DNA from: an uncultured Saccharofermentans sp.
Lineage (GTDB): Bacteria; Bacillota; Clostridia; Saccharofermentanales; UBA5734
Assembly: GCA_963675845.1 (NCBI GenBank)
Contig: OY776634.1
Coordinates: 1,431,605 to 1,495,604 of the forward strand
Length of the DNA: 64,000 nt
Direction: 5' to 3'
The translations under genes were made by a program, and so were the position numbers. The notes below the pieces were generated by a model. That model saw nothing but the letters and a program-made list of their open reading frames with translations, was not told the DNA's origin and searched no databases. Of the stretch, positions 1 through 64,000 are shown piece by piece (positions within the stretch are counted from its first letter, which is position 1; each line of letters opens with the position of its first letter).

Positions 1-2
1 AC

Positions 3-587
3 CGACCGTTGCTTACAGGTCACGCGCCGCTGATGGAACCGGCGTACGTCATGAATTTTCTCAAGCGAAGGACATCCCTGCTGGACGGTGTTGTCTTGTC
101 TGGCGGCGAACCGACGCTTCAAAAAGACCTCAAGGACATGATTTTGTCCTTGAGATCGCTTGGTTATAAAATCAAGCTGGATACGAACGGCGCCCGGCCG
201 GATGTCGTTCAAGACCTGATCACCGAAAACCTGGTCGACTACATCGCCATAGACCTCAAGGCGCCTCGTGACCGATATGTGGAATTGACCGACTGTGCGC
301 CTGGCGATGTCGACCTGGTTTGGCAATCCTACCGGATTTTGGCCGACTCCAAAGTCGACTGGGAAGCCCGGACCACCGTCATTCCCCAGCTTTCAGATCA
401 CGATCTGCTTGAAATGGCCCGCAGCATCCCGGTCGCGCCGAACTATTTTCTTCAGCGCTATACCAAGCCGGCTGTCTACCGGCCGGAAGACCGGTTCCGG
501 TTGGATGTGGCTGCCATGACACCGTCGCAGCTTGTTTTGGCAGCGGACAAAATCAGGCCGGATCAGCCCAATGTCTTGGTTCGATAG
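3..587 (+). CDS. radical SAM activating enzyme, NrdG/PflA-like (5'-partial; the frame is open to the window edge)
   Basis: ORF 9..587 has no upstream stop within the window. The SGGEPTLQ motif and the ...LDTNG... segment are typical of anaerobic RNR/PFL activases. The N-terminal CxxxCxxC cluster would lie upstream of the window. Confidence 0.55.
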   Translation, partial: RPLLTGHAPLMEPAYVMNFLKRRTSLLDGVVLSGGEPTLQKDLKDMILSLRSLGYKIKLDTNGARPDVVQDLITENLVDYIAIDLKAPRDRYVELTDCAPGDVDLVWQSYRILADSKVDWEARTTVIPQLSDHDLLEMARSIPVAPNYFLQRYTKPAVYRPEDRFRLDVAAMTPSQLVLAADKIRPDQPNVLVR

Positions 588-690
588 ATTTTCAGATTGA
601 GAAAATCATAACATGCTCATAATCCTCATGACCGAAATCCGTGTGATAAAATATTACAAGTGATGAAATCGATCCAAGGAGGGCAACACC

Positions 691-1704
691 ATGGGCTGTT
701 CCAGGATAAGCGCCCGATTTTCGGCACTCGTACTGCTGGTCGCTGCCGGTATGCTGCTTGCTGCTTGCAGCTGGCTGCCGGAAGAAGAGGAGAAGCTCGC
801 TCCACCGCTAGTCGAGCCAGCTGAAATTCAATATGTGACAGAGACCGTAACGCGCGGAACTTTGACGGAAGAGATCTCAATGACAGGATCCTTCAGTCCC
901 AAAACCGAAATAGCACTCTCGTTTGAATCACAAGGCGGCAGAATCAAAAGCCTTCTGGTTGACAATCGTGAACAGGTCAGCCGGGGTGACTTGATCGCAC
1001 AGCTGGACACTGGATCGCTTGAGATGAGCATCCGGCTTCAGGAAATCAATGTCGAGAAAGCCAGGTTAACGCTGGCTCAACTAAAAGCCAGCAAGGCTGA
1101 CAGCTACAGCATCAAGAAAGCGGATCTGGATCTGCAGCAACAGCAGATCCAGTTGAGCAATCTTGAGAATCAACTCGAGGCGTCCAGTATTCTGGCGCCG
1201 ATTGACGGCCAGGTGACCTATCTGACCAGTGTCGATGTCGGGGAGCAGATCGCGGCTTTTCAGACCGTTGTCAAGCTGTCAGACACCAGCTCGATGAAAG
1301 TCCTCACATCGGACACCGATGCTGACCAGCTTCCGATCGGCGCTGAAGTCAGGATTGAGTTTCAGGATGTCAGCTTGAGCGGTATTGTCATCGCCAATCC
1401 GACATCCTTGCTGACAGACCCGGATGCTTCCCTCAAGGGATGCGCCCTGATCGATGTCGTCGATGAACTGCCGGAAAGCGCTTCGCTTGGCCGTCAGGTC
1501 AGGATCTGCTATATCAAGGAGCAGCGGGAAGATGTGCTATACCTGCCCAGGTCCTATATCAATACTTTGAGCGGCCGGACTTATGTCAACGTCCTGGAGG
1601 ATGGCGTCCGAATTGAAAAGGATATCGAAATCGGGATGAGAACCCAGACACAGGCTGAAATTGTCACAGGTCTTGATGAAGACGACCTGATCATCATCAA
1701 CTGA
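691..1704 (+). CDS. efflux ABC transporter periplasmic adaptor subunit (HlyD/MacA family), lipoprotein
   Basis: An RBS (aaggagg) precedes the ATG. There is a signal peptide plus lipobox (LLAACSW) and a coiled-coil membrane-fusion architecture. It sits immediately upstream of the FtsX permease and ABC ATPases. Confidence 0.8.
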   Translation: MGCSRISARFSALVLLVAAGMLLAACSWLPEEEEKLAPPLVEPAEIQYVTETVTRGTLTEEISMTGSFSPKTEIALSFESQGGRIKSLLVDNREQVSRGDLIAQLDTGSLEMSIRLQEINVEKARLTLAQLKASKADSYSIKKADLDLQQQQIQLSNLENQLEASSILAPIDGQVTYLTSVDVGEQIAAFQTVVKLSDTSSMKVLTSDTDADQLPIGAEVRIEFQDVSLSGIVIANPTSLLTDPDASLKGCALIDVVDELPESASLGRQVRICYIKEQREDVLYLPRSYINTLSGRTYVNVLEDGVRIEKDIEIGMRTQTQAEIVTGLDEDDLIIIN

Positions 1705-1717
1705 CGGAGGCTGTGCG

Positions 1718-4573
1718 ATGTATCTTCTGGTCTGGCGGAAAATGGTCAACAACCTCTGGAAAGTGCTCTGCCTGCTGCTGGGCGCTCTCATGGTCATGGC
1801 ACTGGCAAGTGCTGTGCCCATTTATACGAACGGGATCCTCCAGCGCATGCTGATCCGGGACCTGGAGACTTATCAGGAGCAAAGTTCGGACTATCCGGGC
1901 TATTTGGCGATCGAGAGCAACTTCAGGTATATCGACAGCCAGGACATTCTGGCCACGAGCAGCCGTCTGAACCAGGAGCTACAGGACATGATGGCTGGCA
2001 TGCCGCAGGAGGCGGCCATGACCCAGGCTATCTCCAGAGTCGGCGGCATCTATTACCAGACCGAGAATAACGGCAAGACGATCAACAGCTTCTTTGAAAT
2101 AGCCAGCCTAACCGCGTTTCCCGATCAGGTCAGCGTGGTCAAAGGTCGTCTTTATCAACCTCGCGACGATGGTGTCGTGGAAGCCGTTGCCAGCGCCGCC
2201 TCGCTCAGGTACACCGGCATGGTCATGGATAGAGTCTACGAGATTTACCATCTTCGTCAGGAAGATGGCGAGCTGGCGCTGCTGAAAATCAAGATCGTCG
2301 GGATTTACGAACCGGAGGATCACGGTGACGCCTACTGGTACGACAACATGGCGGCCGATAAGACGACCCTGGTTGTCGACGGTCAGCAGCTCCAGTCATT
2401 GTATCTGGCCAATAATCTGCTGCTGCCTCGTGAGCAAACCCTTTACACGGTCTATGACTATCATGCGTTCAACATCAGCGGCATTGACCAGCTAGCCGGC
2501 GTCTATCGGCAAGGGCAGCTGTTTGAAAGCGACAATCTCCGGACGAGCAAGTTCTATTGCACATTCGGTCAGGTCGTCACCGAGTACGAGTTGAGGGAAG
2601 GCGAGCTGATGATCGCACTCCAGATTCTGATCATACCGATTCTGCTCATGCTGGTGATGTTCATATTCATGGTCTCGCGCCTGATGGCCAGAAGCGATAT
2701 GACGACGGTGTCGGTGCTGGAAAGCCGGGGCGGCGGGCGAAAACAAATTTTTGGCATTTTTGCGCTGGAAAGCCTAATGCTGGGTCTGGTTGCTTTGGTT
2801 GCGGGACCACTGCTCGGCTTGTGGCTTGTTCAGGTGATTGGCGCATCCAATGGATTTTTGGAATTTGTCAATCGAAAAGCCCTGCCCATTGATCTGGACG
2901 ACAAAGTTCTGGTATATGCCGTCATCGCGCTGGCTTTGATTCTGCTGACGATGCTGCTGCCGTATCTCATGCAGACCCGGCGATCGATCGTCGATCAGAA
3001 GCGGCACAAGTCGCGTCAAACCAAGCTGCCCTTCTGGCAAAGGGCCTTTATCGATGTTATCCTGATGGCCATCAGCGGCTATGCCTATTACCAGCTCAAT
3101 CGCCAGCTTGAGGCCCAGCAGTCCTCGCGGAGCGGCCAGTCGGGCGTTGACTATCTCCTGTTTCTGGCTTCAACGATCTTTATTTTGGGAACCGGCCTGC
3201 TTTTCGTCAGACTCTATCCCTATCTGGTGAGACTGGTTTATCGGGCCGGCAGGCGGATCTGGCCGCCATCACTGTATGTATCGTTTCACCAGATCAGCCG
3301 TTCTGACGGACAAGAGCAGTTTTTGATCATTTTTCTGGTGCTGGCGCTGGCAACCGGCATTTTCAATGCCAATGCCGCCCGAACAATCAACCAGAACACA
3401 GAAGATGTCATCTCCTGTGAAATTGGCGCGGATATCACGCTGCAGGCTTACTGGCAACCCTATGACCAAAACGGCAACCCGATTGCCACGTCGAATAGTC
3501 CGTCCGACCTGATGGCCGGTATGACATCCACCGGCGAAAAGATCACCAAGTACTATGAGCCAGTTTTTTCGGTCTACGCAGAGCTGCCTGGTGTTGAACA
3601 CGCAGCCCGGGTTCTTCGGAAAGACGATATCCGATTGAGCTATGGCGGCAACCAGCTGGACAACATCCAGCTGATGGCCATCGATCCGTACGATTTCGCA
3701 CAAACAGCCTGGTGGCGAAATGACCTGAACAACTACCATATGAATGAATACATGAACGTGATGACCAGTATGCCGAACGCCGTCATCCTGTCTTCAAACC
3801 TGAAAGAAAAACTGGATGTCGAGGTGGGTGATTCTGTCGTCTATGTGATCAGTTCGAGTGAGGCAGTGGAGGGAATCGTCATCGCCTTCATCGATTATTG
3901 GCCAGCTTATCAGCCGCTTAAAGTGACCGCGAACGATATTGTCCTGGAGAACCATCTGATCATTGGCAGCCTGAACAACCTGCTGAGCAAAACCGCGATA
4001 TCGCCCTATGAGGTTTGGCTCAAGCGAGAGGCAGGAGCGACTGACAGCCAGATATACCAGGGGCTTCAAGACGCTTCAATTATGGTGAGTTCAATTGAAT
4101 CATCGAACCAGGCGATCACCGAAGCCAAGCAGGATTCCCAGCTGCAGGGCACCAATGGCGCATTGACCCTGGGCTTTATCGTCTCAATGCTGGTTTGTGC
4201 GATCGGCTTTCTAATCTATTGGATCATGTCCATCAAGAGCAGAGTCCTGCAGTTTGGCGTCTTTCGCGCGATGGGGCTGGGCAGGCGACCCTTGCTGGCG
4301 ATGCTGGTTTGCGATCAGGTGCTGGTCTCCGGTGTCGCGATTGCCTTCGGCACTTTGCTGGGCGTTTTGAGCAGCCTGCTCTATGTGCCGCTGTTCCGGC
4401 TGGTCTACCGTTCTGAAGCGCAGCAGATCCCGTTTAAGATCATCACCGAATCGTCTGACCTGCAAAAGATTCTGGTGATCCTGATCATCGTTTTGCTGAT
4501 CTGCTTCGCCATCCTGAGCAGACTCGTTCTGGCTATCCGAATGGATCAGGCTGTCAAATTGGGGGAAGAATAG
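1718..4573 (+). CDS. ABC transporter permease, FtsX-like, large double-FtsX type (951 aa)
   Basis: There are two clusters of hydrophobic helices, each followed by an FtsX-like C-terminal segment, separated by large extracytoplasmic domains. It is in an operon with the HlyD adaptor and ATPases. Confidence 0.85.
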   Translation: MYLLVWRKMVNNLWKVLCLLLGALMVMALASAVPIYTNGILQRMLIRDLETYQEQSSDYPGYLAIESNFRYIDSQDILATSSRLNQELQDMMAGMPQEAAMTQAISRVGGIYYQTENNGKTINSFFEIASLTAFPDQVSVVKGRLYQPRDDGVVEAVASAASLRYTGMVMDRVYEIYHLRQEDGELALLKIKIVGIYEPEDHGDAYWYDNMAADKTTLVVDGQQLQSLYLANNLLLPREQTLYTVYDYHAFNISGIDQLAGVYRQGQLFESDNLRTSKFYCTFGQVVTEYELREGELMIALQILIIPILLMLVMFIFMVSRLMARSDMTTVSVLESRGGGRKQIFGIFALESLMLGLVALVAGPLLGLWLVQVIGASNGFLEFVNRKALPIDLDDKVLVYAVIALALILLTMLLPYLMQTRRSIVDQKRHKSRQTKLPFWQRAFIDVILMAISGYAYYQLNRQLEAQQSSRSGQSGVDYLLFLASTIFILGTGLLFVRLYPYLVRLVYRAGRRIWPPSLYVSFHQISRSDGQEQFLIIFLVLALATGIFNANAARTINQNTEDVISCEIGADITLQAYWQPYDQNGNPIATSNSPSDLMAGMTSTGEKITKYYEPVFSVYAELPGVEHAARVLRKDDIRLSYGGNQLDNIQLMAIDPYDFAQTAWWRNDLNNYHMNEYMNVMTSMPNAVILSSNLKEKLDVEVGDSVVYVISSSEAVEGIVIAFIDYWPAYQPLKVTANDIVLENHLIIGSLNNLLSKTAISPYEVWLKREAGATDSQIYQGLQDASIMVSSIESSNQAITEAKQDSQLQGTNGALTLGFIVSMLVCAIGFLIYWIMSIKSRVLQFGVFRAMGLGRRPLLAMLVCDQVLVSGVAIAFGTLLGVLSSLLYVPLFRLVYRSEAQQIPFKIITESSDLQKILVILIIVLLICFAILSRLVLAIRMDQAVKLGEE

Positions 4574-4575
4574 TC

Positions 4576-5304
4576 ATGGCTGGAAATGTTGAATCCACCG
4601 CGCATCAAACGTCAAATCTACCGGTCTTGCGAACCAAGGATGTGGTCCGCGAGTTCCAGAACGGCGGAGAGATGATTCGCGTGCTGGATAACATATCGAT
4701 TGAAGTCCCCAGCCGGTCGCTGACCATACTCAAGGGCAGGTCCGGGTCCGGCAAGACGACCCTGATCAACCTGCTGGGAGCATTGGACCGGCCCGATCAA
4801 GGCGAAATCTGGTTTGGTGATCGTGAGATAACCAGGATGGGTGAGAATGTCCGGGATCAGCTGCGCAGGTATGAGCTGGGATTCGTATTCCAGTCTGTCG
4901 CCCTGATTTCGACGATGACGGCTTATGAAAATGTCGAGTTTGGTCTTCGCGTAGCCCGTTGTGACAAGGCTATGCGCCGTCAGCGCGTCCAGGAGGTGCT
5001 GGAACTCGTTGGTCTTAAGGACCGCATGCTGCACCGAACCCAGGAGCTGTCTGGCGGTGAGCAGCAGCGTGTCGCTATCGCCCGGGCCATCGCGCACAAG
5101 CCGAAAGTCGTCTTTGCCGATGAACCCACGGCCGAGCTGGATACCGCCATGGGACTCAAAGTGGTCGGGCTGTTCAAGAACCTGATCAGCCAGGAAGGGT
5201 TAACGGTTGTCATGACATCGCATGATCCCAGCATGATGGCGCTGGGCGATCGGATCTTCGATCTCGAAAACAGGCCGGGGGATTTGCCGAATGACGATGA
5301 TTGA
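4576..5304 (+). CDS. ABC transporter ATP-binding protein (MacB-type ATPase)
   Basis: Walker A (GRSGSGKTTL), signature ([14 protein letters not shown]) and Walker B (VVFADEPT) are present. Confidence 0.9.
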   Translation: MAGNVESTAHQTSNLPVLRTKDVVREFQNGGEMIRVLDNISIEVPSRSLTILKGRSGSGKTTLINLLGALDRPDQGEIWFGDREITRMGENVRDQLRRYELGFVFQSVALISTMTAYENVEFGLRVARCDKAMRRQRVQEVLELVGLKDRMLHRTQELSGGEQQRVAIARAIAHKPKVVFADEPTAELDTAMGLKVVGLFKNLISQEGLTVVMTSHDPSMMALGDRIFDLENRPGDLPNDDD

Positions 5305-6205
5305 ATGTGAAAACCTGATCAAGATTTACAAGACACCGGACTTCGAAGTCCTGGCTTTGCAAGGTCTGGACCTGACGGTTGGAACCGGCGAATTCACTGC
5401 GATCATCGGCAACAGCGGATCAGGCAAATCGACGCTGCTGAATATGCTTGGCGGACTGGACACACCGTCTGCAGGGCGCCTGCAGGTCGGCGACCAGGAT
5501 CTGCTGAACATCAGCGAGGAGGAGCTTGTCCTCTATAAGCGCCAGACTGTCGGCTTTGTTTGGCAAAACCAGGGACGCAACCTGATTCCGTATCTGAATG
5601 CTGTGCAGAATGTCGAATTGCCCATGATGCTGTCCGGCCGCAAACGAAGAAGCCGCGCGCTTGAATTGCTGGATCTGGTTGGCCTGTCGCACTGCCGGAC
5701 AAAAAAGCTACACCAGTTGTCGGGCGGCGAACAGCAGCGTGTCGCGATTGCCATCGCGCTGGCCAATGAACCGAAGCTGCTCTTGGCTGATGAGCCGACC
5801 GGATCAGTCGACATCAAGACAGCTGGTCATATCTTTGAATTATTTCAGACACTCAACCGTGAAATGGGCTTGACGATTGTTGTTGTGACACATGACCGGC
5901 ATCTGTCGCGTCTTGTTAACCGGGTCATTGCCATTCGAGATGGCCGAACCAGCAGCGAATTCCATATTCGGGACAGTTTCGCCGACAAGCTCAGGGAAGT
6001 CGGTACGCATGGCTTTCTGGCAGATGATGAGAGCGGCCAGGAAAGCCATGAAGAACTCGCTGTTCTGGATCGTCAAGGGCGGTTGCAGCTGCCTCGCGAT
6101 TACCTGGACGCACTGGGCGTCAAGGGGCGGGGCATGATGCATGTTGAGCTGGAAGATGGTCGCATCATCCTGATACCGGATCAAAAAGATCGCAACATTC
6201 GGTGA
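5291..6205 (+). CDS. ABC transporter ATP-binding protein with C-terminal SpoVT/AbrB-like swapped-hairpin extension
   Basis: Walker A ([11 protein letters not shown]), signature ([12 protein letters not shown]) and Walker B (LLLADEPT) are present. An extra ~80-aa tail ends ...[34 protein letters not shown], which resembles the MazE/AbrB looped-hinge motif. It overlaps the upstream ATPase gene by 14 nt. Confidence 0.85.
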
Positions 6206-6209
6206 TCAA

Positions 6210-6521
6210 TCAGTCTCCCGACTGCTGCCTGGTCAATTGAAGAGACTCGTAGATGCAGTTCAGCATGGTCATCAGGCTGGCAACCGGAATCTCCAAACCA
6301 TTGCAGATCATGGATGCTTTGCATATACTGATGTTGTTCTTGCCGTTTTCAACCGTGCTGATATAGGACGTGTTTGTGCCGGCCCGATCGGCCAACTCGC
6401 TTTGCGAAATTTTCCGATACTCACGGATGCGTCTGATGAGTTGACCGGCGATGAGAGAATATGAATCCTTATCAATATGGTTGTTGCTAAAATTAGAGTA
6501 GTTATCTTGGTGTGTCGTCAT
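6210..6521 (-). CDS. XRE-family helix-turn-helix transcriptional regulator (~103 aa)
   Basis: The start was chosen at the internal Met (MTTHQDNY...), which is preceded by GAGGTG. The HTH segment is QSELADRAGTNTSYISTVENG. The longer ORF 6210..6698 would overlap the hflX start. Confidence 0.65.
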   Translation of the reverse strand: MTTHQDNYSNFSNNHIDKDSYSLIAGQLIRRIREYRKISQSELADRAGTNTSYISTVENGKNNISICKASMICNGLEIPVASLMTMLNCIYESLQLTRQQSGD

Positions 6522-6600
6522 AAAATTCACCTCGAGATGTCGTATCGATGCTATTATAGCATGCAATGACCAAGTGGCAAGTGTCTGGAGATGATTAAAT

Positions 6601-7938
6601 ATGGACAAAATTGAGCAATTGGGCCGAAAAGCGATCCATGGCGAAGCAGCTGAGCGCGCCGTTTTGGTCGGTCTGATCTTGAACAGCCAGAACGGCAATC
6701 CTGACGAAGGGGAGCGGTCGCTGGCTGAATTAGCCGAGCTGGCCTCGGCTGCAGGCGCCGAGGTTGTCGGCCAGGCTCTGCAGCGAAGGCAATCAGCGGA
6801 CCCGGCCTATCTGATCGGCAAGGGAAAGGGCGAAGAGATTCGTGACGCCTGCGAAGCGCTCGAAGCCAATCTGGTTATTTTTGACGAGGATCTGTCCGGT
6901 TCACAGATCCGCAATCTGGAAAATCTGTTGGGACGCAAGGTGATCGACCGGACTTTTCTGATCCTGGATATTTTCGCCGGCAGAGCGCAGAGCCGGGACG
7001 GCAAGCTGCAGGTTGAGCTGGCCCAGCAGCAGTACCGTTTGAGCCGGCTGGTCGGCATCGGGCAATCCCTGTCCCGGCTGGGCGGTGGCATCGGAACCCG
7101 CGGCCCCGGTGAAACACAGCTTGAAAGCGATCGGCGGCATATCAACCGCCGGATATCCAAGCTCAAGCGTCTGTTGACCGAGATCGGCGAACACCGCAGC
7201 AGAACACGACAACACAGGCAGCGGGGCGGTCTGTTTACGATCGCTGTTGTCGGATACACGAACGCAGGAAAATCGACCCTGATCAATCAATTGTGTGAAG
7301 CAAGCCTTGAAACCATGGATCAGGTTTTCGCAACCCTGGATCCGGCTGTCAGGCGGTTGGAGCTGCCGGACGGTCCGCCTGTTCTGCTGGTTGACACAGT
7401 CGGGTTCATCCGCAAACTGCCGCACCAACTGGTTGACGCTTTCAAATCCACACTTGAGGAAGTCACGGCTGCCGATGCGGTGCTTGAAGTCGTCGATTCA
7501 ACAGATCCGGACCAAGCCGCCCAGATGAAAGTTGTTGAATCCCTGCTCAACGAACTGAATGCTGCCGGCAAGCCCAGACTGCTGGTCTTCAATAAAGCAG
7601 ATCAGCTGCCCGCTTCCGGAAAAATCGAATCGGAGCATGATCTGCAATCGATCCTGCCGGCCGGCCAGCAGCCGCTGCGGGCCTCGGCATTGACCGGGCA
7701 GGGTATGGAAAGCCTTCTTGAAGCTATTCGAAAAATGGCTAGCAGCGACCAGGTCAGCGCGACCTTGCTGCTGCCATACGACAAGACAGGTCTGCTGGAC
7801 CATATCCGCCGCCATGGCCATCTCGACAATGTCCGGTATGATCCGGACGGCATCACAGTCAGAATGCGGATCAACGCCAATTATTTTAGTCCTCTGCAGC
7901 CCTATATTAAGGTTGCGGAAAGACCTGAAAAGCGTTAG
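6601..7938 (+). CDS. hflX: GTPase HflX
   Basis: The HflX N-terminal domain is followed by a G-domain with G1 (GYTNAGKST), DTVGF and NKAD motifs. Length is 445 aa. Confidence 0.9.
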   Translation: MDKIEQLGRKAIHGEAAERAVLVGLILNSQNGNPDEGERSLAELAELASAAGAEVVGQALQRRQSADPAYLIGKGKGEEIRDACEALEANLVIFDEDLSGSQIRNLENLLGRKVIDRTFLILDIFAGRAQSRDGKLQVELAQQQYRLSRLVGIGQSLSRLGGGIGTRGPGETQLESDRRHINRRISKLKRLLTEIGEHRSRTRQHRQRGGLFTIAVVGYTNAGKSTLINQLCEASLETMDQVFATLDPAVRRLELPDGPPVLLVDTVGFIRKLPHQLVDAFKSTLEEVTAADAVLEVVDSTDPDQAAQMKVVESLLNELNAAGKPRLLVFNKADQLPASGKIESEHDLQSILPAGQQPLRASALTGQGMESLLEAIRKMASSDQVSATLLLPYDKTGLLDHIRRHGHLDNVRYDPDGITVRMRINANYFSPLQPYIKVAERPEKR

Positions 7939-7997
7939 ACTTTTAAATAGATCTTTTGACCATCAAAGCAAGGAGGTTGGGCGCAAGCCTTCAGCAG

Positions 7998-8483
7998 ATG
8001 AATGATTACGAAAAAGAAGTGAACACCCTGCTTCTCGATATTTACGACAAGATTCTGGTAACAGAAGAAAAGGCGTTGAACAAAGGAATATTCAAGGACA
8101 TTTCTGTCGGAGAAATGCACACGCTTGAAGGTATCGGGCTGTATGGCAACAAGACCATGAGTGAGACGGCCGCAACACTGGGCATCACGACTGGCACCCT
8201 GACGGTTGCGATTGACCGGCTGGTGCGCAAGGGCTATGTCGAACGCCGTCGCGATTTGCGTGACCGACGGGTCGTCCGCATCCAACTGACGAAAAAGGGC
8301 AAGCTGGCTTTTCGCATGCACAACAAGTTTCACACCCTGCTGGTGGATCGTCTGACATCGCCGCTGGACGATCATGAGCAACAGCTCTTGCTGGATATGC
8401 TCCGTAATATCAGCGGCTTCGTGACTGAGCAGTACCACCGCTACACGGGCCAGGATAAATCGATGGAGGTCACCGATGCCTGA
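7998..8483 (+). CDS. MarR-family transcriptional regulator (FabT-like position upstream of ACP)
   Basis: The ATG at 7998 is preceded by AAGGAGG. There is a winged-helix MarR core (...LTVAIDRLVRKGYVERRRDLRDRRVVRIQLT...). The gene is translationally coupled to the downstream ACP, with an 8-nt overlap. Confidence 0.8.
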   Translation: MNDYEKEVNTLLLDIYDKILVTEEKALNKGIFKDISVGEMHTLEGIGLYGNKTMSETAATLGITTGTLTVAIDRLVRKGYVERRRDLRDRRVVRIQLTKKGKLAFRMHNKFHTLLVDRLTSPLDDHEQQLLLDMLRNISGFVTEQYHRYTGQDKSMEVTDA

Positions 8484-8742
8484 AAAAAACCATGACTGGA
8501 TTTACGACCAGGTGGTCAAGACGATCACGGATATTTCCGGACATTCACCGAGTGAAATCAATGGTCAGACCGAGCTGATCCTGGATTTGGGACTGGACTC
8601 GCTGGCTTTGTTTGAAGTTGTCATTGAACTGGAGGAGATTTTCAAGCTCCAGATATCCGATGAAGACATTGACAAGATCAAAACCATTGACGATGCCGTA
8701 CGCTACATCATGAAGAGGCTCAATCCAGGGAAGCAGGATTAA
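8476..8742 (+). CDS. acyl carrier protein-like
   Basis: 88 aa. It carries the DLGLDSLALFEVVIELEE phosphopantetheine-attachment (DSL) motif, followed by the ...DIDKIKTIDDAVRYI helix. Confidence 0.65.
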   Translation: MPEKNHDWIYDQVVKTITDISGHSPSEINGQTELILDLGLDSLALFEVVIELEEIFKLQISDEDIDKIKTIDDAVRYIMKRLNPGKQD

Positions 8743-8745
8743 GCT

Positions 8746-9687
8746 ATGTCAGATGGACAGACTGCCCGTCATTTTGCGTTTGTGCTCAACCCCACGGCTG
8801 GACGCTTCCATGACAACAATCTCGCTAACCGGCTGTTGGACCTGTTCCGGGACCAGCCCGGGGGTAACACTGCGGAAGTCCTATTAACCAGCCGGGCCGG
8901 GCATGCCGCTGAACTGGCTCTGGGACTGGCTGAAAACCACGGCGAGAATCTGGTGGTTATGGCCTGCGGCGGTGATGGAACAGCTGGCGAGGTTGCTAAC
9001 GGCATCGCCGGCAGCAAGGCCGCGATGGGTATTCTGCCCATGGGGACGGCGAATGATTTTGCCCGGGCATCTTTGTCGACGACGAACTTGAACCAATTGC
9101 TCAAAAACATAACCCGACCGGATATCCGGCCCATCGATATCATGCGGGTCGATGGCCGGGTCTGTCTTAACATCGCATCGTTGGGGTTCGATTCAGTTGT
9201 CCAGCAAAAGGCGGCAGCGATCAACCGCAGGTTACGGTTCTTGGGTGGCGCGTCTTATCCGTTGGCCATCACCGCGGCGCTGCTCGGCAATCGCACTTTT
9301 CAAATGAACTACAGTCTTGACACGGTTGCTCAGGGCGGCAAACAGCAAGTGGTCAAAGGGCGCTGCGATTTTATTCTGGCTGCGATTTGCAACGGACGAT
9401 ATTACGGCGGCGGTTTCAACCCGGCTCCTCAAGCCAGTCTTGACGATGGCCTGCTCGATGTCTGCCTGGTCGATAGTCTGCCGCTTTACCGGGTCTTGTC
9501 TCTAATCCCGAAATACAAAAATGGCCGTCACCTGTCGGATCCGGCCATTCACTATTGGAAAGTCAGGGGTGGGCGCTTGACGTCTGCCGCAGGCAACCTG
9601 CCGGGCAATCTGGATGGTGAGCTGTTTGAGAAAACCGAGCTTCAATTTGAGGTTGAAGCCGGCGGTCTTCGATTCGCTTTCTATTGA
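8746..9687 (+). CDS. YegS/DgkB-family lipid kinase (diacylglycerol kinase catalytic domain)
   Basis: The ACGGDGT nucleotide-binding motif is present, with DAGK_cat-like N-terminal half and the typical C-terminal half. Length is 313 aa. Confidence 0.85.
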   Translation: MSDGQTARHFAFVLNPTAGRFHDNNLANRLLDLFRDQPGGNTAEVLLTSRAGHAAELALGLAENHGENLVVMACGGDGTAGEVANGIAGSKAAMGILPMGTANDFARASLSTTNLNQLLKNITRPDIRPIDIMRVDGRVCLNIASLGFDSVVQQKAAAINRRLRFLGGASYPLAITAALLGNRTFQMNYSLDTVAQGGKQQVVKGRCDFILAAICNGRYYGGGFNPAPQASLDDGLLDVCLVDSLPLYRVLSLIPKYKNGRHLSDPAIHYWKVRGGRLTSAAGNLPGNLDGELFEKTELQFEVEAGGLRFAFY

Positions 9688-10461
9688 TTACTCGACTGCC
9701 GGGAAGACTCTCGGCACTCTTTTGTCGTTGAACCTGTTTTGCATCCACTGAACCAGCGCCGCCGTCATTTCGCGCGCGTTGCTGAAATCTTCAGGATTCA
9801 GGGGTTTGCCATAGGTCAGAATGACCTTGCGGCGCTTGCCGGTTTCAGGATTATGACCGTTGGGGCGTTTCATGTAACGGTTGAAGACCTCGTACGCGCC
9901 GTCCAGAAAAACCGGGAGCAGAGGAACCTTGCTCTTCATGGCGATATAGGCAGCGCCTTCCTTCATCTCACCGAGGCGACCGTCAACCGAACGCGTTCCT
10001 TCGGGGTGAACCAGCAGGATGTTGCCTTCTTCGACCTTCTTTTTGGCCATGATCAGACCGCGGACCGGATTGCCGAAGCGGTCAATCGGGATTGCGCGGC
10101 CAACTTTCAGGATCAGGCGGCCCAGCAGGCCGTGGCGATCTTCAAGATCTTTGGCAGCGAGACTACTGAAAGATTTGAAATGATTTTTGGGCAGGTAAGC
10201 ACCGATCAGCATGCCGTCAACATAGGTTTCGTGGTTGGCGGCGATGACATATGGTCCGCTTTTGGGGATGTTATCAAGACCTTCGGCTTCAAGATCAACC
10301 GTCAGCCGCGCGACGGTCAGGCCGACGGTATAGGTCAGCTTGCCAATCAGTCCGCGTTTGACAGGGTATTTGTTCTCTATTCGCGCCGCTGTTCTGGCGG
10401 CTTTGGCCGCAGCGGGTTGCACAATGGCACGACCAGCTGTTCCGGCATTGTTTTGACTCAT
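9688..10461 (-). CDS. plsC: 1-acyl-sn-glycerol-3-phosphate acyltransferase (PlsC family)
   Basis: HX4D motif (NHETYVDG) and PEGTRS motif are present. The start was chosen at MSQNNAG, which is preceded by GGAGGT. The same-locus + strand ORF 9739..10542 is antisense noise. Confidence 0.8.
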   Translation of the reverse strand: MSQNNAGTAGRAIVQPAAAKAARTAARIENKYPVKRGLIGKLTYTVGLTVARLTVDLEAEGLDNIPKSGPYVIAANHETYVDGMLIGAYLPKNHFKSFSSLAAKDLEDRHGLLGRLILKVGRAIPIDRFGNPVRGLIMAKKKVEEGNILLVHPEGTRSVDGRLGEMKEGAAYIAMKSKVPLLPVFLDGAYEVFNRYMKRPNGHNPETGKRRKVILTYGKPLNPEDFSNAREMTAALVQWMQNRFNDKRVPRVFPAVE

Positions 10462-10615
10462 GGTCCGAACCTCCATTTGGGTTTCAGGACACGATCCGGC
10501 ACCAATCAGCCGCATGTGTTCATAGGTTGCAGAATAGCATAATAATTGCTAGAATACGATAGTTAGCGACATCATTTTATGATTTGTTCATGACTTTGTC
10601 AAATTGGGGTTAATT

Positions 10616-11089
10616 ATGTCATCGAATTGTACGGACAACATTAAGTCACTCAAGAAGCCCGATACTGGCTATATATTCAACTTTCGAGTTCGATACTACG
10701 AAACCGATGCCATGGGCATCGTGCACCATTCAAACTACATCCGCTGGTTTGAGGAAGCGAGAACCGAATACCTGCGAGCGGTTGATCTGCCATACAAGTC
10801 GCTGGAAGACAGCGGGGTGGCGATCCTGGTTACCGGGGTGCGCTGCCAATACAAACGGCCTTGCCAGTACGATGACCAGGTCAAAATCCAAACCTGGATT
10901 CAGGCATATAATGGTGTCCGCATGACCCTGGGTTATCGCATTTGGGTTGACGATGCACTGGTCAGCAGCGGCGAAACGGACCACGCCTTTTTAAAGGGCA
11001 GCCGTCCGGTCTCGATAGCCCGGGCAATGCCAAAAGCCCATGAGGTTTTCAGACAATGCTTTGCTGCGGACAGCAGTTTGAACCAGTGA
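10616..11089 (+). CDS. acyl-CoA thioesterase, YbgC/4HBT hot-dog family
   Basis: YYETDAMGIVHHSNYIRWFEEAR hot-dog catalytic region. ~157 aa. Start position is uncertain (10604 or 10616). Confidence 0.75.
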   Translation: MSSNCTDNIKSLKKPDTGYIFNFRVRYYETDAMGIVHHSNYIRWFEEARTEYLRAVDLPYKSLEDSGVAILVTGVRCQYKRPCQYDDQVKIQTWIQAYNGVRMTLGYRIWVDDALVSSGETDHAFLKGSRPVSIARAMPKAHEVFRQCFAADSSLNQ

Positions 11090-11129
11090 ATCCAATCAAC
11101 CGCCTCGAATCCTGATTGCCGGAGGAAGC

Positions 11130-14100
11130 ATGCGCATCCTTTACAGCCCCAGCCGAACGAGTCTTCGCAGCCAGTGTTTGAAGGAAGTGAAAAAGCTTGC
11201 TTTGAGCTATCCCGACCGGCGCGCTATTCTGGTTGTTCCCGAGCAAACCAAGATGGATATTGAAAAAGCGTTGACCCAGCTTCAGGACGAATCGGTCCTG
11301 ATGATGGTCGAGGTCTTGAGCTTTCGGCGCCTGGCTTGGCGTTTGCTGGGCGAAATCGGCCAGGTTTTGCAGGACGCCTTGAGTGACATCGGAAAGAATA
11401 TGCTGATTCACCGTATCCTGGACAACAACCGCGACCGGCTGCATACGTTTGGGCATCTGGCTGATAAGCCGGGGTTCATCCGTCAGGTGGCTGCGGCACT
11501 TGGCGATGTCAAACGCTACTGTATTGATGCCGGACAATTGGCCCAGGCAGCTGAGCAAACGGCCGATAAGGCGCTGCAGAACAAAACCCGGGATTTATCC
11601 GTTTTGCTGGAAGGCTATGACAACGCCATGCAGCAGCACGGTTACGGCGACGCCGAAGACGATCTCAACCGCTTGGGGCAGGTCTTGTCAGCGCTGCCAA
11701 ATCCCAGCCAAAACCCCTGGACCTGGCCGACTAACCGCCTGGCCTGGCTTTCGAATTGCAGCGTTTGGATCAGCGGTTTTGGAGAACTGCGCGATTTTAC
11801 GCCGCAGGAAGACGCCATCATTGAGCAGCTCGACCGATTGTGCCGGCAGTTGACGATCACCGTTGCCGCCGAGCATATCCCGATGGACAGCCTGTCGGTC
11901 GATCACGGCGCTGACTGCCTGCTGCATGGCCGCAAAACCGCGCGTCGTCTGCTGGCCAGCTTTCCGGACAGCCAACTTGAAAAACTGCCGTCTGACCATC
12001 AGGGGTTTCGCGCGGGCATCGCCAACGCCATCCGTGCGGGCATGTCGTGTCCCCGGCCAGACAATCCATCCGATTCGGGCTGGCTGCGCCTGGTGACTGG
12101 CGACAGTGTGGACGATGAATTGGATTATGTGGCCGGCCGGATCCGTCAACTGGTGCAGCAGGACGGATACCGCTACCAGGATATCGCCGTCGCTGCCTGC
12201 AGCATGCCGGCTTATTCCGGACCATTACGGGCAGCTTTTCGTAAATTTGGTATACCGCTCTTTCTCGACATCGGAAGACCTCTGATTGGAACCCCGCTGG
12301 CCAGATTTGTGCTGAGCCTATTGGACATTGGCCTTTACAACTGGCCGGTTTCAACGGTTGTATCCTGCTTGAGATGCGGCTTGACACCGCTTGACCGCGA
12401 CGAGATCGACCGACTTGAAAACGAGATGCTGGCGCGGGGCATCAACCGCTATGACCGCCTGATGGATGACACCCGGTATACTGACGGGGATCTGCCGGGA
12501 CTGCGTGACAAGGCGCTCAAGCCGGTCGGCGATCTCCTGAAAAATTTGGCTGGAACCCGCAAGGCGGCTGACAAGTGCCGTTTGCTCGTTGACTTTCTGG
12601 TTGAATACGGCGTTTTAGCCAAAATCGAGCGGTTATCTGCTGATCTGGCAGCCCGGGCGGATACCGAACCGGCTGTGACCCTGGTGCAGGCCTGGAATGA
12701 ACTGATTCAGGTGCTCGAGCAGATGACCAGCCTGGCCGGCGACACCCGGATGTCCCAGAAGACTTTTCGCGATCTTCTAGCATCCGGACTCGACTCAGCC
12801 GGATCCAACGTCATTCCGACTGCGATTGACCAGGTTTCGGCCGGCGAACTGCGCCGCGCGATGCTCCGCCAACCCAAAATCCTGTTTATCATCGGTGCAA
12901 AGGCATCCGAGCTGCCGCCGGCCCTGCCGCCGGAAGGCCTCCTGGGAGACCATGACCGGCAAACGCTGTCCGGACTAGTTGGCCACCAGTTGCCCAGCAG
13001 TGCCCGCGACCATGTCTTCTCTGACGCTTTTGTGATTTATACCCTGCTGACGCTGCCGACTGACTGCCTGGAGCTGACGGTTCCCGGTGAAGACGTTTCC
13101 GCCTGGTTTGCCTGGCTGGGCAAAGCAGCGCCATCATCTCTTATGCGACTCGGACCGGTGCAATCTGCCCAGGATCCGCGAATTAACGCTTTGCGTCCGG
13201 CCTTCGCAGCATTGCTGGGGCTGGGCCGGCAAACCCACCTGCCATTGGCTGAACAAGATCAATGGCTGGCTGTTGCCCGTGTTCTGGCTGATAGCGGACT
13301 GCCGGTGGATCGGGGGCTCACATGGCTTCTTGAAACCAAGAGCCAGGCATTTGATGCCGAGGTCAGGCTGCCTCAGGATTTGATCATGGCGCTGTACAAT
13401 GACCGGCCAGTCATGAGTGTTTCCCAACTGGAAGCCTATGCCAGTTGTCCTTACCTTCATTGGGCAAATTACCTGCTCAAGCTGCGAGAGCGTGATGTCT
13501 GGCAGCCGGAGGCGGCAGCAACCGGTACGCTGCTGCACCGGGTAATCGAGCTGGCGCTGGGCGCCCTGCGCGAAGAACTAGCCGGCCTGGATCCGGAGGA
13601 TGAACAAGCCCGCCAGGCACTGCTCGATAGCTGGCTGTCCCGTGATCTGGGCGGGCAGGTTGGTGTCTGGCTGGAAAAAGCCTGTGAGGCTGACCGGCTG
13701 CGTGTCTTTTTCGAGCGCGGGATCCGGGCGTCCGACGGGCGCCGTGCAGGCCGTTTGGCAGAATCGTCTCTTTCGGCGATCCTGCGCCAGTATGCCCAGG
13801 ACGACTATCGGCCTGCCTGGCTTGAGTGGAGCTTTGGCCCGCAAAAGGAAAACCAACTGACCATCCAGCTGGAGCCGGGTCTGACCATCGATTTCACCGG
13901 CCTGATTGACCGGGTTGACCAGCATCGGCTGGGGAGCGGTCAGGGCTTTCGGATCATCGACTATAAAAGCGGCGACAAGAAGGCTGACTATGAAGCGCTG
14001 TACCACGGGCTCGCCCTTCAGCTGCCGGCATACCTTGAAGCGTTTGGCCAGAGCAACAATAACCTGATTGCGGAGGACGCAGGATATTTTCAATTTTCAA

Positions 14101-14483
14101 GACCGATCCTGAACGTGTCGTCTGGCAGCCGACTTACTCCGGACGAAATCGAGGCGCAGCTGGACAAGCACTTTAAATTGAGAAGTCTGGACATGACACC
14201 GGACGAAATCTTATTGCTGCGTCGCCATACGCTGGACCAAATCAGACGCCTGGCTCAGGCCTTGCTGTCAGGCGAATTCGATATCGTCCCCAGAAAACTG
14301 AAATACCAGCCGTTGGCTTGTACTTACTGTGACATGAAGGCGGTTTGCGGAATTGATCTGGCTTCGGGCCATTGCCGTTTCCTGACCGCCTTTGGCGGGA
14401 AAGGCAAGAAGCAGCAGCTGGTCGACCAGATCCGCAGGGAGCTTGGAGAGGGGGATGACAGTCATGTTCGAACCGACACCTGA
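11130..14483 (+). CDS. addB: helicase-exonuclease AddAB subunit AddB (RexB)
   Basis: 1117 aa with N-terminal degenerate helicase-like region. The C-terminal nuclease has the Fe-S cysteine cluster (CPYLHW ... CTYCDMKAVCG). It lies directly upstream of and overlapping addA. Confidence 0.85.
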   Translation: MRILYSPSRTSLRSQCLKEVKKLALSYPDRRAILVVPEQTKMDIEKALTQLQDESVLMMVEVLSFRRLAWRLLGEIGQVLQDALSDIGKNMLIHRILDNNRDRLHTFGHLADKPGFIRQVAAALGDVKRYCIDAGQLAQAAEQTADKALQNKTRDLSVLLEGYDNAMQQHGYGDAEDDLNRLGQVLSALPNPSQNPWTWPTNRLAWLSNCSVWISGFGELRDFTPQEDAIIEQLDRLCRQLTITVAAEHIPMDSLSVDHGADCLLHGRKTARRLLASFPDSQLEKLPSDHQGFRAGIANAIRAGMSCPRPDNPSDSGWLRLVTGDSVDDELDYVAGRIRQLVQQDGYRYQDIAVAACSMPAYSGPLRAAFRKFGIPLFLDIGRPLIGTPLARFVLSLLDIGLYNWPVSTVVSCLRCGLTPLDRDEIDRLENEMLARGINRYDRLMDDTRYTDGDLPGLRDKALKPVGDLLKNLAGTRKAADKCRLLVDFLVEYGVLAKIERLSADLAARADTEPAVTLVQAWNELIQVLEQMTSLAGDTRMSQKTFRDLLASGLDSAGSNVIPTAIDQVSAGELRRAMLRQPKILFIIGAKASELPPALPPEGLLGDHDRQTLSGLVGHQLPSSARDHVFSDAFVIYTLLTLPTDCLELTVPGEDVSAWFAWLGKAAPSSLMRLGPVQSAQDPRINALRPAFAALLGLGRQTHLPLAEQDQWLAVARVLADSGLPVDRGLTWLLETKSQAFDAEVRLPQDLIMALYNDRPVMSVSQLEAYASCPYLHWANYLLKLRERDVWQPEAAATGTLLHRVIELALGALREELAGLDPEDEQARQALLDSWLSRDLGGQVGVWLEKACEADRLRVFFERGIRASDGRRAGRLAESSLSAILRQYAQDDYRPAWLEWSFGPQKENQLTIQLEPGLTIDFTGLIDRVDQHRLGSGQGFRIIDYKSGDKKADYEALYHGLALQLPAYLEAFGQSNNNLIAEDAGYFQFSRPILNVSSGSRLTPDEIEAQLDKHFKLRSLDMTPDEILLLRRHTLDQIRRLAQALLSGEFDIVPRKLKYQPLACTYCDMKAVCGIDLASGHCRFLTAFGGKGKKQQLVDQIRRELGEGDDSHVRTDT

Positions 14484-17400
14484 GCAACAGGCCGTCATAT
14501 CCGCTGAGCGCGGCAACATTCTGGTTTCGGCGGCAGCCGGTTCCGGCAAGACCGCTGTATTGACTGATCGGATCGTCAGTCGGATCGTTGAAGGCAAGCT
14601 GGACGTTCAGCATGTCTTGGTCATGACCTTCACGGAAGCTGCGGCCAGGAATATGAAGGACAAGATCGAAGATAAGCTGCGCGCTGCGTTGGAAGCCGAA
14701 CAACCTGCGGGTGTTCGCCAGCGCATTCTTCGCCAGCTGTCCTGGCTGACGGGTGCCAGGATATCGACGATTCACGCCTTTTGTCTGGATGTCATCCGCA
14801 ATTTCTACCATTGCCTGACCAATGACGATGGCTCGGCCGTGATCGAACCCGGGTTTTCGGTTGATGATGGTGTTGAAGCAGGTCTCTTGCTGCGGGAGGC
14901 GCTTGAAGAATACATGACAGCGCAGTACGAGCGCCTGGACAGAGCGGCAGATGGCGTTGCTGACGACTGCAGCCCGGACTGGCGCGACGCATTCTACCGC
15001 CTGGTGGACGGTTATGGCGGCGCGAAGAGCGACCAGCCGCTCCGGGAGCTGATTCTGAACCAGTTTCTTTTCTTGCGCAGTCTGCCGGATTACGATGCAC
15101 AGGCTACGCGCTGGCTCGCTGACCTAAAAGCCGCGATCAATGATTTTTCAAAAAGTCCCCATATGGCGGCGCTGATCCGCCACCTTGAGTTGCTGCTGGA
15201 TCGCGCCCTGGAACAACACTGCGAGATGCGGCATCTGCTGAACGGCGGCATCCGCTTCATCGCGGATGGTCAGCGCAACCAGGCGTACCACGACATGTTC
15301 GGTCATATTCTTAATACCCTGGAAAATCTGAGAAGTTATCTGGATCAGGGAGCAGTTGACTGGGACGAGATTCGTTCGATGACATCGGGTCTCGAGTCAA
15401 TCACCCTGCCCCGGGCGTCAAAAAACGACAGCGACGAGAAGAAGCGGTTCATGGAATTGTTTCTGCAGCATGCTGCAGAGGTTGTTCACCACCTGTCTGG
15501 CAGCTGCGGCACGTCGAAATGCAGTCAGTATTTTATATACAAGACTGAGCATACCTTCGGACTGCCGGCGTCACAAATCCAGGACGACCTGGCTGCCATG
15601 CTGCCCTCGATCCAGGTCCTGTTCGAACTGGTTCTCGGGCTGGATAACTTGTACAGCCAGAAGAAGCAGGCGCTGGGACTCATAGACTTCAGCGATTTCG
15701 AGCATCTGGCGATCGCGATCCTGCGCCAGCCGGAAGTCCGTGCTTACTACCGTCGGCAGTTCCATGAAATCTATGTGGATGAATATCAGGACACCAGCAG
15801 CATCCAGGAGGAGATCATCAGCCAGCTGGCCGATGACAACTGCCTGATGGTCGGGGACATCAAGCAGAGCATCTACCGCTTCCGCCATGCCAAACCGAAG
15901 ATCTTCATGGACAAAACCGATGCTTATAGAACAGGCGAACAGGGTATGCTTTGCGAACTGAACAAGAACTTCCGCAGCGTTTCCGGCATCCTGTCCGCGA
16001 CGAATTATGTTTTCTATCAGTTGATGTCCAAAGGTGCCGGCGAGATTGACTATGACGACCATCAGGCGCTGATCCAACACCGCGGCAATCCGATCGGCAG
16101 CGATGCGGCGGTTACACTGCTGCTGGTCAACCGCGCCGACGACAACGAAGTCAGCACCGAGGAGGAAGCCGATCCTGATTTGGGAGAAATGACAGCCGAC
16201 CTGGATCGCTACCAGGTTGAAGCCCTGGCTGCAGTCGCTGAGATGAAGCGTCTTCGCCAGCAAGGCATACCCTGGGGCGATATGGCCATTCTGACCCGAA
16301 CCCGTTCGATCGGCCAGGCCTGCAGAAAACAGTTGGAGCAATATGCTATTCCCGTGACCACAGATATGCCGGAGCCCTACCTGGATATGCCGATTGTCCG
16401 TCAGATGGAATCGCTGATCCACCTGCTCGACAATTTCCGCCAGGATATTCCGTTGGCATCTGTCATGCGCTCCGGGCTGTTCGACGGCGGGTTTTCAGAT
16501 GAGGAACTGGCCAGGATTCGTATGGCCAGCCAATCGCTGCAACCCCCCGTCCGTTATTTCCACGAGGCTATTCGTACCTACGCCGCTTCCGGCGACGATT
16601 CGGCGCTCAAAGCAAAAGTCCATGCGTTTCTGGACTGGATAGGAGATCTTCGAGATCGGGAACAGGTTTTGAGCCTTGGCGAATTGATCGGCGCGATTTA
16701 TGAAGACAGCGGTTGGCTGGACCGGCTCGCGGTGCTGGCGGACGGTCCGGTGAACATCAGGCGCCTGATCCAGTTCAGGACATGGGCTGAAGCCTTTGAG
16801 GCCAGACGCCCGCGCGGGCTGCATGCGTTTGCGGCCTATCTGACCAGTCTGCATGAGCGGGGCAAACTGGAATTGCCGGTTCAAGATGCCGGCGGAGCGC
16901 TTGACGCCGTTTCAATCATGACCATTCATGGCAGCAAGGGACTGGAGTTTCCCGTCGTCTTTTTGCTCGGCACAGCATATAACCTGACCCCCAAGGACAC
17001 GCTCGAGCACCTGCTGGTCAGCGAGACCCTGGGACTGGGCATGGATTATGTTGATCCGCAACGCCAGATCCGATACCCGACTCATTTCAAGCTGGCTATG
17101 GTCCAGCAGCTTCGCGCGCAAGGCCTGGCCGAAGAGCTGCGGCTCTTGTATGTCGCAATGACCCGGGCTATGGATCGCCTGATCCTGATCGGTTCGGTGA
17201 GCGTTTCTGAACAAAAAAAGGAGAAGCGGCTGGCGCGCCTGGTCAACCAGGCCCAAACCCAGTCGGCTCGTACGCTGCCCGACTATCTCGTTCTGGCAGG
17301 ATCCAGTTATCTCGACTGGCTGCTGATGGCTCTGGCTAGAGAACAAGTGCTGGATTGGGGATTTCTGCAGGACGAATCTTTTGAGCCCGGCCAAACCTGT

Positions 17401-18393
17401 TTTGATGACTGGCGGGTCGTCCGGTGCACCCTGGCTGCCATTTTGGCCGATCTTGACGGCTGGCAGGCTGCAGCCGCAAAGCCTGTGCCGGATAGCGAAT
17501 CAACCGACACGGTGGATCTGTTGAACAAAGCCCTCGGTGATGCGAAGGACTTGTCGCCGGTCGAAGCTGATCTGAAAGCCGCGGTTAAAATCCGGATGCT
17601 GGATCACTATCGATTTGATCGCTCCGCCAAAACCCCGCTCAAGCTGACAGTCAGCGAAATCAAGCGCCGTGAACAGAAGATACCGGATGAAGACCGGTCC
17701 GAAGACGGTGTACAGTACAATCCCCGGACAGATGACGAAAGTGATGACAATCCGCTCATGCGCGGGGTCAGCCTGGAACTAAACCAATGGCAGCAGGAAG
17801 ATACGGCGATAGCCGGCGAAATCTCGATGGATGCCGGCCGGCTGGGAACCCTTCTTCATGCGTTTTTCAGATATCTGGATCTGCAGCCACTGGTTGAAGA
17901 TCCCAGTACAGCACAGGTTGAAAAGCAGATCAGCCGCATGTGTGAAGTCGGGATGATTCAATCGCAAGAGGCAACTGTCCTGAAAGGGTTTGGGCCTGAA
18001 ATGAGCGCTTTTGCCGCATCCGGCCTGGCCCGGGCTATGCTGCGGGCGGAACAAAGCGAACCATTCAGGCTGTATCGGGAGATGCCATTCACCTTGTCCT
18101 TGCCGGCCAGTGCAGTCTATCCGGACTGCACCGGATTCGGCTCGGACGACAGCGTACTGGTTCAGGGAATGGTTGACTGCTGGTTTGAGGATGACAGTGG
18201 CATTACCCTAGTGGACTACAAATCGGACCAGCTTCGTCCGGATCCTGAATGGGTCCGAACGGCAATGGAAAAGCGGTACCGGATCCAGCTGGATTATTAT
18301 GCCCGGGCGGTCAGCAACGCGCTGGGCAAGCCGGTTGACCGCTGTCTGATCTGGCTGATCCGTCAGGGCCGGGCGATTGAGGTAAAAATCTGA
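14455..18393 (+). CDS. addA: helicase-exonuclease AddAB subunit AddA (UvrD-like helicase + RecB nuclease)
   Basis: Start at MTVMFEPTPEQ (a GGAGAGGGGG RBS precedes it). Walker A (AAAGSGKT), UvrD helicase motifs, and a C-terminal RecB-type nuclease (VDYKSD) are present. It overlaps the addB 3' end by ~29 nt. Confidence 0.9.
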   Translation: MTVMFEPTPEQQAVISAERGNILVSAAAGSGKTAVLTDRIVSRIVEGKLDVQHVLVMTFTEAAARNMKDKIEDKLRAALEAEQPAGVRQRILRQLSWLTGARISTIHAFCLDVIRNFYHCLTNDDGSAVIEPGFSVDDGVEAGLLLREALEEYMTAQYERLDRAADGVADDCSPDWRDAFYRLVDGYGGAKSDQPLRELILNQFLFLRSLPDYDAQATRWLADLKAAINDFSKSPHMAALIRHLELLLDRALEQHCEMRHLLNGGIRFIADGQRNQAYHDMFGHILNTLENLRSYLDQGAVDWDEIRSMTSGLESITLPRASKNDSDEKKRFMELFLQHAAEVVHHLSGSCGTSKCSQYFIYKTEHTFGLPASQIQDDLAAMLPSIQVLFELVLGLDNLYSQKKQALGLIDFSDFEHLAIAILRQPEVRAYYRRQFHEIYVDEYQDTSSIQEEIISQLADDNCLMVGDIKQSIYRFRHAKPKIFMDKTDAYRTGEQGMLCELNKNFRSVSGILSATNYVFYQLMSKGAGEIDYDDHQALIQHRGNPIGSDAAVTLLLVNRADDNEVSTEEEADPDLGEMTADLDRYQVEALAAVAEMKRLRQQGIPWGDMAILTRTRSIGQACRKQLEQYAIPVTTDMPEPYLDMPIVRQMESLIHLLDNFRQDIPLASVMRSGLFDGGFSDEELARIRMASQSLQPPVRYFHEAIRTYAASGDDSALKAKVHAFLDWIGDLRDREQVLSLGELIGAIYEDSGWLDRLAVLADGPVNIRRLIQFRTWAEAFEARRPRGLHAFAAYLTSLHERGKLELPVQDAGGALDAVSIMTIHGSKGLEFPVVFLLGTAYNLTPKDTLEHLLVSETLGLGMDYVDPQRQIRYPTHFKLAMVQQLRAQGLAEELRLLYVAMTRAMDRLILIGSVSVSEQKKEKRLARLVNQAQTQSARTLPDYLVLAGSSYLDWLLMALAREQVLDWGFLQDESFEPGQTCFDDWRVVRCTLAAILADLDGWQAAAAKPVPDSESTDTVDLLNKALGDAKDLSPVEADLKAAVKIRMLDHYRFDRSAKTPLKLTVSEIKRREQKIPDEDRSEDGVQYNPRTDDESDDNPLMRGVSLELNQWQQEDTAIAGEISMDAGRLGTLLHAFFRYLDLQPLVEDPSTAQVEKQISRMCEVGMIQSQEATVLKGFGPEMSAFAASGLARAMLRAEQSEPFRLYREMPFTLSLPASAVYPDCTGFGSDDSVLVQGMVDCWFEDDSGITLVDYKSDQLRPDPEWVRTAMEKRYRIQLDYYARAVSNALGKPVDRCLIWLIRQGRAIEVKI

Positions 18394-18971
18394 TGGATCG
18401 ATCAAAACCACCTTTGATTCAAAACGCATTGGGATTGTCACATGAATTGGTCGAAAAGGCGCTGGTTCAAGGCGACCGTGCCGTCGACGCGACCTGCGGC
18501 AACGGCCACGACACCCTGTTCCTGGCCAGGCTGGTCGGCCCGTCCGGCCAGGTCACGGGATTTGACATCCAGCCTGCCGCCATTGACCAAACGCGTCAGC
18601 GGCTCGAAGCCGCCGGACTGATGGACCGATGTGTATTGCATCGGCAAAGCCATGACCGGATGGCAGAGTGGGTCGGCTATGGTATCGCGGCCGTCATGTT
18701 CAACCTCGGATGGCTGCCCGGCGGTGACCATCGGCTCGGTACCCTGGCGAAAACGACCTTGCCGGCGCTTGAAGCGGCCTGTGACCTGATTCGTCCTGGC
18801 GGGATTGTCACGATCTGTATCTATTATGGTCGGGAAAGCGGTTTCGCGGAACGCGACAGCGTGCTTGAATGGGTTCGGGCATTGGACACAAACCGCTATG
18901 CCGTGCAGCAAACGGTGATGCCCAATGCGATTGATGCGCCGATCTTCATCGCGATTGAAAAGCTGACATGA
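18393..18971 (+). CDS. class I SAM-dependent methyltransferase, YtqB/putative rRNA methylase-like
   Basis: DATCGNGHDTLFLARLVG resembles the SAM-binding motif. Length is 192 aa. The ATG overlaps the addA stop (ATGA). Confidence 0.7.
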   Translation: MDRSKPPLIQNALGLSHELVEKALVQGDRAVDATCGNGHDTLFLARLVGPSGQVTGFDIQPAAIDQTRQRLEAAGLMDRCVLHRQSHDRMAEWVGYGIAAVMFNLGWLPGGDHRLGTLAKTTLPALEAACDLIRPGGIVTICIYYGRESGFAERDSVLEWVRALDTNRYAVQQTVMPNAIDAPIFIAIEKLT

Positions 18972-18974
18972 GAA

Positions 18975-19484
18975 TCAGGTATTTTCGGGCGGTGTTTTGA
19001 GCCTGGCAGCCCGGTATACAGACCGCCGACTGCCGCGGCTGCCGAGGGCTTTGTTCTGGCGGCGCTTGTGCCTGAAGTAGCGTTTGAGGATTTCAGAGCA
19101 GTCGGATGCCAGCACACCGGATTTCAGGCAAACAGCGTGATTTGACTTCAGGGTGAAAGCATTGGTGACCGAACCTGCGGCACCGGCTTTGGGATCGGCT
19201 GCGCCGAAAACAACCCGGTCAATCCTGGATTGAATGATTGCCCCGGCGCACATCAGGCAGGGTTCCAGTGTGACGTACAGCGTACAGCCCTCCAGACGCC
19301 AGCTGCCCAGCTTGCGGCAAGCCTGGCGGATGGCGGTCATCTCGGCATGCAGCGTGACGTCCTGCCTGGCTTCACGGGCATTGCGGCCGCGGGCAATGAT
19401 TTTACCATCCTTGACGATAACGGCGCCGATGGGCGTCTCATCCTCGGCTTCGGCCTTGGCAGCCTGACGCAGGGCAGCCTTCAT
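18975..19484 (-). CDS. tadA: tRNA-specific adenosine deaminase TadA
   Basis: HAEMTAIRQA ... TLEPCLMCAGAI zinc-binding CDA motifs. The start was chosen at the internal Met (MKAALRQA...), not the long N-terminally extended ORF. Confidence 0.85.
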   Translation of the reverse strand: MKAALRQAAKAEAEDETPIGAVIVKDGKIIARGRNAREARQDVTLHAEMTAIRQACRKLGSWRLEGCTLYVTLEPCLMCAGAIIQSRIDRVVFGAADPKAGAAGSVTNAFTLKSNHAVCLKSGVLASDCSEILKRYFRHKRRQNKALGSRGSRRSVYRAARLKTPPENT

Positions 19485-19501
19485 GTAGAACTGATCACTT
19501 C

Positions 19502-19927
19502 TCACTGTTCTTCGGCTAAGAGCCAGCCCATCACGAGTTCGACTGCCTGGCTTATCCTGACTGGCAGGTTCACATCCGGGACGCCGGCGACTTGAATGTG
19601 GCATTTGTTCAGCGGAACAACAATCTTCTGGGCACAGCTTTCCCCGATCGCGTTGGCCATGGCGGGGCTCAATTCGCCTAGCATGGACCCGGCAGTCAAT
19701 ATGCCGACCGGGCCGACAATCAGGTCTGCATGCCGGCAGTTGAAAATAACGGCCGATTCGCCGGACGCTCCTGCGTCAGCCCCTGCCTTGAGCATCTGCG
19801 CTGTTGCCATGGCATTGGTTCCGACCGCCAGCAGCTCAATCTGCTTCGGCCCGGCTTCACGGATTTTCTCAACCAGAGCCCGGCCGATTCCGCCGCCCTG
19901 GCCGTCAATGACGACTATTTTCTTCAC
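19502..19927 (-). CDS. DUF3842-family protein
   Basis: The 141-aa MKKIVVIDGQGGGIGRALVEKIRE... pattern recalls DUF3842. Recognised from memory only. Confidence 0.55.
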   Translation of the reverse strand: MKKIVVIDGQGGGIGRALVEKIREAGPKQIELLAVGTNAMATAQMLKAGADAGASGESAVIFNCRHADLIVGPVGILTAGSMLGELSPAMANAIGESCAQKIVVPLNKCHIQVAGVPDVNLPVRISQAVELVMGWLLAEEQ

Positions 19928-20042
19928 AAAACATGCTCCTCCTTGCCTTGCGGGTCGTTTGCACTTATAATATCATAATGTTGTAAGAGCAAGGCCTGCG
20001 AATTCGAATGCGACAGGCGATATTCTTAAAGGATGGTTAACT

Positions 20043-20801
20043 ATGGCTATCAAAGACGGTCGTTGCCCCAATTGCGGCTCAATTGTCCACCTCGATCCCA
20101 ATGCTGAAAAAGGCCATTGCATGTTTTGCGATGCGGTGTTTGACAACCAGCGGGCATTTGAAATCGCGGAGAATCCGGAGGGCGTTGAATTCCCCAATGA
20201 TCCCCAGCCACCGTACGACGGCCCGAACCTCCAGCCAGGCCGGTCAAATGGATCTGTCGCCAGGACGTCAGGTTCCGGCAAAAGCAAAAAGAAACAGCCG
20301 GCCAAGACCACTAAAACCGAGGTCGCAAAACCCAAAGAATACGTGATGAAAGAGCCGGTCAAGCTGCCGGACTTCAAGCTCTCAAAACCGGTCAAGCTCA
20401 AGATTGCCGGCATAATTCTGGCCGTTGTGATTATTCTGTCAGCTATTATGGCCCCGCTGATCATCAGCCGCGACGCTGTCCGCAGCGATCTGCTGGATTC
20501 AATGGGGACGCTTGCACCGTTTACGGTTGATACTGAGCGCGCGGTCGCCATCGAACGATTCTCCAACAGCTATCTGCTGGTTGCATCCGGCGATTCAATC
20601 AGCCAGGAAGATGCAATATCTTTCTTTATCGCTTTTTGCCAGAAACGGGCGGAGTTGATTGAGATCGACAGCACCCAAGCCAAAGCATATTCTGCCGTCA
20701 CCATGAAACTGGTCACCCCGGATGGCGGCTGGCTGATTAAAGAGCCAGTTGATCTGGCAGCGGTTGAAAGCGGCAGCGCAGTTAAACCTCTGGCGGAATA
20801 A
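20043..20801 (+). CDS. zinc-ribbon membrane protein (hypothetical)
   Basis: N-terminal CPNCG...CMFCD zinc ribbon, a low-complexity K/P-rich linker, one TM helix (IAGIILAVVIILSAIMAPLII), and a C-terminal ~110-aa extracytoplasmic domain. Confidence 0.6.
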   Translation: MAIKDGRCPNCGSIVHLDPNAEKGHCMFCDAVFDNQRAFEIAENPEGVEFPNDPQPPYDGPNLQPGRSNGSVARTSGSGKSKKKQPAKTTKTEVAKPKEYVMKEPVKLPDFKLSKPVKLKIAGIILAVVIILSAIMAPLIISRDAVRSDLLDSMGTLAPFTVDTERAVAIERFSNSYLLVASGDSISQEDAISFFIAFCQKRAELIEIDSTQAKAYSAVTMKLVTPDGGWLIKEPVDLAAVESGSAVKPLAE

Positions 20802-20886
20802 AATGCCCGGTGTGATCCAGCTGTAATGTTTGTTTTTAGTTTATTCATATTTGGGATTTAATATATCCAAACTGTTCTGATAAATT

Positions 20887-20916
20887 GGAGGTATAGCAAA
20901 GCATTGCTATACCTCC
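20887..20916 (+). terminator. perfect 13-bp-stem hairpin (GGAGGTATAGCAA-agc-TTGCTATACCTCC)
   Basis: Perfect inverted repeat read directly from the sequence. A second hairpin lies just downstream. Confidence 0.45.
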
Positions 20917-20940
20917 TTCTTTCATACTTTCTCCTCTGTT

Positions 20941-20985
20941 TTGCAATCCCGGGAGTGGTGCCCTGGGATTGCTTTTTTTTATTTC
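20941..20985 (+). terminator. rho-independent terminator (GCAATCCCGGG...CCCTGGGATTGC followed by TTTTTTTT)
   Basis: 11-bp stem with one G.U pair, followed by an 8-T run. It is oriented for the + strand and overlaps the 3' end of the convergent - strand gene. Confidence 0.6.
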
Positions 20986-21887
20986 TGTTTTGGATCTGCT
21001 TCAGACTCAGCGCCTTCATCCGATTTCGAATCGGATTCTTGTGCATCCTCAAGCGCTAAATCCTGTGGCTTCTCATCTGCCGCACCGACATCCAATTCGT
21101 CTTCGACAAGATTGAGTTCCAGGGGGTTAGTCGACTCTAGTGTCACCGGTTCTGTCAACGATCCGGGTTGGATCTTTGGCTGGCTGGCTGTTACGGTAGC
21201 CTGCCGGCGCTTGAGCAGCCAGGACTGGAGCAGGGTTCCGCCGATGGTCAGTACAATTGTTCCGACCAGGATCAGGGCCAAGCCGCCGCCGGACAGTTCT
21301 TCGACGATCTGGTTGATCTCACTGGCTTTCCAGTCAGTCAGCACACCGCCGACACAAAGCGATGTTAAAAACCCGCCGCCAAACGCACTGGCCAGCGCCA
21401 GAAAGCGCTTGACCTGGAGCACGCCGAAGATCATGCCCAGGAACATCGCTGCAATCAGGATATAGAGCAGATAACTTGAGACATCGACGGGGATCAGGCG
21501 CAGTAGCAGGTAGACCAGCAGCACGACGGAAAATCCGCCGGCCAGGGTGGTGCCGAAGCGCGGGAATATCGAGAGCAGCGCTGCCAGCAGGACGCCGATC
21601 AGCAATCCGAAGACCAGCGGGTAGACGGTGTCGGGCAGGACACGTCCGCCCAGCGATAACCCGATGGTGAAGCCGGCCAGCAATCCGGTTATGGCCAGCC
21701 AGAACCGCAGCAGCCGACTGCCCAGGAAGCTGCAGGCCAGTCCAAGCAGTGCGAACAGCATGAAGACGAAACTGTCAAGATACAAATGCGGTGATTCAAA
21801 CAAATTGGCCACCTCCAGCAAATTATTGGTACAATATATGCCTATTGTATCGCGAATCGGCTGGTTGTCACAAGCTATGCCGATCAA
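20979..21887 (-). CDS. polytopic membrane protein with acidic C-terminal tail (hypothetical)
   Basis: Multiple hydrophobic helices. The C-terminus is D/E-rich (...DEKPQDLALEDAQESDSKSDEGAESEADPKQK). The start is uncertain. Confidence 0.5.
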   Translation of the reverse strand: MIGIACDNQPIRDTIGIYCTNNLLEVANLFESPHLYLDSFVFMLFALLGLACSFLGSRLLRFWLAITGLLAGFTIGLSLGGRVLPDTVYPLVFGLLIGVLLAALLSIFPRFGTTLAGGFSVVLLVYLLLRLIPVDVSSYLLYILIAAMFLGMIFGVLQVKRFLALASAFGGGFLTSLCVGGVLTDWKASEINQIVEELSGGGLALILVGTIVLTIGGTLLQSWLLKRRQATVTASQPKIQPGSLTEPVTLESTNPLELNLVEDELDVGAADEKPQDLALEDAQESDSKSDEGAESEADPKQK

Positions 21888-22005
21888 GCGGGTTCATGAA
21901 TTTTTACAAAAGATGGAAAAATGATTGCTTGATGCACCTTCGCGGATCACGCTAAACTTGTTTTTGCAGCGCGGATTTGCGCTGAATACACAATTGGAGG
22001 ATCCC

Positions 22006-23046
22006 ATGAAAAAAACGCTTTCCGTATTGATCATCCTGCTTGGCCTGGCCCTGGTTGTCACAGGCTGCCAGCCTGCTGTAACTTCCATAGCGACTACGAC
22101 GAATGCGACTGAAACGACATCGACTGAAACTGAACTTGAGTTGTTTCCGGTGACGGTTCAAAACGCTAATGGCGAAAATATCCTGATCGACAGCGCACCG
22201 CAGTCGATCATCGTAACCAATGTCTGGGCAGCCGAAATATTGCTCGACATGATTGAAACAGACCGGATCGCCGGCCTGTCAGCCTGGGGAGACAGTGAAG
22301 CTGTTTCCGCGGCAGCTCCCAAAGCGGCCATGGTCGAATCGCGTGTCACCACCGGCGACCCTGAAAGCATTATCGCGCTAAACCCTGACCTGGTCATTAT
22401 TGATACCTTTTCGGATATTGACGGATCACTGACGAAAACGCTGACCGACGCCGGCGCCAAAGTCCTGGCTATGAATTCGCCGACCAATTTTGACCAGATC
22501 AAGTCGGCCATCCTGACCCTGGCCGCTGCCGTCGGTGAAATCGAGACCGGCGAGGCGATGGTGGAAGCGATCGACGAAAAACTGTCCATGGTTGCCGACA
22601 AGACGGCTGACCTGTCGGATGACGAGAAGAAATCCGTCATTTTCTATGACGCAGCGCTGGATATGAACGGCAATGATACCGGTCTGCTCTGTGCCTACGG
22701 CGCCGGATCGCCGTTTGACGCGATCGCTGCAGCTGCGGGTCTGGTCAATGTCTGCGATGCCGTGACCTATAGCCAGATCAGCAAGGAAAAGGTTGTCGCC
22801 GAATGGCAGCCGGACATCCTGATTGTCTCATCGCTGATCTACAACCCTGACTTCACGATTTCAGATGACCAGGGGGAGAACATGATCGGCTCGATCCTGA
22901 CCAACGACCTGCTGCAGACCCTGCCGGCAATCCAGAACAACCAGGTTTTTGCCCTGACCGGAAAATATGCCAGCTCGACATCTCACTACATGGCTCAAGC
23001 TGTTGTTGAACTGGCGCAGAAAGCTTATCCTGAGTTGTTTGAGTAA
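22006..23046 (+). CDS. ABC transporter substrate-binding lipoprotein, iron-siderophore/cobalamin (FecB/BtuF class III) type
   Basis: Start at MKKTLSVLIILLGLALVVTGC (GGAGG RBS, lipobox). Periplasmic binding protein fold hallmarks are present. It is followed by a FecCD permease and ATPase. Confidence 0.85.
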   Translation: MKKTLSVLIILLGLALVVTGCQPAVTSIATTTNATETTSTETELELFPVTVQNANGENILIDSAPQSIIVTNVWAAEILLDMIETDRIAGLSAWGDSEAVSAAAPKAAMVESRVTTGDPESIIALNPDLVIIDTFSDIDGSLTKTLTDAGAKVLAMNSPTNFDQIKSAILTLAAAVGEIETGEAMVEAIDEKLSMVADKTADLSDDEKKSVIFYDAALDMNGNDTGLLCAYGAGSPFDAIAAAAGLVNVCDAVTYSQISKEKVVAEWQPDILIVSSLIYNPDFTISDDQGENMIGSILTNDLLQTLPAIQNNQVFALTGKYASSTSHYMAQAVVELAQKAYPELFE

Positions 23047-23050
23047 ACAG

Positions 23051-24115
23051 ATGGGTGCTGCGACAAGACAACAGCACAAAGCGAGAATCCGGCCCACCAT
23101 GAAGACAATCGTCATGGTGGGTTCAGTTCTGCTTGCGGCAACAATTCTTTTGTCCGTTGCTCTAGGATCGGTCAGTATCAGTCTGAAGGCGATTTTCCTC
23201 GCGATCGGTTCGGTTTTCGGACTTGATGCAAGCGGTCTGGATCCCGCCCAGCGGGTGGTCATCCTGATGATCCGCCTGCCCAGGATTGCCGCTGCCATCT
23301 TCACCGGGTGCGGCCTGGCTGTTTCCGGCACCGTCATGCAGGGCATTTTCAGAAACCCCCTGGCCGAACCCGGAATTCTTGGTGTTTCCGCAGGCGCCAG
23401 CCTCGGCGCTCTGGTCGCCATCTCTCTCGGTGCCGCGGCGTTTTTTGTACTACCGGTCTTCGCGTTTGTTGGTGCCCTGCTGGCAGTTCTGGTTATTCTC
23501 AGCATTTCCCTTGTCGGCGGCCGAACCAAGACCGCCACCCTGATCATGAGCGGGCTGGCCGTCAGTGCGTTCTTTTCGGCGGTCACGTCCCTGACGTTGT
23601 CGCTGTCCAACCAATACCAGGTTACTGCCTATATCTTCTGGACCATGGGCGGCTTGGCCAACCGGCGCTGGGAACATGTCGCGGCTATCCTGGCGCCTGT
23701 TATCCTGACGTTGGCGATCATCCTGATCAAGTCCCGCGACCTGGACATTTTGCTGCTCGGAGATGAAGAGGCTCGCTCGCTGGGCGTGGCACCGGTCCTG
23801 ACACGTTTCGGGATGGTGATCCTGGCTTCGATCTGCACGGCCTCGGTGGTTTCCATGACCGGCCCGATCGGTTTCGTCGGCCTGATCATTCCCCATATCA
23901 TGCGGCTGCTGGTCGGTCCGGCGCACCGGACACTGACGGTTGCCAGCCTGTTCGGCGGAGCGGTCTTCCTGTTGCTTTGCGATCTGGTCACCCGGCTGGT
24001 TGCCTGGCCTGCCGGCATCGAAATTTCCGTTGGTATTGTCACTGCCCTGATCGGCGCACCTTATTTTCTATTCCTGCTCATTCGATCCGCCCGGCGGGGA
24101 GGTGAGCTGTCATGA
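23051..24115 (+). CDS. iron-chelate ABC transporter permease (FecCD family)
   Basis: ~10 TM helices and the FecCD signature region (...GLIIPHIMRLLVGP...). The start is ambiguous (23051 or 23099). Confidence 0.85.
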   Translation: MGAATRQQHKARIRPTMKTIVMVGSVLLAATILLSVALGSVSISLKAIFLAIGSVFGLDASGLDPAQRVVILMIRLPRIAAAIFTGCGLAVSGTVMQGIFRNPLAEPGILGVSAGASLGALVAISLGAAAFFVLPVFAFVGALLAVLVILSISLVGGRTKTATLIMSGLAVSAFFSAVTSLTLSLSNQYQVTAYIFWTMGGLANRRWEHVAAILAPVILTLAIILIKSRDLDILLLGDEEARSLGVAPVLTRFGMVILASICTASVVSMTGPIGFVGLIIPHIMRLLVGPAHRTLTVASLFGGAVFLLLCDLVTRLVAWPAGIEISVGIVTALIGAPYFLFLLIRSARRGGELS

Positions 24116-24924
24116 GCCTTCCTTTTTCGATCAAGACACAGCAGCTTGACCTGGTTTGCGACCAGGCGGGCTTTTCGGTTGAACGGCCGCGGCATGTTGA
24201 TATTCTGAAAAATATCAGCTTTTCTGCCAGCCAGGGCGAGTTTGTCGGCGTGATCGGACCCAACGGGTCCGGCAAGTCAACACTGCTGAGAAATATCGGC
24301 GGCCTGTTGCAGCCTACGACGGGACAGGTCACCCTCAACAGTCAAAATGTCAAGCGGATCGGCGCACGCGGCATGGCTCGGCTCAGCAGCTTCATGCAGC
24401 AGAATACAGCTCTGCCGTTTGCCTTCAGTGCCCTGGATATTGTCCGACTGGGACGACACCCATACCATACACCGTTTTCGCCATTGTCCGCCGAAGATGA
24501 AAAGCTTGTCCGGCAGTGCATGGCAGCTGCCGGCTGTCTGGAGCTGTCCGACCACCTCGTCAATACGTTGTCCGGCGGCGAGCGGCAAAGGGTCATGCTG
24601 GCCAGAATACTCGCTCAGGACACGCCGCTGCTGCTGTTGGATGAGCCAACTGCCAGCCTGGACATCCATCATGCCAATGAGATATTCAGGCTGACGCGTG
24701 AGCTGGCTGACCGCGGTAAGCTGGTGATTGCCGCCATGCATGACCTCAGGGCGGCAGCCAAATACTGCAGCCGCTTGTTGCTGGTCTTCGAGGGAAGTGT
24801 CGTGGCGGATGGCGACCCTGAAGAGGTACTGCATGAAGGCCATGTCACGTATGCCTTTGGCATCCAGGCCAAGACATTCCGCAACCCGATCGGGCAATGG
24901 GACTTTTATGTTGACGACATCTAG
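24112..24924 (+). CDS. iron-chelate ABC transporter ATP-binding protein
   Basis: Walker A ([11 protein letters not shown]), signature (LSGGERQRVMLA) and Walker B (LLLLDEPT). It overlaps the permease stop. Confidence 0.9.
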   Translation: MSLPFSIKTQQLDLVCDQAGFSVERPRHVDILKNISFSASQGEFVGVIGPNGSGKSTLLRNIGGLLQPTTGQVTLNSQNVKRIGARGMARLSSFMQQNTALPFAFSALDIVRLGRHPYHTPFSPLSAEDEKLVRQCMAAAGCLELSDHLVNTLSGGERQRVMLARILAQDTPLLLLDEPTASLDIHHANEIFRLTRELADRGKLVIAAMHDLRAAAKYCSRLLLVFEGSVVADGDPEEVLHEGHVTYAFGIQAKTFRNPIGQWDFYVDDI

Positions 24925-24938
24925 TTTATGATGGTTGC

Positions 24939-26180
24939 ATGAAACCGAACCATTCATGGCAATTGAAAGCATTCAACGAGCTGAAGCCGCAGGACCTGTA
25001 CGGCCTGCTCAAACTGCGCTGCAGCATTTTTGTCGTCGAACAGCATGCCGCGTATCTTGACCTGGACGGTCTGGATCAGTTGGCGCACCATCTCTTTTTA
25101 AGTGATTCAAACGGGCAGGTTATCGCCTGCTGCCGATTACTGCCGCCCGGCACGCTCTATGCGGAGGCTTCGATAGGACGTGTTGCAGTATCGCCTGAGC
25201 ACCGGGGCCAGGGGTTGGGCCATGACATGATGCTGCAGGCGCTTTCACTGCTTGATGAATTATTCGGATCCGTTCCCATCCACATATCCGCTCAGAAATA
25301 CCTGGAAAGGTTCTATGCCAGTCATGGCTTTGAAACGGTCACCGGTGAGTATCTGGAGGATGGCATCGTGCATGTCGGCATGGTCCATGACAGCCATCCG
25401 GAAAATGCCGAAAGCCGTTTGGCCATACGTTATCTGGGACACAGCGCGTTTCTGGTTGAGACCGCGAAGCGCTGTATTCTGTTTGATTATGGAGATCACC
25501 CGGCACGGGCCCAGCATGGCCTGATGCGGGAAGGCGTTTTCAACCCCGCGGAACTTGCAGACAAACCCCTATTCATCCTGTCGTCGCACCAGCACGGGGA
25601 TCACTATTCCAAGACCCTCCACCAGTTCGCGGCAAACCGCGCCGACACCTGGTTTGTGATGGGGCTGGATGAAGCGCCGTCCTGCGCGGAATCGCCATTA
25701 GAAAAAACTTCAACGTCGCTGGCCTGGCCGCACGCGACACTGACCATCGAAGATATGACCATCCATTGCAGCGGATCAACAGACTGCGGCGTATCTTTTC
25801 TGATCGAAATGCCGGAGGCCGTGATCTATCATGGTGGGGATCTGGCGCTTTGGGATGACCAGCCGTATTACCGCAAAGTCTACCGGCAGGAGGTCGGCTG
25901 GCTGACCAGGACGGTAAACAGCAGGCATCTGGCTATTGATCTCGCGTTTCTGCCGGTTTCGACCTCCGACGGATACCAGGAGCAGCCGTTGCTGGAGGGG
26001 CTGGCATACTGGGCAGACAATCTCGGCGCGCGGTACATCGTACCCATGCACGGGCATGGGTACGAGCAGTTGTACAGCCGCTTCGCCGATTGGGCTCAGA
26101 CGCACGGCTTTGGCAGGACGATGGTTTTAGCCAGACCCGGCCAAGCGGCAAGTCTTGATTTGTCTGAGAATATCTTGTAA
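24939..26180 (+). CDS. fusion protein: N-terminal ElaA-like GNAT acetyltransferase + C-terminal MBL-fold metallo-hydrolase
   Basis: The N-terminal ~150 aa resemble ElaA (ELKPQDLYGLLKLRCSIFVVEQ ... RGQGLG). The C-terminal half has the HxHxDH-type motif (LSSHQHGDHY) of MBL-fold proteins. Confidence 0.7.
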   Translation: MKPNHSWQLKAFNELKPQDLYGLLKLRCSIFVVEQHAAYLDLDGLDQLAHHLFLSDSNGQVIACCRLLPPGTLYAEASIGRVAVSPEHRGQGLGHDMMLQALSLLDELFGSVPIHISAQKYLERFYASHGFETVTGEYLEDGIVHVGMVHDSHPENAESRLAIRYLGHSAFLVETAKRCILFDYGDHPARAQHGLMREGVFNPAELADKPLFILSSHQHGDHYSKTLHQFAANRADTWFVMGLDEAPSCAESPLEKTSTSLAWPHATLTIEDMTIHCSGSTDCGVSFLIEMPEAVIYHGGDLALWDDQPYYRKVYRQEVGWLTRTVNSRHLAIDLAFLPVSTSDGYQEQPLLEGLAYWADNLGARYIVPMHGHGYEQLYSRFADWAQTHGFGRTMVLARPGQAASLDLSENIL

Positions 26181-26230
26181 AATATACAAAGTTATACACC
26201 TAACTAATTTCTGAACAAGGGGATAAAGTA

Positions 26231-27640
26231 ATGGCTAAGCATGGAGCGGTCGATATGACAATCGGTCGGCCGTGGGTCTTGATTGTCCGTTTTGCCCTGC
26301 CGCTGCTGCTGGGCAATCTATTGCAGCAGCTATACAATATTGTTGACAGTATCGTTGTCGGCCAGTTTGTCGGAACCACGGCGCTGGCTGCCGTTGGTAC
26401 GGCGTTTCCGATCATCTTTTTGATCATCTCGCTGTTTGTCGGCATCGCGACCGGGGCGACCATCATCATCTCGCAGTATTACGGCGCCAAGGATCAGCGC
26501 CAGGTCAAGAAGACCATCGACACGATATACATCACAATGGCAATCGCATCAGTGGCTATTATCGCCATTGGCATTTTACTCAGCCGCCCGCTGCTGCTGC
26601 TCATCAACACGCCGCCTGAGATTCTGCCGCAGGCTGTGACCTACATGCGGATTTTCTTTGTCGGTACGATCGCGGTGTTCGGGTATAACGTCAACAGCGG
26701 CATCCTCCAGGGTCTGGGCGACAGTCGATCACCGCTGTTCTACCTGATTCTGTCGACAATTATCAATATCGCGCTGGACCTCTTGTTCGTGCTTGGATTC
26801 GGATGGGGTGTTGCGGGCGTCGCACTGGCAACCGTGCTGGCACAGCTGTTCGCGTTCGTTTTCGGAATCTGGCATATCAACAAGACCCAAACGTTCATCA
26901 AGATATCGCTTAAGAACCTTCAGCCGGACTGGACCATCCTCAAGGATTCAGTGCGTCTCGGTCTGCCGGCTGGCCTGCAGAATATCGCCTTTTCAATCGG
27001 GACCATGGCCTTGCAGCGGTTGATCAATAGCTATAGCCCGGCCTTTATTGCCGGGTTCAACGTCTCGAACAAGATTGATGCGTTTGCCTTTCTGCCGATG
27101 ATGACCTTTTCGATCGCAATCACGACATTCATGGGCCAGAATATTGGTGCTGGCAAAATCGAGCGGGCCAAGCAGGGCGTCAAGGCCACCTTGATCATTG
27201 TCATCATCTTGTGCGCGATCATCTGTCCGCTGATCATCCTGTTTGCCAAGACACTTTTGGCCACGTTCACCAGTGACCCGGCCGTGATCACGGCCGGGCT
27301 GGCCTATTTGAATCGAGTGATGCCGTTTTTTGTCCTGCTGTCCATCCTATTCATTTACTCAGGGGCATTGCGCGGTGCCGGCGAGACCATGATCCCGCTG
27401 CTGTCAGCGATTCTGTCGCTGTGGGTCGGCAGGGTTCCGATCGCTTACTGGCTGGCCAGCTTCAGCCGCGATGACTTGTATTTCAGTTTCCCGATCGGAT
27501 GGCTTGTCGGGCTGCTCATTGTCATACCGTATTACCTGTCTGGCCGGTGGAAGCGAAAAGCCGTTGTCAGCCTGGACCAGTCGAAGAAACAAATAGAAGC
27601 GGATGCCGTCCTGCGATCGGATCTGCAAGACCTGCCATAA
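26231..27640 (+). CDS. MATE family efflux transporter
   Basis: 12 TM helices in two-fold repeat. The N-terminus is typical for MATE (...LLGNLLQQLYNIVDSIVVGQFVG...). Confidence 0.9.
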   Translation: MAKHGAVDMTIGRPWVLIVRFALPLLLGNLLQQLYNIVDSIVVGQFVGTTALAAVGTAFPIIFLIISLFVGIATGATIIISQYYGAKDQRQVKKTIDTIYITMAIASVAIIAIGILLSRPLLLLINTPPEILPQAVTYMRIFFVGTIAVFGYNVNSGILQGLGDSRSPLFYLILSTIINIALDLLFVLGFGWGVAGVALATVLAQLFAFVFGIWHINKTQTFIKISLKNLQPDWTILKDSVRLGLPAGLQNIAFSIGTMALQRLINSYSPAFIAGFNVSNKIDAFAFLPMMTFSIAITTFMGQNIGAGKIERAKQGVKATLIIVIILCAIICPLIILFAKTLLATFTSDPAVITAGLAYLNRVMPFFVLLSILFIYSGALRGAGETMIPLLSAILSLWVGRVPIAYWLASFSRDDLYFSFPIGWLVGLLIVIPYYLSGRWKRKAVVSLDQSKKQIEADAVLRSDLQDLP

Positions 27641-27730
27641 ATCATGCGCGGTGCAGATGATGATCAACTGAATGAGGACTGTGGGCAAACCCCATTCAGC
27701 TGCGTGGGCGCGGGCAACCAGATCATGAAA

Positions 27731-28306
27731 TCACGGTCGGGAAGGCCGCTTGACCTTGCAGCTAACCAGGTGGTCCCAGACCAGGCCGGCGGACTGCATG
27801 AAAGCGTAGCAGATCGTAGACCCGACGAATTTGAATCCGCGCCGGACCAGGTCTTTGCTCAACCGATCTGACAGCTCGGTTTTGGCCGGTATATCCTCTA
27901 GGGCTTCGAAATGGTTGACGATCGGCTGACCGTCCACCCAGGACCAAAGATATTGGTCAAACGACCCGTATTCATCCTGAATTCGGAGAAATGCCTGCGC
28001 ATTGGTTATGGCGGATCGGATTTTCAGCCTGTTTCGGATGATACCGGCGTTATTTAAAAGTTCTGCGATCTTTTCATCGCCGTATTCTGCGACGATTTTC
28101 GGATCAAAGCCATCAAAAGCCTGTCGGAAATTTTCCCGTTTGCGCAGAATCGTCAGCCAGCTCAGGCCGGCTTGCATGCCCTCCAGGACGATCAGCTCAA
28201 ACAGGCGGTTGTCGTCATGCTCCGGCCTACCCCATTCCAGGTCGTGGTAGGCCTGGTAGAGCGGGTCGCCTTGTGCCCAAGGGCAGATGGTCTCTTGTTT
28301 GGCCAT
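27731..28306 (-). CDS. tag: DNA-3-methyladenine glycosylase I
   Basis: CPWAQGDPLYQAYHDLEWGRPEHDDNRLFELIVLEGMQAGLSW. There is a Tag signature and zinc-binding residues. Confidence 0.85.
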   Translation of the reverse strand: MAKQETICPWAQGDPLYQAYHDLEWGRPEHDDNRLFELIVLEGMQAGLSWLTILRKRENFRQAFDGFDPKIVAEYGDEKIAELLNNAGIIRNRLKIRSAITNAQAFLRIQDEYGSFDQYLWSWVDGQPIVNHFEALEDIPAKTELSDRLSKDLVRRGFKFVGSTICYAFMQSAGLVWDHLVSCKVKRPSRP

Positions 28307-28575
28307 AAAATGATCCTCCAGTCCTTCTGATTATACCATCTGACCGCATTGAGTGATTCAAATAACGCAGACAAAAATGGTATAATAGAACCAGGCAAAT
28401 CACAAAGATCAAAACATCTGAATCACCCGCCCTGAAACTGCATAGACTAAACCGACCTTGAGAGCCCTTGAAGTAAAAGTGCATCAGCCGATTTCTGTCA
28501 GGACTTTGAAAACACCTAGCCAAACGACCGGGGGTTGTTTTTGTGCCCCCTCAGCTTGACCAGGAGGACAAAGCA

Positions 28576-29814
28576 ATGGATAAGGATCAAAGAAGACTGC
28601 GGCCTGCAGCCGACAAGCGGTGGCAAATTCTACTGGGTGGTTTTCTGCTCTCGTTAATGGGCGGCATGAGCTATGCCTGGGGATCGTTTGTTGTTCCGCT
28701 GGTTCATCAATGGCAATGGAGCGCAACGGCTGCAACGCTGCCGCTGACTGTACTGATCATCGTCTTTGCGCTCACCATGATCCCGGCCGGATGGCTCCAA
28801 GACCGTTTCGGCCCCCGGAAAGTCGCGATGGCAGGTGCCATATTGTTTGCCATAGGCTATGGCCTGTCATCACTGATTCATTACATTTCATCACCAATCT
28901 GGCTGATCACGACCTATGGCGGAATCGTTGGGGTCGCCTGCGGTCTGACGTATGCCTGCATCGCGCCGACGGCCAGAAAATGGTATGCCGATCGGCCGGG
29001 ATTTGCCGTCTCGACCGCCGTCATGGGATTCGGATTGGCGGCCGTGGTTTTCGCCCCGCTGAAGAAAGTCCTGATCGAACACATCCGGGTGGACGGCACC
29101 CTGTTGGCGCTGGGCGCATTTGTCACCGTTGTCGCGGTGATCGGCGCCCGCCTGCTGAGAACACCTCCGGCCGGCGCTCCAGGTCCAACAGATTCCGGCC
29201 AGCGCCACGACACGGTCGAGAAAACCCTTGACCTGGCTCCGGCTAAATTTGTCAGGATGCCGGAATTCTATTTGCTGTGGCTGGCTCTGGCTGCTGTAAT
29301 CGGGGGTGGCCTGACCGCGATCGGCTTGTTGACCGCCTATGGCGAAATCCACATCCGGCTGTCACCCGGGCAAGCTGCGCTGGCCATCTCCTGCTTCTCG
29401 CTGGTCAACGGCCTCGGCCGTCCGCTCGCCGGCTGGCTGGCTGATCGCTTCGGCGCTCTGCGTGTGATGATCATCTCCTACATTCTGCAGACCGCTGCGT
29501 TCCTGACGCTGCCCTATCTGGCGACGAGTTCGCTGCTGCTATTCGGCTATGCTTTTGTGCTGGGCGCGGGCTACGCGGTCACTTTCGCCTTGTTTCCGGT
29601 TGTTGTCGCGGCCTGGACCGGCACGAAATACCTGGGGCTGAATTACGGCCTGGTCTTCAGTGCCTTTGGCCTGGGGTCGATCACCGGCCTGGCCGGGTCC
29701 TGGCTGTTTGACCGGACGGGATCCTTTACGCCGGCTTTCCTGCTGGCCGGCGCAACAACCCTGCTTGGCCTCATCCTGCTGATCATCCTGAGGATCAAGC
29801 GCGGCGACGTTTAG
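28576..29814 (+). CDS. MFS transporter, oxalate/formate antiporter (OFA)-like
   Basis: Start at MDKDQRRL, after an AGGAGG RBS. 12 TM helices. The N-terminus is typical for OFA family. Confidence 0.8.
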   Translation: MDKDQRRLRPAADKRWQILLGGFLLSLMGGMSYAWGSFVVPLVHQWQWSATAATLPLTVLIIVFALTMIPAGWLQDRFGPRKVAMAGAILFAIGYGLSSLIHYISSPIWLITTYGGIVGVACGLTYACIAPTARKWYADRPGFAVSTAVMGFGLAAVVFAPLKKVLIEHIRVDGTLLALGAFVTVVAVIGARLLRTPPAGAPGPTDSGQRHDTVEKTLDLAPAKFVRMPEFYLLWLALAAVIGGGLTAIGLLTAYGEIHIRLSPGQAALAISCFSLVNGLGRPLAGWLADRFGALRVMIISYILQTAAFLTLPYLATSSLLLFGYAFVLGAGYAVTFALFPVVVAAWTGTKYLGLNYGLVFSAFGLGSITGLAGSWLFDRTGSFTPAFLLAGATTLLGLILLIILRIKRGDV

Positions 29815-29986
29815 CCAGTACAGGTCTGAGCGGGTGCTTTTCAGGCTGCAGGCGCCGATAAACGGCGCTTGCAGCTTTTTGCCGTAAAGATCTAGAGAAC
29901 GCTCTAAGGGTTCGCAAGATAATGCTTGAAGTTCACGTGACCTTAATATATAATGGTATTAACATCAAGAACGAGGAGGTGAAGCC

Positions 29987-30574
29987 ATGTCCATTCAGAG
30001 CTTGCCAGGAACCACCATAGACTTGGATCTGGATAGCGGCCAGGACTGCAAGAAGACATTCGAAGCTGTTTTTGCCGCAACTGGCGGTGTCTTTCTGTCC
30101 CAACTGTCAGAATTGACCGGCATACCGGGACCTGCGATTCAGAACTGGGTCAAGCGGGGCTATGTCTCGCGGCCGCAAGGCAAGCGCTATTCCAAACGGC
30201 AGACCTGCCGGATTATCCTGATCGCCTTGCTTCGGCATACATTGCAGATTGACGATGTAGCGGGGCTGCTCTCGCTGCTTAACAACAACCTGGCTGACGA
30301 ACTCGACGACCTGGTCGATGACACGGACCTGTATCTGGCGTTTTGCGATGTCGTCACCCGACGGATTAAAAGAGATTCCACAGATGACCTGGACCGTCTG
30401 GTTAGCCGCGTTGCGGCGCCGATCGCCCGGAATAATCCGGCTTTTGGTTCAGCAGATCTCGAACGGCTGGAGAAAGTCATCCGGATCATCGTCTTGTCTT
30501 ACGATGCCCACAAGCTGCAGCAGCAGGTTCAGGGGTTGTGGAACAATATGAAAGAAAGGAGGGTCAACGAATGA
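29987..30574 (+). CDS. hypothetical protein (DUF1836-like)
   Basis: A GAGGAGGTG RBS precedes it. 195 aa, soluble. The ...IPGPAIQNWVKRGYVSRPQGKRYSKRQ... segment recalls DUF1836 proteins; recognition is weak. Confidence 0.45.
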   Translation: MSIQSLPGTTIDLDLDSGQDCKKTFEAVFAATGGVFLSQLSELTGIPGPAIQNWVKRGYVSRPQGKRYSKRQTCRIILIALLRHTLQIDDVAGLLSLLNNNLADELDDLVDDTDLYLAFCDVVTRRIKRDSTDDLDRLVSRVAAPIARNNPAFGSADLERLEKVIRIIVLSYDAHKLQQQVQGLWNNMKERRVNE

Positions 30575-31248
30575 TTACTTGGTGGAATGAATTGCAGTTG
30601 ATCCAGCAGATTTTCGCAGTGATTGCTTTGCCGGCAACGGTGATCCTGCTGATCCAGACCGTCATGCTCCTTTTTGGACTTGGCGGTGAAAATGACAGTT
30701 CAGATGCATCTGGAGATGCCGCTTTCGACGCGGATGCAGACAGCGGTTTCGAACTGGATGTCGATTCCGACGTCGATAGTCTGGATCAGGACGGATCCGG
30801 CAATCTGGAGGCTGACGCCGGTGTCAGGATTATCACCATCCGAGGCCTGGTTGCCTTTTTTGCGATCGGCGGCTGGACCGGGGTGGCCTTGATTGACCTT
30901 GGCGCCAGTGATGTCATTGCCAGCCTTGCCGCACTGGCGGCTGGGTTTGTCGCGCTCCTGATGGTCGCCTGGATCATCTGGCTGCTGCTCAGGCTGTCTG
31001 CCAGCGGCAATGTCAACATCGGCAACGCGATCGGTCAGACCGGCACCGTGTATCTGAGGATTCCGGGCGGGTTTTCCGGCAGCGGCAAAGTCACCATCAC
31101 CGTCCAGGGCCGGTCCAGGGAGATTGACGCCCTGACCCGGTATCCGGAAGATCTGGCGACCGGGACGCAAATCCAGGTCACTGAACGCCGCGGCAGCAGT
31201 GTTGTCGTCAAGCCTTTATATCTCAATCCAAAGACCAAACAGAACTGA
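30571..31248 (+). CDS. NfeD-family membrane protein (flotillin-associated)
   Basis: Start at MITWWNE (AGGAGG RBS). It has N-terminal TM helices, an acidic linker and a C-terminal OB-fold-like beta region. It lies immediately upstream of flotillin. Confidence 0.7.
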   Translation: MITWWNELQLIQQIFAVIALPATVILLIQTVMLLFGLGGENDSSDASGDAAFDADADSGFELDVDSDVDSLDQDGSGNLEADAGVRIITIRGLVAFFAIGGWTGVALIDLGASDVIASLAALAAGFVALLMVAWIIWLLLRLSASGNVNIGNAIGQTGTVYLRIPGGFSGSGKVTITVQGRSREIDALTRYPEDLATGTQIQVTERRGSSVVVKPLYLNPKTKQN

Positions 31249-31273
31249 CAGTCAAGAAAGGTAGGTATTATCA

Positions 31274-32728
31274 ATGATTAATGTTTTCCTCGCGGCGCTG
31301 CCGCCCTCGATCATCATCCTGATCGTTGTCGCAGCTATTTTGTTTTTTACACTTTTTCTGGTTATGCTTTCGCGTTACCGCAAGTGCCCGTCCGACAAGA
31401 TCATGGTTATCTACGGACAGGTCGGCAACAACATGGATGGAACAAACCGTTCGGCTAAGTGCATACACGGCGGCGCGTCATTCATCTGGCCGGTTATCCA
31501 GGCTTATGAATACCTGGACCTGACCCCAATGTCGATCAGCGTCGACTTGAAAAATGCCCTCTCGAGACAGAACATCCGAATTGACGTCCCGTCCAGGTTT
31601 ACTGTCGGCATTTCGACCGAACAGGGTGTCATGCAAAACGCTGCCGAGCGACTGCTCGGACTCAAACTGTCCGAGATTCAGGAGCTTGCCAAGGATATCA
31701 TCTTCGGTCAGCTCAGGCTGGTTATCGCAACCATGGATATCGAGGAGATCAACACCGATCGCGATAAGTTCCTGGAAGCGGTTTCCCGCAATGTTGAAAC
31801 CGAATTGCGGAAAATCGGGCTTCGCCTGATCAACGTCAATGTAACGGATATCAACGATGAGTCCGGCTATATTGAAGCGCTGGGCAAGGAGGCTGCGGCC
31901 AAGGCGATCAATGACGCCAAAAAGACGGTTGCGGAAAAGAACCGAGACGGTTCGATCGGCGAAGCCAATGCCCATCGTGACCAGCGCATCCAGGTGGCGG
32001 CAGCAGACTCAACCGCCATCCAGGGTGAGAACGAAGCCAAGGCAAACATTGCCGCATCCAACGCGACCCGTCGGGAAGCTGAAGCGGAAGCGCTCCGCCG
32101 TGCGACAGCTGCGGAAAAGACCAAGAACGCCAAGGCACTGGAAGAAGCCTACGCCGCGGAGCAACTGGCTGAGGTTGCCCGTGCCGAGCGTGAACGCGCG
32201 ACCCTTTCCGCAGATATTGTGGTCAAATCCGAGATCGACAAGCGACAGGTCGAAATCCAGGCCGAGGCAGAAGCTGAAAGAATCCGTCGCCAGGCGAGGG
32301 GTGAAGCCGATGGCATCTTCCTCAAGATGGAAGCTGAAGCTCGCGGCATCCAGGAAATTCTGACCCGCCAGGCTGAAGGCCTGGGCGCTGTTGTCAAAGC
32401 TTCCGGCGGCGACTCCAGTGATGCCTTGAGACTCCTGCTGGCCGACAAGATGGAAGAACTGATGAAAATCCAGGTCGAAGCGATCAAGAACATCAAGATT
32501 GACAAGATTACTGTCTGGGACGGCGGTCAGGGTGGAACGTCCAAGGCGCCGGCAACCGCTAACTTGCTGTCCGGTCTTTTAAAGTCGATCCCGCCCATGA
32601 ACGACATGTTCAAGATGGCCGGTATGGATCTGCCGAACTTCCTGGGCAAGGAAAGTGAAGTCAAAACACTGGAAGAGTCCGCCGGCAATTCTGCAAAAGA
32701 CTCAGAACTTGACAAGCCCAAAGACTAA
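31274..32728 (+). CDS. flotillin-family SPFH/band-7 protein (FloT-like)
   Basis: N-terminal TM, an SPFH domain, then a long EA-rich coiled coil (AEAEAERIRRQARGEADG...). Length is 484 aa. Confidence 0.85.
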   Translation: MINVFLAALPPSIIILIVVAAILFFTLFLVMLSRYRKCPSDKIMVIYGQVGNNMDGTNRSAKCIHGGASFIWPVIQAYEYLDLTPMSISVDLKNALSRQNIRIDVPSRFTVGISTEQGVMQNAAERLLGLKLSEIQELAKDIIFGQLRLVIATMDIEEINTDRDKFLEAVSRNVETELRKIGLRLINVNVTDINDESGYIEALGKEAAAKAINDAKKTVAEKNRDGSIGEANAHRDQRIQVAAADSTAIQGENEAKANIAASNATRREAEAEALRRATAAEKTKNAKALEEAYAAEQLAEVARAERERATLSADIVVKSEIDKRQVEIQAEAEAERIRRQARGEADGIFLKMEAEARGIQEILTRQAEGLGAVVKASGGDSSDALRLLLADKMEELMKIQVEAIKNIKIDKITVWDGGQGGTSKAPATANLLSGLLKSIPPMNDMFKMAGMDLPNFLGKESEVKTLEESAGNSAKDSELDKPKD

Positions 32729-32740
32729 CGCGCCATCAGT

Positions 32741-32782
32741 ATTTTGAAAAAGGCCGCCGCGATCGCGACGGCCTTTTTCAAA
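32741..32782. terminator. bidirectional rho-independent terminator (AAAAAGGCCGCCGCGATCGCGACGGCCTTTTTCAAAA)
   Basis: GC-rich inverted repeat flanked by an A-run and a T-run, directly after the flotillin stop. Confidence 0.7.
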
Positions 32783-32851
32783 ACCGTTTGAGCGGACGGG
32801 GCGGATTTGCTAGAATGAAGCATAGCGACAACTATCGGAAAGCAGGATTAT

Positions 32852-33847
32852 ATGGCACAACTTCAACACATGAATATCGTCAGCATCGATGAGCTCGAAA
32901 GCGAACTCGGCTCGGTCAAGTGGCCGCGCTTCGTCAAACGCTGCGAAGACAATCTCCACGCCTATCTCCTGACCACCGTCAGAAGGATTTTGGGCAACCA
33001 CCACATCCGCGCCATCTTCGTCTCCGGCCCGACCTCATCAGGCAAGACGACCTTTTCCAACCGGATGTCAGATCTTTTGGGCAGCCATGGCCGCAAGACC
33101 ACCGTGCTGTCGATGGACGACTATTACAGCCTCAAGCATGAGCGTTACGACGACAAGGGCAGACCCGATTTTGAGAGTCTTGAAACCCTGGATACCGATC
33201 GGATGGTTGAGGATTTCGCAGACCTGATCGCCGGCAGAAAAGTAGAGCTCCCGACGTTTGACTTTATCACCCGAAGGCGCTACTTTGAACCGCACAAGCA
33301 GCTGCAGCTGGCCGATGATGAAATCGTGCTGGTGGAAGGCTTGCACGGTCTGTCCGATCACGTCGTCGGGCAGTTGGATGCGCACCAGGTGTACAAGATT
33401 TTCATCATGCCCTGGTGTACGCTGCTGGATGGCCGCCAGCTCTTGGGCAGCAGTGATCTGAGAATGCTCCGGCGGATCTCGCGCGATGTCCTTCATCGCG
33501 GATCGACCGCACTGTCGACAATAGACTACTGGCCGATGATCGACCGGACAGAGGATGTCTTGTTTCCGCCATATCTGGCGAACGCCGATACTTACGTCAA
33601 CTCTTGTCTGCCTTATGAGTTTTGTGTCATCGCGCCGTTGGCGGCCCGTCAAATTGAAGCGTCGCTGGAACAATATGAGATCGGCCGTTTGCCGGGATCC
33701 ATCTACCAGAAAGGACAGATCGGCTATGCTGATCTGCCGGCGGCCGTCATGCAGGCTAGGCAGCTCCTGGAGGCTTGCTCGAAAATCCCCTCAGCTGACC
33801 GCTCGGTTGTGCCGGACCGCTCGATTCTCAACGAATTCATTCACTGA
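32852..33847 (+). CDS. uridine kinase/phosphoribulokinase-family nucleoside kinase-like protein
   Basis: P-loop (GPTSSGKTT) followed by ...LSMDDYY... as in Udk/PRK family. Extended to 331 aa. Confidence 0.65.
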   Translation: MAQLQHMNIVSIDELESELGSVKWPRFVKRCEDNLHAYLLTTVRRILGNHHIRAIFVSGPTSSGKTTFSNRMSDLLGSHGRKTTVLSMDDYYSLKHERYDDKGRPDFESLETLDTDRMVEDFADLIAGRKVELPTFDFITRRRYFEPHKQLQLADDEIVLVEGLHGLSDHVVGQLDAHQVYKIFIMPWCTLLDGRQLLGSSDLRMLRRISRDVLHRGSTALSTIDYWPMIDRTEDVLFPPYLANADTYVNSCLPYEFCVIAPLAARQIEASLEQYEIGRLPGSIYQKGQIGYADLPAAVMQARQLLEACSKIPSADRSVVPDRSILNEFIH

Positions 33848-34656
33848 CTGCCGATTACAGCGGATAACTGCCCGAGTGCGGCTGCAACACCGTGGTTGTC
33901 ATTTGAGCGTGTGATCATCTGGGCAGCGGCTTTGACCCGTTCGACGGCATTGCCCATCGCGATGCCAAGGCCGGCCTTTGTGACCATGTCCAGGTCGTTG
34001 CCCGAGTCCCCGATGCTGATGATCTCGGTCTGGCAGATACCAAGATGCAAAGCGAGGTGTTCGAGTGCGATGCCTTTGCCGGCCTTCGGGTGTAAAAACT
34101 CCAGAAGATCCGGTTGCGTTCTGACAATGGTGAAGCGGCTGGCAAAGCCTCGGGGCGGATTTTCCTCGATTAGGTCGAGAACTTCTTTTGGCCCGCTGGT
34201 GTTGATCTTGAGAATCTTCTGCCCGGGTCGCAGCTGGGCTGGCTGCCAGTATTTGACCGGTACCTGATTGATCTCGTGCTCCCAGCGGGCAACCGGATGC
34301 AGAGCGGGTGTCAGTACGCTGTCCCGGTCAAAGCAGTAATAATAGAGCCCCTGTGATTGGGCAAATGCTGAAACATCGCGGTAGTCCTGGACGGTTATTG
34401 GCTGGCTGAACAGATCGGTGCCGCGTCTGATATCCAATGTCAGCGTACCGTTGTAAGCGATCAGGTAGTCATCGGCAATCCCATTGAGCAGTTGCCTGGC
34501 GTGGGTTGTTCCGATGATCGGTCGCCCGGTTGCGATGACGATTTTCAGGCCGGCGTCATGGGCGGCCTGCAGGGCTTTGACATTCTCATTAGAGACGGTG
34601 CCCTGACTGTTGAGCAGCGTGCCGTCAAGATCGATGGCTAATAGTTTGTACATCAA
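33841..34656 (-). CDS. Cof-type HAD-IIB family hydrolase
   Basis: MYKLLAIDLDGTLLNS (DxDGT motif I) and C-terminal GDSGND motif IV. Confidence 0.85.
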   Translation of the reverse strand: MMYKLLAIDLDGTLLNSQGTVSNENVKALQAAHDAGLKIVIATGRPIIGTTHARQLLNGIADDYLIAYNGTLTLDIRRGTDLFSQPITVQDYRDVSAFAQSQGLYYYCFDRDSVLTPALHPVARWEHEINQVPVKYWQPAQLRPGQKILKINTSGPKEVLDLIEENPPRGFASRFTIVRTQPDLLEFLHPKAGKGIALEHLALHLGICQTEIISIGDSGNDLDMVTKAGLGIAMGNAVERVKAAAQMITRSNDNHGVAAALGQLSAVIGSQ

Positions 34657-34681
34657 TGGCAGCTTTCCGGCTGCCGCGCTT

Positions 34682-35416
34682 TCAGCTGTTTTTCACCAAG
34701 GTCTTCAGCTTGGCGTCGGCATCCTGTGATATTTCGCCGCCATGATAACAGATGATCGAGTCGATATCAAGCGCGGTCAGTTTGCCGAGCGACTGCCAGG
34801 CCTGATGGATATCCACTGAATGGATGGGCGCAGGCCCCACCAATTGACCGTCGTCGCAGTTCAGCGCGTCGCCGGTTAACAGGATTTTGGCTGTTGGGAA
34901 ATAAAGCGACAAGTGACCGGGGGTGTGCCCCGGGGTGTGAACGACAAGGATCGGAATATCGAACGGTAAAACTTCGCCGTCTTCCAGGGTCTGGTCAACC
35001 TTAAGGCCGCGAAAATTCTCCGGGCGGTTGGCCGGGTTAAGGGTCTGGCCTGCCGGCAGGTTGGCCTGCATTTTGCGCCGGATCTCGGGATCCAGTTTGA
35101 TAAAGGGTCGATCTCCCTGGATATAGGGCTTCTCCTCAGCATGAGCCATGATACGCGCAGGATGGTCCATTTCCCTGAGAATATCCGACACGCCGCCGAT
35201 GTGATCGAAGTCCTGATGCGTCAGGATGATGTCGGTGATCATCTCAGGTGTGGTGCCGAAACGCTCCATCTCCTGACGCAGATCGCCCAGCTGTCCGGGC
35301 ATCCCGGCATCAACCAGGATCAGGGCATCCTGGTTGACAACAATAACCGGATGAAAGCCTATGCCGTGGGTGGATTGTCCGACTGTGAGCATGTGTACAC
35401 CGTTGATTTTGTCCAT
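34682..35416 (-). CDS. MBL-fold metallo-hydrolase (glyoxalase II-like)
   Basis: THQDFDHIGG (HxHxDH) motif. The start is uncertain; the ORF extends to 35491 but the N-terminal extension lacks an RBS. Confidence 0.7.
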   Translation of the reverse strand: MDKINGVHMLTVGQSTHGIGFHPVIVVNQDALILVDAGMPGQLGDLRQEMERFGTTPEMITDIILTHQDFDHIGGVSDILREMDHPARIMAHAEEKPYIQGDRPFIKLDPEIRRKMQANLPAGQTLNPANRPENFRGLKVDQTLEDGEVLPFDIPILVVHTPGHTPGHLSLYFPTAKILLTGDALNCDDGQLVGPAPIHSVDIHQAWQSLGKLTALDIDSIICYHGGEISQDADAKLKTLVKNS

Positions 35417-35665
35417 GGCCAGTTGCAGGCTGCTGCTGTCTGCCTGCTTACCCCCTTCGGTCAAAATGCAGCAAATATTGCAAAATTGCAATTTTAGAGT
35501 TATATATATACATATTTAATCATTCGACATCTGATCTGACAAGTGTGTCGTGTCCGTTTCTGCCATATGTCCATATTATACTTCAGCCAGCGCTTGGCCA
35601 GACTGATCCCGAGACGTCCATTTTACATATTGTGCTTGATTGACATTTGAACTTGAAAAAGGGGT

Positions 35666-35700
35666 TGAATTAAGGTTAAGTGACAAAGTAAAATCAGGGT
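35666..35700 (+). promoter_or_regulatory. candidate sigma-A promoter in the long rpsL leader (TTGAAT-18-TAAAAT)
   Basis: Hexamers were read by eye at about 160 nt upstream of rpsL. An extended -10 candidate (TGATATACT) is also present near 35750. Confidence 0.25.
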
Positions 35701-35854
35701 TGAAATTAACAAAAAAATATTTTACTTTTCAGCTGTACGGTGATATACTAAGTTGCCTGTAAACCCCAAAGGGGGTATTTTTATGTGGCCCAGCTGATTC
35801 TGTATCATCTGTGAGCCCCGAAAATACGGTGAAATGATGAGAGGAGGTGTATTG

Positions 35855-36283
35855 ATGCCTACGTTCAACCAATTGGTTAAAAAGGGTCGTGTGACGAAAC
35901 GCTATAAGTCGACCTCACCGGCTTTGCAAACGACCATGAACACCCTGAAGAAGCGTGTGACTGAGCAGTCTTCTCCGCAGAAGCGTGGAACCTGCACCGT
36001 GGTTAAGACCACAACGCCGAAAAAGCCGAATTCAGCGCTGCGTAAAGTAGCCAGGGTCCGTTTGACCAACCAGGTCGAGGTGACAGCCTATATTCCTGGA
36101 ATTGGCCACAACCTGCAAGAGCACTCCGTTGTTCTGATCAGGGGCGGTCGTGTCAAGGATCTGCCAGGTGTCCGCTACCATATCGTTCGCGGAACACTGG
36201 ATACGGCAGGTGTTGCCAACCGCATGCAGAGTCGCTCCAAATATGGCGCGAAGAAGCCCAAAGCGGCTAAAGTCAAGAACTGA
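35855..36283 (+). CDS. rpsL: 30S ribosomal protein S12
   Basis: [12 protein letters not shown] ... conserved S12 sequence. A GAGAGGAGGTG RBS is present. Confidence 0.95.
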
Positions 36284-36440
36284 TGCCGCAGGTTGGACAA
36301 TAGTGTGATCAGTACACTGTCATAGATTGCTTTTTGATTAAAGTTTATGGCATGTCTGGCACTCGACACGGTCCAAAAATACGTGAGTACCTATGGTATC
36401 GGGACTAGATCCCGCATTATCATGAGAGGAGGGAAGACAA

Positions 36441-36911
36441 GTGCCAAGAAAAGGCCATGTCCCTACAAGAGAAGTACTTCCTGATCCGATTTATCATGAC
36501 GTTCGCGTGACCAAGCTGGTCAACAACATCATGCTGGACGGAAAAAAGGGAGTTGCACAGAAGATTTGCTATGGTGCCTTTGACATCGTCAAAGAGCGTA
36601 CCAGTCAGGATCCGCTGGAAGTCTTCAACACAGCCCTGGAGAACATCATGCCGACGCTCGAGGTTAAAGCTCGCCGCGTGGGTGGTTCCAACTACCAGGT
36701 CCCGATTGAAGTCCGTCCCGAGCGTCGTCAGACACTGGGTCTCCGCTGGCTGGTCGAAAATGCACGCAAGCGCAGTGAGCGCACCATGCGTGAGCGTCTC
36801 GCCAACGAGATCTACGATGCTTTTAACGCGACCGGCGGTGCAGTGAAGAAGAAGGAAGACATACACCGTATGGCTGACGCGAACCGCGCGTTTGCTCATT
36901 ACAGATGGTAA
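36441..36911 (+). CDS. rpsG: 30S ribosomal protein S7
   Basis: [31 protein letters not shown]... It appears to have a GTG start, after a GAGAGGAGGG RBS. Confidence 0.95.
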
Positions 36912-36935
36912 TCCCCAGGGAGGAGCAATAACCCA

Positions 36936-39002
36936 ATGCCCAGAGATTTTTCGCTAGAGAATACGCGGAATATTGGCATTATGGCTCATATCGATGCCGG
37001 CAAGACCACGACAACCGAGCGCGTTCTGTTCTACACGGGCAGGATTCACAAGGTTGGCGAGGTTCACGAAGGTGCCGCTACCATGGACTGGATGGAGCAG
37101 GAGCAGGAGCGTGGCATTACGATCACGTCTGCTGCGACAACCGCCCAGTGGAAGGGTAAGCGGATCAACATCATCGACACGCCAGGCCACGTCGACTTCA
37201 CGGTTGAAGTTGAAAGGTCGCTGCGTGTACTTGACGGCGCGGTTACGCTGTTTTGCGCCAAGGGCGGCGTTGAGCCCCAGACTGAAACCGTCTGGCGCCA
37301 AGCCGACCACTACAATGTCCCGCGTCTAGCATACGTCAACAAAATGGATATCCTCGGCGCCGATTTCTATCGTGCCGTGGCTATGATGAAAGATCGTCTC
37401 AGGACCAACGCCGTTCCGATTCAACTGCCGATCGGCGCTGAAGATCATTTTACCGGCATTATCGATCTGGTCGAAATGAAGGCCGTTACTTACGGTGATG
37501 ACCTCGGCACCCAGATCGATGTCGGTGAAATCCCTGAAGACATGCTGGAAGACGCCCAGAAATGGCATAATGAAATGGTGGAGTCAATTGTCGAGACCGA
37601 CGAAGATTTGACCATGAAGTACCTTGAGGGCGAAGAGATCACTGTGGATGAACTAAAGATCGCGCTCCGCAAGGCAACCATTGCCTGCGAGATCACGCCG
37701 GTTACCTGCGGTACATCCTACAAGAACAAAGGTGTTCAGCTGATGCTGGATACGGTGATCGACTACATGCCCTCACCGCTGGATGTTCCGGCGATCAAGG
37801 GCGTCAATCCCGATACAGAGGAAGAGGAAGTTCGCCCGGCGGATGACAGCGCGCCGTTCTCTGCCCTGGCATTTAAGATCATGGCTGACCCGTTTGTCGG
37901 AAAACTGTGCTTCTTCCGTGTCTACTCCGGTACCCTGAACTCGGGTTCCTACACCTTGAATTCGGTTAAGGGCAAGCGCGAGCGCATCGGCCGCATTTTG
38001 CAGATGCACGCCAATCACCGTGAAGAGATCGCAACGGTCTACGCCGGTGATATCGCCGCTGCTGTCGGCCTCAAGGACACCATCACCGGTGAAACCCTCT
38101 GTGACGAGAACCACCCGGTTATTCTTGAGTCGATGGAATTCCCCGAGCCGGTTATCGAAGTCGCGATCGAACCGAAATCCAAAGCCAGCCAGGACAAGAT
38201 GATGACTGCCCTGGCCAAGCTGGCCGAGGAAGATCCAACCTTCAGGACCAAAACCGACACGGACACCGGACAGACCATTATCGCGGGTATGGGTGAACTT
38301 CATCTTGATATCATCGTTGACCGTCTGTTCCGCGAGTTCAAGGTTGAAGCCAACGTTGGCGCTCCGCAGGTTTCCTATAAGGAGACAATCCGCAAGGCCG
38401 TCAAGGTCGAAGGCAAGTTTGTTCGCCAGTCCGGCGGCCGCGGCCAGTACGGTCACTGCGTGCTCGAGATCGAACCCAATGAGCCCGGCGAAGGTTATGA
38501 ATTCATCAACAAGATCGTCGGCGGTACGATTCCCAAGGAATATATTGGTCCGGTTGATGCCGGTATCAAGGAAGCCATGGGCAGCGGCGTACTCGGCGGC
38601 TACCCGGTTGTTGACGTCAAGGTCACGCTGGTTGACGGTTCCTACCATGATGTCGACTCGTCAGAAATGGCGTTTAAGATCGCCGGTTCGATGGGCTTCA
38701 AGGAAGGCTGTCATAAGGCTAATCCGGTTCTGCTCGAGCCGATCATGCGTGTTGACGTCATAACCCCAGAGGATTACCTCGGCGATGTTATGGGTGATAT
38801 CAATTCACGTCGCGGCCGCATTGAAGGCATCGACGACCAGTCATCTGCCAAGGGCATCCATGCCATGGTTCCATTGTCCCAGATGTTCGGTTACGCGACT
38901 GTTTTGCGTTCTCGTACACAGGGCCGCGGCACCTTCGTTATGCAGATCAGCCACTTCGAAGAAATGCCCAAGAGCATTATGGAAGCTGTTCTGAAGAATT
39001 AA
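36936..39002 (+). CDS. fusA: elongation factor G
   Basis: [16 protein letters not shown]1 motif and a conserved EF-G domain series. Length is 688 aa. Confidence 0.95.
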
Positions 39003-39150
39003 TCGTTTGAGCACTGGAAACAGGCCGTTGGATCAACATTGCCAAATCTGGCAAATAGTGTAAAATGGTCTATAGCAGTCTTAAAACAAAAAAGTATTAA
39101 ATTTTAAAAAATCAGCATATTACCTGCTGAACAAAGGAGGAAACTCTCAA

Positions 39151-40350
39151 ATGGCAAAGGCAAAATTTGAAAGAACAAAGCCCCATGTCAACATCGGCAC
39201 CATCGGCCACGTCGACCACGGCAAAACATCGCTGACCGCTGCGATCACGAAAGTCCTCGCAATGACCGGCGCTGCAAAATACGAAGCCTATGACGCTATC
39301 GATAAAGCTCCGGAAGAGAGAGAGCGTGGCATCACCATCAACACCGCCCACGTTGAGTACCAGACCGAAGCTCGTCACTACGCGCACGTCGACTGCCCCG
39401 GCCATGCTGACTATATCAAGAACATGATCACCGGTGCTGCCCAGATGGACGGCGCGATCCTGGTTGTTTCAGCGGCTGACGGCCCGATGCCCCAGACCCG
39501 TGAGCACATCCTGCTCGCTCGTCAGGTTGGCGTTCCTTCGATCGTTGTTTTCCTGAACAAGACCGATATGGCTGACCCCGAGCTGATCGAACTGACTGAA
39601 ATGGAAGTTCGTGAACTGCTCAGCCTCTATGACTTCCCGGGCGATGACACCCCGGTCATCCAGGGTTCTGCCCTGAACATGCTGGAAAGCGAGAGCACAG
39701 ATCCTAACGATCCGGTCTACGCACCGATCAAGGAACTGATGGACGCTGTTGACAGCTTCATTCCGACCCCTGAGCGTCCGACTGATCTGCCGTTCGCTAT
39801 GCCTGTTGAAGATGTCTTCACCATCACTGGTCGTGGTACTGTTGCCACCGGCCGTGTTGAGCGTGGTACCATCAAGGTTGGTGACCCGGTTCAGATTATC
39901 GGCCTGGCCGAAGAGTCTACCTCAACAACCATCACAGGTATCGAAATGTTCCGCAAACTGCTGGACAGCGCCGAAGCCGGTGACAACGTCGGCGTTCTAC
40001 TGCGTGGTGTCCAGCGCAAGGATATCCAGCGTGGCCAGGTTATCGCCAAGCCGGGTTCGATTACCCCGCATACCCACTTCAAGGGCCAGGTCTATGTTCT
40101 GACCCAGGCTGAAGGCGGCCGTCACAAGCCGTTCTTCAACGGCTATCGTCCGCAGTTCTACTTCCGCACCACCGACGTTACTGGTGTTGCCGAGTTGCCT
40201 GAAGGCGTTGACATGTGCATGCCTGGCGATCACGTCACCATCACAGTCAAGCTGATCACCCCGATCGCTATGGAGCAGGGCCTGAAGTTTGCTATCCGTG
40301 AAGGCGGCAAGACCGTTGGTTCCGGTACCATCACCGAAATCATCGAGTAG
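39151..40350 (+). CDS. tuf: elongation factor Tu
   Basis: [23 protein letters not shown] and NKTD motifs. Length is 399 aa. An AAAGGAGG RBS is present. Confidence 0.95.
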
Positions 40351-40371
40351 TCACCAAACAATCACAGTCTT

Positions 40372-40412
40372 TGGTTGAGGGTGCCGCCATGTTTTGGCGG
40401 CGCCCTTTTCAA
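40372..40412 (+). terminator. rho-independent terminator after tuf (GGGTGCCGCCA-tgttt-TGGCGGCGCCC TTTTC)
   Basis: GC-rich inverted repeat plus a T-tract. Confidence 0.6.
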
Positions 40413-40425
40413 AAGAAACAGAGGA

Positions 40426-42819
40426 ATGGACATGACAAGCGACCGGCTGAATGAGCCATTAGAAGACAAGGGTCGAGAAGACCTTGAACCTAAAAACCCC
40501 AGACTCCCCATGATCCCGCTCAGGGGCCTGGCTGTTTTCCCCGGCGTCAACCTGACGTTTGATGTCGCGCGCGACAAATCCCGCGAAGCGGTGAAGGCGG
40601 CGATGAAGACAGACCAGATGATCTTCCTGACAGCCCAGACCGACGCCAGCCAGGACTGGCCTGAAGTGGATGACGTCTATCCGGTTGGCTGCGTTGCCAA
40701 AATCCGCCAGGTTGTTGAGTTGCCAGGCAGCGACGCAATGAAGCTGCTGGTGGAAGGTCGGCACCGTGCCAGGATCGTGTCCGTTGAACAGGAAGATCCC
40801 TGCTACACGGTCGAAGTCAAGATCATGGAGCAGGCACAGCAAGACTTTGGTAATCCGATCAATGAAGCCTATAGACGCCAGCTTCTGAAGGCTTTTGAGC
40901 GTTTCGCCGCCGCAAGCAGCAAGATACCCCCTGAAACCTTGATTGCCATCGCTGCGATTAAGGACCCGGCCCAGACAGCCGATGCCATCGCCGGACAGCT
41001 TCATGTCGACGTCGAGCACAAGCAGGCGCTTTTGGAAGCTGTAGACACCATCGACCGCACGAGCAGCCTGATTGAGCTTTTAGCACGCGAACAGCAGATC
41101 GCGGAGCTTGAGAAGGAAATCAGCGGCAAGGTCCGGTCGACCATCGACAAGAGTCAGAAAGAATATTTCCTCCGAGAGCAGATCAAAGCCATCCAGACAG
41201 AACTTGGAGAAGGCGAGAATGCGCTCGAAGAACAAGATATATACCTCAATCTACTGGAAAAGACACCCATCCCCGAGGACGCGAAGGAAAAAGTCGCCAA
41301 AGACATCCGACGCCTGGCCAGGATGCCGGCCGGTTATCCGGAAGGCGGCGTCCTGAGGAATTATCTGGATCTCCTGTTCGAGATGCCCTGGGGCAAGAAC
41401 GATCCGGAGCGACTGAACATTGTGCGGGCCAGAAAGATTCTCAACCGCGACCACTACGGCCTGGACAAGGTCAAGGAACGTATCCTGGAGTACCTGGCGG
41501 TCCGCAAGCTTCGCATTGAAGGCGGCGAGACCGGGTCGAAAGGTCCGATCCTCTGTCTGGTCGGTCCGCCAGGCGTCGGCAAGACCTCGATCGCGAAATC
41601 CGTATCCGAAGCGCTAGGCCGCAAATATGTCCGGATGTCGCTGGGCGGCATTCGCGATGAAGCTGAGATCCGCGGACATCGCCGAACCTATGTTGGCGCC
41701 ATGCCAGGTCGGATTATTAACGCGATCCGCCAGGCCGGCCGCGACAACCCGTTGATCCTTTTGGATGAAATTGACAAGCTCGGCAGTGATTTCAGAGGCG
41801 ATCCGTCATCCGCCCTGCTGGAGGTGCTCGATCCGGAGCAGAACAATAATTTCCGCGATCACTACATGGAAATCCCCTATGACCTGTCCCAGGTTCTGTT
41901 CATTACAACCGCCAATACAGTGGAAACCATCCCCCGGGCGCTGCTTGACCGGATGGAAGTGGTGGTCTTGTCCGGCTACACGGAAGAAGAGAAGATCGAA
42001 ATCGCCCGCCGCCATTTGCTCAAGCACCAGCTCAAGGCCCATGCACTGAGCAAGCAGCAACTGACGATCACCCGCGAGGCTATTCGCAGCCTGATCAGCT
42101 GGTATACGCGTGAGGCCGGCGTCCGTCAGCTTGAACGAGAGCTGGCGCATGTCTGCCGCAAGGCGGCGATTGCCATTACCGAGAATGAGCAGGAAAAGGT
42201 CCGGGTGACGCCGGCCAATCTGGAAGACATGATCGGCAAAAAGAAATACCGGTATGACAAAGCCCACGATGTCGATCTGGTCGGCGTAGCGACCGGTCTG
42301 GCCTGGACGGCAGCCGGCGGTGACACCCTGACCATCGAGGCCAATGTCGTACCGGGGTCCGGCAAGCTGGAGCTGACTGGCCAGCTTGGTGATGTCATGA
42401 AGGAGTCTGCCCGGGCTGCCCTGACCTACATCAGGACGCGCGCAAAAGATCTGGGTATTGACGAGTCTTTTGCCAGCGACAAGGATATCCATATCCATGT
42501 CCCGGCCGGAGCAATCCCCAAGGACGGTCCGTCCGCCGGCATTACGCTGGCAACAGCGCTGGCGTCTGCCCTGAGCGGGCGTCCGGTGCTCCACAATGTG
42601 GCCATGACCGGAGAGATCACGCTGCGCGGCAGGGTGCTGCCGATTGGAGGCCTCAAAGAGAAGGTGATCGCTGCCAAGCGAGCCGGGATCGATACCGTCC
42701 TGATGCCGATTGACAACAAGCGTGACCTCGAAGATCTGCCGAAGACTGTATTGGACCGGCTGGATCTGATCCCGGTTGAGACGATGGATGAGGTTTTTGC
42801 CAAGGCCCTGAAGGCATAA
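40426..42819 (+). CDS. lon: endopeptidase La (Lon protease)
   Basis: Lon N domain, AAA+ (GPPGVGKTS; Walker B LLDEIDK) and a C-terminal S16 protease (PKDGPSAGI). The start was chosen at MDMTSD after AGAGGA. Confidence 0.9.
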   Translation: MDMTSDRLNEPLEDKGREDLEPKNPRLPMIPLRGLAVFPGVNLTFDVARDKSREAVKAAMKTDQMIFLTAQTDASQDWPEVDDVYPVGCVAKIRQVVELPGSDAMKLLVEGRHRARIVSVEQEDPCYTVEVKIMEQAQQDFGNPINEAYRRQLLKAFERFAAASSKIPPETLIAIAAIKDPAQTADAIAGQLHVDVEHKQALLEAVDTIDRTSSLIELLAREQQIAELEKEISGKVRSTIDKSQKEYFLREQIKAIQTELGEGENALEEQDIYLNLLEKTPIPEDAKEKVAKDIRRLARMPAGYPEGGVLRNYLDLLFEMPWGKNDPERLNIVRARKILNRDHYGLDKVKERILEYLAVRKLRIEGGETGSKGPILCLVGPPGVGKTSIAKSVSEALGRKYVRMSLGGIRDEAEIRGHRRTYVGAMPGRIINAIRQAGRDNPLILLDEIDKLGSDFRGDPSSALLEVLDPEQNNNFRDHYMEIPYDLSQVLFITTANTVETIPRALLDRMEVVVLSGYTEEEKIEIARRHLLKHQLKAHALSKQQLTITREAIRSLISWYTREAGVRQLERELAHVCRKAAIAITENEQEKVRVTPANLEDMIGKKKYRYDKAHDVDLVGVATGLAWTAAGGDTLTIEANVVPGSGKLELTGQLGDVMKESARAALTYIRTRAKDLGIDESFASDKDIHIHVPAGAIPKDGPSAGITLATALASALSGRPVLHNVAMTGEITLRGRVLPIGGLKEKVIAAKRAGIDTVLMPIDNKRDLEDLPKTVLDRLDLIPVETMDEVFAKALKA

Positions 42820-42899
42820 GGTAAAAGCCGGGCAGTTGAAATTCTTTTCAATTGGCATTAAGATATCCCAAAGAGATGGGCGGAGGCGACTTGGAAACC

Positions 42900-43742
42900 A
42901 TGGCAGACAATGATGACAACAAAATCGAAAACAACCGTGATCGGCTGACCCGGGCCAAGCGCGTCGTGATCAAGGTCGGAACATCGACCCTGACGCATGA
43001 CAATGGCCGCTTCAATTTAAACAACATGGAACATCTAATCCGTTCGATCGCCAACCAGATGAACCACGGCCGCGAAGTCATCCTGGTCTCTTCCGGTGCC
43101 ATCGGCGTCGGCGTCGGCCGCCTCCAACTCAAGGAAAAACCAGTCAGCATCCGCGACAAACAGGCTGTGGCTGCCGTCGGCCAGTGCGAGCTGATGAACA
43201 TGTACAGCCGCCTGATGTCGGATTACAACTACGCGGTTGCCCAGATTCTCCTGACCCGGGATGACATGGAAGATGATCATACCCGCGGCAACATCCAGAA
43301 TACCTTCCAGGCCCTCATCGAGCGCGAGATCCTGCCGATTGTCAACGAAAACGACACAGTCTCCACCCGTGAGATCTTCTATAACGGCACCTTCGGCGAT
43401 AATGACGCGCTGTCCGCTCTCGTGGCCAAGCTGGTCGGAGCCGACCTTTTGATCATCCTCTCGGATATTGATGGCCTCTATGACTGCGACCCGCGGCAGT
43501 ATGACAAAGCCTGCCTGATTTCCACTGTCGATGAGATCTCGGAACAGGTGGCGGCACTGGCTGGCGGCGAAGGCTCCAGCCGCGGCACCGGCGGCATGCG
43601 CAGCAAGGTCGAGGCCGCCCGCATCGCGACCGAGGCCGGTTTTGATACGGTCATCGCCAATGGCTTTGCGCAGGGCATCATTGACGCGATCCTCAGAGGT
43701 GAAGAAAAAGGCACCCTATTCAGGGCGCCTTCCAAGTCTTAA
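42900..43742 (+). CDS. proB: glutamate 5-kinase
   Basis: Start at MADNDD after GGAGGCG. RVVIKVGTSTL ... amino-acid kinase fold. There is no obvious PUA domain (~280 aa). Confidence 0.8.
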   Translation: MADNDDNKIENNRDRLTRAKRVVIKVGTSTLTHDNGRFNLNNMEHLIRSIANQMNHGREVILVSSGAIGVGVGRLQLKEKPVSIRDKQAVAAVGQCELMNMYSRLMSDYNYAVAQILLTRDDMEDDHTRGNIQNTFQALIEREILPIVNENDTVSTREIFYNGTFGDNDALSALVAKLVGADLLIILSDIDGLYDCDPRQYDKACLISTVDEISEQVAALAGGEGSSRGTGGMRSKVEAARIATEAGFDTVIANGFAQGIIDAILRGEEKGTLFRAPSKS

Positions 43743-43762
43743 TTCAATTCCCAACCCAACAA

Positions 43763-46069
43763 CTAACCGTCATTATTGCCCTGGCCTTGGCCGGGGTTGT
43801 CCTTTTTCGTCTCAGCTGGCACGGTCTCCAGGGGTTCGGGTGTCGGCGTCGGAGCCAAGTGCAGTGAGCAATCAGTAGACGGGTTCATGATCGACCCGGA
43901 TACAAAGATCTCAGAACGGGTCGTCCCGGCATCGCGGCAGTACTGGGTTGCCTTCTCTCCGGACTCGGTGCAGATGGTGATGCTGGTCACGCCATTGGGC
44001 TTGTCAAACCCAGCGCCATCCAGACCTTCGTGGATTTTGACCATGGCATCCTTCCAGATCTTGATGGCATTGCTGCGGTCATATCGGTAAATTTCGGTCG
44101 AGCCGAATTTGTTGTCGTAGCCGTACCAGACGGACGCTGTATAGTAGGGTGTATAGCCGCAGAACCATTTGTCACGGTTGTTATCGGTGGTGCCGGTCTT
44201 GCCGGCGGTGTAGATGCCGGGCTGGATATAGCCGCCAATGGAAGTTGCTGTACCTGAGGTCACAACGTCATGCATCATGGAGATCATGACGTAGGCGGAT
44301 GCCGGTTTGAGGACTTCGGTGAATTCCGGTGAATAGGACAAAAGGACATTGCCCTCGACATCCAGCACCTCGGTATAGCAGTAAGGGGCGGTGTACAGGC
44401 CGTTGTTGGGGAAGATGGTGTAGGCGCTGGCCATCTCCAGCGTTGACATGCCGTTGGTGAACGCGCCCAGCGCCATCGACAGGTTGCCCTCATCTTCATA
44501 GCGGTCCAGGCCGACCATGTTCAGGTATTGCAGGGCTGTTTCGGTTTTCATTCGGTCAAGAATCTGAACCGCGACCGTATTTACCGAGTTTGTCAGAGCT
44601 GAGCGAATTGTCATGAGACCTTTGTAACCCGAATAGGAGTTCTTGGGACTCCATGTCCCCTGATTCGTTTCAAATGAAATTTCATGGTCATCATAGATCG
44701 TCGCCGGCGTGATATAGCCCGTATCGATACCGGGGCCATAGACAGCCAGCGGCTTGATCGATGATCCTGGCTGGCGGGCGGCGTCTGTTGCCCGGTTGAT
44801 GACCAGGTTGGCGGTCTTTTCACCATAGCCGCCGACCATGCCCTTGACCTGGCCGTGATCCGACCCGTTTGAAATGACGACCATGCTGCCCTGGGGATCT
44901 TCCGGCAGGTCTTCGATGGCCGCTTCATTGGAGACAAAGAGCTCGCGGGTGTTGAAGGTCTCTTCCATCTTGGCCTGGACATCCGGATCCATGGTGGTCT
45001 TGATCGTCAGGCCGTTGTTGTAGATCATGCTGGCGGCTAGGGGTTCGCTGATGCCGCGGTTGGTGACAAGATCATTCTTGACGGTGTCAATGACGTACTC
45101 GACGAAATAGGAGAGGACCTGGGTGCCGGAGTTGACAGCCTTGTCATCGTTGAAGATCAGTTCGGTGTTGAGGGCGTCGGTGTATTCGTCATCCTCGATA
45201 TAACCGAGTTCGTGCATCATGCCGAGAACGATTCTCATGCGGCGCAGTGCGTTTCTGCGGCCGTTTTCGGTCATGGGGTTGTAGATCGAAGGTCCGTTGG
45301 GAACACCGGCCAGGAAAGCGCATTCGGCCAGCGACAATTCACTGGCGTCCTTGCCGAAATAAGCTGTGGCCGCGGACTGGATGCCGACGTAGCTGTTGCC
45401 CATCGGGACCAGGTTGACATACAGTTCCATGATCTCGTCTTTGCTCTTCTGCTTCTCCAGCAAGATGGCCTTGTACCATTCCTGGACCTTGCGCTGGGCG
45501 GAGACGTCGCCTTCACCGGAGATCAGCTTGACAGCCTGCTGGGTGATGGTCGAGCCGCCGTGTGTCGGTGTGCCGCCGTTGGACAGGGCGCTCAGGACTG
45601 CGCTGGCGATACGCTGGATGTCGATGCCGATGTGGTCAAAGAAACGCTCGTCTTCAATAGCCATGAAGGCTTCGTCAATATAGGTATCCTTGACTTCGCT
45701 GAACGAGATATAAACGCGGTTGATGTTGTCACGGCCGGTCAGGACCGCAATCTCGTTGCCGTCCTGGTCGAGGATCTTGGTTGTCTCGTTGGTGCTCTTG
45801 ATCTGGTCGGTGACGACTTCTTCAGCCGTGGTGATATAGCCGACAAGCATGCCGCCGCCCAATCCGGCTAGCGTGAAGCCAGCGATCAGCAGCAGGATGA
45901 TGACAATGACAATCGAACGCTGTACAGCAAGAATAATGGTGCGGGGCAGAGACAGCATGGATGTGCTCCGGGTCGGCTTGCCGCGCAGCCGCTTGTGCAG
46001 GTCTTTCTTGACGAGATTGGCGGATTTCCGCCTCGGTGGAGGCGAGTAGTGATTATTCTTTTTAGCCAC
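43763..46069 (-). CDS. bifunctional class A penicillin-binding protein (transglycosylase + transpeptidase)
   Basis: N-terminal TM, GT51 motifs (EDERFFDH, GGSTITQQ), a transpeptidase SxxK (SSIKP) and KTGT. Length is 768 aa. Confidence 0.85.
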   Translation of the reverse strand: MAKKNNHYSPPPRRKSANLVKKDLHKRLRGKPTRSTSMLSLPRTIILAVQRSIVIVIILLLIAGFTLAGLGGGMLVGYITTAEEVVTDQIKSTNETTKILDQDGNEIAVLTGRDNINRVYISFSEVKDTYIDEAFMAIEDERFFDHIGIDIQRIASAVLSALSNGGTPTHGGSTITQQAVKLISGEGDVSAQRKVQEWYKAILLEKQKSKDEIMELYVNLVPMGNSYVGIQSAATAYFGKDASELSLAECAFLAGVPNGPSIYNPMTENGRRNALRRMRIVLGMMHELGYIEDDEYTDALNTELIFNDDKAVNSGTQVLSYFVEYVIDTVKNDLVTNRGISEPLAASMIYNNGLTIKTTMDPDVQAKMEETFNTRELFVSNEAAIEDLPEDPQGSMVVISNGSDHGQVKGMVGGYGEKTANLVINRATDAARQPGSSIKPLAVYGPGIDTGYITPATIYDDHEISFETNQGTWSPKNSYSGYKGLMTIRSALTNSVNTVAVQILDRMKTETALQYLNMVGLDRYEDEGNLSMALGAFTNGMSTLEMASAYTIFPNNGLYTAPYCYTEVLDVEGNVLLSYSPEFTEVLKPASAYVMISMMHDVVTSGTATSIGGYIQPGIYTAGKTGTTDNNRDKWFCGYTPYYTASVWYGYDNKFGSTEIYRYDRSNAIKIWKDAMVKIHEGLDGAGFDKPNGVTSITICTESGEKATQYCRDAGTTRSEIFVSGSIMNPSTDCSLHLAPTPTPEPLETVPAETKKDNPGQGQGNNDG

Positions 46070-46075
46070 GAGATT

Positions 46076-47014
46076 TTACTCCATAATCATGGTTCTGGGG
46101 TTGAGCGGGTTTCCGTTATATCGGATTTCATAATGCAGATGCGGTGTTGTCGATGAACCCGTATTGCCGACCAGGGCAATGACGTCACCCTTTTCGACAT
46201 ATTGACCAGCCTTGACCAATAGCTTGCTGGCATGCATGTATGTGGTCGTGAATCCGTTGCCATGGCTGATCTTGACGAAGTATCCGGATCCGTTGCCCCA
46301 GCGCGAATCCAGCACATAGCCGCTAGCTGCTGCCCGGATCTTGGTGCCTGTAGACGCACCGACATCGGCAGCGGGATGCATATGGTAATAGCCATAAATA
46401 GGATGGACGCGGTAGCCGTAGCCATCATAAACGCCGGGAATCGGCTTGATCGTCGGCAGATAGTCCAGACGCTTGTCAATGGCCTCACGGTAAGCTGTCA
46501 GGTCGATCAGCTCTGCGTCTTCAGATTTCATGAAACTGTTCAATTTACGCGAAAGAGCCACCAGATTGGCGGCTTCTTCACGGTAAGCGGATACGGTTCT
46601 GCTGGAACGCGAGACTGACTGGTCATACAGGTTGGACATCAGTACGCCGAGAACTTTTTCCTCGATATGATCAAGTTCGCTCTGTTTTTCACCGAGCACT
46701 TCTTCAAGGTTGCTGGTTTTTTCCTGTTCGGCCTGAAGCTGATCCTGCAGGTTGACCTGTTCGATCAGGGCGCAGTGGCTGTTTTCTTCAGCCAGCAGGT
46801 CATCAAAGGCTGTCAGGCTATCGGTGTCATCCAGGGTCGAAGCCGCGGAAGCAGGCTGTGAGTTGCCAAGGAGAAAACCAATAGACCCGGCGCTGACCAG
46901 CACCAGGCTAAGCATGACGACTAGAGCTATTCTGCGGTACTTGGCCAATGTCATCCAGAACTTACTGACATGTCTGACATGTGGTGCCTTGGCGGCAGAA
47001 TGTCTTCTACGCAT
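46076..47014 (-). CDS. M23-family peptidoglycan DD-metalloendopeptidase with N-terminal coiled coil
   Basis: C-terminal HxGxD...HLHYE M23 motifs. The start was taken at MRRRHSAA, not the TTG-initiated extension to 47155. Confidence 0.8.
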   Translation of the reverse strand: MRRRHSAAKAPHVRHVSKFWMTLAKYRRIALVVMLSLVLVSAGSIGFLLGNSQPASAASTLDDTDSLTAFDDLLAEENSHCALIEQVNLQDQLQAEQEKTSNLEEVLGEKQSELDHIEEKVLGVLMSNLYDQSVSRSSRTVSAYREEAANLVALSRKLNSFMKSEDAELIDLTAYREAIDKRLDYLPTIKPIPGVYDGYGYRVHPIYGYYHMHPAADVGASTGTKIRAAASGYVLDSRWGNGSGYFVKISHGNGFTTTYMHASKLLVKAGQYVEKGDVIALVGNTGSSTTPHLHYEIRYNGNPLNPRTMIME

Positions 47015-47195
47015 GAACTCTCCTTTCAATACCGAATAAAATATGCGACTCCTATTATAACTGTAATCAACTTGTAAAGCAAGCTGAGCAGGGTTGCCTT
47101 TCAGGACAACCGGGGGGGACGATAACTGTGTTAGAATATGGCTAATACGAGGCAATCAATATCTCATTTCCCTAAGTGTTAAGGAGTGGCTTTAT

Positions 47196-48623
47196 ATGAC
47201 AGAATCGGGCAGTGACAACAACAAAATCGTCAAGACAGGACAAATTCATGAATTGCAAATTGACAGCGTCAACCAGGACGGCCAGGGCATCGGCAGACTG
47301 GATGGCCTGGCGGTTTTCATCCCGCAAACAATCCCCGGGGATGTCGCCCTGATCCGGCTGGATACCATTAAGCCGAATTACGCGGTTGGCAGCCTGGTTG
47401 AATTGCTCAGGGCATCGGTCGACCGGATCAATCCGGTTTGTCCGATCGCGGATAAATGTGGCGGCTGCAGCCTGCAGGTGATGGCCTATCCGACACAGCT
47501 GATGTACAAGCAGCGTGAGATCACTGAGGTTCTAAGACGTATCGGCAAGGTCGAGGAACCGCAGAAAAAGATGCGACCGATCCTAGGCATGGTCAATCCG
47601 TGGCACTATCGAAGCAAGGCACAATTCCCGGTGTCCGGCACATCGGAAGACCCGCAGATCGGGTTTTATGCCAGCCGTTCACATGATGTGGTGCCATCGA
47701 CGGTTTGCCCGATCCAGCATCAGGCCAGCGACCGAATTAGACAGGTCCTGATCGACCATATCAAAGCTGAGAAGATTGAACCTTATCAGGAAAATACACA
47801 CAGCGGGCTGATTCGCCATCTGGTCGTCCGAGTTGGATTTGCGACAGGCGATGTCATGGTGATTCTGGTGGTCAACGGTGATCACTTCCCCGGCTCTGAA
47901 CATTTCCGGCAAAAAGCCGAGGAAGCTCTGGCAGCACTCAATCATCCGGACAAGAAGCGCTACCGATTGAAGAGCCTTTACCTCAATATTAACAAAGCCC
48001 AAACCAACCAGATCCTGTCTGAAGACTGCAAGCTGGTTTCAGGCCAGTCCTATATTGAGGAAATCATTCTCGGATCTCACTACAGGATTTCGCCGCTGTC
48101 ATTTTTCCAGGTCAATCCCAGACAGACGGAAATCCTTTATTCACAAGTGCTGAACATGGCCGGCCTGGATATCGACAAGACTGCCATCGACCTTTATTGC
48201 GGCACGGGTGCCATTTCCATCATCCTGGCTAGCCGGGCAAAGAAAGTGATCGGCATCGAGTCAGTTGCCCAAGCTGTGGAAGATGCACGCATCAATGCTG
48301 AGATCAACCGGCTGAAAAACACCGAGTTCATCGTCGGAAAAGCCGAAACAGTTCTGCCTAAACTGGTTAAAGAGGGCTTGACCGCCGATGTCGCTGTGAT
48401 TGATCCGCCAAGGAAGGGTTGTGACCCAGCCCTGCTGGAAGCAGTCGTCGAAGCCAAAATCCCCAGGATCGTCTATGTCTCCTGTTATCCGGCGACCTTG
48501 GCACGGGATATCGACTTGCTGCAAAAGCAAAACTACGAGGTCCAATCCATTCAGCCCGTTGATATGTTCCCTTGGACAGGGCATGTGGAGACCGTTGTAT
48601 TGATGTCAAGGGTAAACAAGTAA
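47196..48623 (+). CDS. rlmD: 23S rRNA (uracil-5-)-methyltransferase RlmD/RumA
   Basis: Start at MTESGSD after AAGGAG. TRAM domain, a [4Fe-4S] Cys cluster (CPIADKCGGCSLQ), a SAM-MTase fold (DLYCGTG), and the C-terminus ...GHVETVVLMSRVNK. Confidence 0.85.
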   Translation: MTESGSDNNKIVKTGQIHELQIDSVNQDGQGIGRLDGLAVFIPQTIPGDVALIRLDTIKPNYAVGSLVELLRASVDRINPVCPIADKCGGCSLQVMAYPTQLMYKQREITEVLRRIGKVEEPQKKMRPILGMVNPWHYRSKAQFPVSGTSEDPQIGFYASRSHDVVPSTVCPIQHQASDRIRQVLIDHIKAEKIEPYQENTHSGLIRHLVVRVGFATGDVMVILVVNGDHFPGSEHFRQKAEEALAALNHPDKKRYRLKSLYLNINKAQTNQILSEDCKLVSGQSYIEEIILGSHYRISPLSFFQVNPRQTEILYSQVLNMAGLDIDKTAIDLYCGTGAISIILASRAKKVIGIESVAQAVEDARINAEINRLKNTEFIVGKAETVLPKLVKEGLTADVAVIDPPRKGCDPALLEAVVEAKIPRIVYVSCYPATLARDIDLLQKQNYEVQSIQPVDMFPWTGHVETVVLMSRVNK

Positions 48624-48746
48624 GTGCAGTAAGAAGCCTTGAAATAAAGGCTTTCCGGGGTTTGAACGCAAAAATCGGTTGAGCAAAAATCATCAAAATA
48701 GCGGTTCGTGGAAACAAGTCCAAAGGCATGATTTTGAACGTGACAG

Positions 48747-48824
48747 AGCGATTTAAATAACATGGGTCTGCGTGTGGTCGATTTAGATAACACGGGCTTG
48801 TGGTGGTCAATTTAGATGTTATGG
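48747..48824 (+). repeat. iteron-like direct repeats (GTGGTC.ATTTAGAT family), three ~29-bp units
   Basis: GCGATTTAAATAACATGGGTCTGC / GTGTGGTCGATTTAGATAACACGGGCTTG / TGGTGGTCAATTTAGATGTTATGG, read directly. They are related to repeats at 54260, 54886, 60589 and 62711. Confidence 0.6.
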
Positions 48825-48940
48825 ATTTTACGAGGGTATATGTTCAGGATAGATGAAGTCTATTAAATTGATATCAGAGAAAATGTAGGTTCTGATATGA
48901 GAGTTAGGGTCAATTGGATAATACGTGGGAGGAGACAGTT

Positions 48941-49828
48941 TTGACAGTATTAAACAATCAGTTTGGAAAAAATATTAAATACTTAAGAACTGCCTACGGG
49001 GAAACTCAATTAGACCTTGCGCTGGCTGTTGGGCTGGACTCGCCAAATGCAATTGCTAATTATGAAAAAGGAGAACGGATACCCAAACCGGAAATAAAGA
49101 AAAAGATAGCGTTACATTACCGTATAACGGAAGATGAGCTTGTCCACTCAGATTTTTCCGGAATGCAGGTTTCTTCATCTCAATTAGGAAATAAACAAAA
49201 AATGATTGAGATGACACTACTTATGTGCCCCATCACCTGCACTGATAAAGCGATGAAGGATTCTTTGTTTCAAAAAGGCTATGCAGCCCATATGCGCGCT
49301 CTTGATGCAATGAAGGACGGATTTACATTTGCCGATGCTGATTATGATATGTGTATAGGTGCTTACTCAGATTCTTACGATGAATATGAAACGCCAGAGT
49401 CGTTAGCTAATATTCTTTGGTGGTTTGTAATAACCGAGCTGAGTATGAAAAACCAGTGGATGATTGATGGTGCGGAAGCGTTGAGTGATAAAAGAGTCAG
49501 CAAGAAGGATTTCTTTAAGAACTTCTATCTAAAGGATTGCTCATTTCCAGATGAGGGAAAACTGCTTGGAGAAACTGAACTAAAAGATTTAAAGGAAATG
49601 GGCGAGACGGTCGTTGAATTGTTAAAAGAGCTTAAGAAGAATGCTCAATATTCAAATCTTGCAGATTATTATATAGCTCTTAGATATATTTTGGGGTGTG
49701 TTGATAATGAACTTACAGAAGCAATGAATAAAGCTGTTGGTTCCGAAATGATTTGGGCCTTTGCACAGCTTGGAAATAAATATGCAAAGAAGTTTATTTT
49801 GCTCGGAATTGAAAATTTGCGAAAATAA
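48941..49828 (+). CDS. XRE-family HTH regulator with large helical C-terminal domain (RNPP/Rgg-like architecture?)
   Basis: HTH_XRE (IKYLRTAYGETQLDLALAVGLDSPNAIANYEKGERIP) plus a ~220-aa helical C-terminus. The start was chosen at a TTG 7 nt after GGGAGGAG; the ORF-track start at 48914 is also a TTG. Confidence 0.55.
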   Translation: MTVLNNQFGKNIKYLRTAYGETQLDLALAVGLDSPNAIANYEKGERIPKPEIKKKIALHYRITEDELVHSDFSGMQVSSSQLGNKQKMIEMTLLMCPITCTDKAMKDSLFQKGYAAHMRALDAMKDGFTFADADYDMCIGAYSDSYDEYETPESLANILWWFVITELSMKNQWMIDGAEALSDKRVSKKDFFKNFYLKDCSFPDEGKLLGETELKDLKEMGETVVELLKELKKNAQYSNLADYYIALRYILGCVDNELTEAMNKAVGSEMIWAFAQLGNKYAKKFILLGIENLRK

Positions 49829-49922
49829 ACACTAACCTCACAAAGTGTGAGCGATAAAATCCTCTGAACTAATATAATGAATACATAAGTTATTCAAGTA
49901 TATCGTAAGGAGGATTTTTTAT

Positions 49923-50366
49923 ATGGAAGAGCAGAAGAAAGGTTTTTTAGTCTGGGTTAAGAAACATAGGAAGGAACTTATTATTGCAGGTATCAGTGCA
50001 ACCGCATTGATTGGGATTATTATATGTATGAAGAATCGTGATTCAATTGAAGCCCTTTGGAAATCACTGATTGGGGCAATAGAAAAATCTCCTACCGAGA
50101 CTACGAAAATATCTCAAACGACAATCGAGAAGATTGCACAATCATCCGTCACTGTTACAGATGCCATCAACCCAACCAAAATACCGGTTATCAATTCGGA
50201 AATAACTTATCAAAATTCCTTTGAAGTTAGTGATCATATCAGAAACCTGCATGAAGGATGGCGTGCTTCTGCAACAAAGATCACTGAAGCAGAGTCCATG
50301 GGAATTATACTTCAGGAGGGACAAACATTGGTCGACGCTTATACAAAGGGATCTGTTGCAGCATGA
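49923..50366 (+). CDS. hypothetical single-pass membrane protein (147 aa)
   Basis: Strong RBS (TAAGGAGG). TM helix LIIAGISATALIGIIICM near the N-terminus. Confidence 0.45.
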   Translation: MEEQKKGFLVWVKKHRKELIIAGISATALIGIIICMKNRDSIEALWKSLIGAIEKSPTETTKISQTTIEKIAQSSVTVTDAINPTKIPVINSEITYQNSFEVSDHIRNLHEGWRASATKITEAESMGIILQEGQTLVDAYTKGSVAA

Positions 50367-50424
50367 GTTTGAAAGTCCAGAAGCAATCGTATCTTTTAAG
50401 ACTTAATAAAAGGAGTGTGTAAAA

Positions 50425-50589
50425 AATGCAAATGTGTGGAGAATGCATGAAAGTTTATGATGAATCTGAATATACAAAATGCCCTTTTTGTTACAAAGAG
50501 AAAGATGAATATACGCATGTTATTGTCTATGACAAGGAAGCAGGTATAGCAAAATCAGTACTAAAGGAAGAAGCGCATCTCTATGAGTG
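50425..50589 (+). CDS. small zinc-ribbon protein (54 aa; CxxC-11-CxxC), not in supplied ORF track
   Basis: AAAAGGAGTG RBS, then ATG. MQMCGECMKVYDESEYTKCPFCYKEKDEY... Coordinates are approximate to +/-1 nt. Confidence 0.45.
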
Positions 50590-50689
50590 AACAGCATTTG
50601 ATAATAGCTGGCGCACATTAATGAGATTTGCATATTCCCAAATAGAGCAACCTGTAAAACTAATGGTTAAATGAGGAGGTATAGAAGTA

Positions 50690-50872
50690 ATGGGGGATAG
50701 ATTTCCTGATATTGATTGGTGGTGTGATCGTTGCAACGCATATTTAAATGGCCAGATAGGATTTGATGATCATAAGTATATTTGGGAGTGCACTGAATGT
50801 GGTCATAAAAATAGCATCTCAGCTGCAAATATTTACGAATCCGAAGAAGACTTCAGGAATGGAAACAATTAA
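50690..50872 (+). CDS. small zinc-ribbon protein (60 aa; CxxC-18-CxxC)
   Basis: GAGGAGG RBS. MGDRFPDIDWWCDRCNAYLNGQIGFDDHKYIWECTECGHKN... Confidence 0.5.
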   Translation: MGDRFPDIDWWCDRCNAYLNGQIGFDDHKYIWECTECGHKNSISAANIYESEEDFRNGNN

Positions 50873-50896
50873 CTACTGCTGCATATTCGGAAATAT

Positions 50897-50950
50897 GAGA
50901 AAAAAGCTCCTCGTCGCTAGCAAGAATTAGCAAAGGGAGCTTTTTTTATT
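50897..50950. terminator. bidirectional terminator hairpin (AAAAAGCTCC ... GGAGCTTTTTTT) between convergent genes
   Basis: 10-bp stem flanked by an A-run and a T-run. The loop contains a GCTAGC palindrome. Confidence 0.5.
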
Positions 50951-52469
50951 CTTCAACATCCACCGTCACGCCGGACTTAAATTCCACGGTGAATTTGTCC
51001 TCATAAACGGTGATCTTTTCAATAAGCCTACGGACAAGCGCTTCGTCGTAGTTAGCAATGGCAGTGGGTTGCTCCTGAAGAAAAGCGCTCATGTCGGTGA
51101 TGCGTTTTTGCAGTTCATCCCGGCCGAGGTTCTCGACCTGAGCCTTTTGCTTCTCATCACGTAGGCGATAGATTTCATCGCCGACCTTCTCGTAGTCAGC
51201 CTTTGAGCTGGCGAGCTTCAAGAGCTCTGCTTGAAGTTCTGTAAGCCGTTTATCGATTGCGGTAAGGGTATGACTGTTTTCGTGACAAATAACGGTTTCG
51301 ATGTTTTCTGCAGCGTGATGAGAAAATGATCTTTATCACACAATGCTTGGTTGATGGCCGTGACCATCACTTGCTCTAAAGTGCTCTAGTACCGTTCGGG
51401 CTTCGCAGAAAAGACCAGTGTTTTCTAGGCGGCTGACACACCGCCAAACAACTGATTTCTTGCCTCGGTTGTTCCAGTGAACCCTGCGGAACACCTCGCC
51501 GCAGCCACCACATACAATCATGTTAGAGAAACAGTGGATGCAGCTGAAGGTCCTGTTCTTTCCGTTCGGGCTGGTGTGGACGATGCGGCGTTGGATGAGT
51601 TCCTCCTGCACCTGCATGAATATTTCACGCGGGATGATGGCCTCATGGCTGTTTTCCACATAATACTGTGGGACGACGCCGTGGTTCTTTACTCGAGTCT
51701 TTGTGAGGAAGTCAGTGGTGTATGTTTTCTGTAAAAGGGCATCCCCAATATACTTTTCATTTCGTAGGATATGATTGATATTGCTGGTATGCCATTTTTC
51801 ATTTCCGGCACCATTTAGAATGCCATCGGCTTCAAGGCCGCGCTTGATTTTCAGCATACTGGCACCTTTGAGGTACTCCCGGTAGATGCGCTTTATTATT
51901 TCTGCTTCTTCGGGGACAACGATCAGGCGCTTATTCTCATCCTTTGTAAACCCGAGGTAACGGTTGCAGTTGACCTGGATTTCGCCCTGCTGGTAGCGGT
52001 ACTGAAGCCCCAGCTTCACGTTCTGGCTGAGGGACTGGCTTTCCTGTTGTGCAAGAGAAGCCATAATGGTGAGCATGAACTCGCCCTTGGAATCCATGGT
52101 GTTGATGTTCTCCTTCTCAAAAATGACTGGAATATTCTTATCCTTCAGCTGGCGGATGTATTTCAGGCAATCCAGCGTATTCCGGGCAAATCGGCTGATC
52201 GATTTTGTAATGACCATGTCAATAGTGCCGGCAATACACTCGTCAATCATGCGATTGAACTCTTCGCGGTGCTTGGTGTTCGTCCCGGATATGCCATCGT
52301 CCGCAAAAATTCCCGCTAGCTCCCAGCTTAAATTGCTCTTGATGTAGGAAGTGTAATGCTCGATCTGCGCTTCATAGCTGGTGGCCTGTTCGTCGCTGTC
52401 CGTCGAAATGCGGCAGTAGGTAGCCACCCGTAGCTTGGGCTGTTCCTCGTCTGGATTTTTGTTTGCCAT
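50946..52469 (-). pseudogene. large serine recombinase (resolvase domain + recombinase domain + zinc ribbon + coiled coil), interrupted by two compensating indels
   Basis: ORF 51336..52469 carries the catalytic [22 protein letters not shown] and zinc-ribbon Cys residues. ORF 50946..51221 continues the C-terminal coiled coil. Between them the true frame ([26 protein letters not shown]) is displaced by an apparent 2-nt loss in GAGAG and a 1-nt loss in an A5 run. Confidence 0.75.
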
Positions 52470-52792
52470 AACCTGTCCGTTTTAATTTACCAGTTATATT
52501 TTATCACGAGTAACCCAACGGCCGTTTTTAGGGTAGAAAGTTGGTTAAGATTTAGCACCCCTACCCCTAAAAGCATAAAAAAATCTCAGTTTTAGCACAA
52601 ATCTTTGAAATTCTTGGAATTTTTTGCTGACCTTCACCTTTTAGCCTGACTAGGCGAATAGTCGATTTCTCGGTGATTGAACATCCCCCGAAAACTCCTC
52701 ATTTATCTATATCGTTGAAAGATTTCATCTATCTCCATCATTACGTTTCTATCTCCATCAAAATATGGTAAAATGATGGAGAAAGATAGTTG

Positions 52793-53860
52793 ATGATGGA
52801 GATTAGTATGCATACTTTTGATTATAAATCTAAACCACTTCAATGCCTGACACCTGATATTGTTGCGCTGATCACAAAGATTCATGAGTGTAAGGGACGG
52901 CAGGAACTGTTCATTGAAGCTAATCAGGATGAATTGAAATCATTGCTGGATATTGCCAGGATACAAAGCACAGGTTCATCTAACCGCATTGAAGGCATTT
53001 ATACATCCGATAAACGTTTGGAAGAGTTAGTCAGCGAAAAATCTGAACCTCGAAACAGATTTGAACAGGAAATAGCAGGATATCGTGAGGTATTGTCATC
53101 CATTCATAATCAATATGAGTACATTGTTCCAAGACCAAATATCATTTTGCAATTACACAGAGACTTATACGCTTACTCAAGTTCTCCGATAGGTGGTTCC
53201 TATAAAAACTCTGATAATTTCATTTCCGAAATAGATGGTGATAGGAAACAGAAGACCAGATTCACCCCCGTATCTGCATTTCAAACACCTGACGCCATGA
53301 ACCAGATGTGTGAAGCATTTTTATCATCATATGAACAGCAGACAATAGATTCACTTATTCTTATACCGATGTTCATTCTGGATTTCCTATGTATTCACCC
53401 GTTCAATGATGGTAATGGCAGGATCAGCCGTTTGCTGACTCTGCTGCTGCTCTATCAAACGGGGTATATTGTTGGGAAGTACATGAGTCTCGAAATGCTG
53501 ATTGAAAAAACCAAAGAAACATATTATGAAGCACTCCAGGATAGCTCAACTGGATGGCATCAAGATGAGAACCGATATGAACCTTTTGTCAAATATTATT
53601 TGGGGATTCTGGTGAAGGCTTATAATGAATTCGAAAACCGTATTGAGCACCTTAAATATCGTAAAATGTCAAAGCCAGAGCGAATCAAGGCTGTTATCGA
53701 ACGGAAAGTTGGCAAGATTACAAAAAAGGAAATTATGGAATATTGCCCTGACATCAGCCAAGTGACTGTTGAAAGAACGCTGACAAATCTGGTTAATAGC
53801 GGCTATATTCAAAAAATTGGGGCAGGGCCTGCAACGGCATATGTAAAAATTGAGCAATAG
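52793..53860 (+). CDS. Fic-family protein (class II, N-terminal inhibitory SxxxEG motif; C-terminal wHTH)
   Basis: Fic active-site motif HPFNDGNGRISR and an inhibitory-helix-like SSNRIEG. It is divergent from the serine recombinase gene. The start is ambiguous (52790 TTG, 52793 ATG or 52808 ATG). Confidence 0.8.
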   Translation: MMEISMHTFDYKSKPLQCLTPDIVALITKIHECKGRQELFIEANQDELKSLLDIARIQSTGSSNRIEGIYTSDKRLEELVSEKSEPRNRFEQEIAGYREVLSSIHNQYEYIVPRPNIILQLHRDLYAYSSSPIGGSYKNSDNFISEIDGDRKQKTRFTPVSAFQTPDAMNQMCEAFLSSYEQQTIDSLILIPMFILDFLCIHPFNDGNGRISRLLTLLLLYQTGYIVGKYMSLEMLIEKTKETYYEALQDSSTGWHQDENRYEPFVKYYLGILVKAYNEFENRIEHLKYRKMSKPERIKAVIERKVGKITKKEIMEYCPDISQVTVERTLTNLVNSGYIQKIGAGPATAYVKIEQ

Positions 53861-53866
53861 AGAACC

Positions 53867-53902
53867 TTATCACCATCAAAATGCTTTAAATGATGGTGAT
53901 AA
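53867..53902. repeat. perfect 12-bp inverted repeat TTATCACCATCA-(12 nt)-TGATGGTGATAA immediately after the Fic stop
   Basis: Read directly from the sequence. AT-rich stem, so it could be an operator or recombination site rather than a canonical terminator. Confidence 0.5.
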
Positions 53903-54067
53903 AATATTGAATGATGGAGAAGCTGATTTATATCGAGCTTAGGCTCTGGCTTCCTGGTTATGAGAAGATATCCATCCTGACCACTTACTCCTATGCGCAA
54001 ATGTTCCCTTGGCCCAATGAGGTTTTTTGGTGATGTTGACTTGAATGAAGAAGCAAAAATTATGTGA

Positions 54068-54157
54068 AAATCACATCAAAACATCGAGCTGGGGCTCTCG
54101 AACCATGCTGAGACGGTGGTATTGATGTTAAGAGTCGAGGTTGGAAAGACGATATAA
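54068..54157 (+). pseudogene. displaced rlmD 3'-end fragment 1 (translates ...IELGLSNHAETVVLMLRVEVGKTI*)
   Basis: The in-frame translation is homologous to the intact RlmD C-terminus (GHVETVVLMSRVNK). It shares the core GAGACGGTGGTATTGATGT with the intact gene (GAGACCGTTGTATTGATGT). Confidence 0.7.
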
Positions 54158-54259
54158 AGGCGTTTGCGGTTTTGATGAAAAATAGAGAGTGAGCATCGTC
54201 ACAAGCCGGACATGCAAGTGTGCAGATCGATGGGGAGATATCGCAAAATGGTATTTTGC

Positions 54260-54310
54260 GAGTGGTCAGGCTGGATGTTGAGGGCGTGCCAGTGGTCAGG
54301 CTGATATTAT
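54260..54310 (+). repeat. iteron-like direct repeats (GAGTGGTCAGGCTGGATG / CAGTGGTCAGGCTGATAT)
   Basis: Two units spaced 30 bp apart, preceded by a small perfect hairpin CGCAAAAT-ggt-ATTTTGCG at 54242-54260. Confidence 0.55.
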
Positions 54311-54358
54311 ATGAAACGTGCTGTTATTTGACCAAATGTCACGATCGGGAGGAAATGT

Positions 54359-54847
54359 ATGAAAACGCTGAATCAGCTTATAGGTGAATATACTTGCCAT
54401 TTGCAGCAGGGAGAAATTCAGATTGCATATAAGGGAATATTGGAGTTCATTGGTAAATTGCGAGCTGATTTCGTTAAAAAATATCCGTGTTATGACACAA
54501 GTAGCATATACCAGGGCTATATGGACATGTCGTATTTTTCATTAAGCACAAAACCTTTAAAGGATAAGGGGCTAAAGATTGCTATCGTCTACCTGCACGA
54601 AAAAGGCAACTTTGAAGTATGGCTTTCCGCCCGAAACAGAGAAATATCCAAGCAATATGAGTCTGTATTTTGCGGTAAATCTTTGGATGGGATTACAGTA
54701 TTTCATGACGATAATAATCAGGACGCCATCATAGAATATACCTTAATTTCTTCACCAGATTTTGAGGATCAGGTAATTTTGACAGATATTATCGAGCAAG
54801 GTATCGAAGTGTTCATAACGGCTGTAAGCAATCACCTTTTATGCTAA
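54359..54847 (+). CDS. hypothetical protein (162 aa)
   Basis: An RBS (GGGAGG) precedes the ATG. No recognisable motif. Confidence 0.45.
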   Translation: MKTLNQLIGEYTCHLQQGEIQIAYKGILEFIGKLRADFVKKYPCYDTSSIYQGYMDMSYFSLSTKPLKDKGLKIAIVYLHEKGNFEVWLSARNREISKQYESVFCGKSLDGITVFHDDNNQDAIIEYTLISSPDFEDQVILTDIIEQGIEVFITAVSNHLLC

Positions 54848-54885
54848 ATTTATAGTTGATGAGCAAGATAGAAATGACATTTTGC

Positions 54886-54966
54886 GTGTGGTCAGGTTAA
54901 ATAACAGCGAAAATTGAGTGGTCAGGTTAGATGTCGGGTGAGAGCAAGTGGTCAGGTTGGATGTTT
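54886..54966 (+). repeat. iteron-like direct repeats, three units (GTGTGGTCAGGTTAAATAACAGCG / GAGTGGTCAGGTTAGATGTCGGG / AAGTGGTCAGGTTGGATG)
   Basis: Units at ~30-bp periodicity. They are nearly identical to the pair at 60589-60653. Confidence 0.65.
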
Positions 54967-55060
54967 TTCAAATACTTTGAGGTGAATGATAATATCAATG
55001 TTGATTTTATATAGAATTGTTTAGCCTCGAGCATTTAGGCCGCTTGGGAAGGAATCACAA

Positions 55061-56143
55061 ATGCAAAAAACGAATCGAATTGTTCAAATGCTTAGAATAA
55101 TCATGCCTGTGGTGGGAGTCATCTGTCTTGTGGTATTCCCGCCTTGGGACGGAATATGGGCTTGGATAACACCATTGCCTGACACTGTGCAAGAACAAGT
55201 TGATGACGCGATTGGTCATGGCTTGGATGGAATCGTTGTTTATGTTGATGAAGCAGGCCAACCACCAGCATTTTATACTGCTGGCTGGAAAGACCGAGAT
55301 AATCAAATACCAGCCGACCCGCAATCTTATTTCAAGATTGGGAGTGTCAGTAAGTTATATGATGCTGTTGCTGTTACTAAATTGGTCAATGACGGACGCT
55401 TGTCTTTAGATAAAACGCTTGCAGATTTCTTTCCAGAGCTAGCTGGAAGGGTTGAATATGCAGATGAGATAACCTTGAGAATGTTGGTCCAACATCGTAG
55501 TGGTATTCCCAATTTAACCGACCAGCCTGGTTACCGCTGGGATAACCCACCGAAAACCAGTAGAGAAGCACTTGCATTGATACTGGATAGGCCTGCTGAC
55601 TTTGAACCGGGTGAGAAATATGCTTATTCAAACACGAATTATTTATTGATTTCTGAAATTATTGAAAAGGTGTTGGGTTATAGCAATTTTCAGTACATCA
55701 AGGAGGAGATTTTGACCCCACTTGGCCTAAAGAATACCTTCGGGTCAATTCATGATGTGAATTTGGACGATGTTATGAGCGGCTATTACGTAGGCGTTGA
55801 GTCCGATTTTAAACATATTGATGCTGGAATAGTAGCGACAGCGGAAGATGTGGGTATATTCTTGAGAGCATTGAACGATGGCTCATTGCTTAATGATAAT
55901 GAGCAGGCCATTTACTCTTCAATATATGTGTATGGACATACCGGCTGGGTCCTGGGATACCAAAGCTTTGCTCGTTACCACAACGACATTGATACAGTCG
56001 TGGTGCAATTTGTGAATACAACCGGTGGAACCCCGATTATTCCGTTTTTCGATACACAAGGCGGAACCAAGGTGATGGTATCGGAGGTTGTTTACAATCG
56101 TATTGTCCGAATTCTGCGCAAGGAAATGAAGCTTGATGATTGA
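55061..56143 (+). CDS. serine hydrolase, beta-lactamase/PBP (class C-like) family
   Basis: SVSK (SxxK) active-site motif within ...YFKIGSVSKLYDAVAV... A YSN-like motif (YAYSNTNY) follows. Length is 360 aa. Confidence 0.75.
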   Translation: MQKTNRIVQMLRIIMPVVGVICLVVFPPWDGIWAWITPLPDTVQEQVDDAIGHGLDGIVVYVDEAGQPPAFYTAGWKDRDNQIPADPQSYFKIGSVSKLYDAVAVTKLVNDGRLSLDKTLADFFPELAGRVEYADEITLRMLVQHRSGIPNLTDQPGYRWDNPPKTSREALALILDRPADFEPGEKYAYSNTNYLLISEIIEKVLGYSNFQYIKEEILTPLGLKNTFGSIHDVNLDDVMSGYYVGVESDFKHIDAGIVATAEDVGIFLRALNDGSLLNDNEQAIYSSIYVYGHTGWVLGYQSFARYHNDIDTVVVQFVNTTGGTPIIPFFDTQGGTKVMVSEVVYNRIVRILRKEMKLDD

Positions 56144-56225
56144 GCTTACAGATCTTCGTTCGAGATTATCGTACATGACATGAATGAAGCTTGTCTCAAT
56201 TTATGAGGAAGGATCACAGAATTAT

Positions 56226-56840
56226 ATGGATAATAGCGTTATAAAGAAATATAGAGACTATGCATCTAAAATAGGCGATAGAGAATCTCTTTATGAAGCT
56301 GTAGCAAAAGAATTCTCTATTTGTAATGCCATTTATCCTGGATCACATATTGATATAGCCCCATCTCTGTTTATTCCTGAAGTAACCTATATTGATAATT
56401 TTAAGGGTGCAATTAGTTTTTTCAAACATCAGGACATCATAAAAGAATATATTGAGCATAACAAAAAGTATTCAGATGCTTGTAAGATTGATTTCATTGG
56501 GCAGGACTACACTCAACCACTTGAGATTGATCAAGTCGACTTGATTATTTCTCAGTATGCTGGTTTTGTCAGCCAGGCAACAAAGCGATATCTAAAAATT
56601 GGTGGAATCCTGTTGTGCAATGACAGTCATGGAGACGCAACGATGGCAAGATTTGATGATGATTTTGAGTTTATTGGCATTGTAGATAATCAAAACAAAA
56701 TTCGATTAACCGACATAGAGAATTACTTCAAATTACCAAAAGGAAAATCCGTTGATCTGGAAATAGTTAAATTAAAAATGAAGGGTTTGAAATATACATT
56801 GGTTGCTGAGAATTACATATTTCGCAAACTAACCTCTTAA
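56226..56840 (+). CDS. hypothetical protein (possible Rossmann/methyltransferase-like fold)
   Basis: ...VDLIISQYAGF...LKIGGILLCND... resembles MTase motifs II/III but no GxGxG motif was seen. The start is uncertain (56184 or 56226). Confidence 0.4.
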   Translation: MDNSVIKKYRDYASKIGDRESLYEAVAKEFSICNAIYPGSHIDIAPSLFIPEVTYIDNFKGAISFFKHQDIIKEYIEHNKKYSDACKIDFIGQDYTQPLEIDQVDLIISQYAGFVSQATKRYLKIGGILLCNDSHGDATMARFDDDFEFIGIVDNQNKIRLTDIENYFKLPKGKSVDLEIVKLKMKGLKYTLVAENYIFRKLTS

Positions 56841-57935
56841 AATCAACCATCACCCCTGACCGGAAAACCACCACGAACCGATCCTCATGAACCGTGACCT
56901 TGTCGATCAATCGCTGAACCAGTTTCTCGTCATATTCTTTGATGACCGTCGACTGCTTTCGGAGGGAAATGCTCATTTCGGAGATCCGCTTGCGAAGATC
57001 ATCCCGGCCGGCGTTTTCCACTTGAGCCTTCTGTTTTTCATCACGCAGTCGGTAGATTTCCTTGGTCACAAGGGTAATGTCAGCATGGGCACTGGCCAGC
57101 TTCAACAGTTGGATTTGCAGATCGTTCAGCCGCTGCTCAATGTCCTCGATCGCAGCATCATTTTTCATGCTGAGCACAGTGGCAATGTTGTTCTGCACAG
57201 TGGCCAGGAATGAATCCCGGCTTTTCAAGGTGGTGTTGATGGCGGTGACCAGAACCTGCTCAATGGTGCTTTCCAGAACCGTGCGAGCATCGCAGAACAC
57301 GCCAGTGTTTTCCAGCCGGCTGGCGCAGCGCCAAACGATTGATCGCTTACCGCGATTGTTCCAATGGACCCGACGATCGTACGGCTTGAGCAGATTTTGA
57401 CAGTGTGGACAGGCGATGGTTTCCGTCCCCGTGATTACAAACGATTTTGACTATCCCATTTTCTCTGGAAACGTGATACAATAACCATGTTTTTATTTTT
57501 GAAGACCTCGGGATGCTCCAACGTCAATTGGAGCTAGTCAACCCGGGGCCTTTTTCTTTCCTCCCGAATTATTCTTCGGTCATTATATCCGGCAGGTTTT
57601 GGACAGGCAAGTCCGGTAGCTTCTAGACACTATATCCCGGCTCAAGCACCAGGTACTCCCGATAGATGCGTTTAACAACCTCAGCTTCTTCTAAGACGAT
57701 GATCAGTTTGTCGTTTTCGCCGCGGGTGTATCCCGGAAATCGCTTGCAATTGACCTGAACCTCTTCCTTGCTGGTATCGGTACTGCAGGCCCATTTTCAC
57801 GTTCTGACTCAGCGACTGGCTTTCCTGCTGAGCAAGCGATGCCATGATCGTCAACATGACTTCACTTTTGTCATCCATGGAATTGTTGCTTTCTTTATAA
57901 CCCGATATGGGTAAATATTGGATAATAATACCCAC
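56767..57935 (-). pseudogene. large serine recombinase remnant (5'-truncated, internal deletion and frameshift)
   Basis: Segments homologous to the element-I recombinase: ...[31 protein letters not shown]..., then a frame switch to [39 protein letters not shown], then a gap, then ...[52 protein letters not shown]... to the C-terminus. The catalytic N-terminus is absent. Confidence 0.7.
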
Positions 57936-57994
57936 AATTCATTGACATGGGTAATAAATGTCAGTAAAATACCCATGTAAGGGGATTATATGTC

Positions 57995-59065
57995 ATGAAT
58001 GAGCAAAAACTACCTATGTTGCCACCAAATGCTGAATTGGAAACTAAAGCTGTGCTCAAGCAGCTGGCAAGATCCAATCGAGCATTGGCTGAACTGAAAG
58101 GTTATGCAGATACTATTCCGAATAAACATATTTTGATCAATGCGGTCATAATCAATGAGGCTAAGGATAGTTCTGCAATTGAAAATATCATAACAACCCA
58201 TGACGATCTTTATAAAGCTATGAGTGATGCAAGTGGTGCAAGTCATGCCGCAAAAGAAGTTGTGAGCTACAGGGCTGCTTTATGGCAAGGATATGAGTTG
58301 GTTATGGCACGTGAAATGCTGACAACAAATATGCTTGTTGAGATACAAGGAATTATTGAGAAAAACCGAGCAGGAATACGAAAACTGCCTGGTACCGTCC
58401 TTCGGAATGAAAGAACAGGTGAAACTGTATATACGCCGCCTGCAGGTGAATCTGAAATCAGAGAACTCTTAAATAATCTAGAAAAATACATCAATGAAGA
58501 CAATAATGATCTGGATCCATTAATAAAGCTGGCAGTCATCCATTACCAGTTTGAAAGCATCCATCCTTTCTATGACGGCAATGGAAGGACCGGCAGAATC
58601 ATAAATGTGCTTTACTTGGTATTGAAGGAATTGCTCCATAGTCCGATTCTTTATTTGAGCAGCTATATTATCAAGAACAAGTCAGCCTATTACAGATTGC
58701 TTCAGGAAGTTCGAACCCAAGAAAATTGGGAAGAATGGGTACTCTATATTCTCACAGGTATTGAAGAAACAGCAGAAGAGACACTGAGATTAGTCAAGAG
58801 AATCAATTTTGAAGTTGAAACAATGAGTGCTGAGATAAAGGAGAAACTTCCTAAAATTTATTCGAAAGAACTAATTGATTTGCTGTTTCATGAGTTTTAT
58901 ACAAAAACGATATATATTGAAAACGGCTTATCAGTAACAAGAAAGACTGCCGCAAATTACCTGTCTTCTCTTGAAAAAGAGGGCTTTCTTACTTCAGAAA
59001 AGATAGGAAGGGAGCGGATTTATCAAAACAAAAGATTGTACGACTTGGTTAAGTACGGGCAATGA
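57995..59065 (+). CDS. Fic-family protein (class II, inhibitory SAIEN motif; C-terminal wHTH)
   Basis: HPFYDGNGRTGR Fic motif and an SSAIEN inhibitory-helix-like motif. It is divergent from the recombinase remnant, as in element I. Confidence 0.8.
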   Translation: MNEQKLPMLPPNAELETKAVLKQLARSNRALAELKGYADTIPNKHILINAVIINEAKDSSAIENIITTHDDLYKAMSDASGASHAAKEVVSYRAALWQGYELVMAREMLTTNMLVEIQGIIEKNRAGIRKLPGTVLRNERTGETVYTPPAGESEIRELLNNLEKYINEDNNDLDPLIKLAVIHYQFESIHPFYDGNGRTGRIINVLYLVLKELLHSPILYLSSYIIKNKSAYYRLLQEVRTQENWEEWVLYILTGIEETAEETLRLVKRINFEVETMSAEIKEKLPKIYSKELIDLLFHEFYTKTIYIENGLSVTRKTAANYLSSLEKEGFLTSEKIGRERIYQNKRLYDLVKYGQ

Positions 59066-59355
59066 AGCTGAAATAGTATATCAGGCAACCTGGCATACAG
59101 TTATCTTTCTCAAAAATCACCGGGATGTTCTTATCCTTCAGCTGCCGGATGTATTATAGGCAATCCAGCGTATTTCGGGCAAACCGACTGATCGACTTGG
59201 TGATGACCATGCCAATATTGCATCCATGTACTCGTTATTTTTGCGATTGATTCGCCACTTTAGGGTAATATAAATAATCGTATTGATATTTGGCTTTGCC
59301 GCTTGCTTATGCCATAACATCAAGCAAGAAAGTCAAGTTAAAGCGTGGTGATCAC

Positions 59356-59694
59356 ATGAAACATTCACGGGAAATCTTAAATCTCGCAAAACAGAATAAT
59401 GGTGTAATCACCACCGCGATGGTTGTTGCAGCCGGTTTTCCGCGAGGAAGCCTTAAATATCTGGTGGATACCGGAGTTCTAGAAAAAGCTTCACGCAGTG
59501 TCTATATTCTGCCAGAGGTTTTGGAAGATGAATTCGTCAACCTGCAGAGCAGATTTAAACGCGGTATCTTTTCTCTGGGGACAGCGTTGTTTCTCTGTGA
59601 CTTGACGGACAGAACTCCAGGGAAGTATCACATGACATTCCCCAGCACTTATAATCTTTCGGGCCCGAAGGAAGCAGGTATCTTGTGCATATGA
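59356..59694 (+). CDS. AbiEi-like antitoxin (type IV TA), short form
   Basis: MKHSREILNLAKQNNGVITTAMVVAAGFPRGSLKYLVDTGVLEKASRSVYIL is an AbiEi N-terminal wHTH-like domain. It overlaps the downstream nucleotidyltransferase gene by 10 nt. Confidence 0.55.
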   Translation: MKHSREILNLAKQNNGVITTAMVVAAGFPRGSLKYLVDTGVLEKASRSVYILPEVLEDEFVNLQSRFKRGIFSLGTALFLCDLTDRTPGKYHMTFPSTYNLSGPKEAGILCI

Positions 59695-60358
59695 TCGGAC
59701 TCGATTCCAGAGCAACGATGGATATGGATGCAACGATTAAACGATATCCGGTAAGCGGGGAGACTGTTCGGACGATGGTTGAGGAAATTCTCAGGATCGA
59801 TCTTGATGACGTTATTTCTTTCACATTCAAGAAAATCGGAGAGATCAGAGAAGGGGATGAATACCCAGGATATCGTGTTTCACTAGTTGCTAATTATCCG
59901 CCTATGGCAGTTCCGCTGAAATTAGATATCACTGCGGGTGATAAAATCACACCACGCGAGATTGTATATGATTATAGACTGATGCTGGAGAATCGCAGTA
60001 TAAATGTGCTTGCCTATAATCTGGCAACAATACTGGCCGAAAAACTTGAAACCGTTATTTCTCGCGGCGATTAAAACACCAGAACGAGAGACTACTACGA
60101 TATCTTTATCCTGATAAAACTGCAGGCGGAGAATATTGATCTTAAAAACTTAGCCTTGGCTTTGCGTAAAACAGCCAGGAAAAGGGGCTCGGAGACGATA
60201 GTTAGGCAGTACCGGAGAGCATGGAAGCCGTGAGAAATAGTGAAGCTATGAACCGGCAGTGGTCCAATTACCGCAAGGATTTTGACTATGCAACCAACAT
60301 AGAATTTTTGGAAGTCTGTGATGTTGTAGCCAGCGTGATGTATAACCTGCTGGAATGA
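59685..60358 (+). pseudogene. AbiEii/AbiGii-family nucleotidyltransferase toxin, disrupted (in-frame TAA plus 3' frameshift)
   Basis: The N-terminal segment ends ...LETVISRGD-TAA-NTRTRDYYDIFILIKLQ..., continuing in the same frame. The C-terminal segment ...EAMNRQWSNYRKDFDYATNIEFLEVCDVVASVMYNLLE is in a different frame. Near the 5' end, EILRIDLDDVISFTFKKIGEIREGD resembles the family's conserved N-terminal region. Confidence 0.6.
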
Positions 60359-60478
60359 ACAGTCCAGTCATCAATCGTGGTTTTTCACAGACCTATACTC
60401 ACAGACATCAAAGGCAAGCTCTCGAACCACGTTAAGACGGTGGTCTTGATGTCGAGGGTTGAGGTTGGAAATGCCTGA
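60359..60478 (+). pseudogene. displaced rlmD 3'-end fragment 2 (translates ...VQSSIVVFHRPILTDIKGKLSNHVKTVVLMSRVEVGNA*)
   Basis: Homologous to the RlmD C-terminus (YEVQSIQPVDMFPWTGHVETVVLMSRVNK). It is ~80% identical to fragment 1 over the core and shares the GAGGTTGGAAA segment downstream of it. Confidence 0.7.
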
Positions 60479-60588
60479 CAATGTAGGGTTTGCCGATTTA
60501 GGGGATAATGGGGAAGTGAGAATAATGACGACCTTGGCCTTGTAAGAGAACAGATCGACGCGAGGAGACAGGAAAAATGGCAAGACTT

Positions 60589-60653
60589 GTGTGGTCAGGT
60601 TAGATAACAGCGACAATCGAGTGGTCAGATTAGATGTCGGGGTGAAGTTGAGC
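60589..60653 (+). repeat. iteron-like direct repeats (GTGTGGTCAGGTTAGATAACAGCGACAATC / GAGTGGTCAGATTAGATGTCGGGGTG)
   Basis: Near-identical to units 1-2 at 54886-54947, and at the same position relative to the rlmD fragment. Confidence 0.65.
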
Positions 60654-60730
60654 CTAGCTTGATATGGTACAATCGATACAAGAAATAGATAATTCAAAAT
60701 ATGAAGTATATGTAAGAATAGGGAACAATC

Positions 60731-61324
60731 GTGATGAAATTAGACGTTAAAAACTTAGAATGGACACGTGAGCCAAATGATTATGTAATTACTGAAGATA
60801 AAGTGGAAATTACGACGAAACCACATACAGATTTATGGCAAAGAACCTATTATCATTTTAGAAACGATAATGCACCGGTTCTGCAAATGGAAACAAAGGA
60901 AAAGTTTTTTTCATTTAGCGTTAAAACTGACTTTGATAGTAAAAAACGATTCGATCAATGTGGGGTTGTTGTGTACCTTGATCGTGATAATTGGATTAAA
61001 GGATCTATTGAGTTTGAAAATGAACATTTTCAACATTTAGGAAGTGTTGTTACAAACAATGGTTATTCTGATTGGGCAACAACAGAAATTCCAGCTAATA
61101 TCAAATCAATGTGGTACCGCATAAGTCGTAGAGAAGATGATTTTTGCATAGAGTGTTCTAGTGATGGTAAAACTTATCAGCAGATGAGAATATGCCATAT
61201 GTTCAATGCACAAAATATTATTAAGTTTGGAATTTATGCGTGTAGTCCAGAAGACTCTACCTTTAAAGCAACATTTTCAAACATGGAAATTACCGAATGC
61301 CAGTGGCCTGCACATACAAGTTAG
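60731..61324 (+). CDS. DUF1349-like (concanavalin-A-like lectin/glucanase fold) protein
   Basis: 197 aa. ...LEWTREPNDY...DLWQRTYYHF... resembles DUF1349/YesU-like proteins, from memory. Confidence 0.5.
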   Translation: MMKLDVKNLEWTREPNDYVITEDKVEITTKPHTDLWQRTYYHFRNDNAPVLQMETKEKFFSFSVKTDFDSKKRFDQCGVVVYLDRDNWIKGSIEFENEHFQHLGSVVTNNGYSDWATTEIPANIKSMWYRISRREDDFCIECSSDGKTYQQMRICHMFNAQNIIKFGIYACSPEDSTFKATFSNMEITECQWPAHTS

Positions 61325-61801
61325 CAACAAGGACTCTCTCACTTGGTGAACTAAAGAAACTTATGAAAAAAGCAGCGTAAATACTAGAAGCAGTGACCAT
61401 GACAATAATGCATGTTTAAGAGGCCTGAGTCATCTGGAGCAGGCCTTGCCAACGGGATATGGACTCAGTTACGTCAGATGGACAAAAACCTCGTTGGCAG
61501 ACAGGTTGCTGAATATGACGCGCATGAGTTTTTCGTCGGTATGGCCAAGGGCAATGAAATAACGCTTGCCTTGGGCCTGCGTGGCAGCCTGGCATCGACC
61601 AAAAGTCTCGCAATGCTAAGCGGCCAGCCGTGCCGCCTGCATCAAAATCCAGCGCGGATAGATTGAGCCGTGCTTAACCATCGGTGTTTTATCAGCTTTG
61701 AATATGCCAATGCTGATTTATATCAAGAATCTGTCAGAAAAGCTGTAAGCCAGGCGATCAGAAAGCATGTAGATAGCCATTGGGAATAAGGGAGACGCAC
61801 A

Positions 61802-62635
61802 ATGTACAATCATAACATCGAAACGCTTATCAGAAACAGACGCTCTGTTCGAACCTATTCGAGTGAAACAATCGAAGGGGAGAGAATTCAAGAACTAAAA
61901 GCTACGATGAAAAAGCTAAGTTCTGAGAAAATTCGATTTGAACACACTCAGTTTAAATATGCTGAAGGTGAGAAGATTTCAACTTATGGGTTCATAAAGG
62001 GTGCGGAAAACTACATTGTAGGTATTGTTGATCTTAGCGTATTAGACGATAAGGAATTGACCATTAGGTTTGGCTATCTATTTGAACAAATCATATTGAA
62101 GGCAACAGATCTTGGATTTTCAACCTGCTGGATGGCAGGGACTTTTAAAGCTGACGATATACGCAAAAAAATCGAGATCAAGGAACACGAACGAATTGTC
62201 ATGTTATCACCAATTGGCATAGAGCAGAGGCCAAGCATGAAAGAAAAATTGATCAGAGCAGTTGCTCGAGCAGATAACCGGAAAGAATGGCAGTCACTCT
62301 TCTTTGACAAGAACAACCAAACGCCCTTGAACAGAGAGGATTCGGACAAATACACCCTGCTGCTTGAAATGGTTCAACTTGCACCGTCGGCGGGCAATAC
62401 TCAGCCTTGGCGCATCATTAAGAATGATGACAGGTACGATTTTTATGCTGCTTCAACAAGATATTCTGACTCAAAAGCAATGCGTTTGAATGTTGGTTAC
62501 AATGATCTTGGCATAGCCATGGCACATTTTGAATTGTCTGCTGTCGAAAACAATATTAAGGGACAATTTATCGATTTAAAACAGAAAAACTATGATACAT
62601 GGGAATATATCAAATCATGGATTGCCGAAGATTAA
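61802..62635 (+). CDS. nitroreductase-family protein
   Basis: The N-terminal RRSVRTYS motif is typical of NAD(P)H nitroreductases. Length is 277 aa. Confidence 0.7.
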   Translation: MYNHNIETLIRNRRSVRTYSSETIEGERIQELKATMKKLSSEKIRFEHTQFKYAEGEKISTYGFIKGAENYIVGIVDLSVLDDKELTIRFGYLFEQIILKATDLGFSTCWMAGTFKADDIRKKIEIKEHERIVMLSPIGIEQRPSMKEKLIRAVARADNRKEWQSLFFDKNNQTPLNREDSDKYTLLLEMVQLAPSAGNTQPWRIIKNDDRYDFYAASTRYSDSKAMRLNVGYNDLGIAMAHFELSAVENNIKGQFIDLKQKNYDTWEYIKSWIAED

Positions 62636-62710
62636 GGCTGGAATATTACTGATATAAGGGTGATTTCGGATTTGAAAATAATAGCAAGTGTTTATGATCA
62701 GCCCCCTGCC

Positions 62711-62739
62711 GAGTGCCAGCGGTCAGGTTAGAGGGGCGG
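62711..62739 (+). repeat. single iteron-like unit (GAGTGCCAGCGGTCAGGTTAGAGGGGCGG)
   Basis: Matches the GGTCAGGTTAGA core of the repeat family. It lies upstream of the SDR gene. Confidence 0.45.
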
Positions 62740-62918
62740 CTGAAACATCACCTATCATTATCGCGGTATAGTGGAATTGGTTCGTTGAAAAAATATATAA
62801 TAAACCTGAAACCAAATGCAGTGCCAATACAGCGAAAATCTAAATGAATATACAGGACTTTTGATGCGCCTATTTGATGTTGCGTAACGGCAGATTACAA
62901 AATGATGGAGGCCTGATC

Positions 62919-63707
62919 ATGAAGAACGTCGTAATAACGGGAAGTTCACGAGGTATAGGGTTTGCAATGGCAACAGAGTTCCTTCGAGCTGGGTGTCATG
63001 TCACGCTGTCTGGCAGGGGGGCTTCGTTGTCAGAAGATAAATCCGCTTTGTTGTCTCTCTTTAAAGGGGACTATTTTTATGAACCTTGTGATGTTCAAAA
63101 TAAAGCAGATCTTCAGAATCTTTGGGACGCTTCTATAAAAAATTGGGGTGGAATAGATATCTGGATCAATAACGCGGGGCAAAACACACCCCATGTTGTA
63201 TCGTGGGAAACTGACCAAGTCTGTACTGAAAAAATTATGAAGACCAATGTTATCGGGATGATATACGGTTCGCAGGTTGCGGCTTCGGGGATGCTGAAAC
63301 AGGGTTATGGTGCTATATACAGTATGGAAGGGCTTGGCTCGAACAATATGATACAGCCCAAAACAATATTGTACGGCACAACCAAGCACGCGCTGACGTA
63401 CTTTATGAAAGGGCTTGCCAAGGAACTGGAAAATACCGGCGTCATCGCGGGACGATTATCACCTGGCATGATGTTAACCGATTTCATCACAAAAACACCA
63501 GATGGAGAGCCATCAGAGGTCCTCTCGCATGACAATTTCAAAAAGGTTTTTAACATATTGGCGGATAAACCTGAAACTGTCGCAAAGTTCTTTATACCGA
63601 AAATACTCAGCAACACCAAAAATAATGTTCAGATTGCATGGCTTACAAACAGAAAGGCAGCATGGCGTTTTATGACTGCAGGCCTGCGAAAGGAAAAGCT
63701 GATTTGA
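62919..63707 (+). CDS. SDR-family short-chain dehydrogenase/reductase
   Basis: Start at MKNVVITGSSRGIGFA (TGxxxGxG), after a GGAGG RBS. YxxxK (YGTTK) and NAG motifs are present. Confidence 0.8.
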   Translation: MKNVVITGSSRGIGFAMATEFLRAGCHVTLSGRGASLSEDKSALLSLFKGDYFYEPCDVQNKADLQNLWDASIKNWGGIDIWINNAGQNTPHVVSWETDQVCTEKIMKTNVIGMIYGSQVAASGMLKQGYGAIYSMEGLGSNNMIQPKTILYGTTKHALTYFMKGLAKELENTGVIAGRLSPGMMLTDFITKTPDGEPSEVLSHDNFKKVFNILADKPETVAKFFIPKILSNTKNNVQIAWLTNRKAAWRFMTAGLRKEKLI

Positions 63708-64000
63708 ATCCGAGCAATTCAGTCTATACTAATCTTGAGATGCTGATGAATAGATCAAGGGGCAGGCATCCAGCTTAACAGATTGTCCGATTATCTGTTG
63801 ACGACCCATGATGAGGTTAAGTCAATGATTGCGAATTCAAAACAAATGGTTAAACTGAAGTGCTTTTCTCTTGTTTTTGATTTGTTGTTCGAATGAAAAG
63901 TTTGAAACGTTATTTGCTCTTGCTGATTAAAAAAAGCAGTCAATAGGTGGTGAACATATGGAGATTCAGATATACAGCAAAGCTAATGAACCTTTGCTTT

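Follow-up and report, generated by a model that had tools for sequence, protein, structure and literature searches.

The stretch of DNA analysed here, a window of 64,000 nucleotides from an uncultured Saccharofermentans sp., contains an intact rlmD gene on the + strand at 47196–48623, encoding the 475-residue 23S rRNA U1939 methyltransferase. The assignment follows from the open reading frame and from Pfam, where the TRAM and U5-methyltransferase matches are both full-length, and a protein 100% identical to it (P0001) is encoded on a 3.18-Mb contig. RlmD ends in ...GHVETVVLMSRVNK*, with the stop codon at 48621–48623. GC content drops at this stop, from 0.516 in 48000–48499 to 0.404 in 48500–48999, and stays between 0.34 and 0.51 as far as the window end. 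Both the gene end and the drop had been picked out in the original prediction, which was made from the sequence alone and took the region beyond rlmD to be a stack of integrative elements. Here, we argue that it very likely holds at least three integrative elements, now decayed, that were stacked in tandem at the rlmD 3′ end through site-specific accretion and later cut down by deletions.

The last rlmD codons are repeated at 54104–54157 and at 60428–60478. Translated in frame, the segment 54068–54157 gives KSHQNIELGLSNHAETVVLMLRVEVGKTI* and the segment 60359–60478 gives ...KGKLSNHVKTVVLMSRVEVGNA*, and the two displaced copies are 85% identical over 54 nt, GAGGTTGGAAA included, so that their predicted agreement downstream of a shared core is borne out. 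The core itself, 19 nt long, has three sites in the 64 kb (48588, 54110 and 60434), whereas shuffled sequence would lead one to expect 0.08. All three junctions lie on the + strand, spaced 5,522 and 6,324 nt. An HMM of RlmD tails, built from the C-termini of 117 RlmD homologues with the window's own protein excluded, was run over the complete set of 2,538 peptides from six-frame translation of the window; it placed the true RlmD first (E = 6.5e-15), the copy at 54 kb second (3.1e-4) and the copy at 60 kb third (7.6e-4), the best match after these having E = 1.3. Significant similarity to RlmD C-termini, on which the original prediction had staked its case, is therefore present in both pieces. 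Could they nevertheless be relics of a duplicated rlmD, or chance ORF-like strings in a low-GC island, unrelated to recombination sites? They are short (13–17 codons), with single E-values of only about 1e-3 to 1e-4. However, upstream of the His codon neither copy contains rlmD-like sequence, and a P arm of the phage attP type precedes this codon in both; moreover, the geometry of core, 152–192 nt and repeat array occurs more than 100 times in other genomes. We regard such an origin as extremely improbable and effectively refuted.

The junction at rlmD is of the attL type (48582–48607, + strand), with a predicted crossover CA at 48582–48583 followed by the P′ arm CATGTGGAGACCGTTGTATTGATGTC. 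Both distal copies are complete attP-like junctions, in the form of a 50-nt inverted repeat GACATCAA-N34-TTGATGTC. In junction 2 (54080–54129, + strand), the P arm of element I (AACATCGA...) is joined at CA 54104–54105 to the P′ arm of element II (...TTGATGTT), as read from the sequence and from alignment with the P arms of viral contigs and the attP of PV036457, a deposited complete phage genome with an intact P–P′ site of the same form as junctions 2 and 3. Junction 3 (60404–60453, + strand) combines the P arm of element II with the P′ arm of element III around CA 60428–60429. At each internal junction, the right end of one element meets the left end of the next, both in the same orientation.

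Element I begins with a left-end module (48608–48854, + strand) that consists of the codons of the tail with their stop, a hairpin (48635–48652) that is conserved and, from computed energies, a probable rlmD terminator, and an array of repeats at 48744, 48774, 48803 and 48840. This module is 85% identical to the sequence behind rlmD in L002, a 295-kb contig, and matches about 79 other loci. The left-end cargo (48914–50366, + strand) encodes a 304-residue protein with an XRE-type HTH (Pfam) and a 147-residue protein without assigned function. Next, on the − strand at 50946–52469, lies a pseudogene with Resolvase, Recombinase, Zn_ribbon and DUF4368 matches, of which PF00239, PF07508 and PF13408 fall on 51336–52469 and DUF4368 on 50946–51221; its resolvase catalytic, recombinase and zinc-ribbon domains identify it as a large serine recombinase. 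The translation contains a YCRIST motif, aligns over residues 18–522 of an intact 522-residue homologue and is 88% identical to the 522-residue recombinase of L002, the outermost of three there. Compared with the intact homologue, its frame is broken by two deletions, one of 2 nt near 51388 and one of 1 nt near 51308. The right-end cargo is a Fic-domain protein of the SoFic defence type (52790–53860, + strand; Pfam Fic; PADLOC SoFic, E = 1.5e-38).

Element II likewise begins with a left-end module (54130–54306, + strand; tail ...RVEVGKTI*, repeat copies at 54262 and 54292). Its cargo, all on the + strand, consists of a DUF7000 protein (54359–54847; Pfam), which is also found directly behind such modules in five other loci, a second repeat array (54888–54962), a serine beta-lactamase-like protein (55061–56143; Pfam) and a 218-residue protein without assigned function (56184–56840). 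Three − strand fragments and nothing else are left of the recombinase gene: residues 332–519 and 127–214 of the 522-residue homologue at 56842–57914 (tblastn, Pfam), and an N-terminal piece, approximately residues 96–135, at 59100–59250 (tblastn, with blastn matches to more than 20 loci). These fragments flank a full-length SoFic-type Fic protein (57995–59065, + strand; Pfam Fic_N, Fic and SoFic-like_C; PADLOC E = 7e-115, 348/361 profile positions). A broken AbiEi/AbiEii abortive-infection pair (59290–60074, + strand; Pfam, PADLOC) forms the right-end cargo; in locus L070, an AbiEii gene likewise adjoins the P arm. Element III starts at 60454 with the tail ...RVEVGNA*, repeats at 60591 and 60621, and DUF1349, nitroreductase and SDR genes, a lone repeat copy at 62719 standing between the latter two; it is on the + strand and extends past the window end at 64000. 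A conserved module of about 290 nt with 15-nt repeat arrays stands behind each of the three junctions.

The recombinase decay foreseen with distance from rlmD is indeed seen, from two small deletions in element I to fragments in element II and no recombinase after 59250, either in the window or in the next 5 kb of a sister genome. Elements I and II are remnants of 5.5 and 6.3 kb that lack a working recombinase, and neither is an intact element. No phage genes are present in 48624–64000, where the recombinase content amounts to one pseudogene plus fragments. The distal end of the stack, where the original end of the host gene would be expected, lies beyond the window, and the 5 kb of sister sequence past the window end contain no further rlmD end.

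Comparison with this sister genome localizes the variable part of the stack. Identity between the two genomes is 99.6% as far as 48586; mismatches then group at 48587, 48593 and 48599, and divergence is full from 48611. The difference is confined to 48587 to about 52250, inside the recombinase gene, after which the sequences are identical to 64000. The sister genome carries other genes at the position of the element I left-end cargo, and its recombinase copy is also defective, split into three ORFs. The proximal element is the sole difference between the near-identical genomes, as repeated integration would have it, but this difference could also stem from homologous replacement instead of fresh integration. 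Between the two genomes, elements II and III show about 100% identity and no stepwise intermediate is seen, which would fit arrival of the whole stack, or at least of II and III, in one pre-assembled piece, whether excised and transferred jointly or acquired as a large donor fragment through homologous recombination. In Streptococcus, experiments have demonstrated both the co-transfer of tandems and the exchange of the entire rum locus in a RecA-dependent manner (PMC13651849). We consider such an arrival possible, if somewhat unlikely, as the proximal element does vary between the sister genomes; it would alter only the place of accretion and not the nature of the structure, the junctions remaining P–P′ hybrids. 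In two relatives with the same upstream gene order (L144 and L145), three cores are spaced 5.5 and 2.5 kb with a repeat array behind each, and a truncated recombinase gene and a Fic gene stand ahead of the third core. The search for empty rlmD sites or single-element occupants, proposed alongside the original prediction, found none in this lineage, and three loci of the two nearest lineages are occupied as well.

Where within the gene end are the strands exchanged? We infer the exact position from a position-by-position profile of 51 attL-type (rlmD) and 69 P-type junctions, in which the most probable site is the CA of the His codon, an invariant dinucleotide (48582–48583, 54104–54105 and 60428–60429). 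In the 51 rlmD junctions, synonymous sites left of CA are near random, and from CA rightward the base frequencies equal those of the 69 P-type junctions. TnpX/TndX-type recombinases use GA, and an alternative crossover would be the GA that opens the Glu codon GAG (48588–48589), leaving His and Val to the host. For vanG/ICE-r elements in rumA of five species, insertion has been inferred to follow a GA in GAG, the 11th codon counted from the gene end (PMC4120198), and the Glu in the window likewise occupies this position. However, the third base of the Val codon (48587) differs between the sister genomes along with the element, and it is T in 88% of the 51 rlmD junctions as against 86% of the 69 non-coding P arms, while sites just upstream of CA are near random; in addition, the symmetry centre of GACATCAA...TTGATGTC coincides with CA. 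A GA exchange thus appears unlikely. With exchange at CA, the rlmD codons from His (48582) to the stop are, judging from the sequence, contributed by element I, and the shared core, which had been proposed as an att core, belongs to the element-borne P′ arm, the boundary between host and element lying just upstream, at or next to the His CA.

The remnants in the window can be related to more complete elements elsewhere. In L002, rlmD is followed by the same tail–hairpin–repeat module, two cargo genes and recombinase genes of 522, 137 and 520 codons, and then by SHOCT, amidase, holin and large structural-size genes; this element is a prophage at rlmD with the same layout as the window elements. 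Because the window lacks the complete set of recombinases as well as phage genes for structure and lysis, which are seen only in relatives such as L002, the window elements are remnants of the rlmD/rum prophage type and not intact members. Identities to named phages were measured with P0135, an intact member of the 90%-identity cluster of the window recombinase that differs little or not at all from the L002 recombinase. P0135 is 84% identical at the protein level to the recombinase of phage PV036457, 66.5% over 522 residues to that of Streptococcus suis phage phi-SsuFJNP3_rum, 66.5% also to that of phi-SsuFJNP9_rum, and 57% to that of Erysipelothrix phi1605. Retrieval via the repeat arrays brought up 15 contigs of viral origin and, as a lower bound, over 118 loci in species-level genomes. 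Among the loci listed, the core is nearly always 164–165 or 191–192 nt upstream of the array; at least about 47 modules stand directly behind a full rlmD and at least about 72 are preceded by a non-coding P arm or by another element's end, which makes stacking a common arrangement. The same left-end sequence occurs behind rlmD in dozens of unrelated genomes, and right ends of the vanG/ICE-r type precede the module in other loci (AAATAGCCTAA...CACGTTGAG). This recurrent left end, the rum-type recombinase and the attP-like internal copies agree with the predicted repeated integration of elements that carry their own rlmD 3′ end.

The source is very likely a temperate phage family, with its derivatives, in Clostridia and other Bacillota that integrates via large serine recombinases. 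Intact members have three genes for recombinases (520, 137 and 522 codons), encoded opposite to rlmD, and a 50-bp attP, GACATCAA-N34-TTGATGTC, whose right half P′ encodes H-V-E-T-V-V-L-M-S-R, two to seven more codons and a stop, with a hairpin next. Integration therefore swaps the last 13–17 rlmD codons and the probable terminator without inactivating the gene; and since P′ mimics the host gene end, the new junction of host left half and P′ would still be attB-like and able to take the next element. The older element would be displaced distally behind an attP-looking P–P′ junction, such as those at 54080–54129 and 60404–60453, and the newest would adjoin rlmD. To our knowledge, attL is not normally a substrate of canonical large serine integrases; we infer both the order of events and the service of attL as a substitute attB, and re-use of the junction would rest on the mimicry of B′ by P′. 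Phage bodies were probably lost afterwards by recombination between similarly oriented recombinase genes of neighbours and by other deletions. Each element now retains its left end (P′ arm, module and cargo), a recombinase gene in part, defence cargo at the right end (SoFic, AbiE) and the P arm. All recombinase copies observed are defective, so that the elements cannot be taken to be mobile today, and PCR for excised circles would probably be negative unless recombinase is given in trans.

The target-site logic had been thought unreported, but the pile-up at rlmD in Gram-positive bacteria is already well known. Elements are known to insert at the rumA/rlmD 3′ end, an established hotspot for which tandem insertions have been published in Firmicutes, Clostridia included (PMC4120198, PMC4701971, PMC11578063, PMC13651849, PMC12785378), and tandem accretion there has been published for streptococci, enterococci, Roseburia, Dehalobacter and Erysipelothrix. 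Tandem accretion at rum, where phage–ICE tandems are found, has been demonstrated by experiment (PMC13651849), and rlmD-flanked prophages are reported from several Gram-positive bacteria (PMC12785378). The streptococcal and Erysipelothrix rum prophages (phi-SsuFJNP3_rum, phi1605, phiEr670; Phi-m46.1-type group) share with the window a homologous large serine recombinase and a target within the HVE codons of the rlmD/rum 3′ end, whereas the window holds only remnants without a phage body. In phi-SsuFJNP3_rum, the recombinase genes lie directly behind rlmD on the same strand, without repeat arrays; in the window's family they are on the opposite strand, 1–12 kb from att, behind the conserved module and variable cargo. 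The vanG/ICE-r elements in rumA of Streptococcus, Enterococcus and Roseburia use the same gene end, at the Glu 11 codons before the stop, and likewise include two different elements in tandem with an in-frame gene end restored (PMC4120198). They differ in having a single right-end integrase gene fused to displaced rumA codons, a 115-codon left-end fusion and an inferred GA exchange, whereas the P arms in the window are non-coding and the recombinase lies away from the right end. A single-integrase element of the vanG/ICE-r/Tn1549 type was rejected for the window, as no recombinase ORF runs into either internal junction: a Fic gene and 220 nt of non-coding sequence lie upstream of junction 2, and AbiE fragments and 330 nt upstream of junction 3.

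The comparison with SCC made in the original prediction is fair as an analogy of function. In staphylococci, SCC elements are inserted by large serine recombinases at the 3′ end of an rRNA methyltransferase gene (rlmH/orfX) with the gene end kept, and composite SCC arrays have repeated integration-site sequences between units. The target in the window is rlmD, which rules out membership in SCC, and the recombinase groups with rum-phage enzymes. Accretion and deletion of the ICESt1/CIME type, as outlined where PMC13651849 cites Pavlovic (2004) and Bellanger (2011), similarly involves growth by integration into a resident att, shrinkage by deletion and internal hybrid att sites left behind, but with tyrosine integrases and another target gene in place of the serine recombinases of the window. 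In Dehalobacter, of the class Clostridia, a variable island of 100–400 kb with many recombinases has the rumA 3′ end as a boundary, and this gene end is called an established integration hotspot; the account of these islands in PMC11578063 resolves them at block level, with no att anatomy or repeat module described there. An integron-like cassette array was rejected, as there is no tyrosine recombinase among the proteins searched, the 15-nt repeats are direct 15-mers (consensus of 106 instances) and not attC-like imperfect palindromes, and the left boundaries of the secondary repeat arrays vary from case to case.

The 3′ end of rlmD (47196-48623, + strand), which ends in GHVETVVLMSRVNK followed by the stop codon, recurs in two displaced copies further downstream, as had been proposed from inspection of the sequence. 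There are exactly three occurrences of the 19-nt core named in the original prediction (at 48588, 54110 and 60434; 0.08 would be expected in the 64-kb window), both segments proposed as gene-end copies give the predicted translations, and the two displaced ends, copies 2 and 3, have 54 nt in common at 85% identity. A lack of significant similarity of these fragments to RlmD C-termini had been set beforehand as a refuting outcome. Using a C-terminal-tail profile built from 117 RlmD homologues without the window's own RlmD, and the 2,538 six-frame peptides of the window as target, we find that the true RlmD ranks first (E 6.5e-15), followed by the two copies (E 3.1e-4 and 7.6e-4), with the next peptide at E 1.3. 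Pfam coverage of the window RlmD reaches residue 472 of 475. The drop in GC content first noted by eye is also present: across the rlmD stop codon it falls from 0.516 to 0.404, and it stays low up to the window end.

The DNA behind rlmD is a stack of at least three decayed integrative elements. On its + strand, element I (48582-54103; 5,522 nt) encodes an HTH protein and a small ORF; its - strand holds the gene for a large serine recombinase (50946-52469), with Resolvase, Recombinase, Zn-ribbon and DUF4368 domains, and there is also a Fic gene of the SoFic type (52790-53860). Element II (54104-60427; 6,324 nt) contains DUF7000, a beta-lactamase-like gene, an unknown gene, three recombinase fragments, a second SoFic gene that sits between these fragments and matches the full length of the PADLOC profile (57995-59065), and a broken AbiEi/AbiEii pair (59290-60074). 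Element III begins at 60428 and runs beyond the window end, with DUF1349, nitroreductase and SDR genes. The state of the recombinases is as first read, with two small indels in element I (one 2-nt and one 1-nt deletion compared with an intact 522-aa homologue), a gutted copy in element II, of which only the three fragments are left, and none in element III, whether in its window part or in the 5 kb that follow in the sister genome. Both SoFic genes and the AbiEi/AbiEii pair are placed at element right ends. At other loci the genes adjacent to the element right-end att arm (P) are likewise accessory or defence genes, including AbiEii, McrBC, WYL and ADP-ribosylglycohydrolase, and the SoFic and AbiE genes of the window match this pattern of right-end cargo.

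Upstream of the His codon near the gene end, copies 2 and 3 have no resemblance to rlmD. They carry a left arm instead, an octamer (GACATCAA in copy 3, AACATCGA in copy 2) that begins 24 nt before the CA of the His codon and leaves a 16-nt gap to it, and a right arm that is the reverse complement of the left (TTGATGTC in copy 3, TTGATGTT in copy 2). In both copies the two arms form a 50-nt inverted-repeat site centred on the CA. The left arm is also found in viral contigs and genome loci, and in the complete phage genome PV036457 as CCAGACATCAATCTGATGCTATCGTTCCACGTTGAGACGGTGGTATTGATGTCAAGG; the combined P-arm-plus-core pattern of copies 2 and 3 has zero exact matches in the viral contigs. This attP-like anatomy indicates that at every internal copy the right end (P) of an element abuts the left end (P′) of the following one, and such P-P′ junctions are the expected trace of a new element integrating into the junction of a resident one.

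Where does the host gene end and the element begin? We surveyed public collections for the repeat pair that follows the junctions, and the matches listed include 15 viral contigs and more than 118 species-level genome loci; since the repeat pattern was the search criterion, elements that bear the repeats are over-represented in this sample. At 51 distinct junctions between rlmD and the repeat-bearing stretch (among the matches listed), synonymous sites immediately before the His codon show nearly random base usage, with C in 15, A in 8, G in 19 and T in 9 at position -1. From the CA on, base frequencies equal those of 69 listed junctions with something other than rlmD on the left: the third base of the His codon is C in 73% of the 51 and 67% of the 69, and that of the Val codon is T in 88% and 86%, respectively. 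On the basis of this frequency profile, a mismatch with the sister genome at the Val third base and the centre of the inverted-repeat symmetry, the host/element boundary is predicted to lie at or adjoining the CA (48582-83). Exchange at the GA of the Glu codon, 6 nt downstream, has been inferred for the vanG and ICE-r elements (PMC4120198); these three observations point to the CA, and we consider exchange at the GA possible but rather unlikely. With the boundary at the CA, the core in the original prediction lies wholly on the element side: the sequence shared by the three ends is real, but it is the element half of the att site only, and the boundary is upstream of it. The window RlmD has an element-encoded C-terminus, the low-GC DNA from 48624 to the window end is marked as horizontally acquired, and the analysis yields precise junction coordinates together with a predicted crossover.

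How can a gene end be hit repeatedly and the gene survive? P′ encodes the conserved RlmD end and has a hairpin next to it, such that the element supplies the gene end and probably a terminator, and rlmD stays intact. In the mechanism that we propose, the mimicry of the host gene end by P′ would keep the junction a usable target for the next element, and rlmD sites would thus fill up. A hairpin with a short T run (48635-48652) directly follows the element-supplied rlmD stop and is found at the same position in 106 related modules, where its stems vary between lineages with compensating changes and its mean folding energy is -10.4 kcal/mol, against -5.6 kcal/mol for shuffles. Judged by these sequence features, it is probably a terminator for rlmD brought by the element. 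The predicted repeated integration of elements that carry their own rlmD 3′ end is supported both by the P-P′ internal junctions and by a difference in the proximal element between the window and its sister genome.

This sister genome (loci L001 and L021; 3.21 Mb) is 99.6% identical to the window from 37195 to 48586, has mismatches at 48587, 48593 and 48599, and is unrelated from 48611; its rlmD encodes a different tail (SRTEAGRA before the stop codon) and is followed by different cargo. Similarity resumes inside the recombinase gene, with 58-74% identity over 50991-51987 and 100% by about 52386, and from there the two are essentially identical up to 64000. The differences are thus confined to the left part of the proximal element, a pattern consistent with a newly arrived element and a subsequent deletion between two recombinase genes of like orientation. 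Such deletions would also explain the small size of the elements. In two more distant relatives (L144/L145 and L143) the upstream order of Lon, amino-acid kinase, PBP, M23 peptidase and rlmD is shared. The cores of L144/L145 number three (at 11432, 16935 and 19417), each with repeat arrays behind it, and a truncated recombinase gene and a Fic gene are also present; L143 has a low-GC island without arrays; an empty rlmD site was found in none of the sister genome, L143 and L144/L145. The host lineage, known from two near-identical genomes (3.18 and 3.21 Mb), is an isolated one within the Bacillota. Its EF-Tu (39151-40350) and class A PBP (43763-46069) are the sole members of their 90%-identity clusters, the closest RlmD is 59% identical, and an RlmD-peptide scan of species-level genome contigs returned no relative. 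Exact searches with the RlmD, recombinase and nitroreductase of the window matched no gene record; P0121 and the Fic protein led to the sister genome.

The recombinase of the window belongs to a 90%-identity cluster of 85 members, in which intact proteins have 522 aa. With one of these (P0135) as query, protein identity is 84% to the recombinase of PV036457, and the nearest named recombinases of deposited phages are those of Streptococcus phi-SsuFJNP3_rum and phi-SsuFJNP9_rum (66.5%), Erysipelothrix phi1605 (57%) and several Javan prophages. On a 295-kb contig (L002) the 522-codon gene is the outermost of three recombinase genes (520, 137 and 522 codons) that close a prophage with SHOCT, amidase, holin and large genes; two cargo genes lie between these recombinases and rlmD, whose tail (SRVDK before the stop codon) and next 200 nt share 85% identity with window 48558-48820.

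Among the survey matches listed, hosts are mostly Clostridia with some Bacilli, and homologues of the 522-aa recombinase lie on the opposite strand, 1-4 kb downstream of the cores. About 47 of the listed cores end a full-length rlmD (31-65% identical to that of the window), and about 72 are preceded by a P arm or by the end of another kind of element. Several loci have two cores within 8 kb, the proximal element often being of another type, with a + strand recombinase gene that ends ~150 nt before the next core. The rlmD-targeting family is widespread in anaerobic Bacillota, and in this module-fetched survey stacking at the rlmD site is the rule, not the exception. Its attP/attB pairs may be of interest for genome-engineering toolkits based on large serine integrases.

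The target-site logic had been put forward as unreported, but it has clear precedents. Transposons, ICEs and phages with serine recombinases are described as inserting at the rumA/rlmD 3′ end, an established site for them (PMC4701971, PMC11578063), vanG and ICE-r elements are reported in tandem at rumA in streptococci, with relatives in Enterococcus and Roseburia (PMC4120198), rlmD-flanked prophages are reported in Erysipelothrix and other Gram-positive bacteria (PMC12785378), and site-specific accretion into phage-ICE tandems at rum has been experimentally reconstituted (PMC13651849). The stack in the window is therefore a further example of a known phenomenon, in an isolated lineage. The suggested likeness to SCC at rlmH holds as an analogy; SCC belongs to a different family.

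The sole part for which we found no precedent is a ~290-nt conserved non-coding module that follows each junction and ends in 2-5 direct copies of a 15-nt repeat, GTGGTCAGGTTAGAT, spaced 29-30 or 39-41 nt. Conservation of the module stops exactly at the last repeat copy, and in nearly every surveyed locus among the matches listed the distance from the core to the downstream array is 164-165 or 191-192 nt. Eleven of the 12 matches to the repeat in the window are inside the island (1.2 expected by chance). Repeat copies lie at 48744-48854, 54262-54306, 54888-54962, 60591-60635, 62719-62733 and, on the - strand, 53970-53984. The repeats are widespread, with more than 118 genome loci and 15 viral contigs among the matches listed, are absent from the rum phages of S. 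suis, in which rlmD directly adjoins the recombinases, and vary in concert between lineages (GTGGTCGATTTAGAT, GTGCTCAGGTCAGAT, GGTGAGTTGAYAAGAT). Whole arrays are reiterated before successive cargo genes (54262 and 54888 in the window; also L037/L073), and array and next ORF are co-oriented in 89 of 104 cases among the matches listed.

What could this module do? A structured RNA finds no Rfam match at gathering or E-value threshold, with a fold z-score of -1.1. A sigma-70 promoter is equally poorly supported, as consensus matches are no commoner than in shuffles and, across 109 instances, a -10 peak is absent downstream of the arrays. The repeats and the P′ arm both contain GATGTC/GATAAC, which might suggest extra att half-sites, but within loci there is no covariation between the two variants (Fisher p = 0.14, opposite sign). 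Integron-like cassettes are unsupported, given that secondary arrays lack a consistent left boundary. A literature search gave no match to the repeat sequence. Our best guess is that an element-encoded protein may bind the repeats to control cargo expression or att-site architecture. That the module is an undescribed functional part, providing either accessory binding sites for one of the three recombinases or another element protein or a portable control/capture unit for repeat-plus-gene cargo, is a long shot. If the former, this would be a serine-integrase att site with arm-type sites; if the latter, cargo would be added behind the att site as repeat-plus-gene units. The module is the one lead worth following, the remainder being mainly good annotation of modest interest.

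A second type of element occupies the same site in five surveyed loci (L053, L124, L034, L041 and L038), with a single + strand recombinase gene that stops ~150 nt short of the next core (AAATAGCCTAA..CACGTTGAG) and its own tail, ITRNM before the stop codon; some of these elements are merely ~1.8 kb. Across the RlmD homologues (P0002-P0120), distant C-termini fall into a few recurring tail types, namely SRVxx, SRTEAGKA, TRSGSGDKK and ITRNM, each before the stop codon. As the SRVxx, SRTEAG-type and ITRNM tails are identical to tails encoded by element left ends, many RlmD C-termini annotated in databases may be supplied by mobile elements. Between the 5′ end of the element I recombinase gene and the divergent SoFic gene, a 30-nt inverted repeat (52731-52803; 83% complementary, 13-nt spacer), to which Rfam gives weak hairpin-type chance matches only, may be an operator. 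Finally, past the window end in the sister genome (L021, ~16330-16970), the end of a GNAT gene carries TTGATGTCAAGG, which matches 12 nt of the P′ arm exactly. Behind it lies a Fic gene fragment 86% identical to window 58593-58948, and this site may be an eroded further junction.

Follow-up and report, generated by a model that had tools for sequence, protein, structure and literature searches.

The 20-bp units recurring downstream of rlmD in the 64-kb stretch of DNA analysed here (the window) belong to a ~280-bp module of phased half-sites, which is hitherto unreported and is present in many Bacillota genomes. These units are read, with somewhat better than even confidence, as putative arm-type accessory binding sites of a serine recombinase, that is, as reiterated attP-type half-sites of integrative elements that target rlmD. 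This reading draws on the anatomy and conservation of the module, the resemblance of its units to the recombinase half-site, its position at the crossover and its association with serine recombinase genes.

Matches to GTGGTCAGGTTAGAT with at most 3 mismatches numbered 12 in the window against 1.22 expected, a count reached by none of 100 shuffles, and TGGTCAGGTT gave 18 matches (at most 1 mismatch) against 3.25 expected; the phased units listed in a preliminary description of this DNA are thus real. Their proposed spacing of 29–31 bp was borne out by start-to-start steps of 29 (48772/48801), 30 (54260/54290), 30/30 (54886/54916/54946) and 30 bp (60589/60619). In a matrix scan, all strong unit copies (score >18) fell within 48772–62736 on the + strand, besides one copy at 53967–53986 on the - strand, so that the claim of a single orientation stands for all strong copies but this one. 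Over the 47 kb of chromosome preceding the island, no unit match scored above 14. The GC content drops from ~0.55 to ~0.41 exactly at 48.6 kb, where the low-GC island to which the GTGGTCAGGTTAGAT-type units are confined starts inside the 3' end of rlmD, and the motif is therefore island-specific within the window. The near identity noted between the arrays at 54886 and 60589 amounts to 92% across 53 nt, and the clusters placed ~110 nt after the displaced rlmD fragments lie 113 nt (54147 to 54260) and 118 nt (60471 to 60589) from the fragment ends. Additions to the first list comprise the - strand copy, a degenerate unit (48742–48761) and a weak one (48838–48857), the latter two completing a four-unit array behind the live rlmD gene (Table 1); by alignment, this array is homologous to the 30/30/39 type of other loci described below.

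Table 1. Positions of rlmD, recombinase genes, recombination sites and unit arrays in the window.
Feature	Positions	Strand	Basis and remarks
rlmD (23S rRNA U5-methyltransferase), target gene	47094–48623	+	ORF; rlmD homologues at other loci
attB-left half-site TTGATATGTTCCCTTGGACAGG inside rlmD	48559–48580	+	Score 23.0, matrix from right-arm repeats of other elements
Crossover region and P' core half-site (GAGACCGTTGTATTGATGTC at 48588–48607); left end of element 1, start of block 1	48582–48611	+	Breakpoint; half-site pattern
Inverted attB-left-type half-site TGGACTTGTTTCCACGAACCGC inside block 1	48701–48722	-	Score 24.8
Array 1	48742–48857	+	Units 48742–48761 (degenerate), 48772–48791, 48801–48820, 48838–48857 (weak); spacing 30/29/37
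Large serine recombinase gene, element 1	50946–52469	-	Broken: ORFs 51336–52469 and 50946–51221; Resolvase, Recombinase, Zn_ribbon_recom domains
Lone opposite-orientation unit, right arm of element 1	53967–53986	-	Matrix score 21.4; inverted repeats
attP-like junction, element 1/element 2, 50 bp	54080–54129	.	P-left 54080–54099, 10-bp centre, P' 54110–54129
Array 2, closing block 2	54260–54305	+	Unit 54260–54279, partial unit 54290–54305; repeats, matrix scan
Array 3	54886–54965	+	Units at 54886, 54916, 54946; left-truncated block; repeats, matrix scan
Second large serine recombinase gene, remnants	56767–57935	-	56767–57300 and 57681–57935; 77–78% match to first gene (direct repeats); cluster 2
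Second attP-like junction	60404–60453	.	P-left 60404–60423, 10-bp centre, P' about 60434–60453
Array 4, closing block 3	60589–60638	+	Units 60589–60608, 60619–60638; repeats, matrix scan
Single weaker unit CAGCGGTCAGGTTAGAGGGG upstream of SDR gene	62717–62736	+	Matrix score 18.7; conserved in L136 at 14722; probably a relic

The arrays are the closing part of a larger conserved block. A scan of 185,579 species genomes yielded at least 118 loci, about 105 of them with true arrays, in which the layout is stereotyped: four 20-bp units stand at the end of the block, spaced 30/29/41 or 30/30/39 (30/29/41 in 41 arrays; 30/39–40 in 22). The block is 289–295 nt long, with a P'-to-unit distance of 156–157 or 183–184 nt, and retains ~76–90% identity across Clostridia, Bacilli and a few other phyla. 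Its units are near-invariant while the spacers vary, and both spacing and block length are fixed over two diverged block types and more than 60 arrays, which suggests purifying selection on the units relative to the spacers. This conduct, seen in more than 100 loci, agrees with the earlier suggestion that the units behave like protein-binding sites. At a fixed position 43 nt before unit 1, 69 arrays at other loci carry an inverted attB-left-type half-site (median score 21.9 with a matrix built from right-arm repeats only; background frequency 1.2e-5). Two hairpins lie within the block, and in the alignment a hairpin followed by T's can be seen by eye just past the rlmD stop codon. In 70 of 119 matches, block similarity stops within 2 nt of one position, where unit 4 finishes, and at least 30 unrelated sequences take over from there, although a weakly conserved leader runs on past unit 4 in many loci; what follows is variable, co-oriented cargo, including Lnu(D)-like and Vat genes at other loci.

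The left boundary of the block coincides with a recombination crossover inside rlmD, directly after CATGT. A related strain (L136, 97% identical) matches rlmD as far as 48586, beyond which its block and cargo are different ones; this sets the breakpoint of the strain polymorphism at 48586/48587 and makes the last ~37 nt of rlmD (from 48587) element-derived. Elsewhere, the left limit of block conservation clusters at the equivalent of 48582–48611, and in 50 loci the arrays are preceded at ~142 nt by the end of an rlmD homologue. At the register of the attB-left half-site, native rlmD genes have GGGAACATGTC; attL in the window spans 48559–48607. Displaced rlmD 3' fragments, found as direct repeats at 54094–54147 and 60418–60471, overlap two junctions at which inverted half-sites flank a 10-bp centre, the form of a large serine recombinase core site. 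At the first, P-left reads GAGAGCCCCAGCTCGATGTT on the - strand and the half-site pattern matches both strands 10 bp apart; at the second, P-left reads GAGAGCTTGCCTTTGATGTC on the - strand, again a pattern match, and P' is AAGACGGTGGTCTTGATGTC. In reverse complement, the right ends of many elements show GAG-N9-TTGATGTC in register with P' (GAGACGGTAGTATTGATGTC), and the core is hence a 50-bp inverted repeat, (reverse complement of GAG-N9-TTGATGTC)-10 bp-(GAG-N9-TTGATGTC).

The 20-bp form of these core half-sites recurs in the units, which read GAG/GTG-TGGTCAGGT-TAGATGTC, the shared scheme being GAG/GTG-N9-TAGATGTC, and the form common to units and crossover half-site is GAG-N9-T(T/A)GATGTC. 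In the whole window, the pattern G[AT]G-N9-TNGAT[GA][TA][CT] picks out two P' core sites, five units, two P-left sites (opposite strand, precisely 10 bp away from P') and only two stray matches. Scored with the unit matrix, P' falls among the top 0.04% of background positions, and units and P' have the GTC/AAC alternative in common; the similarity of unit to P' is moderate (13–15 of 20 positions), part of P' being constrained by rlmD coding.

Serine recombinase genes are the only recurrent neighbours of the arrays (34 loci), and the recombinase of element 1, a cognate enzyme with Resolvase, Recombinase and Zn-ribbon domains at 51336–52469, clusters with those of the 34 array loci. Overall, these enzymes measure 303–593 aa and have Resolvase and Recombinase domains with or without a zinc ribbon; intact genes of 522–593 aa occur in L068, L029, L070 and others. 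The elements are mostly 2–6 kb in size, without transfer genes, and the smallest (~2 kb) consists of the block, a 307-aa recombinase and the right arm, with the recombinase gene directly after the array. In many elements, the right arm bears two to three direct copies of the attB-left-type half-site. Elements of 2–6 kb devoid of transfer genes are nevertheless found in several classes and phyla at ~90% identity, so that their movement requires help. The internal arrays of the island are left-truncated copies of the block, ragged at the left and intact at the right, in keeping with the earlier view of them as left ends of eroded elements. Array 3, whose block is fused 20 nt past a DUF7000 gene, is accordingly read as the left arm of a decayed element; similar truncations occur in L114 and L082.

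According to the reading that we prefer, each element starts with a ~280-bp left arm that contains a P' core half-site, which also restores the rlmD reading frame, two hairpins, an inverted half-site of attB-left type and four directly repeated 20-bp units at ~30-bp steps; cargo, recombinase gene(s) and the right arm come next. The units may be bound by recombinase subunits or by the small (143-aa) protein, consisting of the recombinase domain only, that is encoded next to some of the recombinases; a larger complex assembled in this way on the arm would control synapsis or the direction of recombination and possibly also the expression of the first downstream gene. The deeper arrays of the island would then be left arms of older elements, which repeated integration had stacked and which subsequently lost their recombinases. 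Of the two roles offered by the preliminary description, regulator site or recombination-accessory site, the latter appears to fit best, given the core half-site form of the units and the nearby inverted attB-type half-site. The binders it named fare worse in general, as Fic proteins are absent from all the other ~115 array-bearing loci and a 304-aa XRE protein recurs in one other locus only. Several observations count against an accessory role: the distance between units and crossover is 157–275 bp; the resemblance of unit to P' is no more than moderate; and at least two recombinase families, one lacking the zinc-ribbon domain, accompany both array types, so that array and enzyme do not co-vary. 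The clustering of more than 30 different cargo junctions to within 2 nt of where unit 4 finishes is explained only loosely by selection on the arm alone.

Accessory sites are familiar from small serine recombinases, the ~200-aa resolvases and transposases with a C- or N-terminal helix-turn-helix domain, as in res II/III of Tn3/gamma-delta, the directly repeated site II of Sin/beta and the subterminal repeats of IS607. Such sites are copies of the binding motif in cis beside the crossover, some in direct repeat, and build a regulatory synaptic complex. The present units likewise are related to the crossover half-site and hold a fixed position in cis; the differences are that the arm has five sites over 160 bp, up to 275 bp from the crossover, and that the enzymes, at 303–593 aa with a Recombinase domain, are not of the small resolvase, invertase or IS607 type. 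The attachment region also recalls lambda-like attP, being >400 bp long with phased repeats on both arms around a short core. The arm-type and Xis sites of lambda, however, are unlike its core and are recognised by a separate domain, whereas the arm repeats here resemble core half-sites and no tyrosine integrase is present. SCCmec and other SCC elements use large serine recombinases at the 3' end of rlmH (orfX) and form tandem cassettes with resistance genes and recombinase-less pseudo-elements. Recombinase class, integration at the 3' end of an rRNA methyltransferase gene, stacking and recombinase-less elements are thus shared, while target gene, recombinases and host range are not, and phased half-site arrays are not known from SCC ends.

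The 3' end of rumA (= rlmD) is a recognised hotspot of serine-recombinase ICEs and IMEs in streptococci and other Bacillota (PMC11578063, PMC5704250), with the same target gene and recombinase class as the present elements. The accretion/CIME scheme, in which tandem stacking is followed by decay to recombinase-less elements that keep their att sites (PMC5704250), fits the window, with its three rlmD ends and broken recombinase genes, as well as L007, where a recombinase-less unit at 5165–7001 lies between ordinary P'/P sites. Published rumA att sequences are short, e.g. 20 bp for ICESag37 (PMC5633684), in contrast to the conserved 280-bp arm with phased repeats and the mostly 2–6 kb size without transfer genes seen here; in the literature searched, the unit strings occurred nowhere and no such arm or repeats are described. 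The large serine recombinases studied so far act on sites of <50 bp without accessory sites (PMC1470463, PMC4111918), and the proposed role is therefore without precedent in that subfamily.

Several other classes were rejected. The units cannot serve as core att sites, given their distance from the crossover and direct orientation. 'Iterons' in the plasmid sense, the name first given to them, do not apply, as no Rep family occurs among the island proteins or recurrent neighbours and the periods are 29–31 and 39–41 bp instead of a contiguous ~22 bp. The earlier dismissal of CRISPR and of attC-type dyads stands: units of 20 nt are separated by 9–21 nt in at most 5 copies, the 'spacers' are conserved between genomes, and an inverted-repeat check in the window found the units without dyad. 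Multi-site transposon ends (Tn7, Mu, Tn402), which bear inverted arrays at both ends along with a DDE transposase, were discarded because the 8-kb loci showed almost no opposite-strand arrays and no recurrent transposase. As for structured RNA, there was no credible Rfam match, and the arrays showed no conserved RNA fold (consensus fold -3.1 kcal/mol, 0 compensatory pairs).

Among rival explanations, the units could form a transcription control region at which a regulator, possibly the recombinase itself, activates or represses the promoter of the first cargo or recombinase gene. We regard this as rather unlikely. In its favour, 78 of 91 distinct junctions have a co-oriented gene first after the array, at a median of 83 nt, which also fits an expression role of the arm; the hairpin and T's after the rlmD stop make read-through improbable as the sole source of expression; the recombinase gene stands directly behind the array in minimal elements; and a -35/-10-like pair follows array 3 at 54965–54993. 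Truncated blocks do retain the gene-proximal units, but their left truncation points are spread fairly evenly, as for random deletions. Moreover, no -35/-10 pair is conserved at a set distance from unit 4 in the loci inspected, the arrays have no regulator gene as a regular companion, and the half-site resemblance and nearby attB-type half-site would be left unexplained.

The sharp end of the block at unit 4, with its unrelated continuations, could instead mark a site-specific, integron attI-like insertion point for cassettes. Cargo of single small genes in one orientation, including the resistance genes, and several arrays only 0.8–1.3 kb apart in L082 and L114 speak for it; yet cargo 3' ends carry no recombination site (the DUF7000 gene is followed by four unrelated contexts, and by no common site in five), there is neither a tyrosine integrase nor an inverted half-site beyond unit 4, the leader continues past that unit, and the P'/P-bounded recombinase-less unit of L007 lets accretion at the rlmD crossover explain stacking. 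We consider it improbable, and about equally so that the block serves transfer or maintenance of an excised circle, as an oriT hijacking a helper relaxase or as iterons or a centromere for a helper protein. Such help would suit small, widely spread elements whose conserved non-coding DNA is limited to the block and the right arm. On the other side, the arrays are not accompanied by rep, par or relaxase genes, their 30-bp period and interrupted units set them apart from known iterons, the units have no inverted repeat resembling a nick site beside them, and the half-site resemblance is again unaccounted for. That the units are functionless duplications of the neighbouring P' site, which they resemble, hitch-hiking with a successful element family, seems very improbable in view of their near-invariance against varying spacers and the fixed dimensions of both block types.

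The resemblance to integrons nevertheless extends to one chromosomal platform gathering small co-oriented genes, several of them resistance-type; integron sites proper were rejected, as only serine recombinases, and no IntI, attC or attI, are found, and stacking at rlmD is accounted for by attP x attB-type recombination at its core site. Returning to arm-type accessory sites, a wider proposition, which we hold tentatively and at less than even confidence, is that of a widespread rlmD-targeting family with a two-armed attachment region of >400 bp bearing phased half-site arrays, with five sites in the left arm and two to three in the right one. If true, it would provide a first case of arm-type control over recombination by large serine recombinases, and the module would let recombinase-less cassettes (lnu(D)-like, vat) be stacked and mobilised in trans at one site Bacillota-wide, as a serine-recombinase counterpart of the integron platform.

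Twelve matches to GTGGTCAGGTTAGAT at up to 3 mismatches were obtained in the window against 1.22 expected, a count that none of the shuffles reached, and the 10-mer core of the unit, as we term the 20-bp repeat, gave 18 matches against 3.25 expected. Apart from a single copy on the opposite strand, all strong copies found by position matrix lie on the + strand within 48772-62736, and the 47 kb of chromosome left of the island contains none. The start of this motif-bearing region coincides with a fall in GC from ~0.55 to 0.41 at 48.6 kb. With unit spacings of 29-30 bp and the above excess over expectation, the phased repeats of one type that the preliminary description had claimed for the island are borne out. 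A possible fifth, gapped unit (TTAGGGTCAATTGGATAATACG) at 48903-48925 overlaps the start of the gene for an XRE-family protein and scores under the matrix threshold.

Decayed integrative elements are stacked in the island at the 3' end of rlmD (= rumA), the 23S rRNA methyltransferase gene; besides two Fic genes, the island carries mixed cargo, namely the XRE-family protein, DUF7000, a class-C-beta-lactamase-like protein, DUF1349, a nitroreductase and an SDR. This 3' end is a published hotspot of serine-recombinase elements, and the stacking pattern of the window matches the published accretion/CIME scheme of tandem stacking and decay (PMC11578063, PMC5704250). From the second Fic gene to the second rlmD fragment, the third recombinase fragment together with the broken Abi ORFs points to at least one further element in decay. 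The low-GC island extends beyond position 64000 by 5 kb or more, and no further arrays were found there. A 30-nt inverted repeat at 52731-52803, with arms 83% complementary and 13 nt apart, is placed between the recombinase gene start and the first Fic gene start and may be an operator for this divergent pair; an Rfam microRNA match at the same position is spurious and was produced by the inverted repeat.

Features of the window and of array loci from the scan of species genomes (L-numbers)
Feature	Location	Strand	Remark
rlmD	47094-48623		
Inverted attB-type half-site	48701-48722		score 24.8
Broken large serine recombinase gene	50946-52469	-	
Lone opposite-strand unit	53967-53986	-	position matrix
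Displaced copy of last ~50 nt of rlmD	54094-54147		
Array	54886-54965		block cut off 18 nt ahead of unit 1, fused behind DUF7000 gene
Second broken large serine recombinase gene	56767-57935	-	
Third serine recombinase gene fragment	59100-59221		86% identity with 52107-52228
Broken AbiEi/AbiEii-like ORFs	59290-60074		after third recombinase fragment
Second displaced copy of last ~50 nt of rlmD	60418-60471		
Lnu(D)-like lincosamide nucleotidyltransferase gene directly after array	L022, L025, L046, L066, L068, L079, L112, L113		
Zinc-ribbon-less 303-309-aa serine recombinases	L043 3196-4119, L129 3697-4620, six other loci		conserved
127-143-aa protein between two large serine recombinase genes	L068 4180-4611, L029, L036, L072, L102, L027		

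A scan with a two-unit pattern, one genome being taken for each species, gave at least 118 stretches with chance matches estimated at ~26; true arrays are present in ~105 of the at least 118 stretches listed. Among these listed matches, 41 arrays have four units at a spacing of exactly 30/29/41; in 22 further arrays the layout is a homologous 30/30/39 and the first unit is degenerate. The isolate hosts among them include Fusibacter (F. tunisiensis DSM 24436), Anaerovirgula (A. multivorans SCA), Syntrophomonas, Desulfotomaculum, Calidifontibacillus (C. erzurumensis P2) and Companilactobacillus, and metagenome bins contribute many Clostridia and a small number under the labels Anaerolineae, Bacteroidales or Treponema. 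Three contigs of a viral collection also bear the array, and terminal overlaps indicative of circularity were not found on them. Plasmid and phage collections queried with window 54050-55070 gave no informative matches; in the literature searched, the unit strings were not found in any paper, and papers on rumA elements give short att sites only.

Arrays form the right end of a conserved ~280-bp block, whose length is constant at 289-295 nt in both array types. The alignment places the block start inside the rlmD 3' end, between CAC and GTTGAGACGG..., and the sequence left of it always belongs to native rlmD or to another element's right end. In 50 loci among the matches listed, the distance from the end of a full species-specific rlmD gene to unit 1 is ~142 nt. 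Mean column identity over 32 diverse copies is 76%, with near-invariant units and variation in the spacers. The block has a sharp right edge (70 of 119 matches stop no more than 2 nt from the final base of unit 4), and internal copies have ragged left edges. Two hairpins were seen by eye, unscored, after the rlmD stop codon at window 48630-48690 (alignment A1 columns 52-100). Stem sequences of the two block types differ, but complementarity is kept in the first (CCCTT/AAGGG vs TCCAG/CTGG) and in the second (ATGGGT/ACCCAT vs AGATTT/AAATCT); with T's behind it, the first hairpin resembles a terminator for rlmD.

A 3.2-Mb contig (L136; ERZ21831104) of a 97% identical relative, which came up through exact look-up of one window protein (two others gave no match), has rlmD in common with the window as far as 48586 (...GGGCATGT). 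Past this point it has a different block, with three units at 487/517/547 (spacing 30/30), and its first element after rlmD (L136 1-3350 vs window 48587-51350) has two other ORFs in place of the XRE gene; similarity returns inside the recombinase gene, near 51350. Since identity ends at 48586 and is followed by a different block and cargo, the crossover lies near CATGT with recent turnover there, and from this comparison the block is part of the element to its right. Another Fic gene fragment (L136 16613-16968) has 86% identity with window 58593-58948 and lies beyond the equivalent of the window's end. The earlier suggestion that internal clusters mark left ends of eroded elements agrees with the truncated block in the window, and L082, L114 and L022 likewise have truncated or relic blocks. 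These internal blocks fit accretion followed by deletion, as does a 1.8-kb element without recombinase (L007 5165-7001) made of a block, three ORFs and a right arm, whose contig stops at the next crossover.

Element right ends, read as reverse complement in a fixed register, are often GAG-N9-TTGATGTC, which mirrors P' (GAGACGGTAGTATTGATGTC), the core half-site at the block start, across a 10-bp centre and thereby gives a textbook 50-bp inverted-repeat core. The units, GAG/GTG-TGGTCAGGT-TAGATGTC, have the length and conserved ends of these half-sites and share with P' the GTC/AAC alternative, and P' falls in the top 0.04% of background by the unit matrix. The half-site pattern G[AT]G-N9-TNGAT[GA][TA][CT] recovers in the window the P' sites at 48588 and 54110, five units and two strays, and on the other strand the opposing P-left half-sites at 54080-54099 and 60404-60423, exactly 10 bp from P'. 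Judged by sequence, the units are thus putative copies of the half-site. A gapped unit/P' alignment (GTGGTC + 3-4 nt + TTGATGTC) was dropped for the ungapped 20-bp register because the P-left half-sites share the latter. In the left half-site of native rlmD, ATGTC is 3 bp closer to the centre; large serine recombinases discriminate attB from attP by such spacing differences, and by analogy the shift would be of the kind they read. Many right arms carry 2-3 direct repeats TTGACnTGTTCCCnnGAACnG, copies of this attB-left half-site, and a matrix from these repeats alone detects an inverted copy in the block, fixed 43 nt before unit 1 (median score 21.9, background frequency 1.2e-5). The left arm therefore consists of the P' core, hairpins, one inverted attB-type site and four attP-type units, the latter at ~30-40-bp steps.

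Serine recombinases are the only recurrent partners of the arrays (34 loci among the matches listed). They come in three arrangements: an operon (as in L068) for a 535-aa and a 522-aa recombinase with a 143-aa recombinase-domain-only protein encoded between them; a 303-309-aa protein (307 aa in L043) that has Resolvase and Recombinase domains but lacks the zinc ribbon and is encoded immediately behind the array; or 570-593-aa recombinases whose genes read into the crossover. The 127-143-aa proteins give a weak Recombinase-domain match, lack a catalytic domain and are candidates for a DNA-binding partner. Block and 303-309-aa recombinase make up a minimal ~2-kb element, with an inverted repeat AATAGGCTAAyyAACAT...ATGTTTATTAGCC in front of each recombinase gene and AATAGCCTAA twice in the right arm. 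The XRE and Fic proteins, proposed earlier as binders, were rejected, as among the array loci listed Fic occurs in no other and XRE in only one other.

At least ~30 unrelated sequences lie beyond unit 4, the ~30 junction classes being a lower bound only since array ends were mis-called and leader clusters blurred, and many unrelated cargo junctions are no more than 2 nt away from the end of that unit. The first gene is co-oriented with the array in 78 of 91 distinct junctions, at a median distance of 83 nt. At many loci (for example L066, L119, L091, L123, L055 and L098) unit 4 is followed over ~50 nt, as far as the ribosome-binding site, by a weakly conserved leader (...GCAGCGATAAAT...GAATTTGAAnGGAG), which is common to loci with differing downstream genes (L066 vs L119; L097 vs L101). 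Cargo in other loci includes a Lnu(D)-like nucleotidyltransferase (322.6 bits, cutoff 325) and a Vat streptogramin acetyltransferase (344.6 bits, cutoff 300); in L022 (2864-4156), a relic unit (TCGAGGTTTTATGCCAGGTTGAATGT) and a Vat-family gene follow the Lnu(D)-like gene.

The simplest reading of these sequences is that the units are arm-type accessory sites, at which recombinase subunits or the recombinase-domain-only protein would bind and which might control synapsis, direction or adjacent-gene expression. The main rival is a transcription control region, favoured by co-orientation of the downstream genes and by the minimal elements, where the array immediately precedes the recombinase gene; a fixed promoter or a regulator was not found. 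A promoter scan gave no enrichment and none at a fixed distance from the arrays, and -35/-10 pairs read by eye near unit 4 were of inconsistent spacing. An integron-like insertion point at the end of unit 4 is unlikely, because the cargo genes are without a common 3' site. Roles as origin of transfer, iterons or centromere are opposed by missing partner genes, and Tn7/Mu-type transposon ends were rejected since inverted arrays and a transposase are both absent. A structured RNA is excluded as far as Rfam (no credible matches on the island and four related loci) and a consensus fold of 32 blocks (arrays without structure) reach.

Small serine recombinases use accessory sites, and the role proposed for the units would by analogy be closer to these. 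Arm-type units would be a departure from the accepted picture, in which large serine recombinases need only sites <50 bp (PMC1470463, PMC4111918). The block is a practical marker as well: with one 20-bp pattern, every element's left end can be located and the stacked and decayed elements of the rlmD hotspot told apart in genomes and metagenome bins of many Bacillota. Some of these elements have genes for lincosamide and streptogramin resistance. Large serine recombinases are valued in genome engineering on the view that ~50-bp sites suffice and no accessory DNA is needed; if the units function as control arrays, there would be an extra layer of control over synapsis, direction or expression in a natural family.

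Follow-up and report, generated by a model that had tools for sequence, protein, structure and literature searches.

The window, the whole 64,000-nucleotide stretch of DNA that was analysed here, carries on its + strand four co-directional ORFs, which we call REG, TM147, ZR54 and ZR60. They are located between the end of a rumA-like methyltransferase gene and the remnant of a convergent large serine recombinase (LSR) gene. The features of the locus are as follows.

48582..48623, + strand: left junction, the last 14 codons of a rumA-like methyltransferase, HVETVVLMSRVNK*, an element-supplied mimic of the rumA 3' end
48750..48825, + strand: direct repeats, 2.5 copies with a 30-nt period, GATTTAAATAACATGGG.. 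/ GATTTAGATAACACGGG.. / AATTTAGATGTTATGGA
48871..48898, + strand: palindrome, ATATCAGA-N12-TCTGATAT, 43 nt upstream of the REG start
48941-49828, + strand: REG, 295 aa, TTG start, XRE-type HTH and all-helical TPR-like domain
49923-50366, + strand: TM147, 147 aa, single-pass membrane protein
50426-50590, + strand: ZR54, 54-aa acidic C4 zinc ribbon, CGEC-11-CPFC, pI 4.9
50690-50872, + strand: ZR60, 60-aa acidic C4 zinc ribbon, CDRC-18-CTEC, pI 4.4
50899..50947, no strand: terminator hairpin with an A-run on one side and a T-run on the other, fold energy -22.8 kcal/mol, z-score -2.8
50946..52469, - strand: LSR pseudogene with the Pfam domains Resolvase, Recombinase and Zn_ribbon_recom, disrupted near 51.3-51.4 kb
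53990..54135, + strand: second, degenerate rumA-3' pseudo-end, recognised when aligned to the rumA ends found in the window and in locus L049

A Shine-Dalgarno site precedes each of the four ORFs: GGGAGGAG at 48927-48934 for REG, AAGGAGGA at 49907-49914 for TM147, AAGGAG at 50410-50415 for ZR54 and GAGGAGG at 50673-50679 for ZR60. On a 3.18-Mb NCBI contig, public gene callers predicted exactly these four proteins, including the 54-aa CxxC-11-CxxC protein, whose gene the preliminary description had proposed below the length cut-off of its ORF track and whose family is conserved. Relatives of REG have ATG where the window REG has its TTG start. Purifying selection was found on all four genes. 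Estimated from diverged loci (near-identical ones gave uninformative dN/dS), omega was 0.13 for REG, 0.29 for TM147 and 0.17 for the zinc-ribbon part of ZR54, and ZR60 compared with its counterpart in L037 gave a pN of 0.117 and a pS of 0.776. The ORFs, the Shine-Dalgarno sites, the homologous families and the purifying selection agree with the operon-like set of four genes described earlier. The same description had considered that the small ORFs might lack conservation or evolve with a dN/dS of about 1, but each of the two zinc ribbons, ZR54 and ZR60, belongs to a conserved family and is under purifying selection.

The direct repeats at 48750..48825, candidate protein-binding sites judging by their sequence, are conserved in L011-L013, and in L018 and L049 the REG gene is likewise preceded by repeats of the TTAGATG type. 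The palindrome is partly kept in L014 and L016, where the DNA is 77% and 73% identical over the aligned stretch, and represents a putative operator. A promoter scan returned fewer sites than in shuffled sequence, and therefore no promoter is claimed. No conserved short ORF was found upstream of REG, and none in the 94-nt gap between REG and TM147. At the other end, the hairpin at 50899..50947 is a bidirectional intrinsic terminator common to the operon and the convergent recombinase gene, and in seven other loci non-homologous GC hairpins with T-runs follow the LSR stop at the same place. We also considered the hairpin between ZR60 and the LSR as an att site and rejected this assignment, because non-homologous hairpins occupy the place elsewhere and homology is continuous across the junction. 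A search of Rfam over 48-53 kb revealed no RNA element, the sole match being far below threshold.

The quartet sits on a low-GC insert between the att junction and the LSR, which corroborates the cargo position beside a serine recombinase that had been noted previously. The GC content drops at 48582 from about 55% to about 38%, and homology with L011-L013 begins exactly at this position, the flank in those loci being a YjgF-family gene and not rumA. L049 has the same junction behind its own rumA. Elements with serine recombinases are documented to have a hotspot at the 3' end of rumA (PMC11578063). The degenerate pseudo-end at 53990..54135 probably marks the other border of the decayed prophage that carries the quartet, or else the junction of the prophage that follows it; the window holds no second exact copy of the att core, only this degenerate one near 54.1 kb. 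The window LSR is frameshifted into separate ORFs. It shares 87% identity over 505 aa with an intact counterpart in L004, an LSR of 522 aa, and it has 77.5% nucleotide identity to the integrase of the Ca. Heliusvirales phage PV036457.1, whose record ends with tail, endolysin and three recombinase genes. Beyond its LSRs, L061 carries an Amidase_2 endolysin and a Phage_holin_4_1 protein, and similar genes occupy this place in L066 and L067. The Heliusvirales paper contains nothing on integrases or repressors. In megablast searches, the integrase was the sole match among phages, and plasmids gave no match. The "element I" of the preliminary description is the remnant tip of a temperate phage and not a self-contained element.

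As is typical of a moron locus, the operon lies at a prophage end, adjacent to the integrase gene and the att site and outside the structural and lysis modules, and has a terminator of its own. The content of the att-to-LSR slot differs between related phages, which carry variants of the REG operon, a variant with a MerR-type regulator, a Tox-GHH and SUKH pair, or a DUF7000 protein with a beta-lactamase-fold protein. In L070, the slot holds a SUKH-1 immunity protein and a Tox-GHH nuclease fused to the conserved head of TM147. The next cassettes in the window encode Fic, DUF7000 with a beta-lactamase-fold protein, and AbiEi/AbiEii, with an LSR remnant after each. This series of cargo genes convergent with LSR remnants behind rumA, with Fic and AbiE nearby, resembles the hotspots for phage defence genes or morons at integrase genes and att sites, and the accretion of elements in tandem at the rumA 3' end. 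However, the quartet belongs to no defence system catalogued in PADLOC; PADLOC-DB 2.0 gave weak matches in the HTH region only (capH and RmrA) and no credible match for TM147, ZR54 or ZR60. Pfam, NCBIfam, PHROGs, PADLOC and PDB recognised only the HTH and generic zinc ribbons, in agreement with the earlier statement that the genes cannot be assigned to a known system. Elsewhere, the REG module is found beside BREX and TIR genes (L020) and beside AbiEi (L011), an association with defence genes that may simply reflect common residence on mobile elements.

The order of regulator, membrane protein, small acidic protein(s), terminator and convergent tandem LSRs recurs on at least six viral contigs. 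The same layout was found in many genomes and metagenomes as well; Clostridia and Bacilli carry it in their prophages and on mobilisable elements. Among the IMG/VR loci, REG, TM147 and a small gene face two LSR genes in L061/62, L063/64, L066 and L067/68, and L065 and L070 show variants of the REG/TM147/LSR order; a convergent LSR lies within 2.5 kb in 21 of the 40 metagenome loci with enough downstream sequence. Compared with the window, L061 is a mosaic, in which REG is 31%, TM147 70% and the LSR 90% identical. In widespread contigs with an IS upstream of TM147 and a broken LSR, TM147, ZR54 and ZR60 are intact, and REG was not detected. The quartet is not a conserved unit: what recurs is the pair formed by a regulator and a small membrane protein, and the zinc ribbons, which are also found in other contexts, can be swapped as accessories. 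REG itself was not found among 50,697 GenBank phage records, Heliusvirales included, and is rare in IMG/VR (about 10 full-length matches); its phage membership therefore rests on contigs with predicted provirus borders.

REG (database entry P0403) has 68 full-length relatives with 30-99% identity. Residues 12-67 match HTH_3 with an E-value of 5e-7, above the curated cut-off, which identifies an XRE-family (Cro/CI-type) HTH. The HTH spans residues ~7-70 and is followed by a helical TPR-like domain of ~220 aa, in which N157, Y243 and N279 are invariant and N263 is nearly invariant. RNPP regulators (PlcR, Rgg, PrgX, ComR and AimR) likewise combine an N-terminal XRE HTH with a helical domain of ~220 residues in a protein of ~290 aa, and their genes are also found on mobile elements with small genes adjacent. 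If REG were such a peptide receptor in the cytoplasm, TM147 would be an exported precursor, its conserved C-terminus (..Y.KG..AA) would be released and re-imported, and the zinc ribbons would be AimX-like outputs; the order of three genes by the integrase does resemble aimR-aimP-aimX, the HTH and helical-repeat layout of the 295-aa REG is that of PlcR, Rgg and PrgX, and the invariant Asn and Tyr residues resemble the peptide-clamping residues of TPR receptors. However, no RNPP, Rgg or TPR model of Pfam or NCBIfam matched the window REG or any of the 52 members of its family; in all of them the matches were confined to the HTH. A secreted pro-peptide gene adjacent to REG was not found; the neighbour is an anchored 147-aa protein with a conserved folded head, from a family of 120-165 aa in which no signal-peptidase motif was found. 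In L022, this head is 48% and the receptor 35% identical, which is the opposite of pherotype divergence, and TM147 can pair with a MerR-type regulator while REG can pair with unrelated membrane proteins. An arbitrium-like function is therefore very improbable. The HTH and helical layout of an RNPP/Rgg/PlcR-type regulator, as noted previously, was confirmed, but membership of that family was not, as sequence models matched the HTH only. The C-domain, which the preliminary description thought might fall into a well-characterised family, matched no such family in Pfam or NCBIfam; it is a generic TPR-like helical domain, the fold of which gives no specific support for RNPP membership.

A small protein with one hydrophobic segment is encoded by the first or second gene after every REG relative with downstream sequence; it is mostly TM147, and a protein of another family in about a dozen loci. 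TM147 contains one hydrophobic segment, ELIIAGISATALIGIIICM, with a Kyte-Doolittle 19-residue mean of 2.27, as expected for the single-pass membrane protein proposed earlier. The alignment revealed a conserved N-tail and TM helix, the latter a 19-residue anchor, a P/T/S-rich linker that is variable, and at the C-terminus a conserved head of 45 aa with the pattern HIRNL..G..AS..K...A...G..L..GQT.V..Y.K...AA, the C-terminal Ala-Ala of which is invariant. In the representative library, the family falls into 1033 clusters at 50% identity, and TM147 is a stand-alone protein in all 150 of the matches listed. It has no Pfam family and was not found among 72,556 plasmids, and phages gave one partial match, to the N-terminal part only. 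A LysM-like domain was considered for the head, and no Pfam match supported it; a similarity to the CIDE-N domain in PDB was not significant (E 0.31). TM147 can also follow an unrelated MerR-type regulator in place of REG, and a C-domain shared by the two regulators was rejected (hhalign probability 0.2%).

The N-tail of TM147 has a net charge of about +3 and the region past the helix about +1, a bias that favours a predicted topology with the N-terminus inside and the C-terminus outside. The invariant Ala-Ala could be a cytoplasmic degradation tag, which would contradict an outside-facing head. The L070 protein, in which the head forms the C-terminus of the Tox-GHH protein next to the SUKH-1 gene and the nuclease toxin is N-terminal, would suit a head in the cytoplasm no less than one outside the cell. 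This protein, encoded after SUKH-1 in the same slot, also likens TM147 to the Tox-GHH/SUKH-1 pairs; however, the window TM147 has no toxin domain and no immunity-family gene beside it, and the N-terminal position of the L070 toxin domain is atypical. TM147 or its head might act as a membrane toxin that REG and/or the zinc ribbons restrain, so that the element is stabilised or infected cells are killed. Such an addiction or abortive infection pair would be consistent with the L070 fusion, with the Fic and AbiE toxin-antitoxin type genes of the adjacent cassettes and with the retention of the module in decayed remnants, and REG has weak NCBIfam matches of the antitoxin type, XRE regulators being frequently antitoxins. 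We nevertheless consider it quite unlikely, because TM147, ZR54 and ZR60 persist without REG, which is unexpected if REG is the antidote, because a single helix with an ordered small head is not the design of a pore-former, and because no toxin family was matched in Pfam or PADLOC.

The ZR54 and ZR60 families are each conserved, and their members occur alone, fused together or replaced. P0177 and a 73-aa protein of L025 and L161 consist of ZR54 joined to a half that resembles ZR60. In L011-L013 it is frameshifted, suggesting that ZR54 is dispensable in those loci. The exact ZR60 was found in 38 blocks of the collection and adjoins TM147, ZR54 and the recombinase in the places read; the 60-aa CxxC-18-CxxC protein of the preliminary description is thus a real member of a conserved family. 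ZR60 matches the Pfam family zf-Sec23_Sec24 (PF04810) with 32.9 bits at a gathering cut-off of 25, a likeness limited to the C4 ribbon and its spacing, i.e., to membership of a structural motif. A relative is named "Sec23/Sec24 zinc finger-containing protein" at NCBI, but the name has no functional meaning, because there is no COPII context for a protein of 60 aa from a bacterium or phage.

The constant proximity of the operon to LSR genes and the att site, and that of the REG module to relaxase genes in L020 and L025, could be explained if it were a life-cycle switch, in which REG would be the master repressor or sensor, one or both zinc ribbons antirepressors or LSR directionality factors, and TM147 the relay of an envelope signal. 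The known LSR directionality factors are small, diverse and mutually unrelated proteins on LSR elements (PMC12286644, PMC11795197). Homologues of ZR54 and ZR60, however, also turn up at sites remote from LSR genes: behind guaA, and next to an ArdA fragment and a methylase. Furthermore, the third gene does not follow the LSR type: L014 and L016 share a 94-aa protein, although the recombinases of L016 are 38-46% identical to the window LSR and tblastn with those of L014 found no match to it. A master repressor would also not be expected to be absent from the GenBank phage genomes or to be replaceable by a MerR regulator, and the module survives where the recombinase is dead. These observations make a life-cycle switch unlikely.

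We therefore prefer the explanation that the quartet is a self-contained and self-regulated accessory ("moron") operon of a prophage that acts at the cell envelope, probably in exclusion or defence, to which we assign a probability of about 0.4; its function is inferred. A temperate phage of the Heliusvirales type would have integrated at the rumA 3' end and later decayed to its tip, the operon filling the variable cargo slot between the att site and the tandem LSR genes at the extreme end of the phage. REG would bind the repeats or the palindrome upstream of its own gene and so control how much of the whole transcript is made; a ligand or protein cue may be received by its helical domain. TM147 would be the payload, with a basic N-tail in the cytoplasm and a small conserved head displayed outside the membrane on a Pro/Thr/Ser-rich stalk. 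Its role in the envelope would most likely be an entry block against competing phages or elements, i.e., superinfection exclusion or defence, and the acidic zinc ribbons may be exchangeable cytoplasmic partners or modulators. The constant presence of a small membrane protein behind REG, the exchange of REG for a MerR regulator, the mosaic structure of L061 and the persistence of TM147 without REG argue for the payload role.

The prophage genes for superinfection exclusion sie2009 of lactococci and ltp of S. thermophilus TP-J34 are co-expressed with the repressor near the integrase. Like TM147, Sie2009 and Ltp are small membrane-anchored proteins with the bulk predicted outside, encoded in a variable slot between the integrase and the XRE-regulator gene at a prophage end. 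In contrast to these genes, the window operon is convergent with the integrase genes instead of co-directional and has zinc ribbons added, and the proteins show no sequence similarity to TM147.

It is possible, although we propose this tentatively, that the locus exemplifies a class of envelope systems, widespread but as yet undescribed, on phages and elements of Firmicutes, made up of a sensor-regulator (XRE-TPR-like or MerR-long), a bitopic protein with a novel head and interchangeable zinc ribbons. Such a class might represent a new form of exclusion or defence, or of membrane-to-transcription signalling, used by temperate phages that are abundant in the gut. At 50% identity the TM147 family has more than 1000 clusters, and it lacks a Pfam entry; the REG helical domain and ZR54 are likewise unannotated. 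In Clostridia of the gut and of digesters, these families travel on temperate phages, among them relatives of the very prevalent Heliusvirales, and on mobilisable elements. Because Fic, AbiE and toxin/immunity genes are found in the att-to-integrase slot too, the slot is a search ground for new conflict systems. Should the module prove to be no more than a regulated moron with a minor effect, its value would be mainly annotational, with three protein families to name; the recognition of rumA-3' mimics and of tandem prophage-end graveyards has annotational value too. A module that excludes or senses phages as they enter would represent a new envelope-level mechanism and would help to explain why the tips of dead prophages are kept behind rumA.

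Four co-directional open reading frames, each preceded by a Shine-Dalgarno sequence, were found at 48.9-50.9 kb:

48941-49828, + strand: REG, XRE-type regulator, 295 aa, TTG start; RBS GGGAGGAG at 48927-48934
49923-50366, + strand: TM147, membrane protein with one transmembrane helix, 147 aa; RBS AAGGAGGA at 49907-49914
50426-50590, + strand: ZR54, zinc-ribbon protein (CxxC-11-CxxC), 54 aa; RBS AAGGAG at 50410-50415
50690-50872, + strand: ZR60, zinc-ribbon protein (CxxC-18-CxxC), 60 aa; RBS GAGGAGG at 50673-50679

Close relatives of REG have ATG in place of the TTG start. On a 3.18-Mb NCBI contig, public gene callers give the same four proteins, the 54-aa ZR54 included. Comparison with diverged relatives revealed purifying selection on all four genes (omega 0.13 for REG, 0.29 for TM147 and 0.17 for the zinc-binding half of ZR54; pN 0.117 versus a saturated pS of 0.776 for ZR60). 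The small ORFs are thus conserved, confirming the preliminary description, which had taken all four genes to be real. Its statement that no known system matches also stands, as PADLOC and PHROGs searches recognised the helix-turn-helix (HTH) and nothing else in the quartet.

REG contains an HTH_3 domain, and its confident AlphaFold2 model (pLDDT 89) consists of an XRE helix-turn-helix followed by ten helices. This architecture resembles that of the RNPP regulators, to which REG had initially been likened. However, in none of 52 members is the C-domain covered by a Pfam or NCBIfam model, so that RNPP membership fails by sequence, and the fold does not specifically favour it. The RNPP label was not retained; RNPP or arbitrium-like peptide signalling is a quite improbable function. 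TM147 has a single strongly hydrophobic segment of 19 residues. Behind a conserved basic N-tail and transmembrane helix come a linker that is rich in Pro/Thr/Ser and variable, and a head of 45 aa in which H105, R107, N108, L109, S116, K119, A123, G133, Q134, T135 and a terminal Ala are invariant. The charge bias favours an N-in/C-out topology. In a Coprococcus phage, the N-terminal anchor is joined to a different C-terminus. Both zinc ribbons are acidic (pI 4.9 for ZR54, 4.4 for ZR60), and ZR60 scores above the threshold of Pfam zf-Sec23_Sec24, a model that here describes the C4 ribbon only.

Full-length REG relatives (n=68, about 295 aa, 30-99% identity) occur in Clostridia and Bacilli, e.g., Fredinandcohnia, Clostridium, Roseburia, Butyrivibrio, Pseudoramibacter, Merdimonas and Oscillibacter. 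Wherever a relative has downstream sequence, the first or second gene after REG encodes a small protein with a single hydrophobic segment, which is TM147 in most cases; roughly a dozen loci have a small membrane protein unrelated to it instead. The TM147 family, covered by no Pfam family, comprises 1033 clusters at 50% identity, the best 150 of which are all stand-alone proteins of 120-240 aa. Its neighbourhoods were counted in 75 full-length metagenomic loci without de-replication. REG lies immediately upstream in 33 of the 57 loci with sufficient upstream sequence (31 flagged by script, plus L160 and L190, which the script missed), and a convergent large serine recombinase (LSR) gene lies within 2.5 kb in 21 of the 40 with sufficient downstream sequence. 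Among the 64 loci that extend 400 nt or more beyond it, TM147 is followed by a ZR54-like gene in 23, a gene for a 108-aa basic protein in 18, ZR54 plus ZR60 in 3, other combinations in 6 and nothing recognisable in 14. A variant common in the human gut has a 279-aa MerR-family regulator in the REG position, with a C-domain unrelated to that of REG. Locus L061 is a mosaic, its REG, TM147 and LSR being 31%, 70% and 90% identical to those of the window.

ZR54 and ZR60 are independent of each other and of the rest of the module. Protein P0177 is a fusion of the two, as is the 73-aa protein encoded in both L025 and L161, and they also occur without REG or TM147, for instance after guaA, near an N6-methylase and an ArdA fragment, and in further degenerate element regions. 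The quartet is therefore not the fixed set that had been supposed; its parts are swapped, fused or found alone. A life-cycle switch, with REG as master repressor and the zinc ribbons as antirepressors or directionality factors, seems unlikely. What remains stable is the theme of a dedicated regulator combined with a bitopic small membrane protein and with small proteins, most of them acidic and most of them zinc ribbons; every part of the module can be exchanged.

Several related loci carry further small genes. A 61-63 aa ORF (one clade; consensus M..T.K...EY..(L/M)C......G..LT.DGLR.IC.....DPEAIG.H.LETLA; no Pfam match; not present in the window) is conserved just upstream of the REG or MerR-type regulator in L021, L022, L024, L064, L066 and L161. 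Small acidic third-gene proteins of L014, L016, L034, L036 and L052 (the last copy degenerate and partial) end in ..LSVY(D/E)AA(E/D)IW.S.GKDEDYMFGY..EELE.AL, a motif without family assignment, and are encoded next to the membrane protein, on its downstream side, some of them with a zinc ribbon and some lacking one. The metagenomic contig family of L037-L044, which is very common (751 collection blocks), has a gene for a different single-pass membrane protein of 100 aa immediately behind guaA, and then a ZR60-like gene; this is probably one more element remnant, at a second classic site of integration. In L020 (152-6403), a BREX set (BrxA, BrxB, BrxC) and a TIR/SEFIR protein lie divergently upstream of a REG-TM147-zinc-ribbon module with a relaxase gene downstream, suggesting a mobilisable element with both systems.

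The GC content drops from ~55% to ~38% immediately after a rumA-like 23S rRNA methyltransferase gene (47094-48623). Homology with L011-L013, which carry the same module next to a YjgF family gene rather than rumA, starts exactly at 48582, within the last 14 rumA codons, indicating that the element carries its own rumA-3' mimic. Elements that use the 3' end of a gene for integration typically bring such a mimic. L049 has an identical junction behind another rumA, and a hotspot of serine-recombinase elements has been documented at the rumA 3' end (PMC11578063). In L051 (930-2837), a 635-aa LSR reading frame crosses the attachment-site (att) crossover into the rumA-3' mimic ahead of REG, which in L049 (8731) lies directly behind rumA; this represents either a second element accreted in tandem at the mimic or an assembled excised form. 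Further remnants lie downstream of the operon:

50946-52469, - strand: nearly full-length, disrupted LSR remnant, convergent with the operon
53990-54135: second, degenerate rumA-3' pseudo-end (..MFPW..[78-nt insert]..HAETVVLM..)
56842-57914, - strand: LSR fragment in mixed frames
59100-59219, - strand: LSR fragment in mixed frames

The pseudo-end, whose inserted segment recurs in L011 (11660-11830), is probably an old att junction. The window LSR is 87% identical over 505 residues to the intact 522-aa LSR of L004, and its gene has 77.5% DNA identity to the right-end integrase of phage PV036457.1 (Ca. Heliusvirales), a record ending with tail genes, endolysin and three recombinase genes. Between operon and LSR lies a hairpin (-22.8 kcal/mol, z-score -2.8) with an A-run on one side and a T-run on the other. 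The corresponding spot in seven other loci is taken by GC hairpins that have T-runs but are not homologous, which identifies the hairpin as a shared terminator of operon and LSR and rules it out as an att site. At least six independent IMG/VR contigs, variants included, share the order REG, TM147, small gene and two convergent LSRs, followed, where they extend, by genes for a small HTH protein, an endolysin (Amidase_2) and a holin (Phage_holin_4_1). The element thus appears to be the tip of a temperate phage, the only part that survives in the window.

The serial LSR remnants and the second pseudo-end mark the low-GC tract as a tandem graveyard of prophage ends, each of which keeps cargo convergent with an LSR remnant. 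The neighbouring units carry Fic; DUF7000 with a beta-lactamase-fold protein; and Fic/SoFic followed by AbiEi/AbiEii. Two different Fic-domain proteins, one with a C-terminal winged-helix region and the other SoFic-like, and the AbiEi/AbiEii pair, apparently truncated, lie at 52790-53860, 57995-59065 and 59290-60074; these genes are all cargo of the conflict or toxin-antitoxin type. An imperfect 30-nt inverted repeat at 52727-52803 (ATCTCCATCATT..AATGATGGAGAT), overlapping the start of the first Fic gene, looks like a candidate operator; its match to Rfam mir-5365 is spurious (28.9 bits versus a threshold of 70). In L070 (3034-4434), the slot between att and LSR genes holds a SUKH-1 immunity gene and a 323-aa protein with an N-terminal Tox-GHH nuclease, a weakly hydrophobic middle and a C-terminal TM147-type head, a domain order unusual among polymorphic toxins. 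That the quartet itself is a toxin or abortive-infection pair is rather doubtful, less probable than the life-cycle switch.

Loci of this kind, in which the end of a prophage carries a regulated accessory operon and belongs to a tandem array at rumA, are already known. Three components are uncharacterised (the C-domain family of REG, the family of TM147, and ZR54), and their recurrent association is undescribed as far as libraries and paper searches show. Beyond the position, layout, modularity, purifying selection and REG fold (AlphaFold2) established here, we infer that REG would bind immediately upstream of its own gene, with a palindrome (ATATCAGA-N12-TCTGATAT, 48871-48898) and TTTAGAT repeats of 30-nt period (48750-48825; similar repeats occur in L018 and L049) as candidate sites. 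Such binding would control one transcript ending at the shared terminator, with TM147 as the payload and the zinc ribbons as accessory partners. An unrelated regulator can replace REG, the slot carries conflict genes in related phages, the payload outlasts loss of regulator and recombinase, and the predicted topology puts the conserved TM147 head outside the cell. These four points argue for an accessory operon that regulates itself and acts at the envelope, superinfection exclusion or defence being its most plausible role. We give this reading a probability of about 40%; what the four readings leave over falls to other functions.
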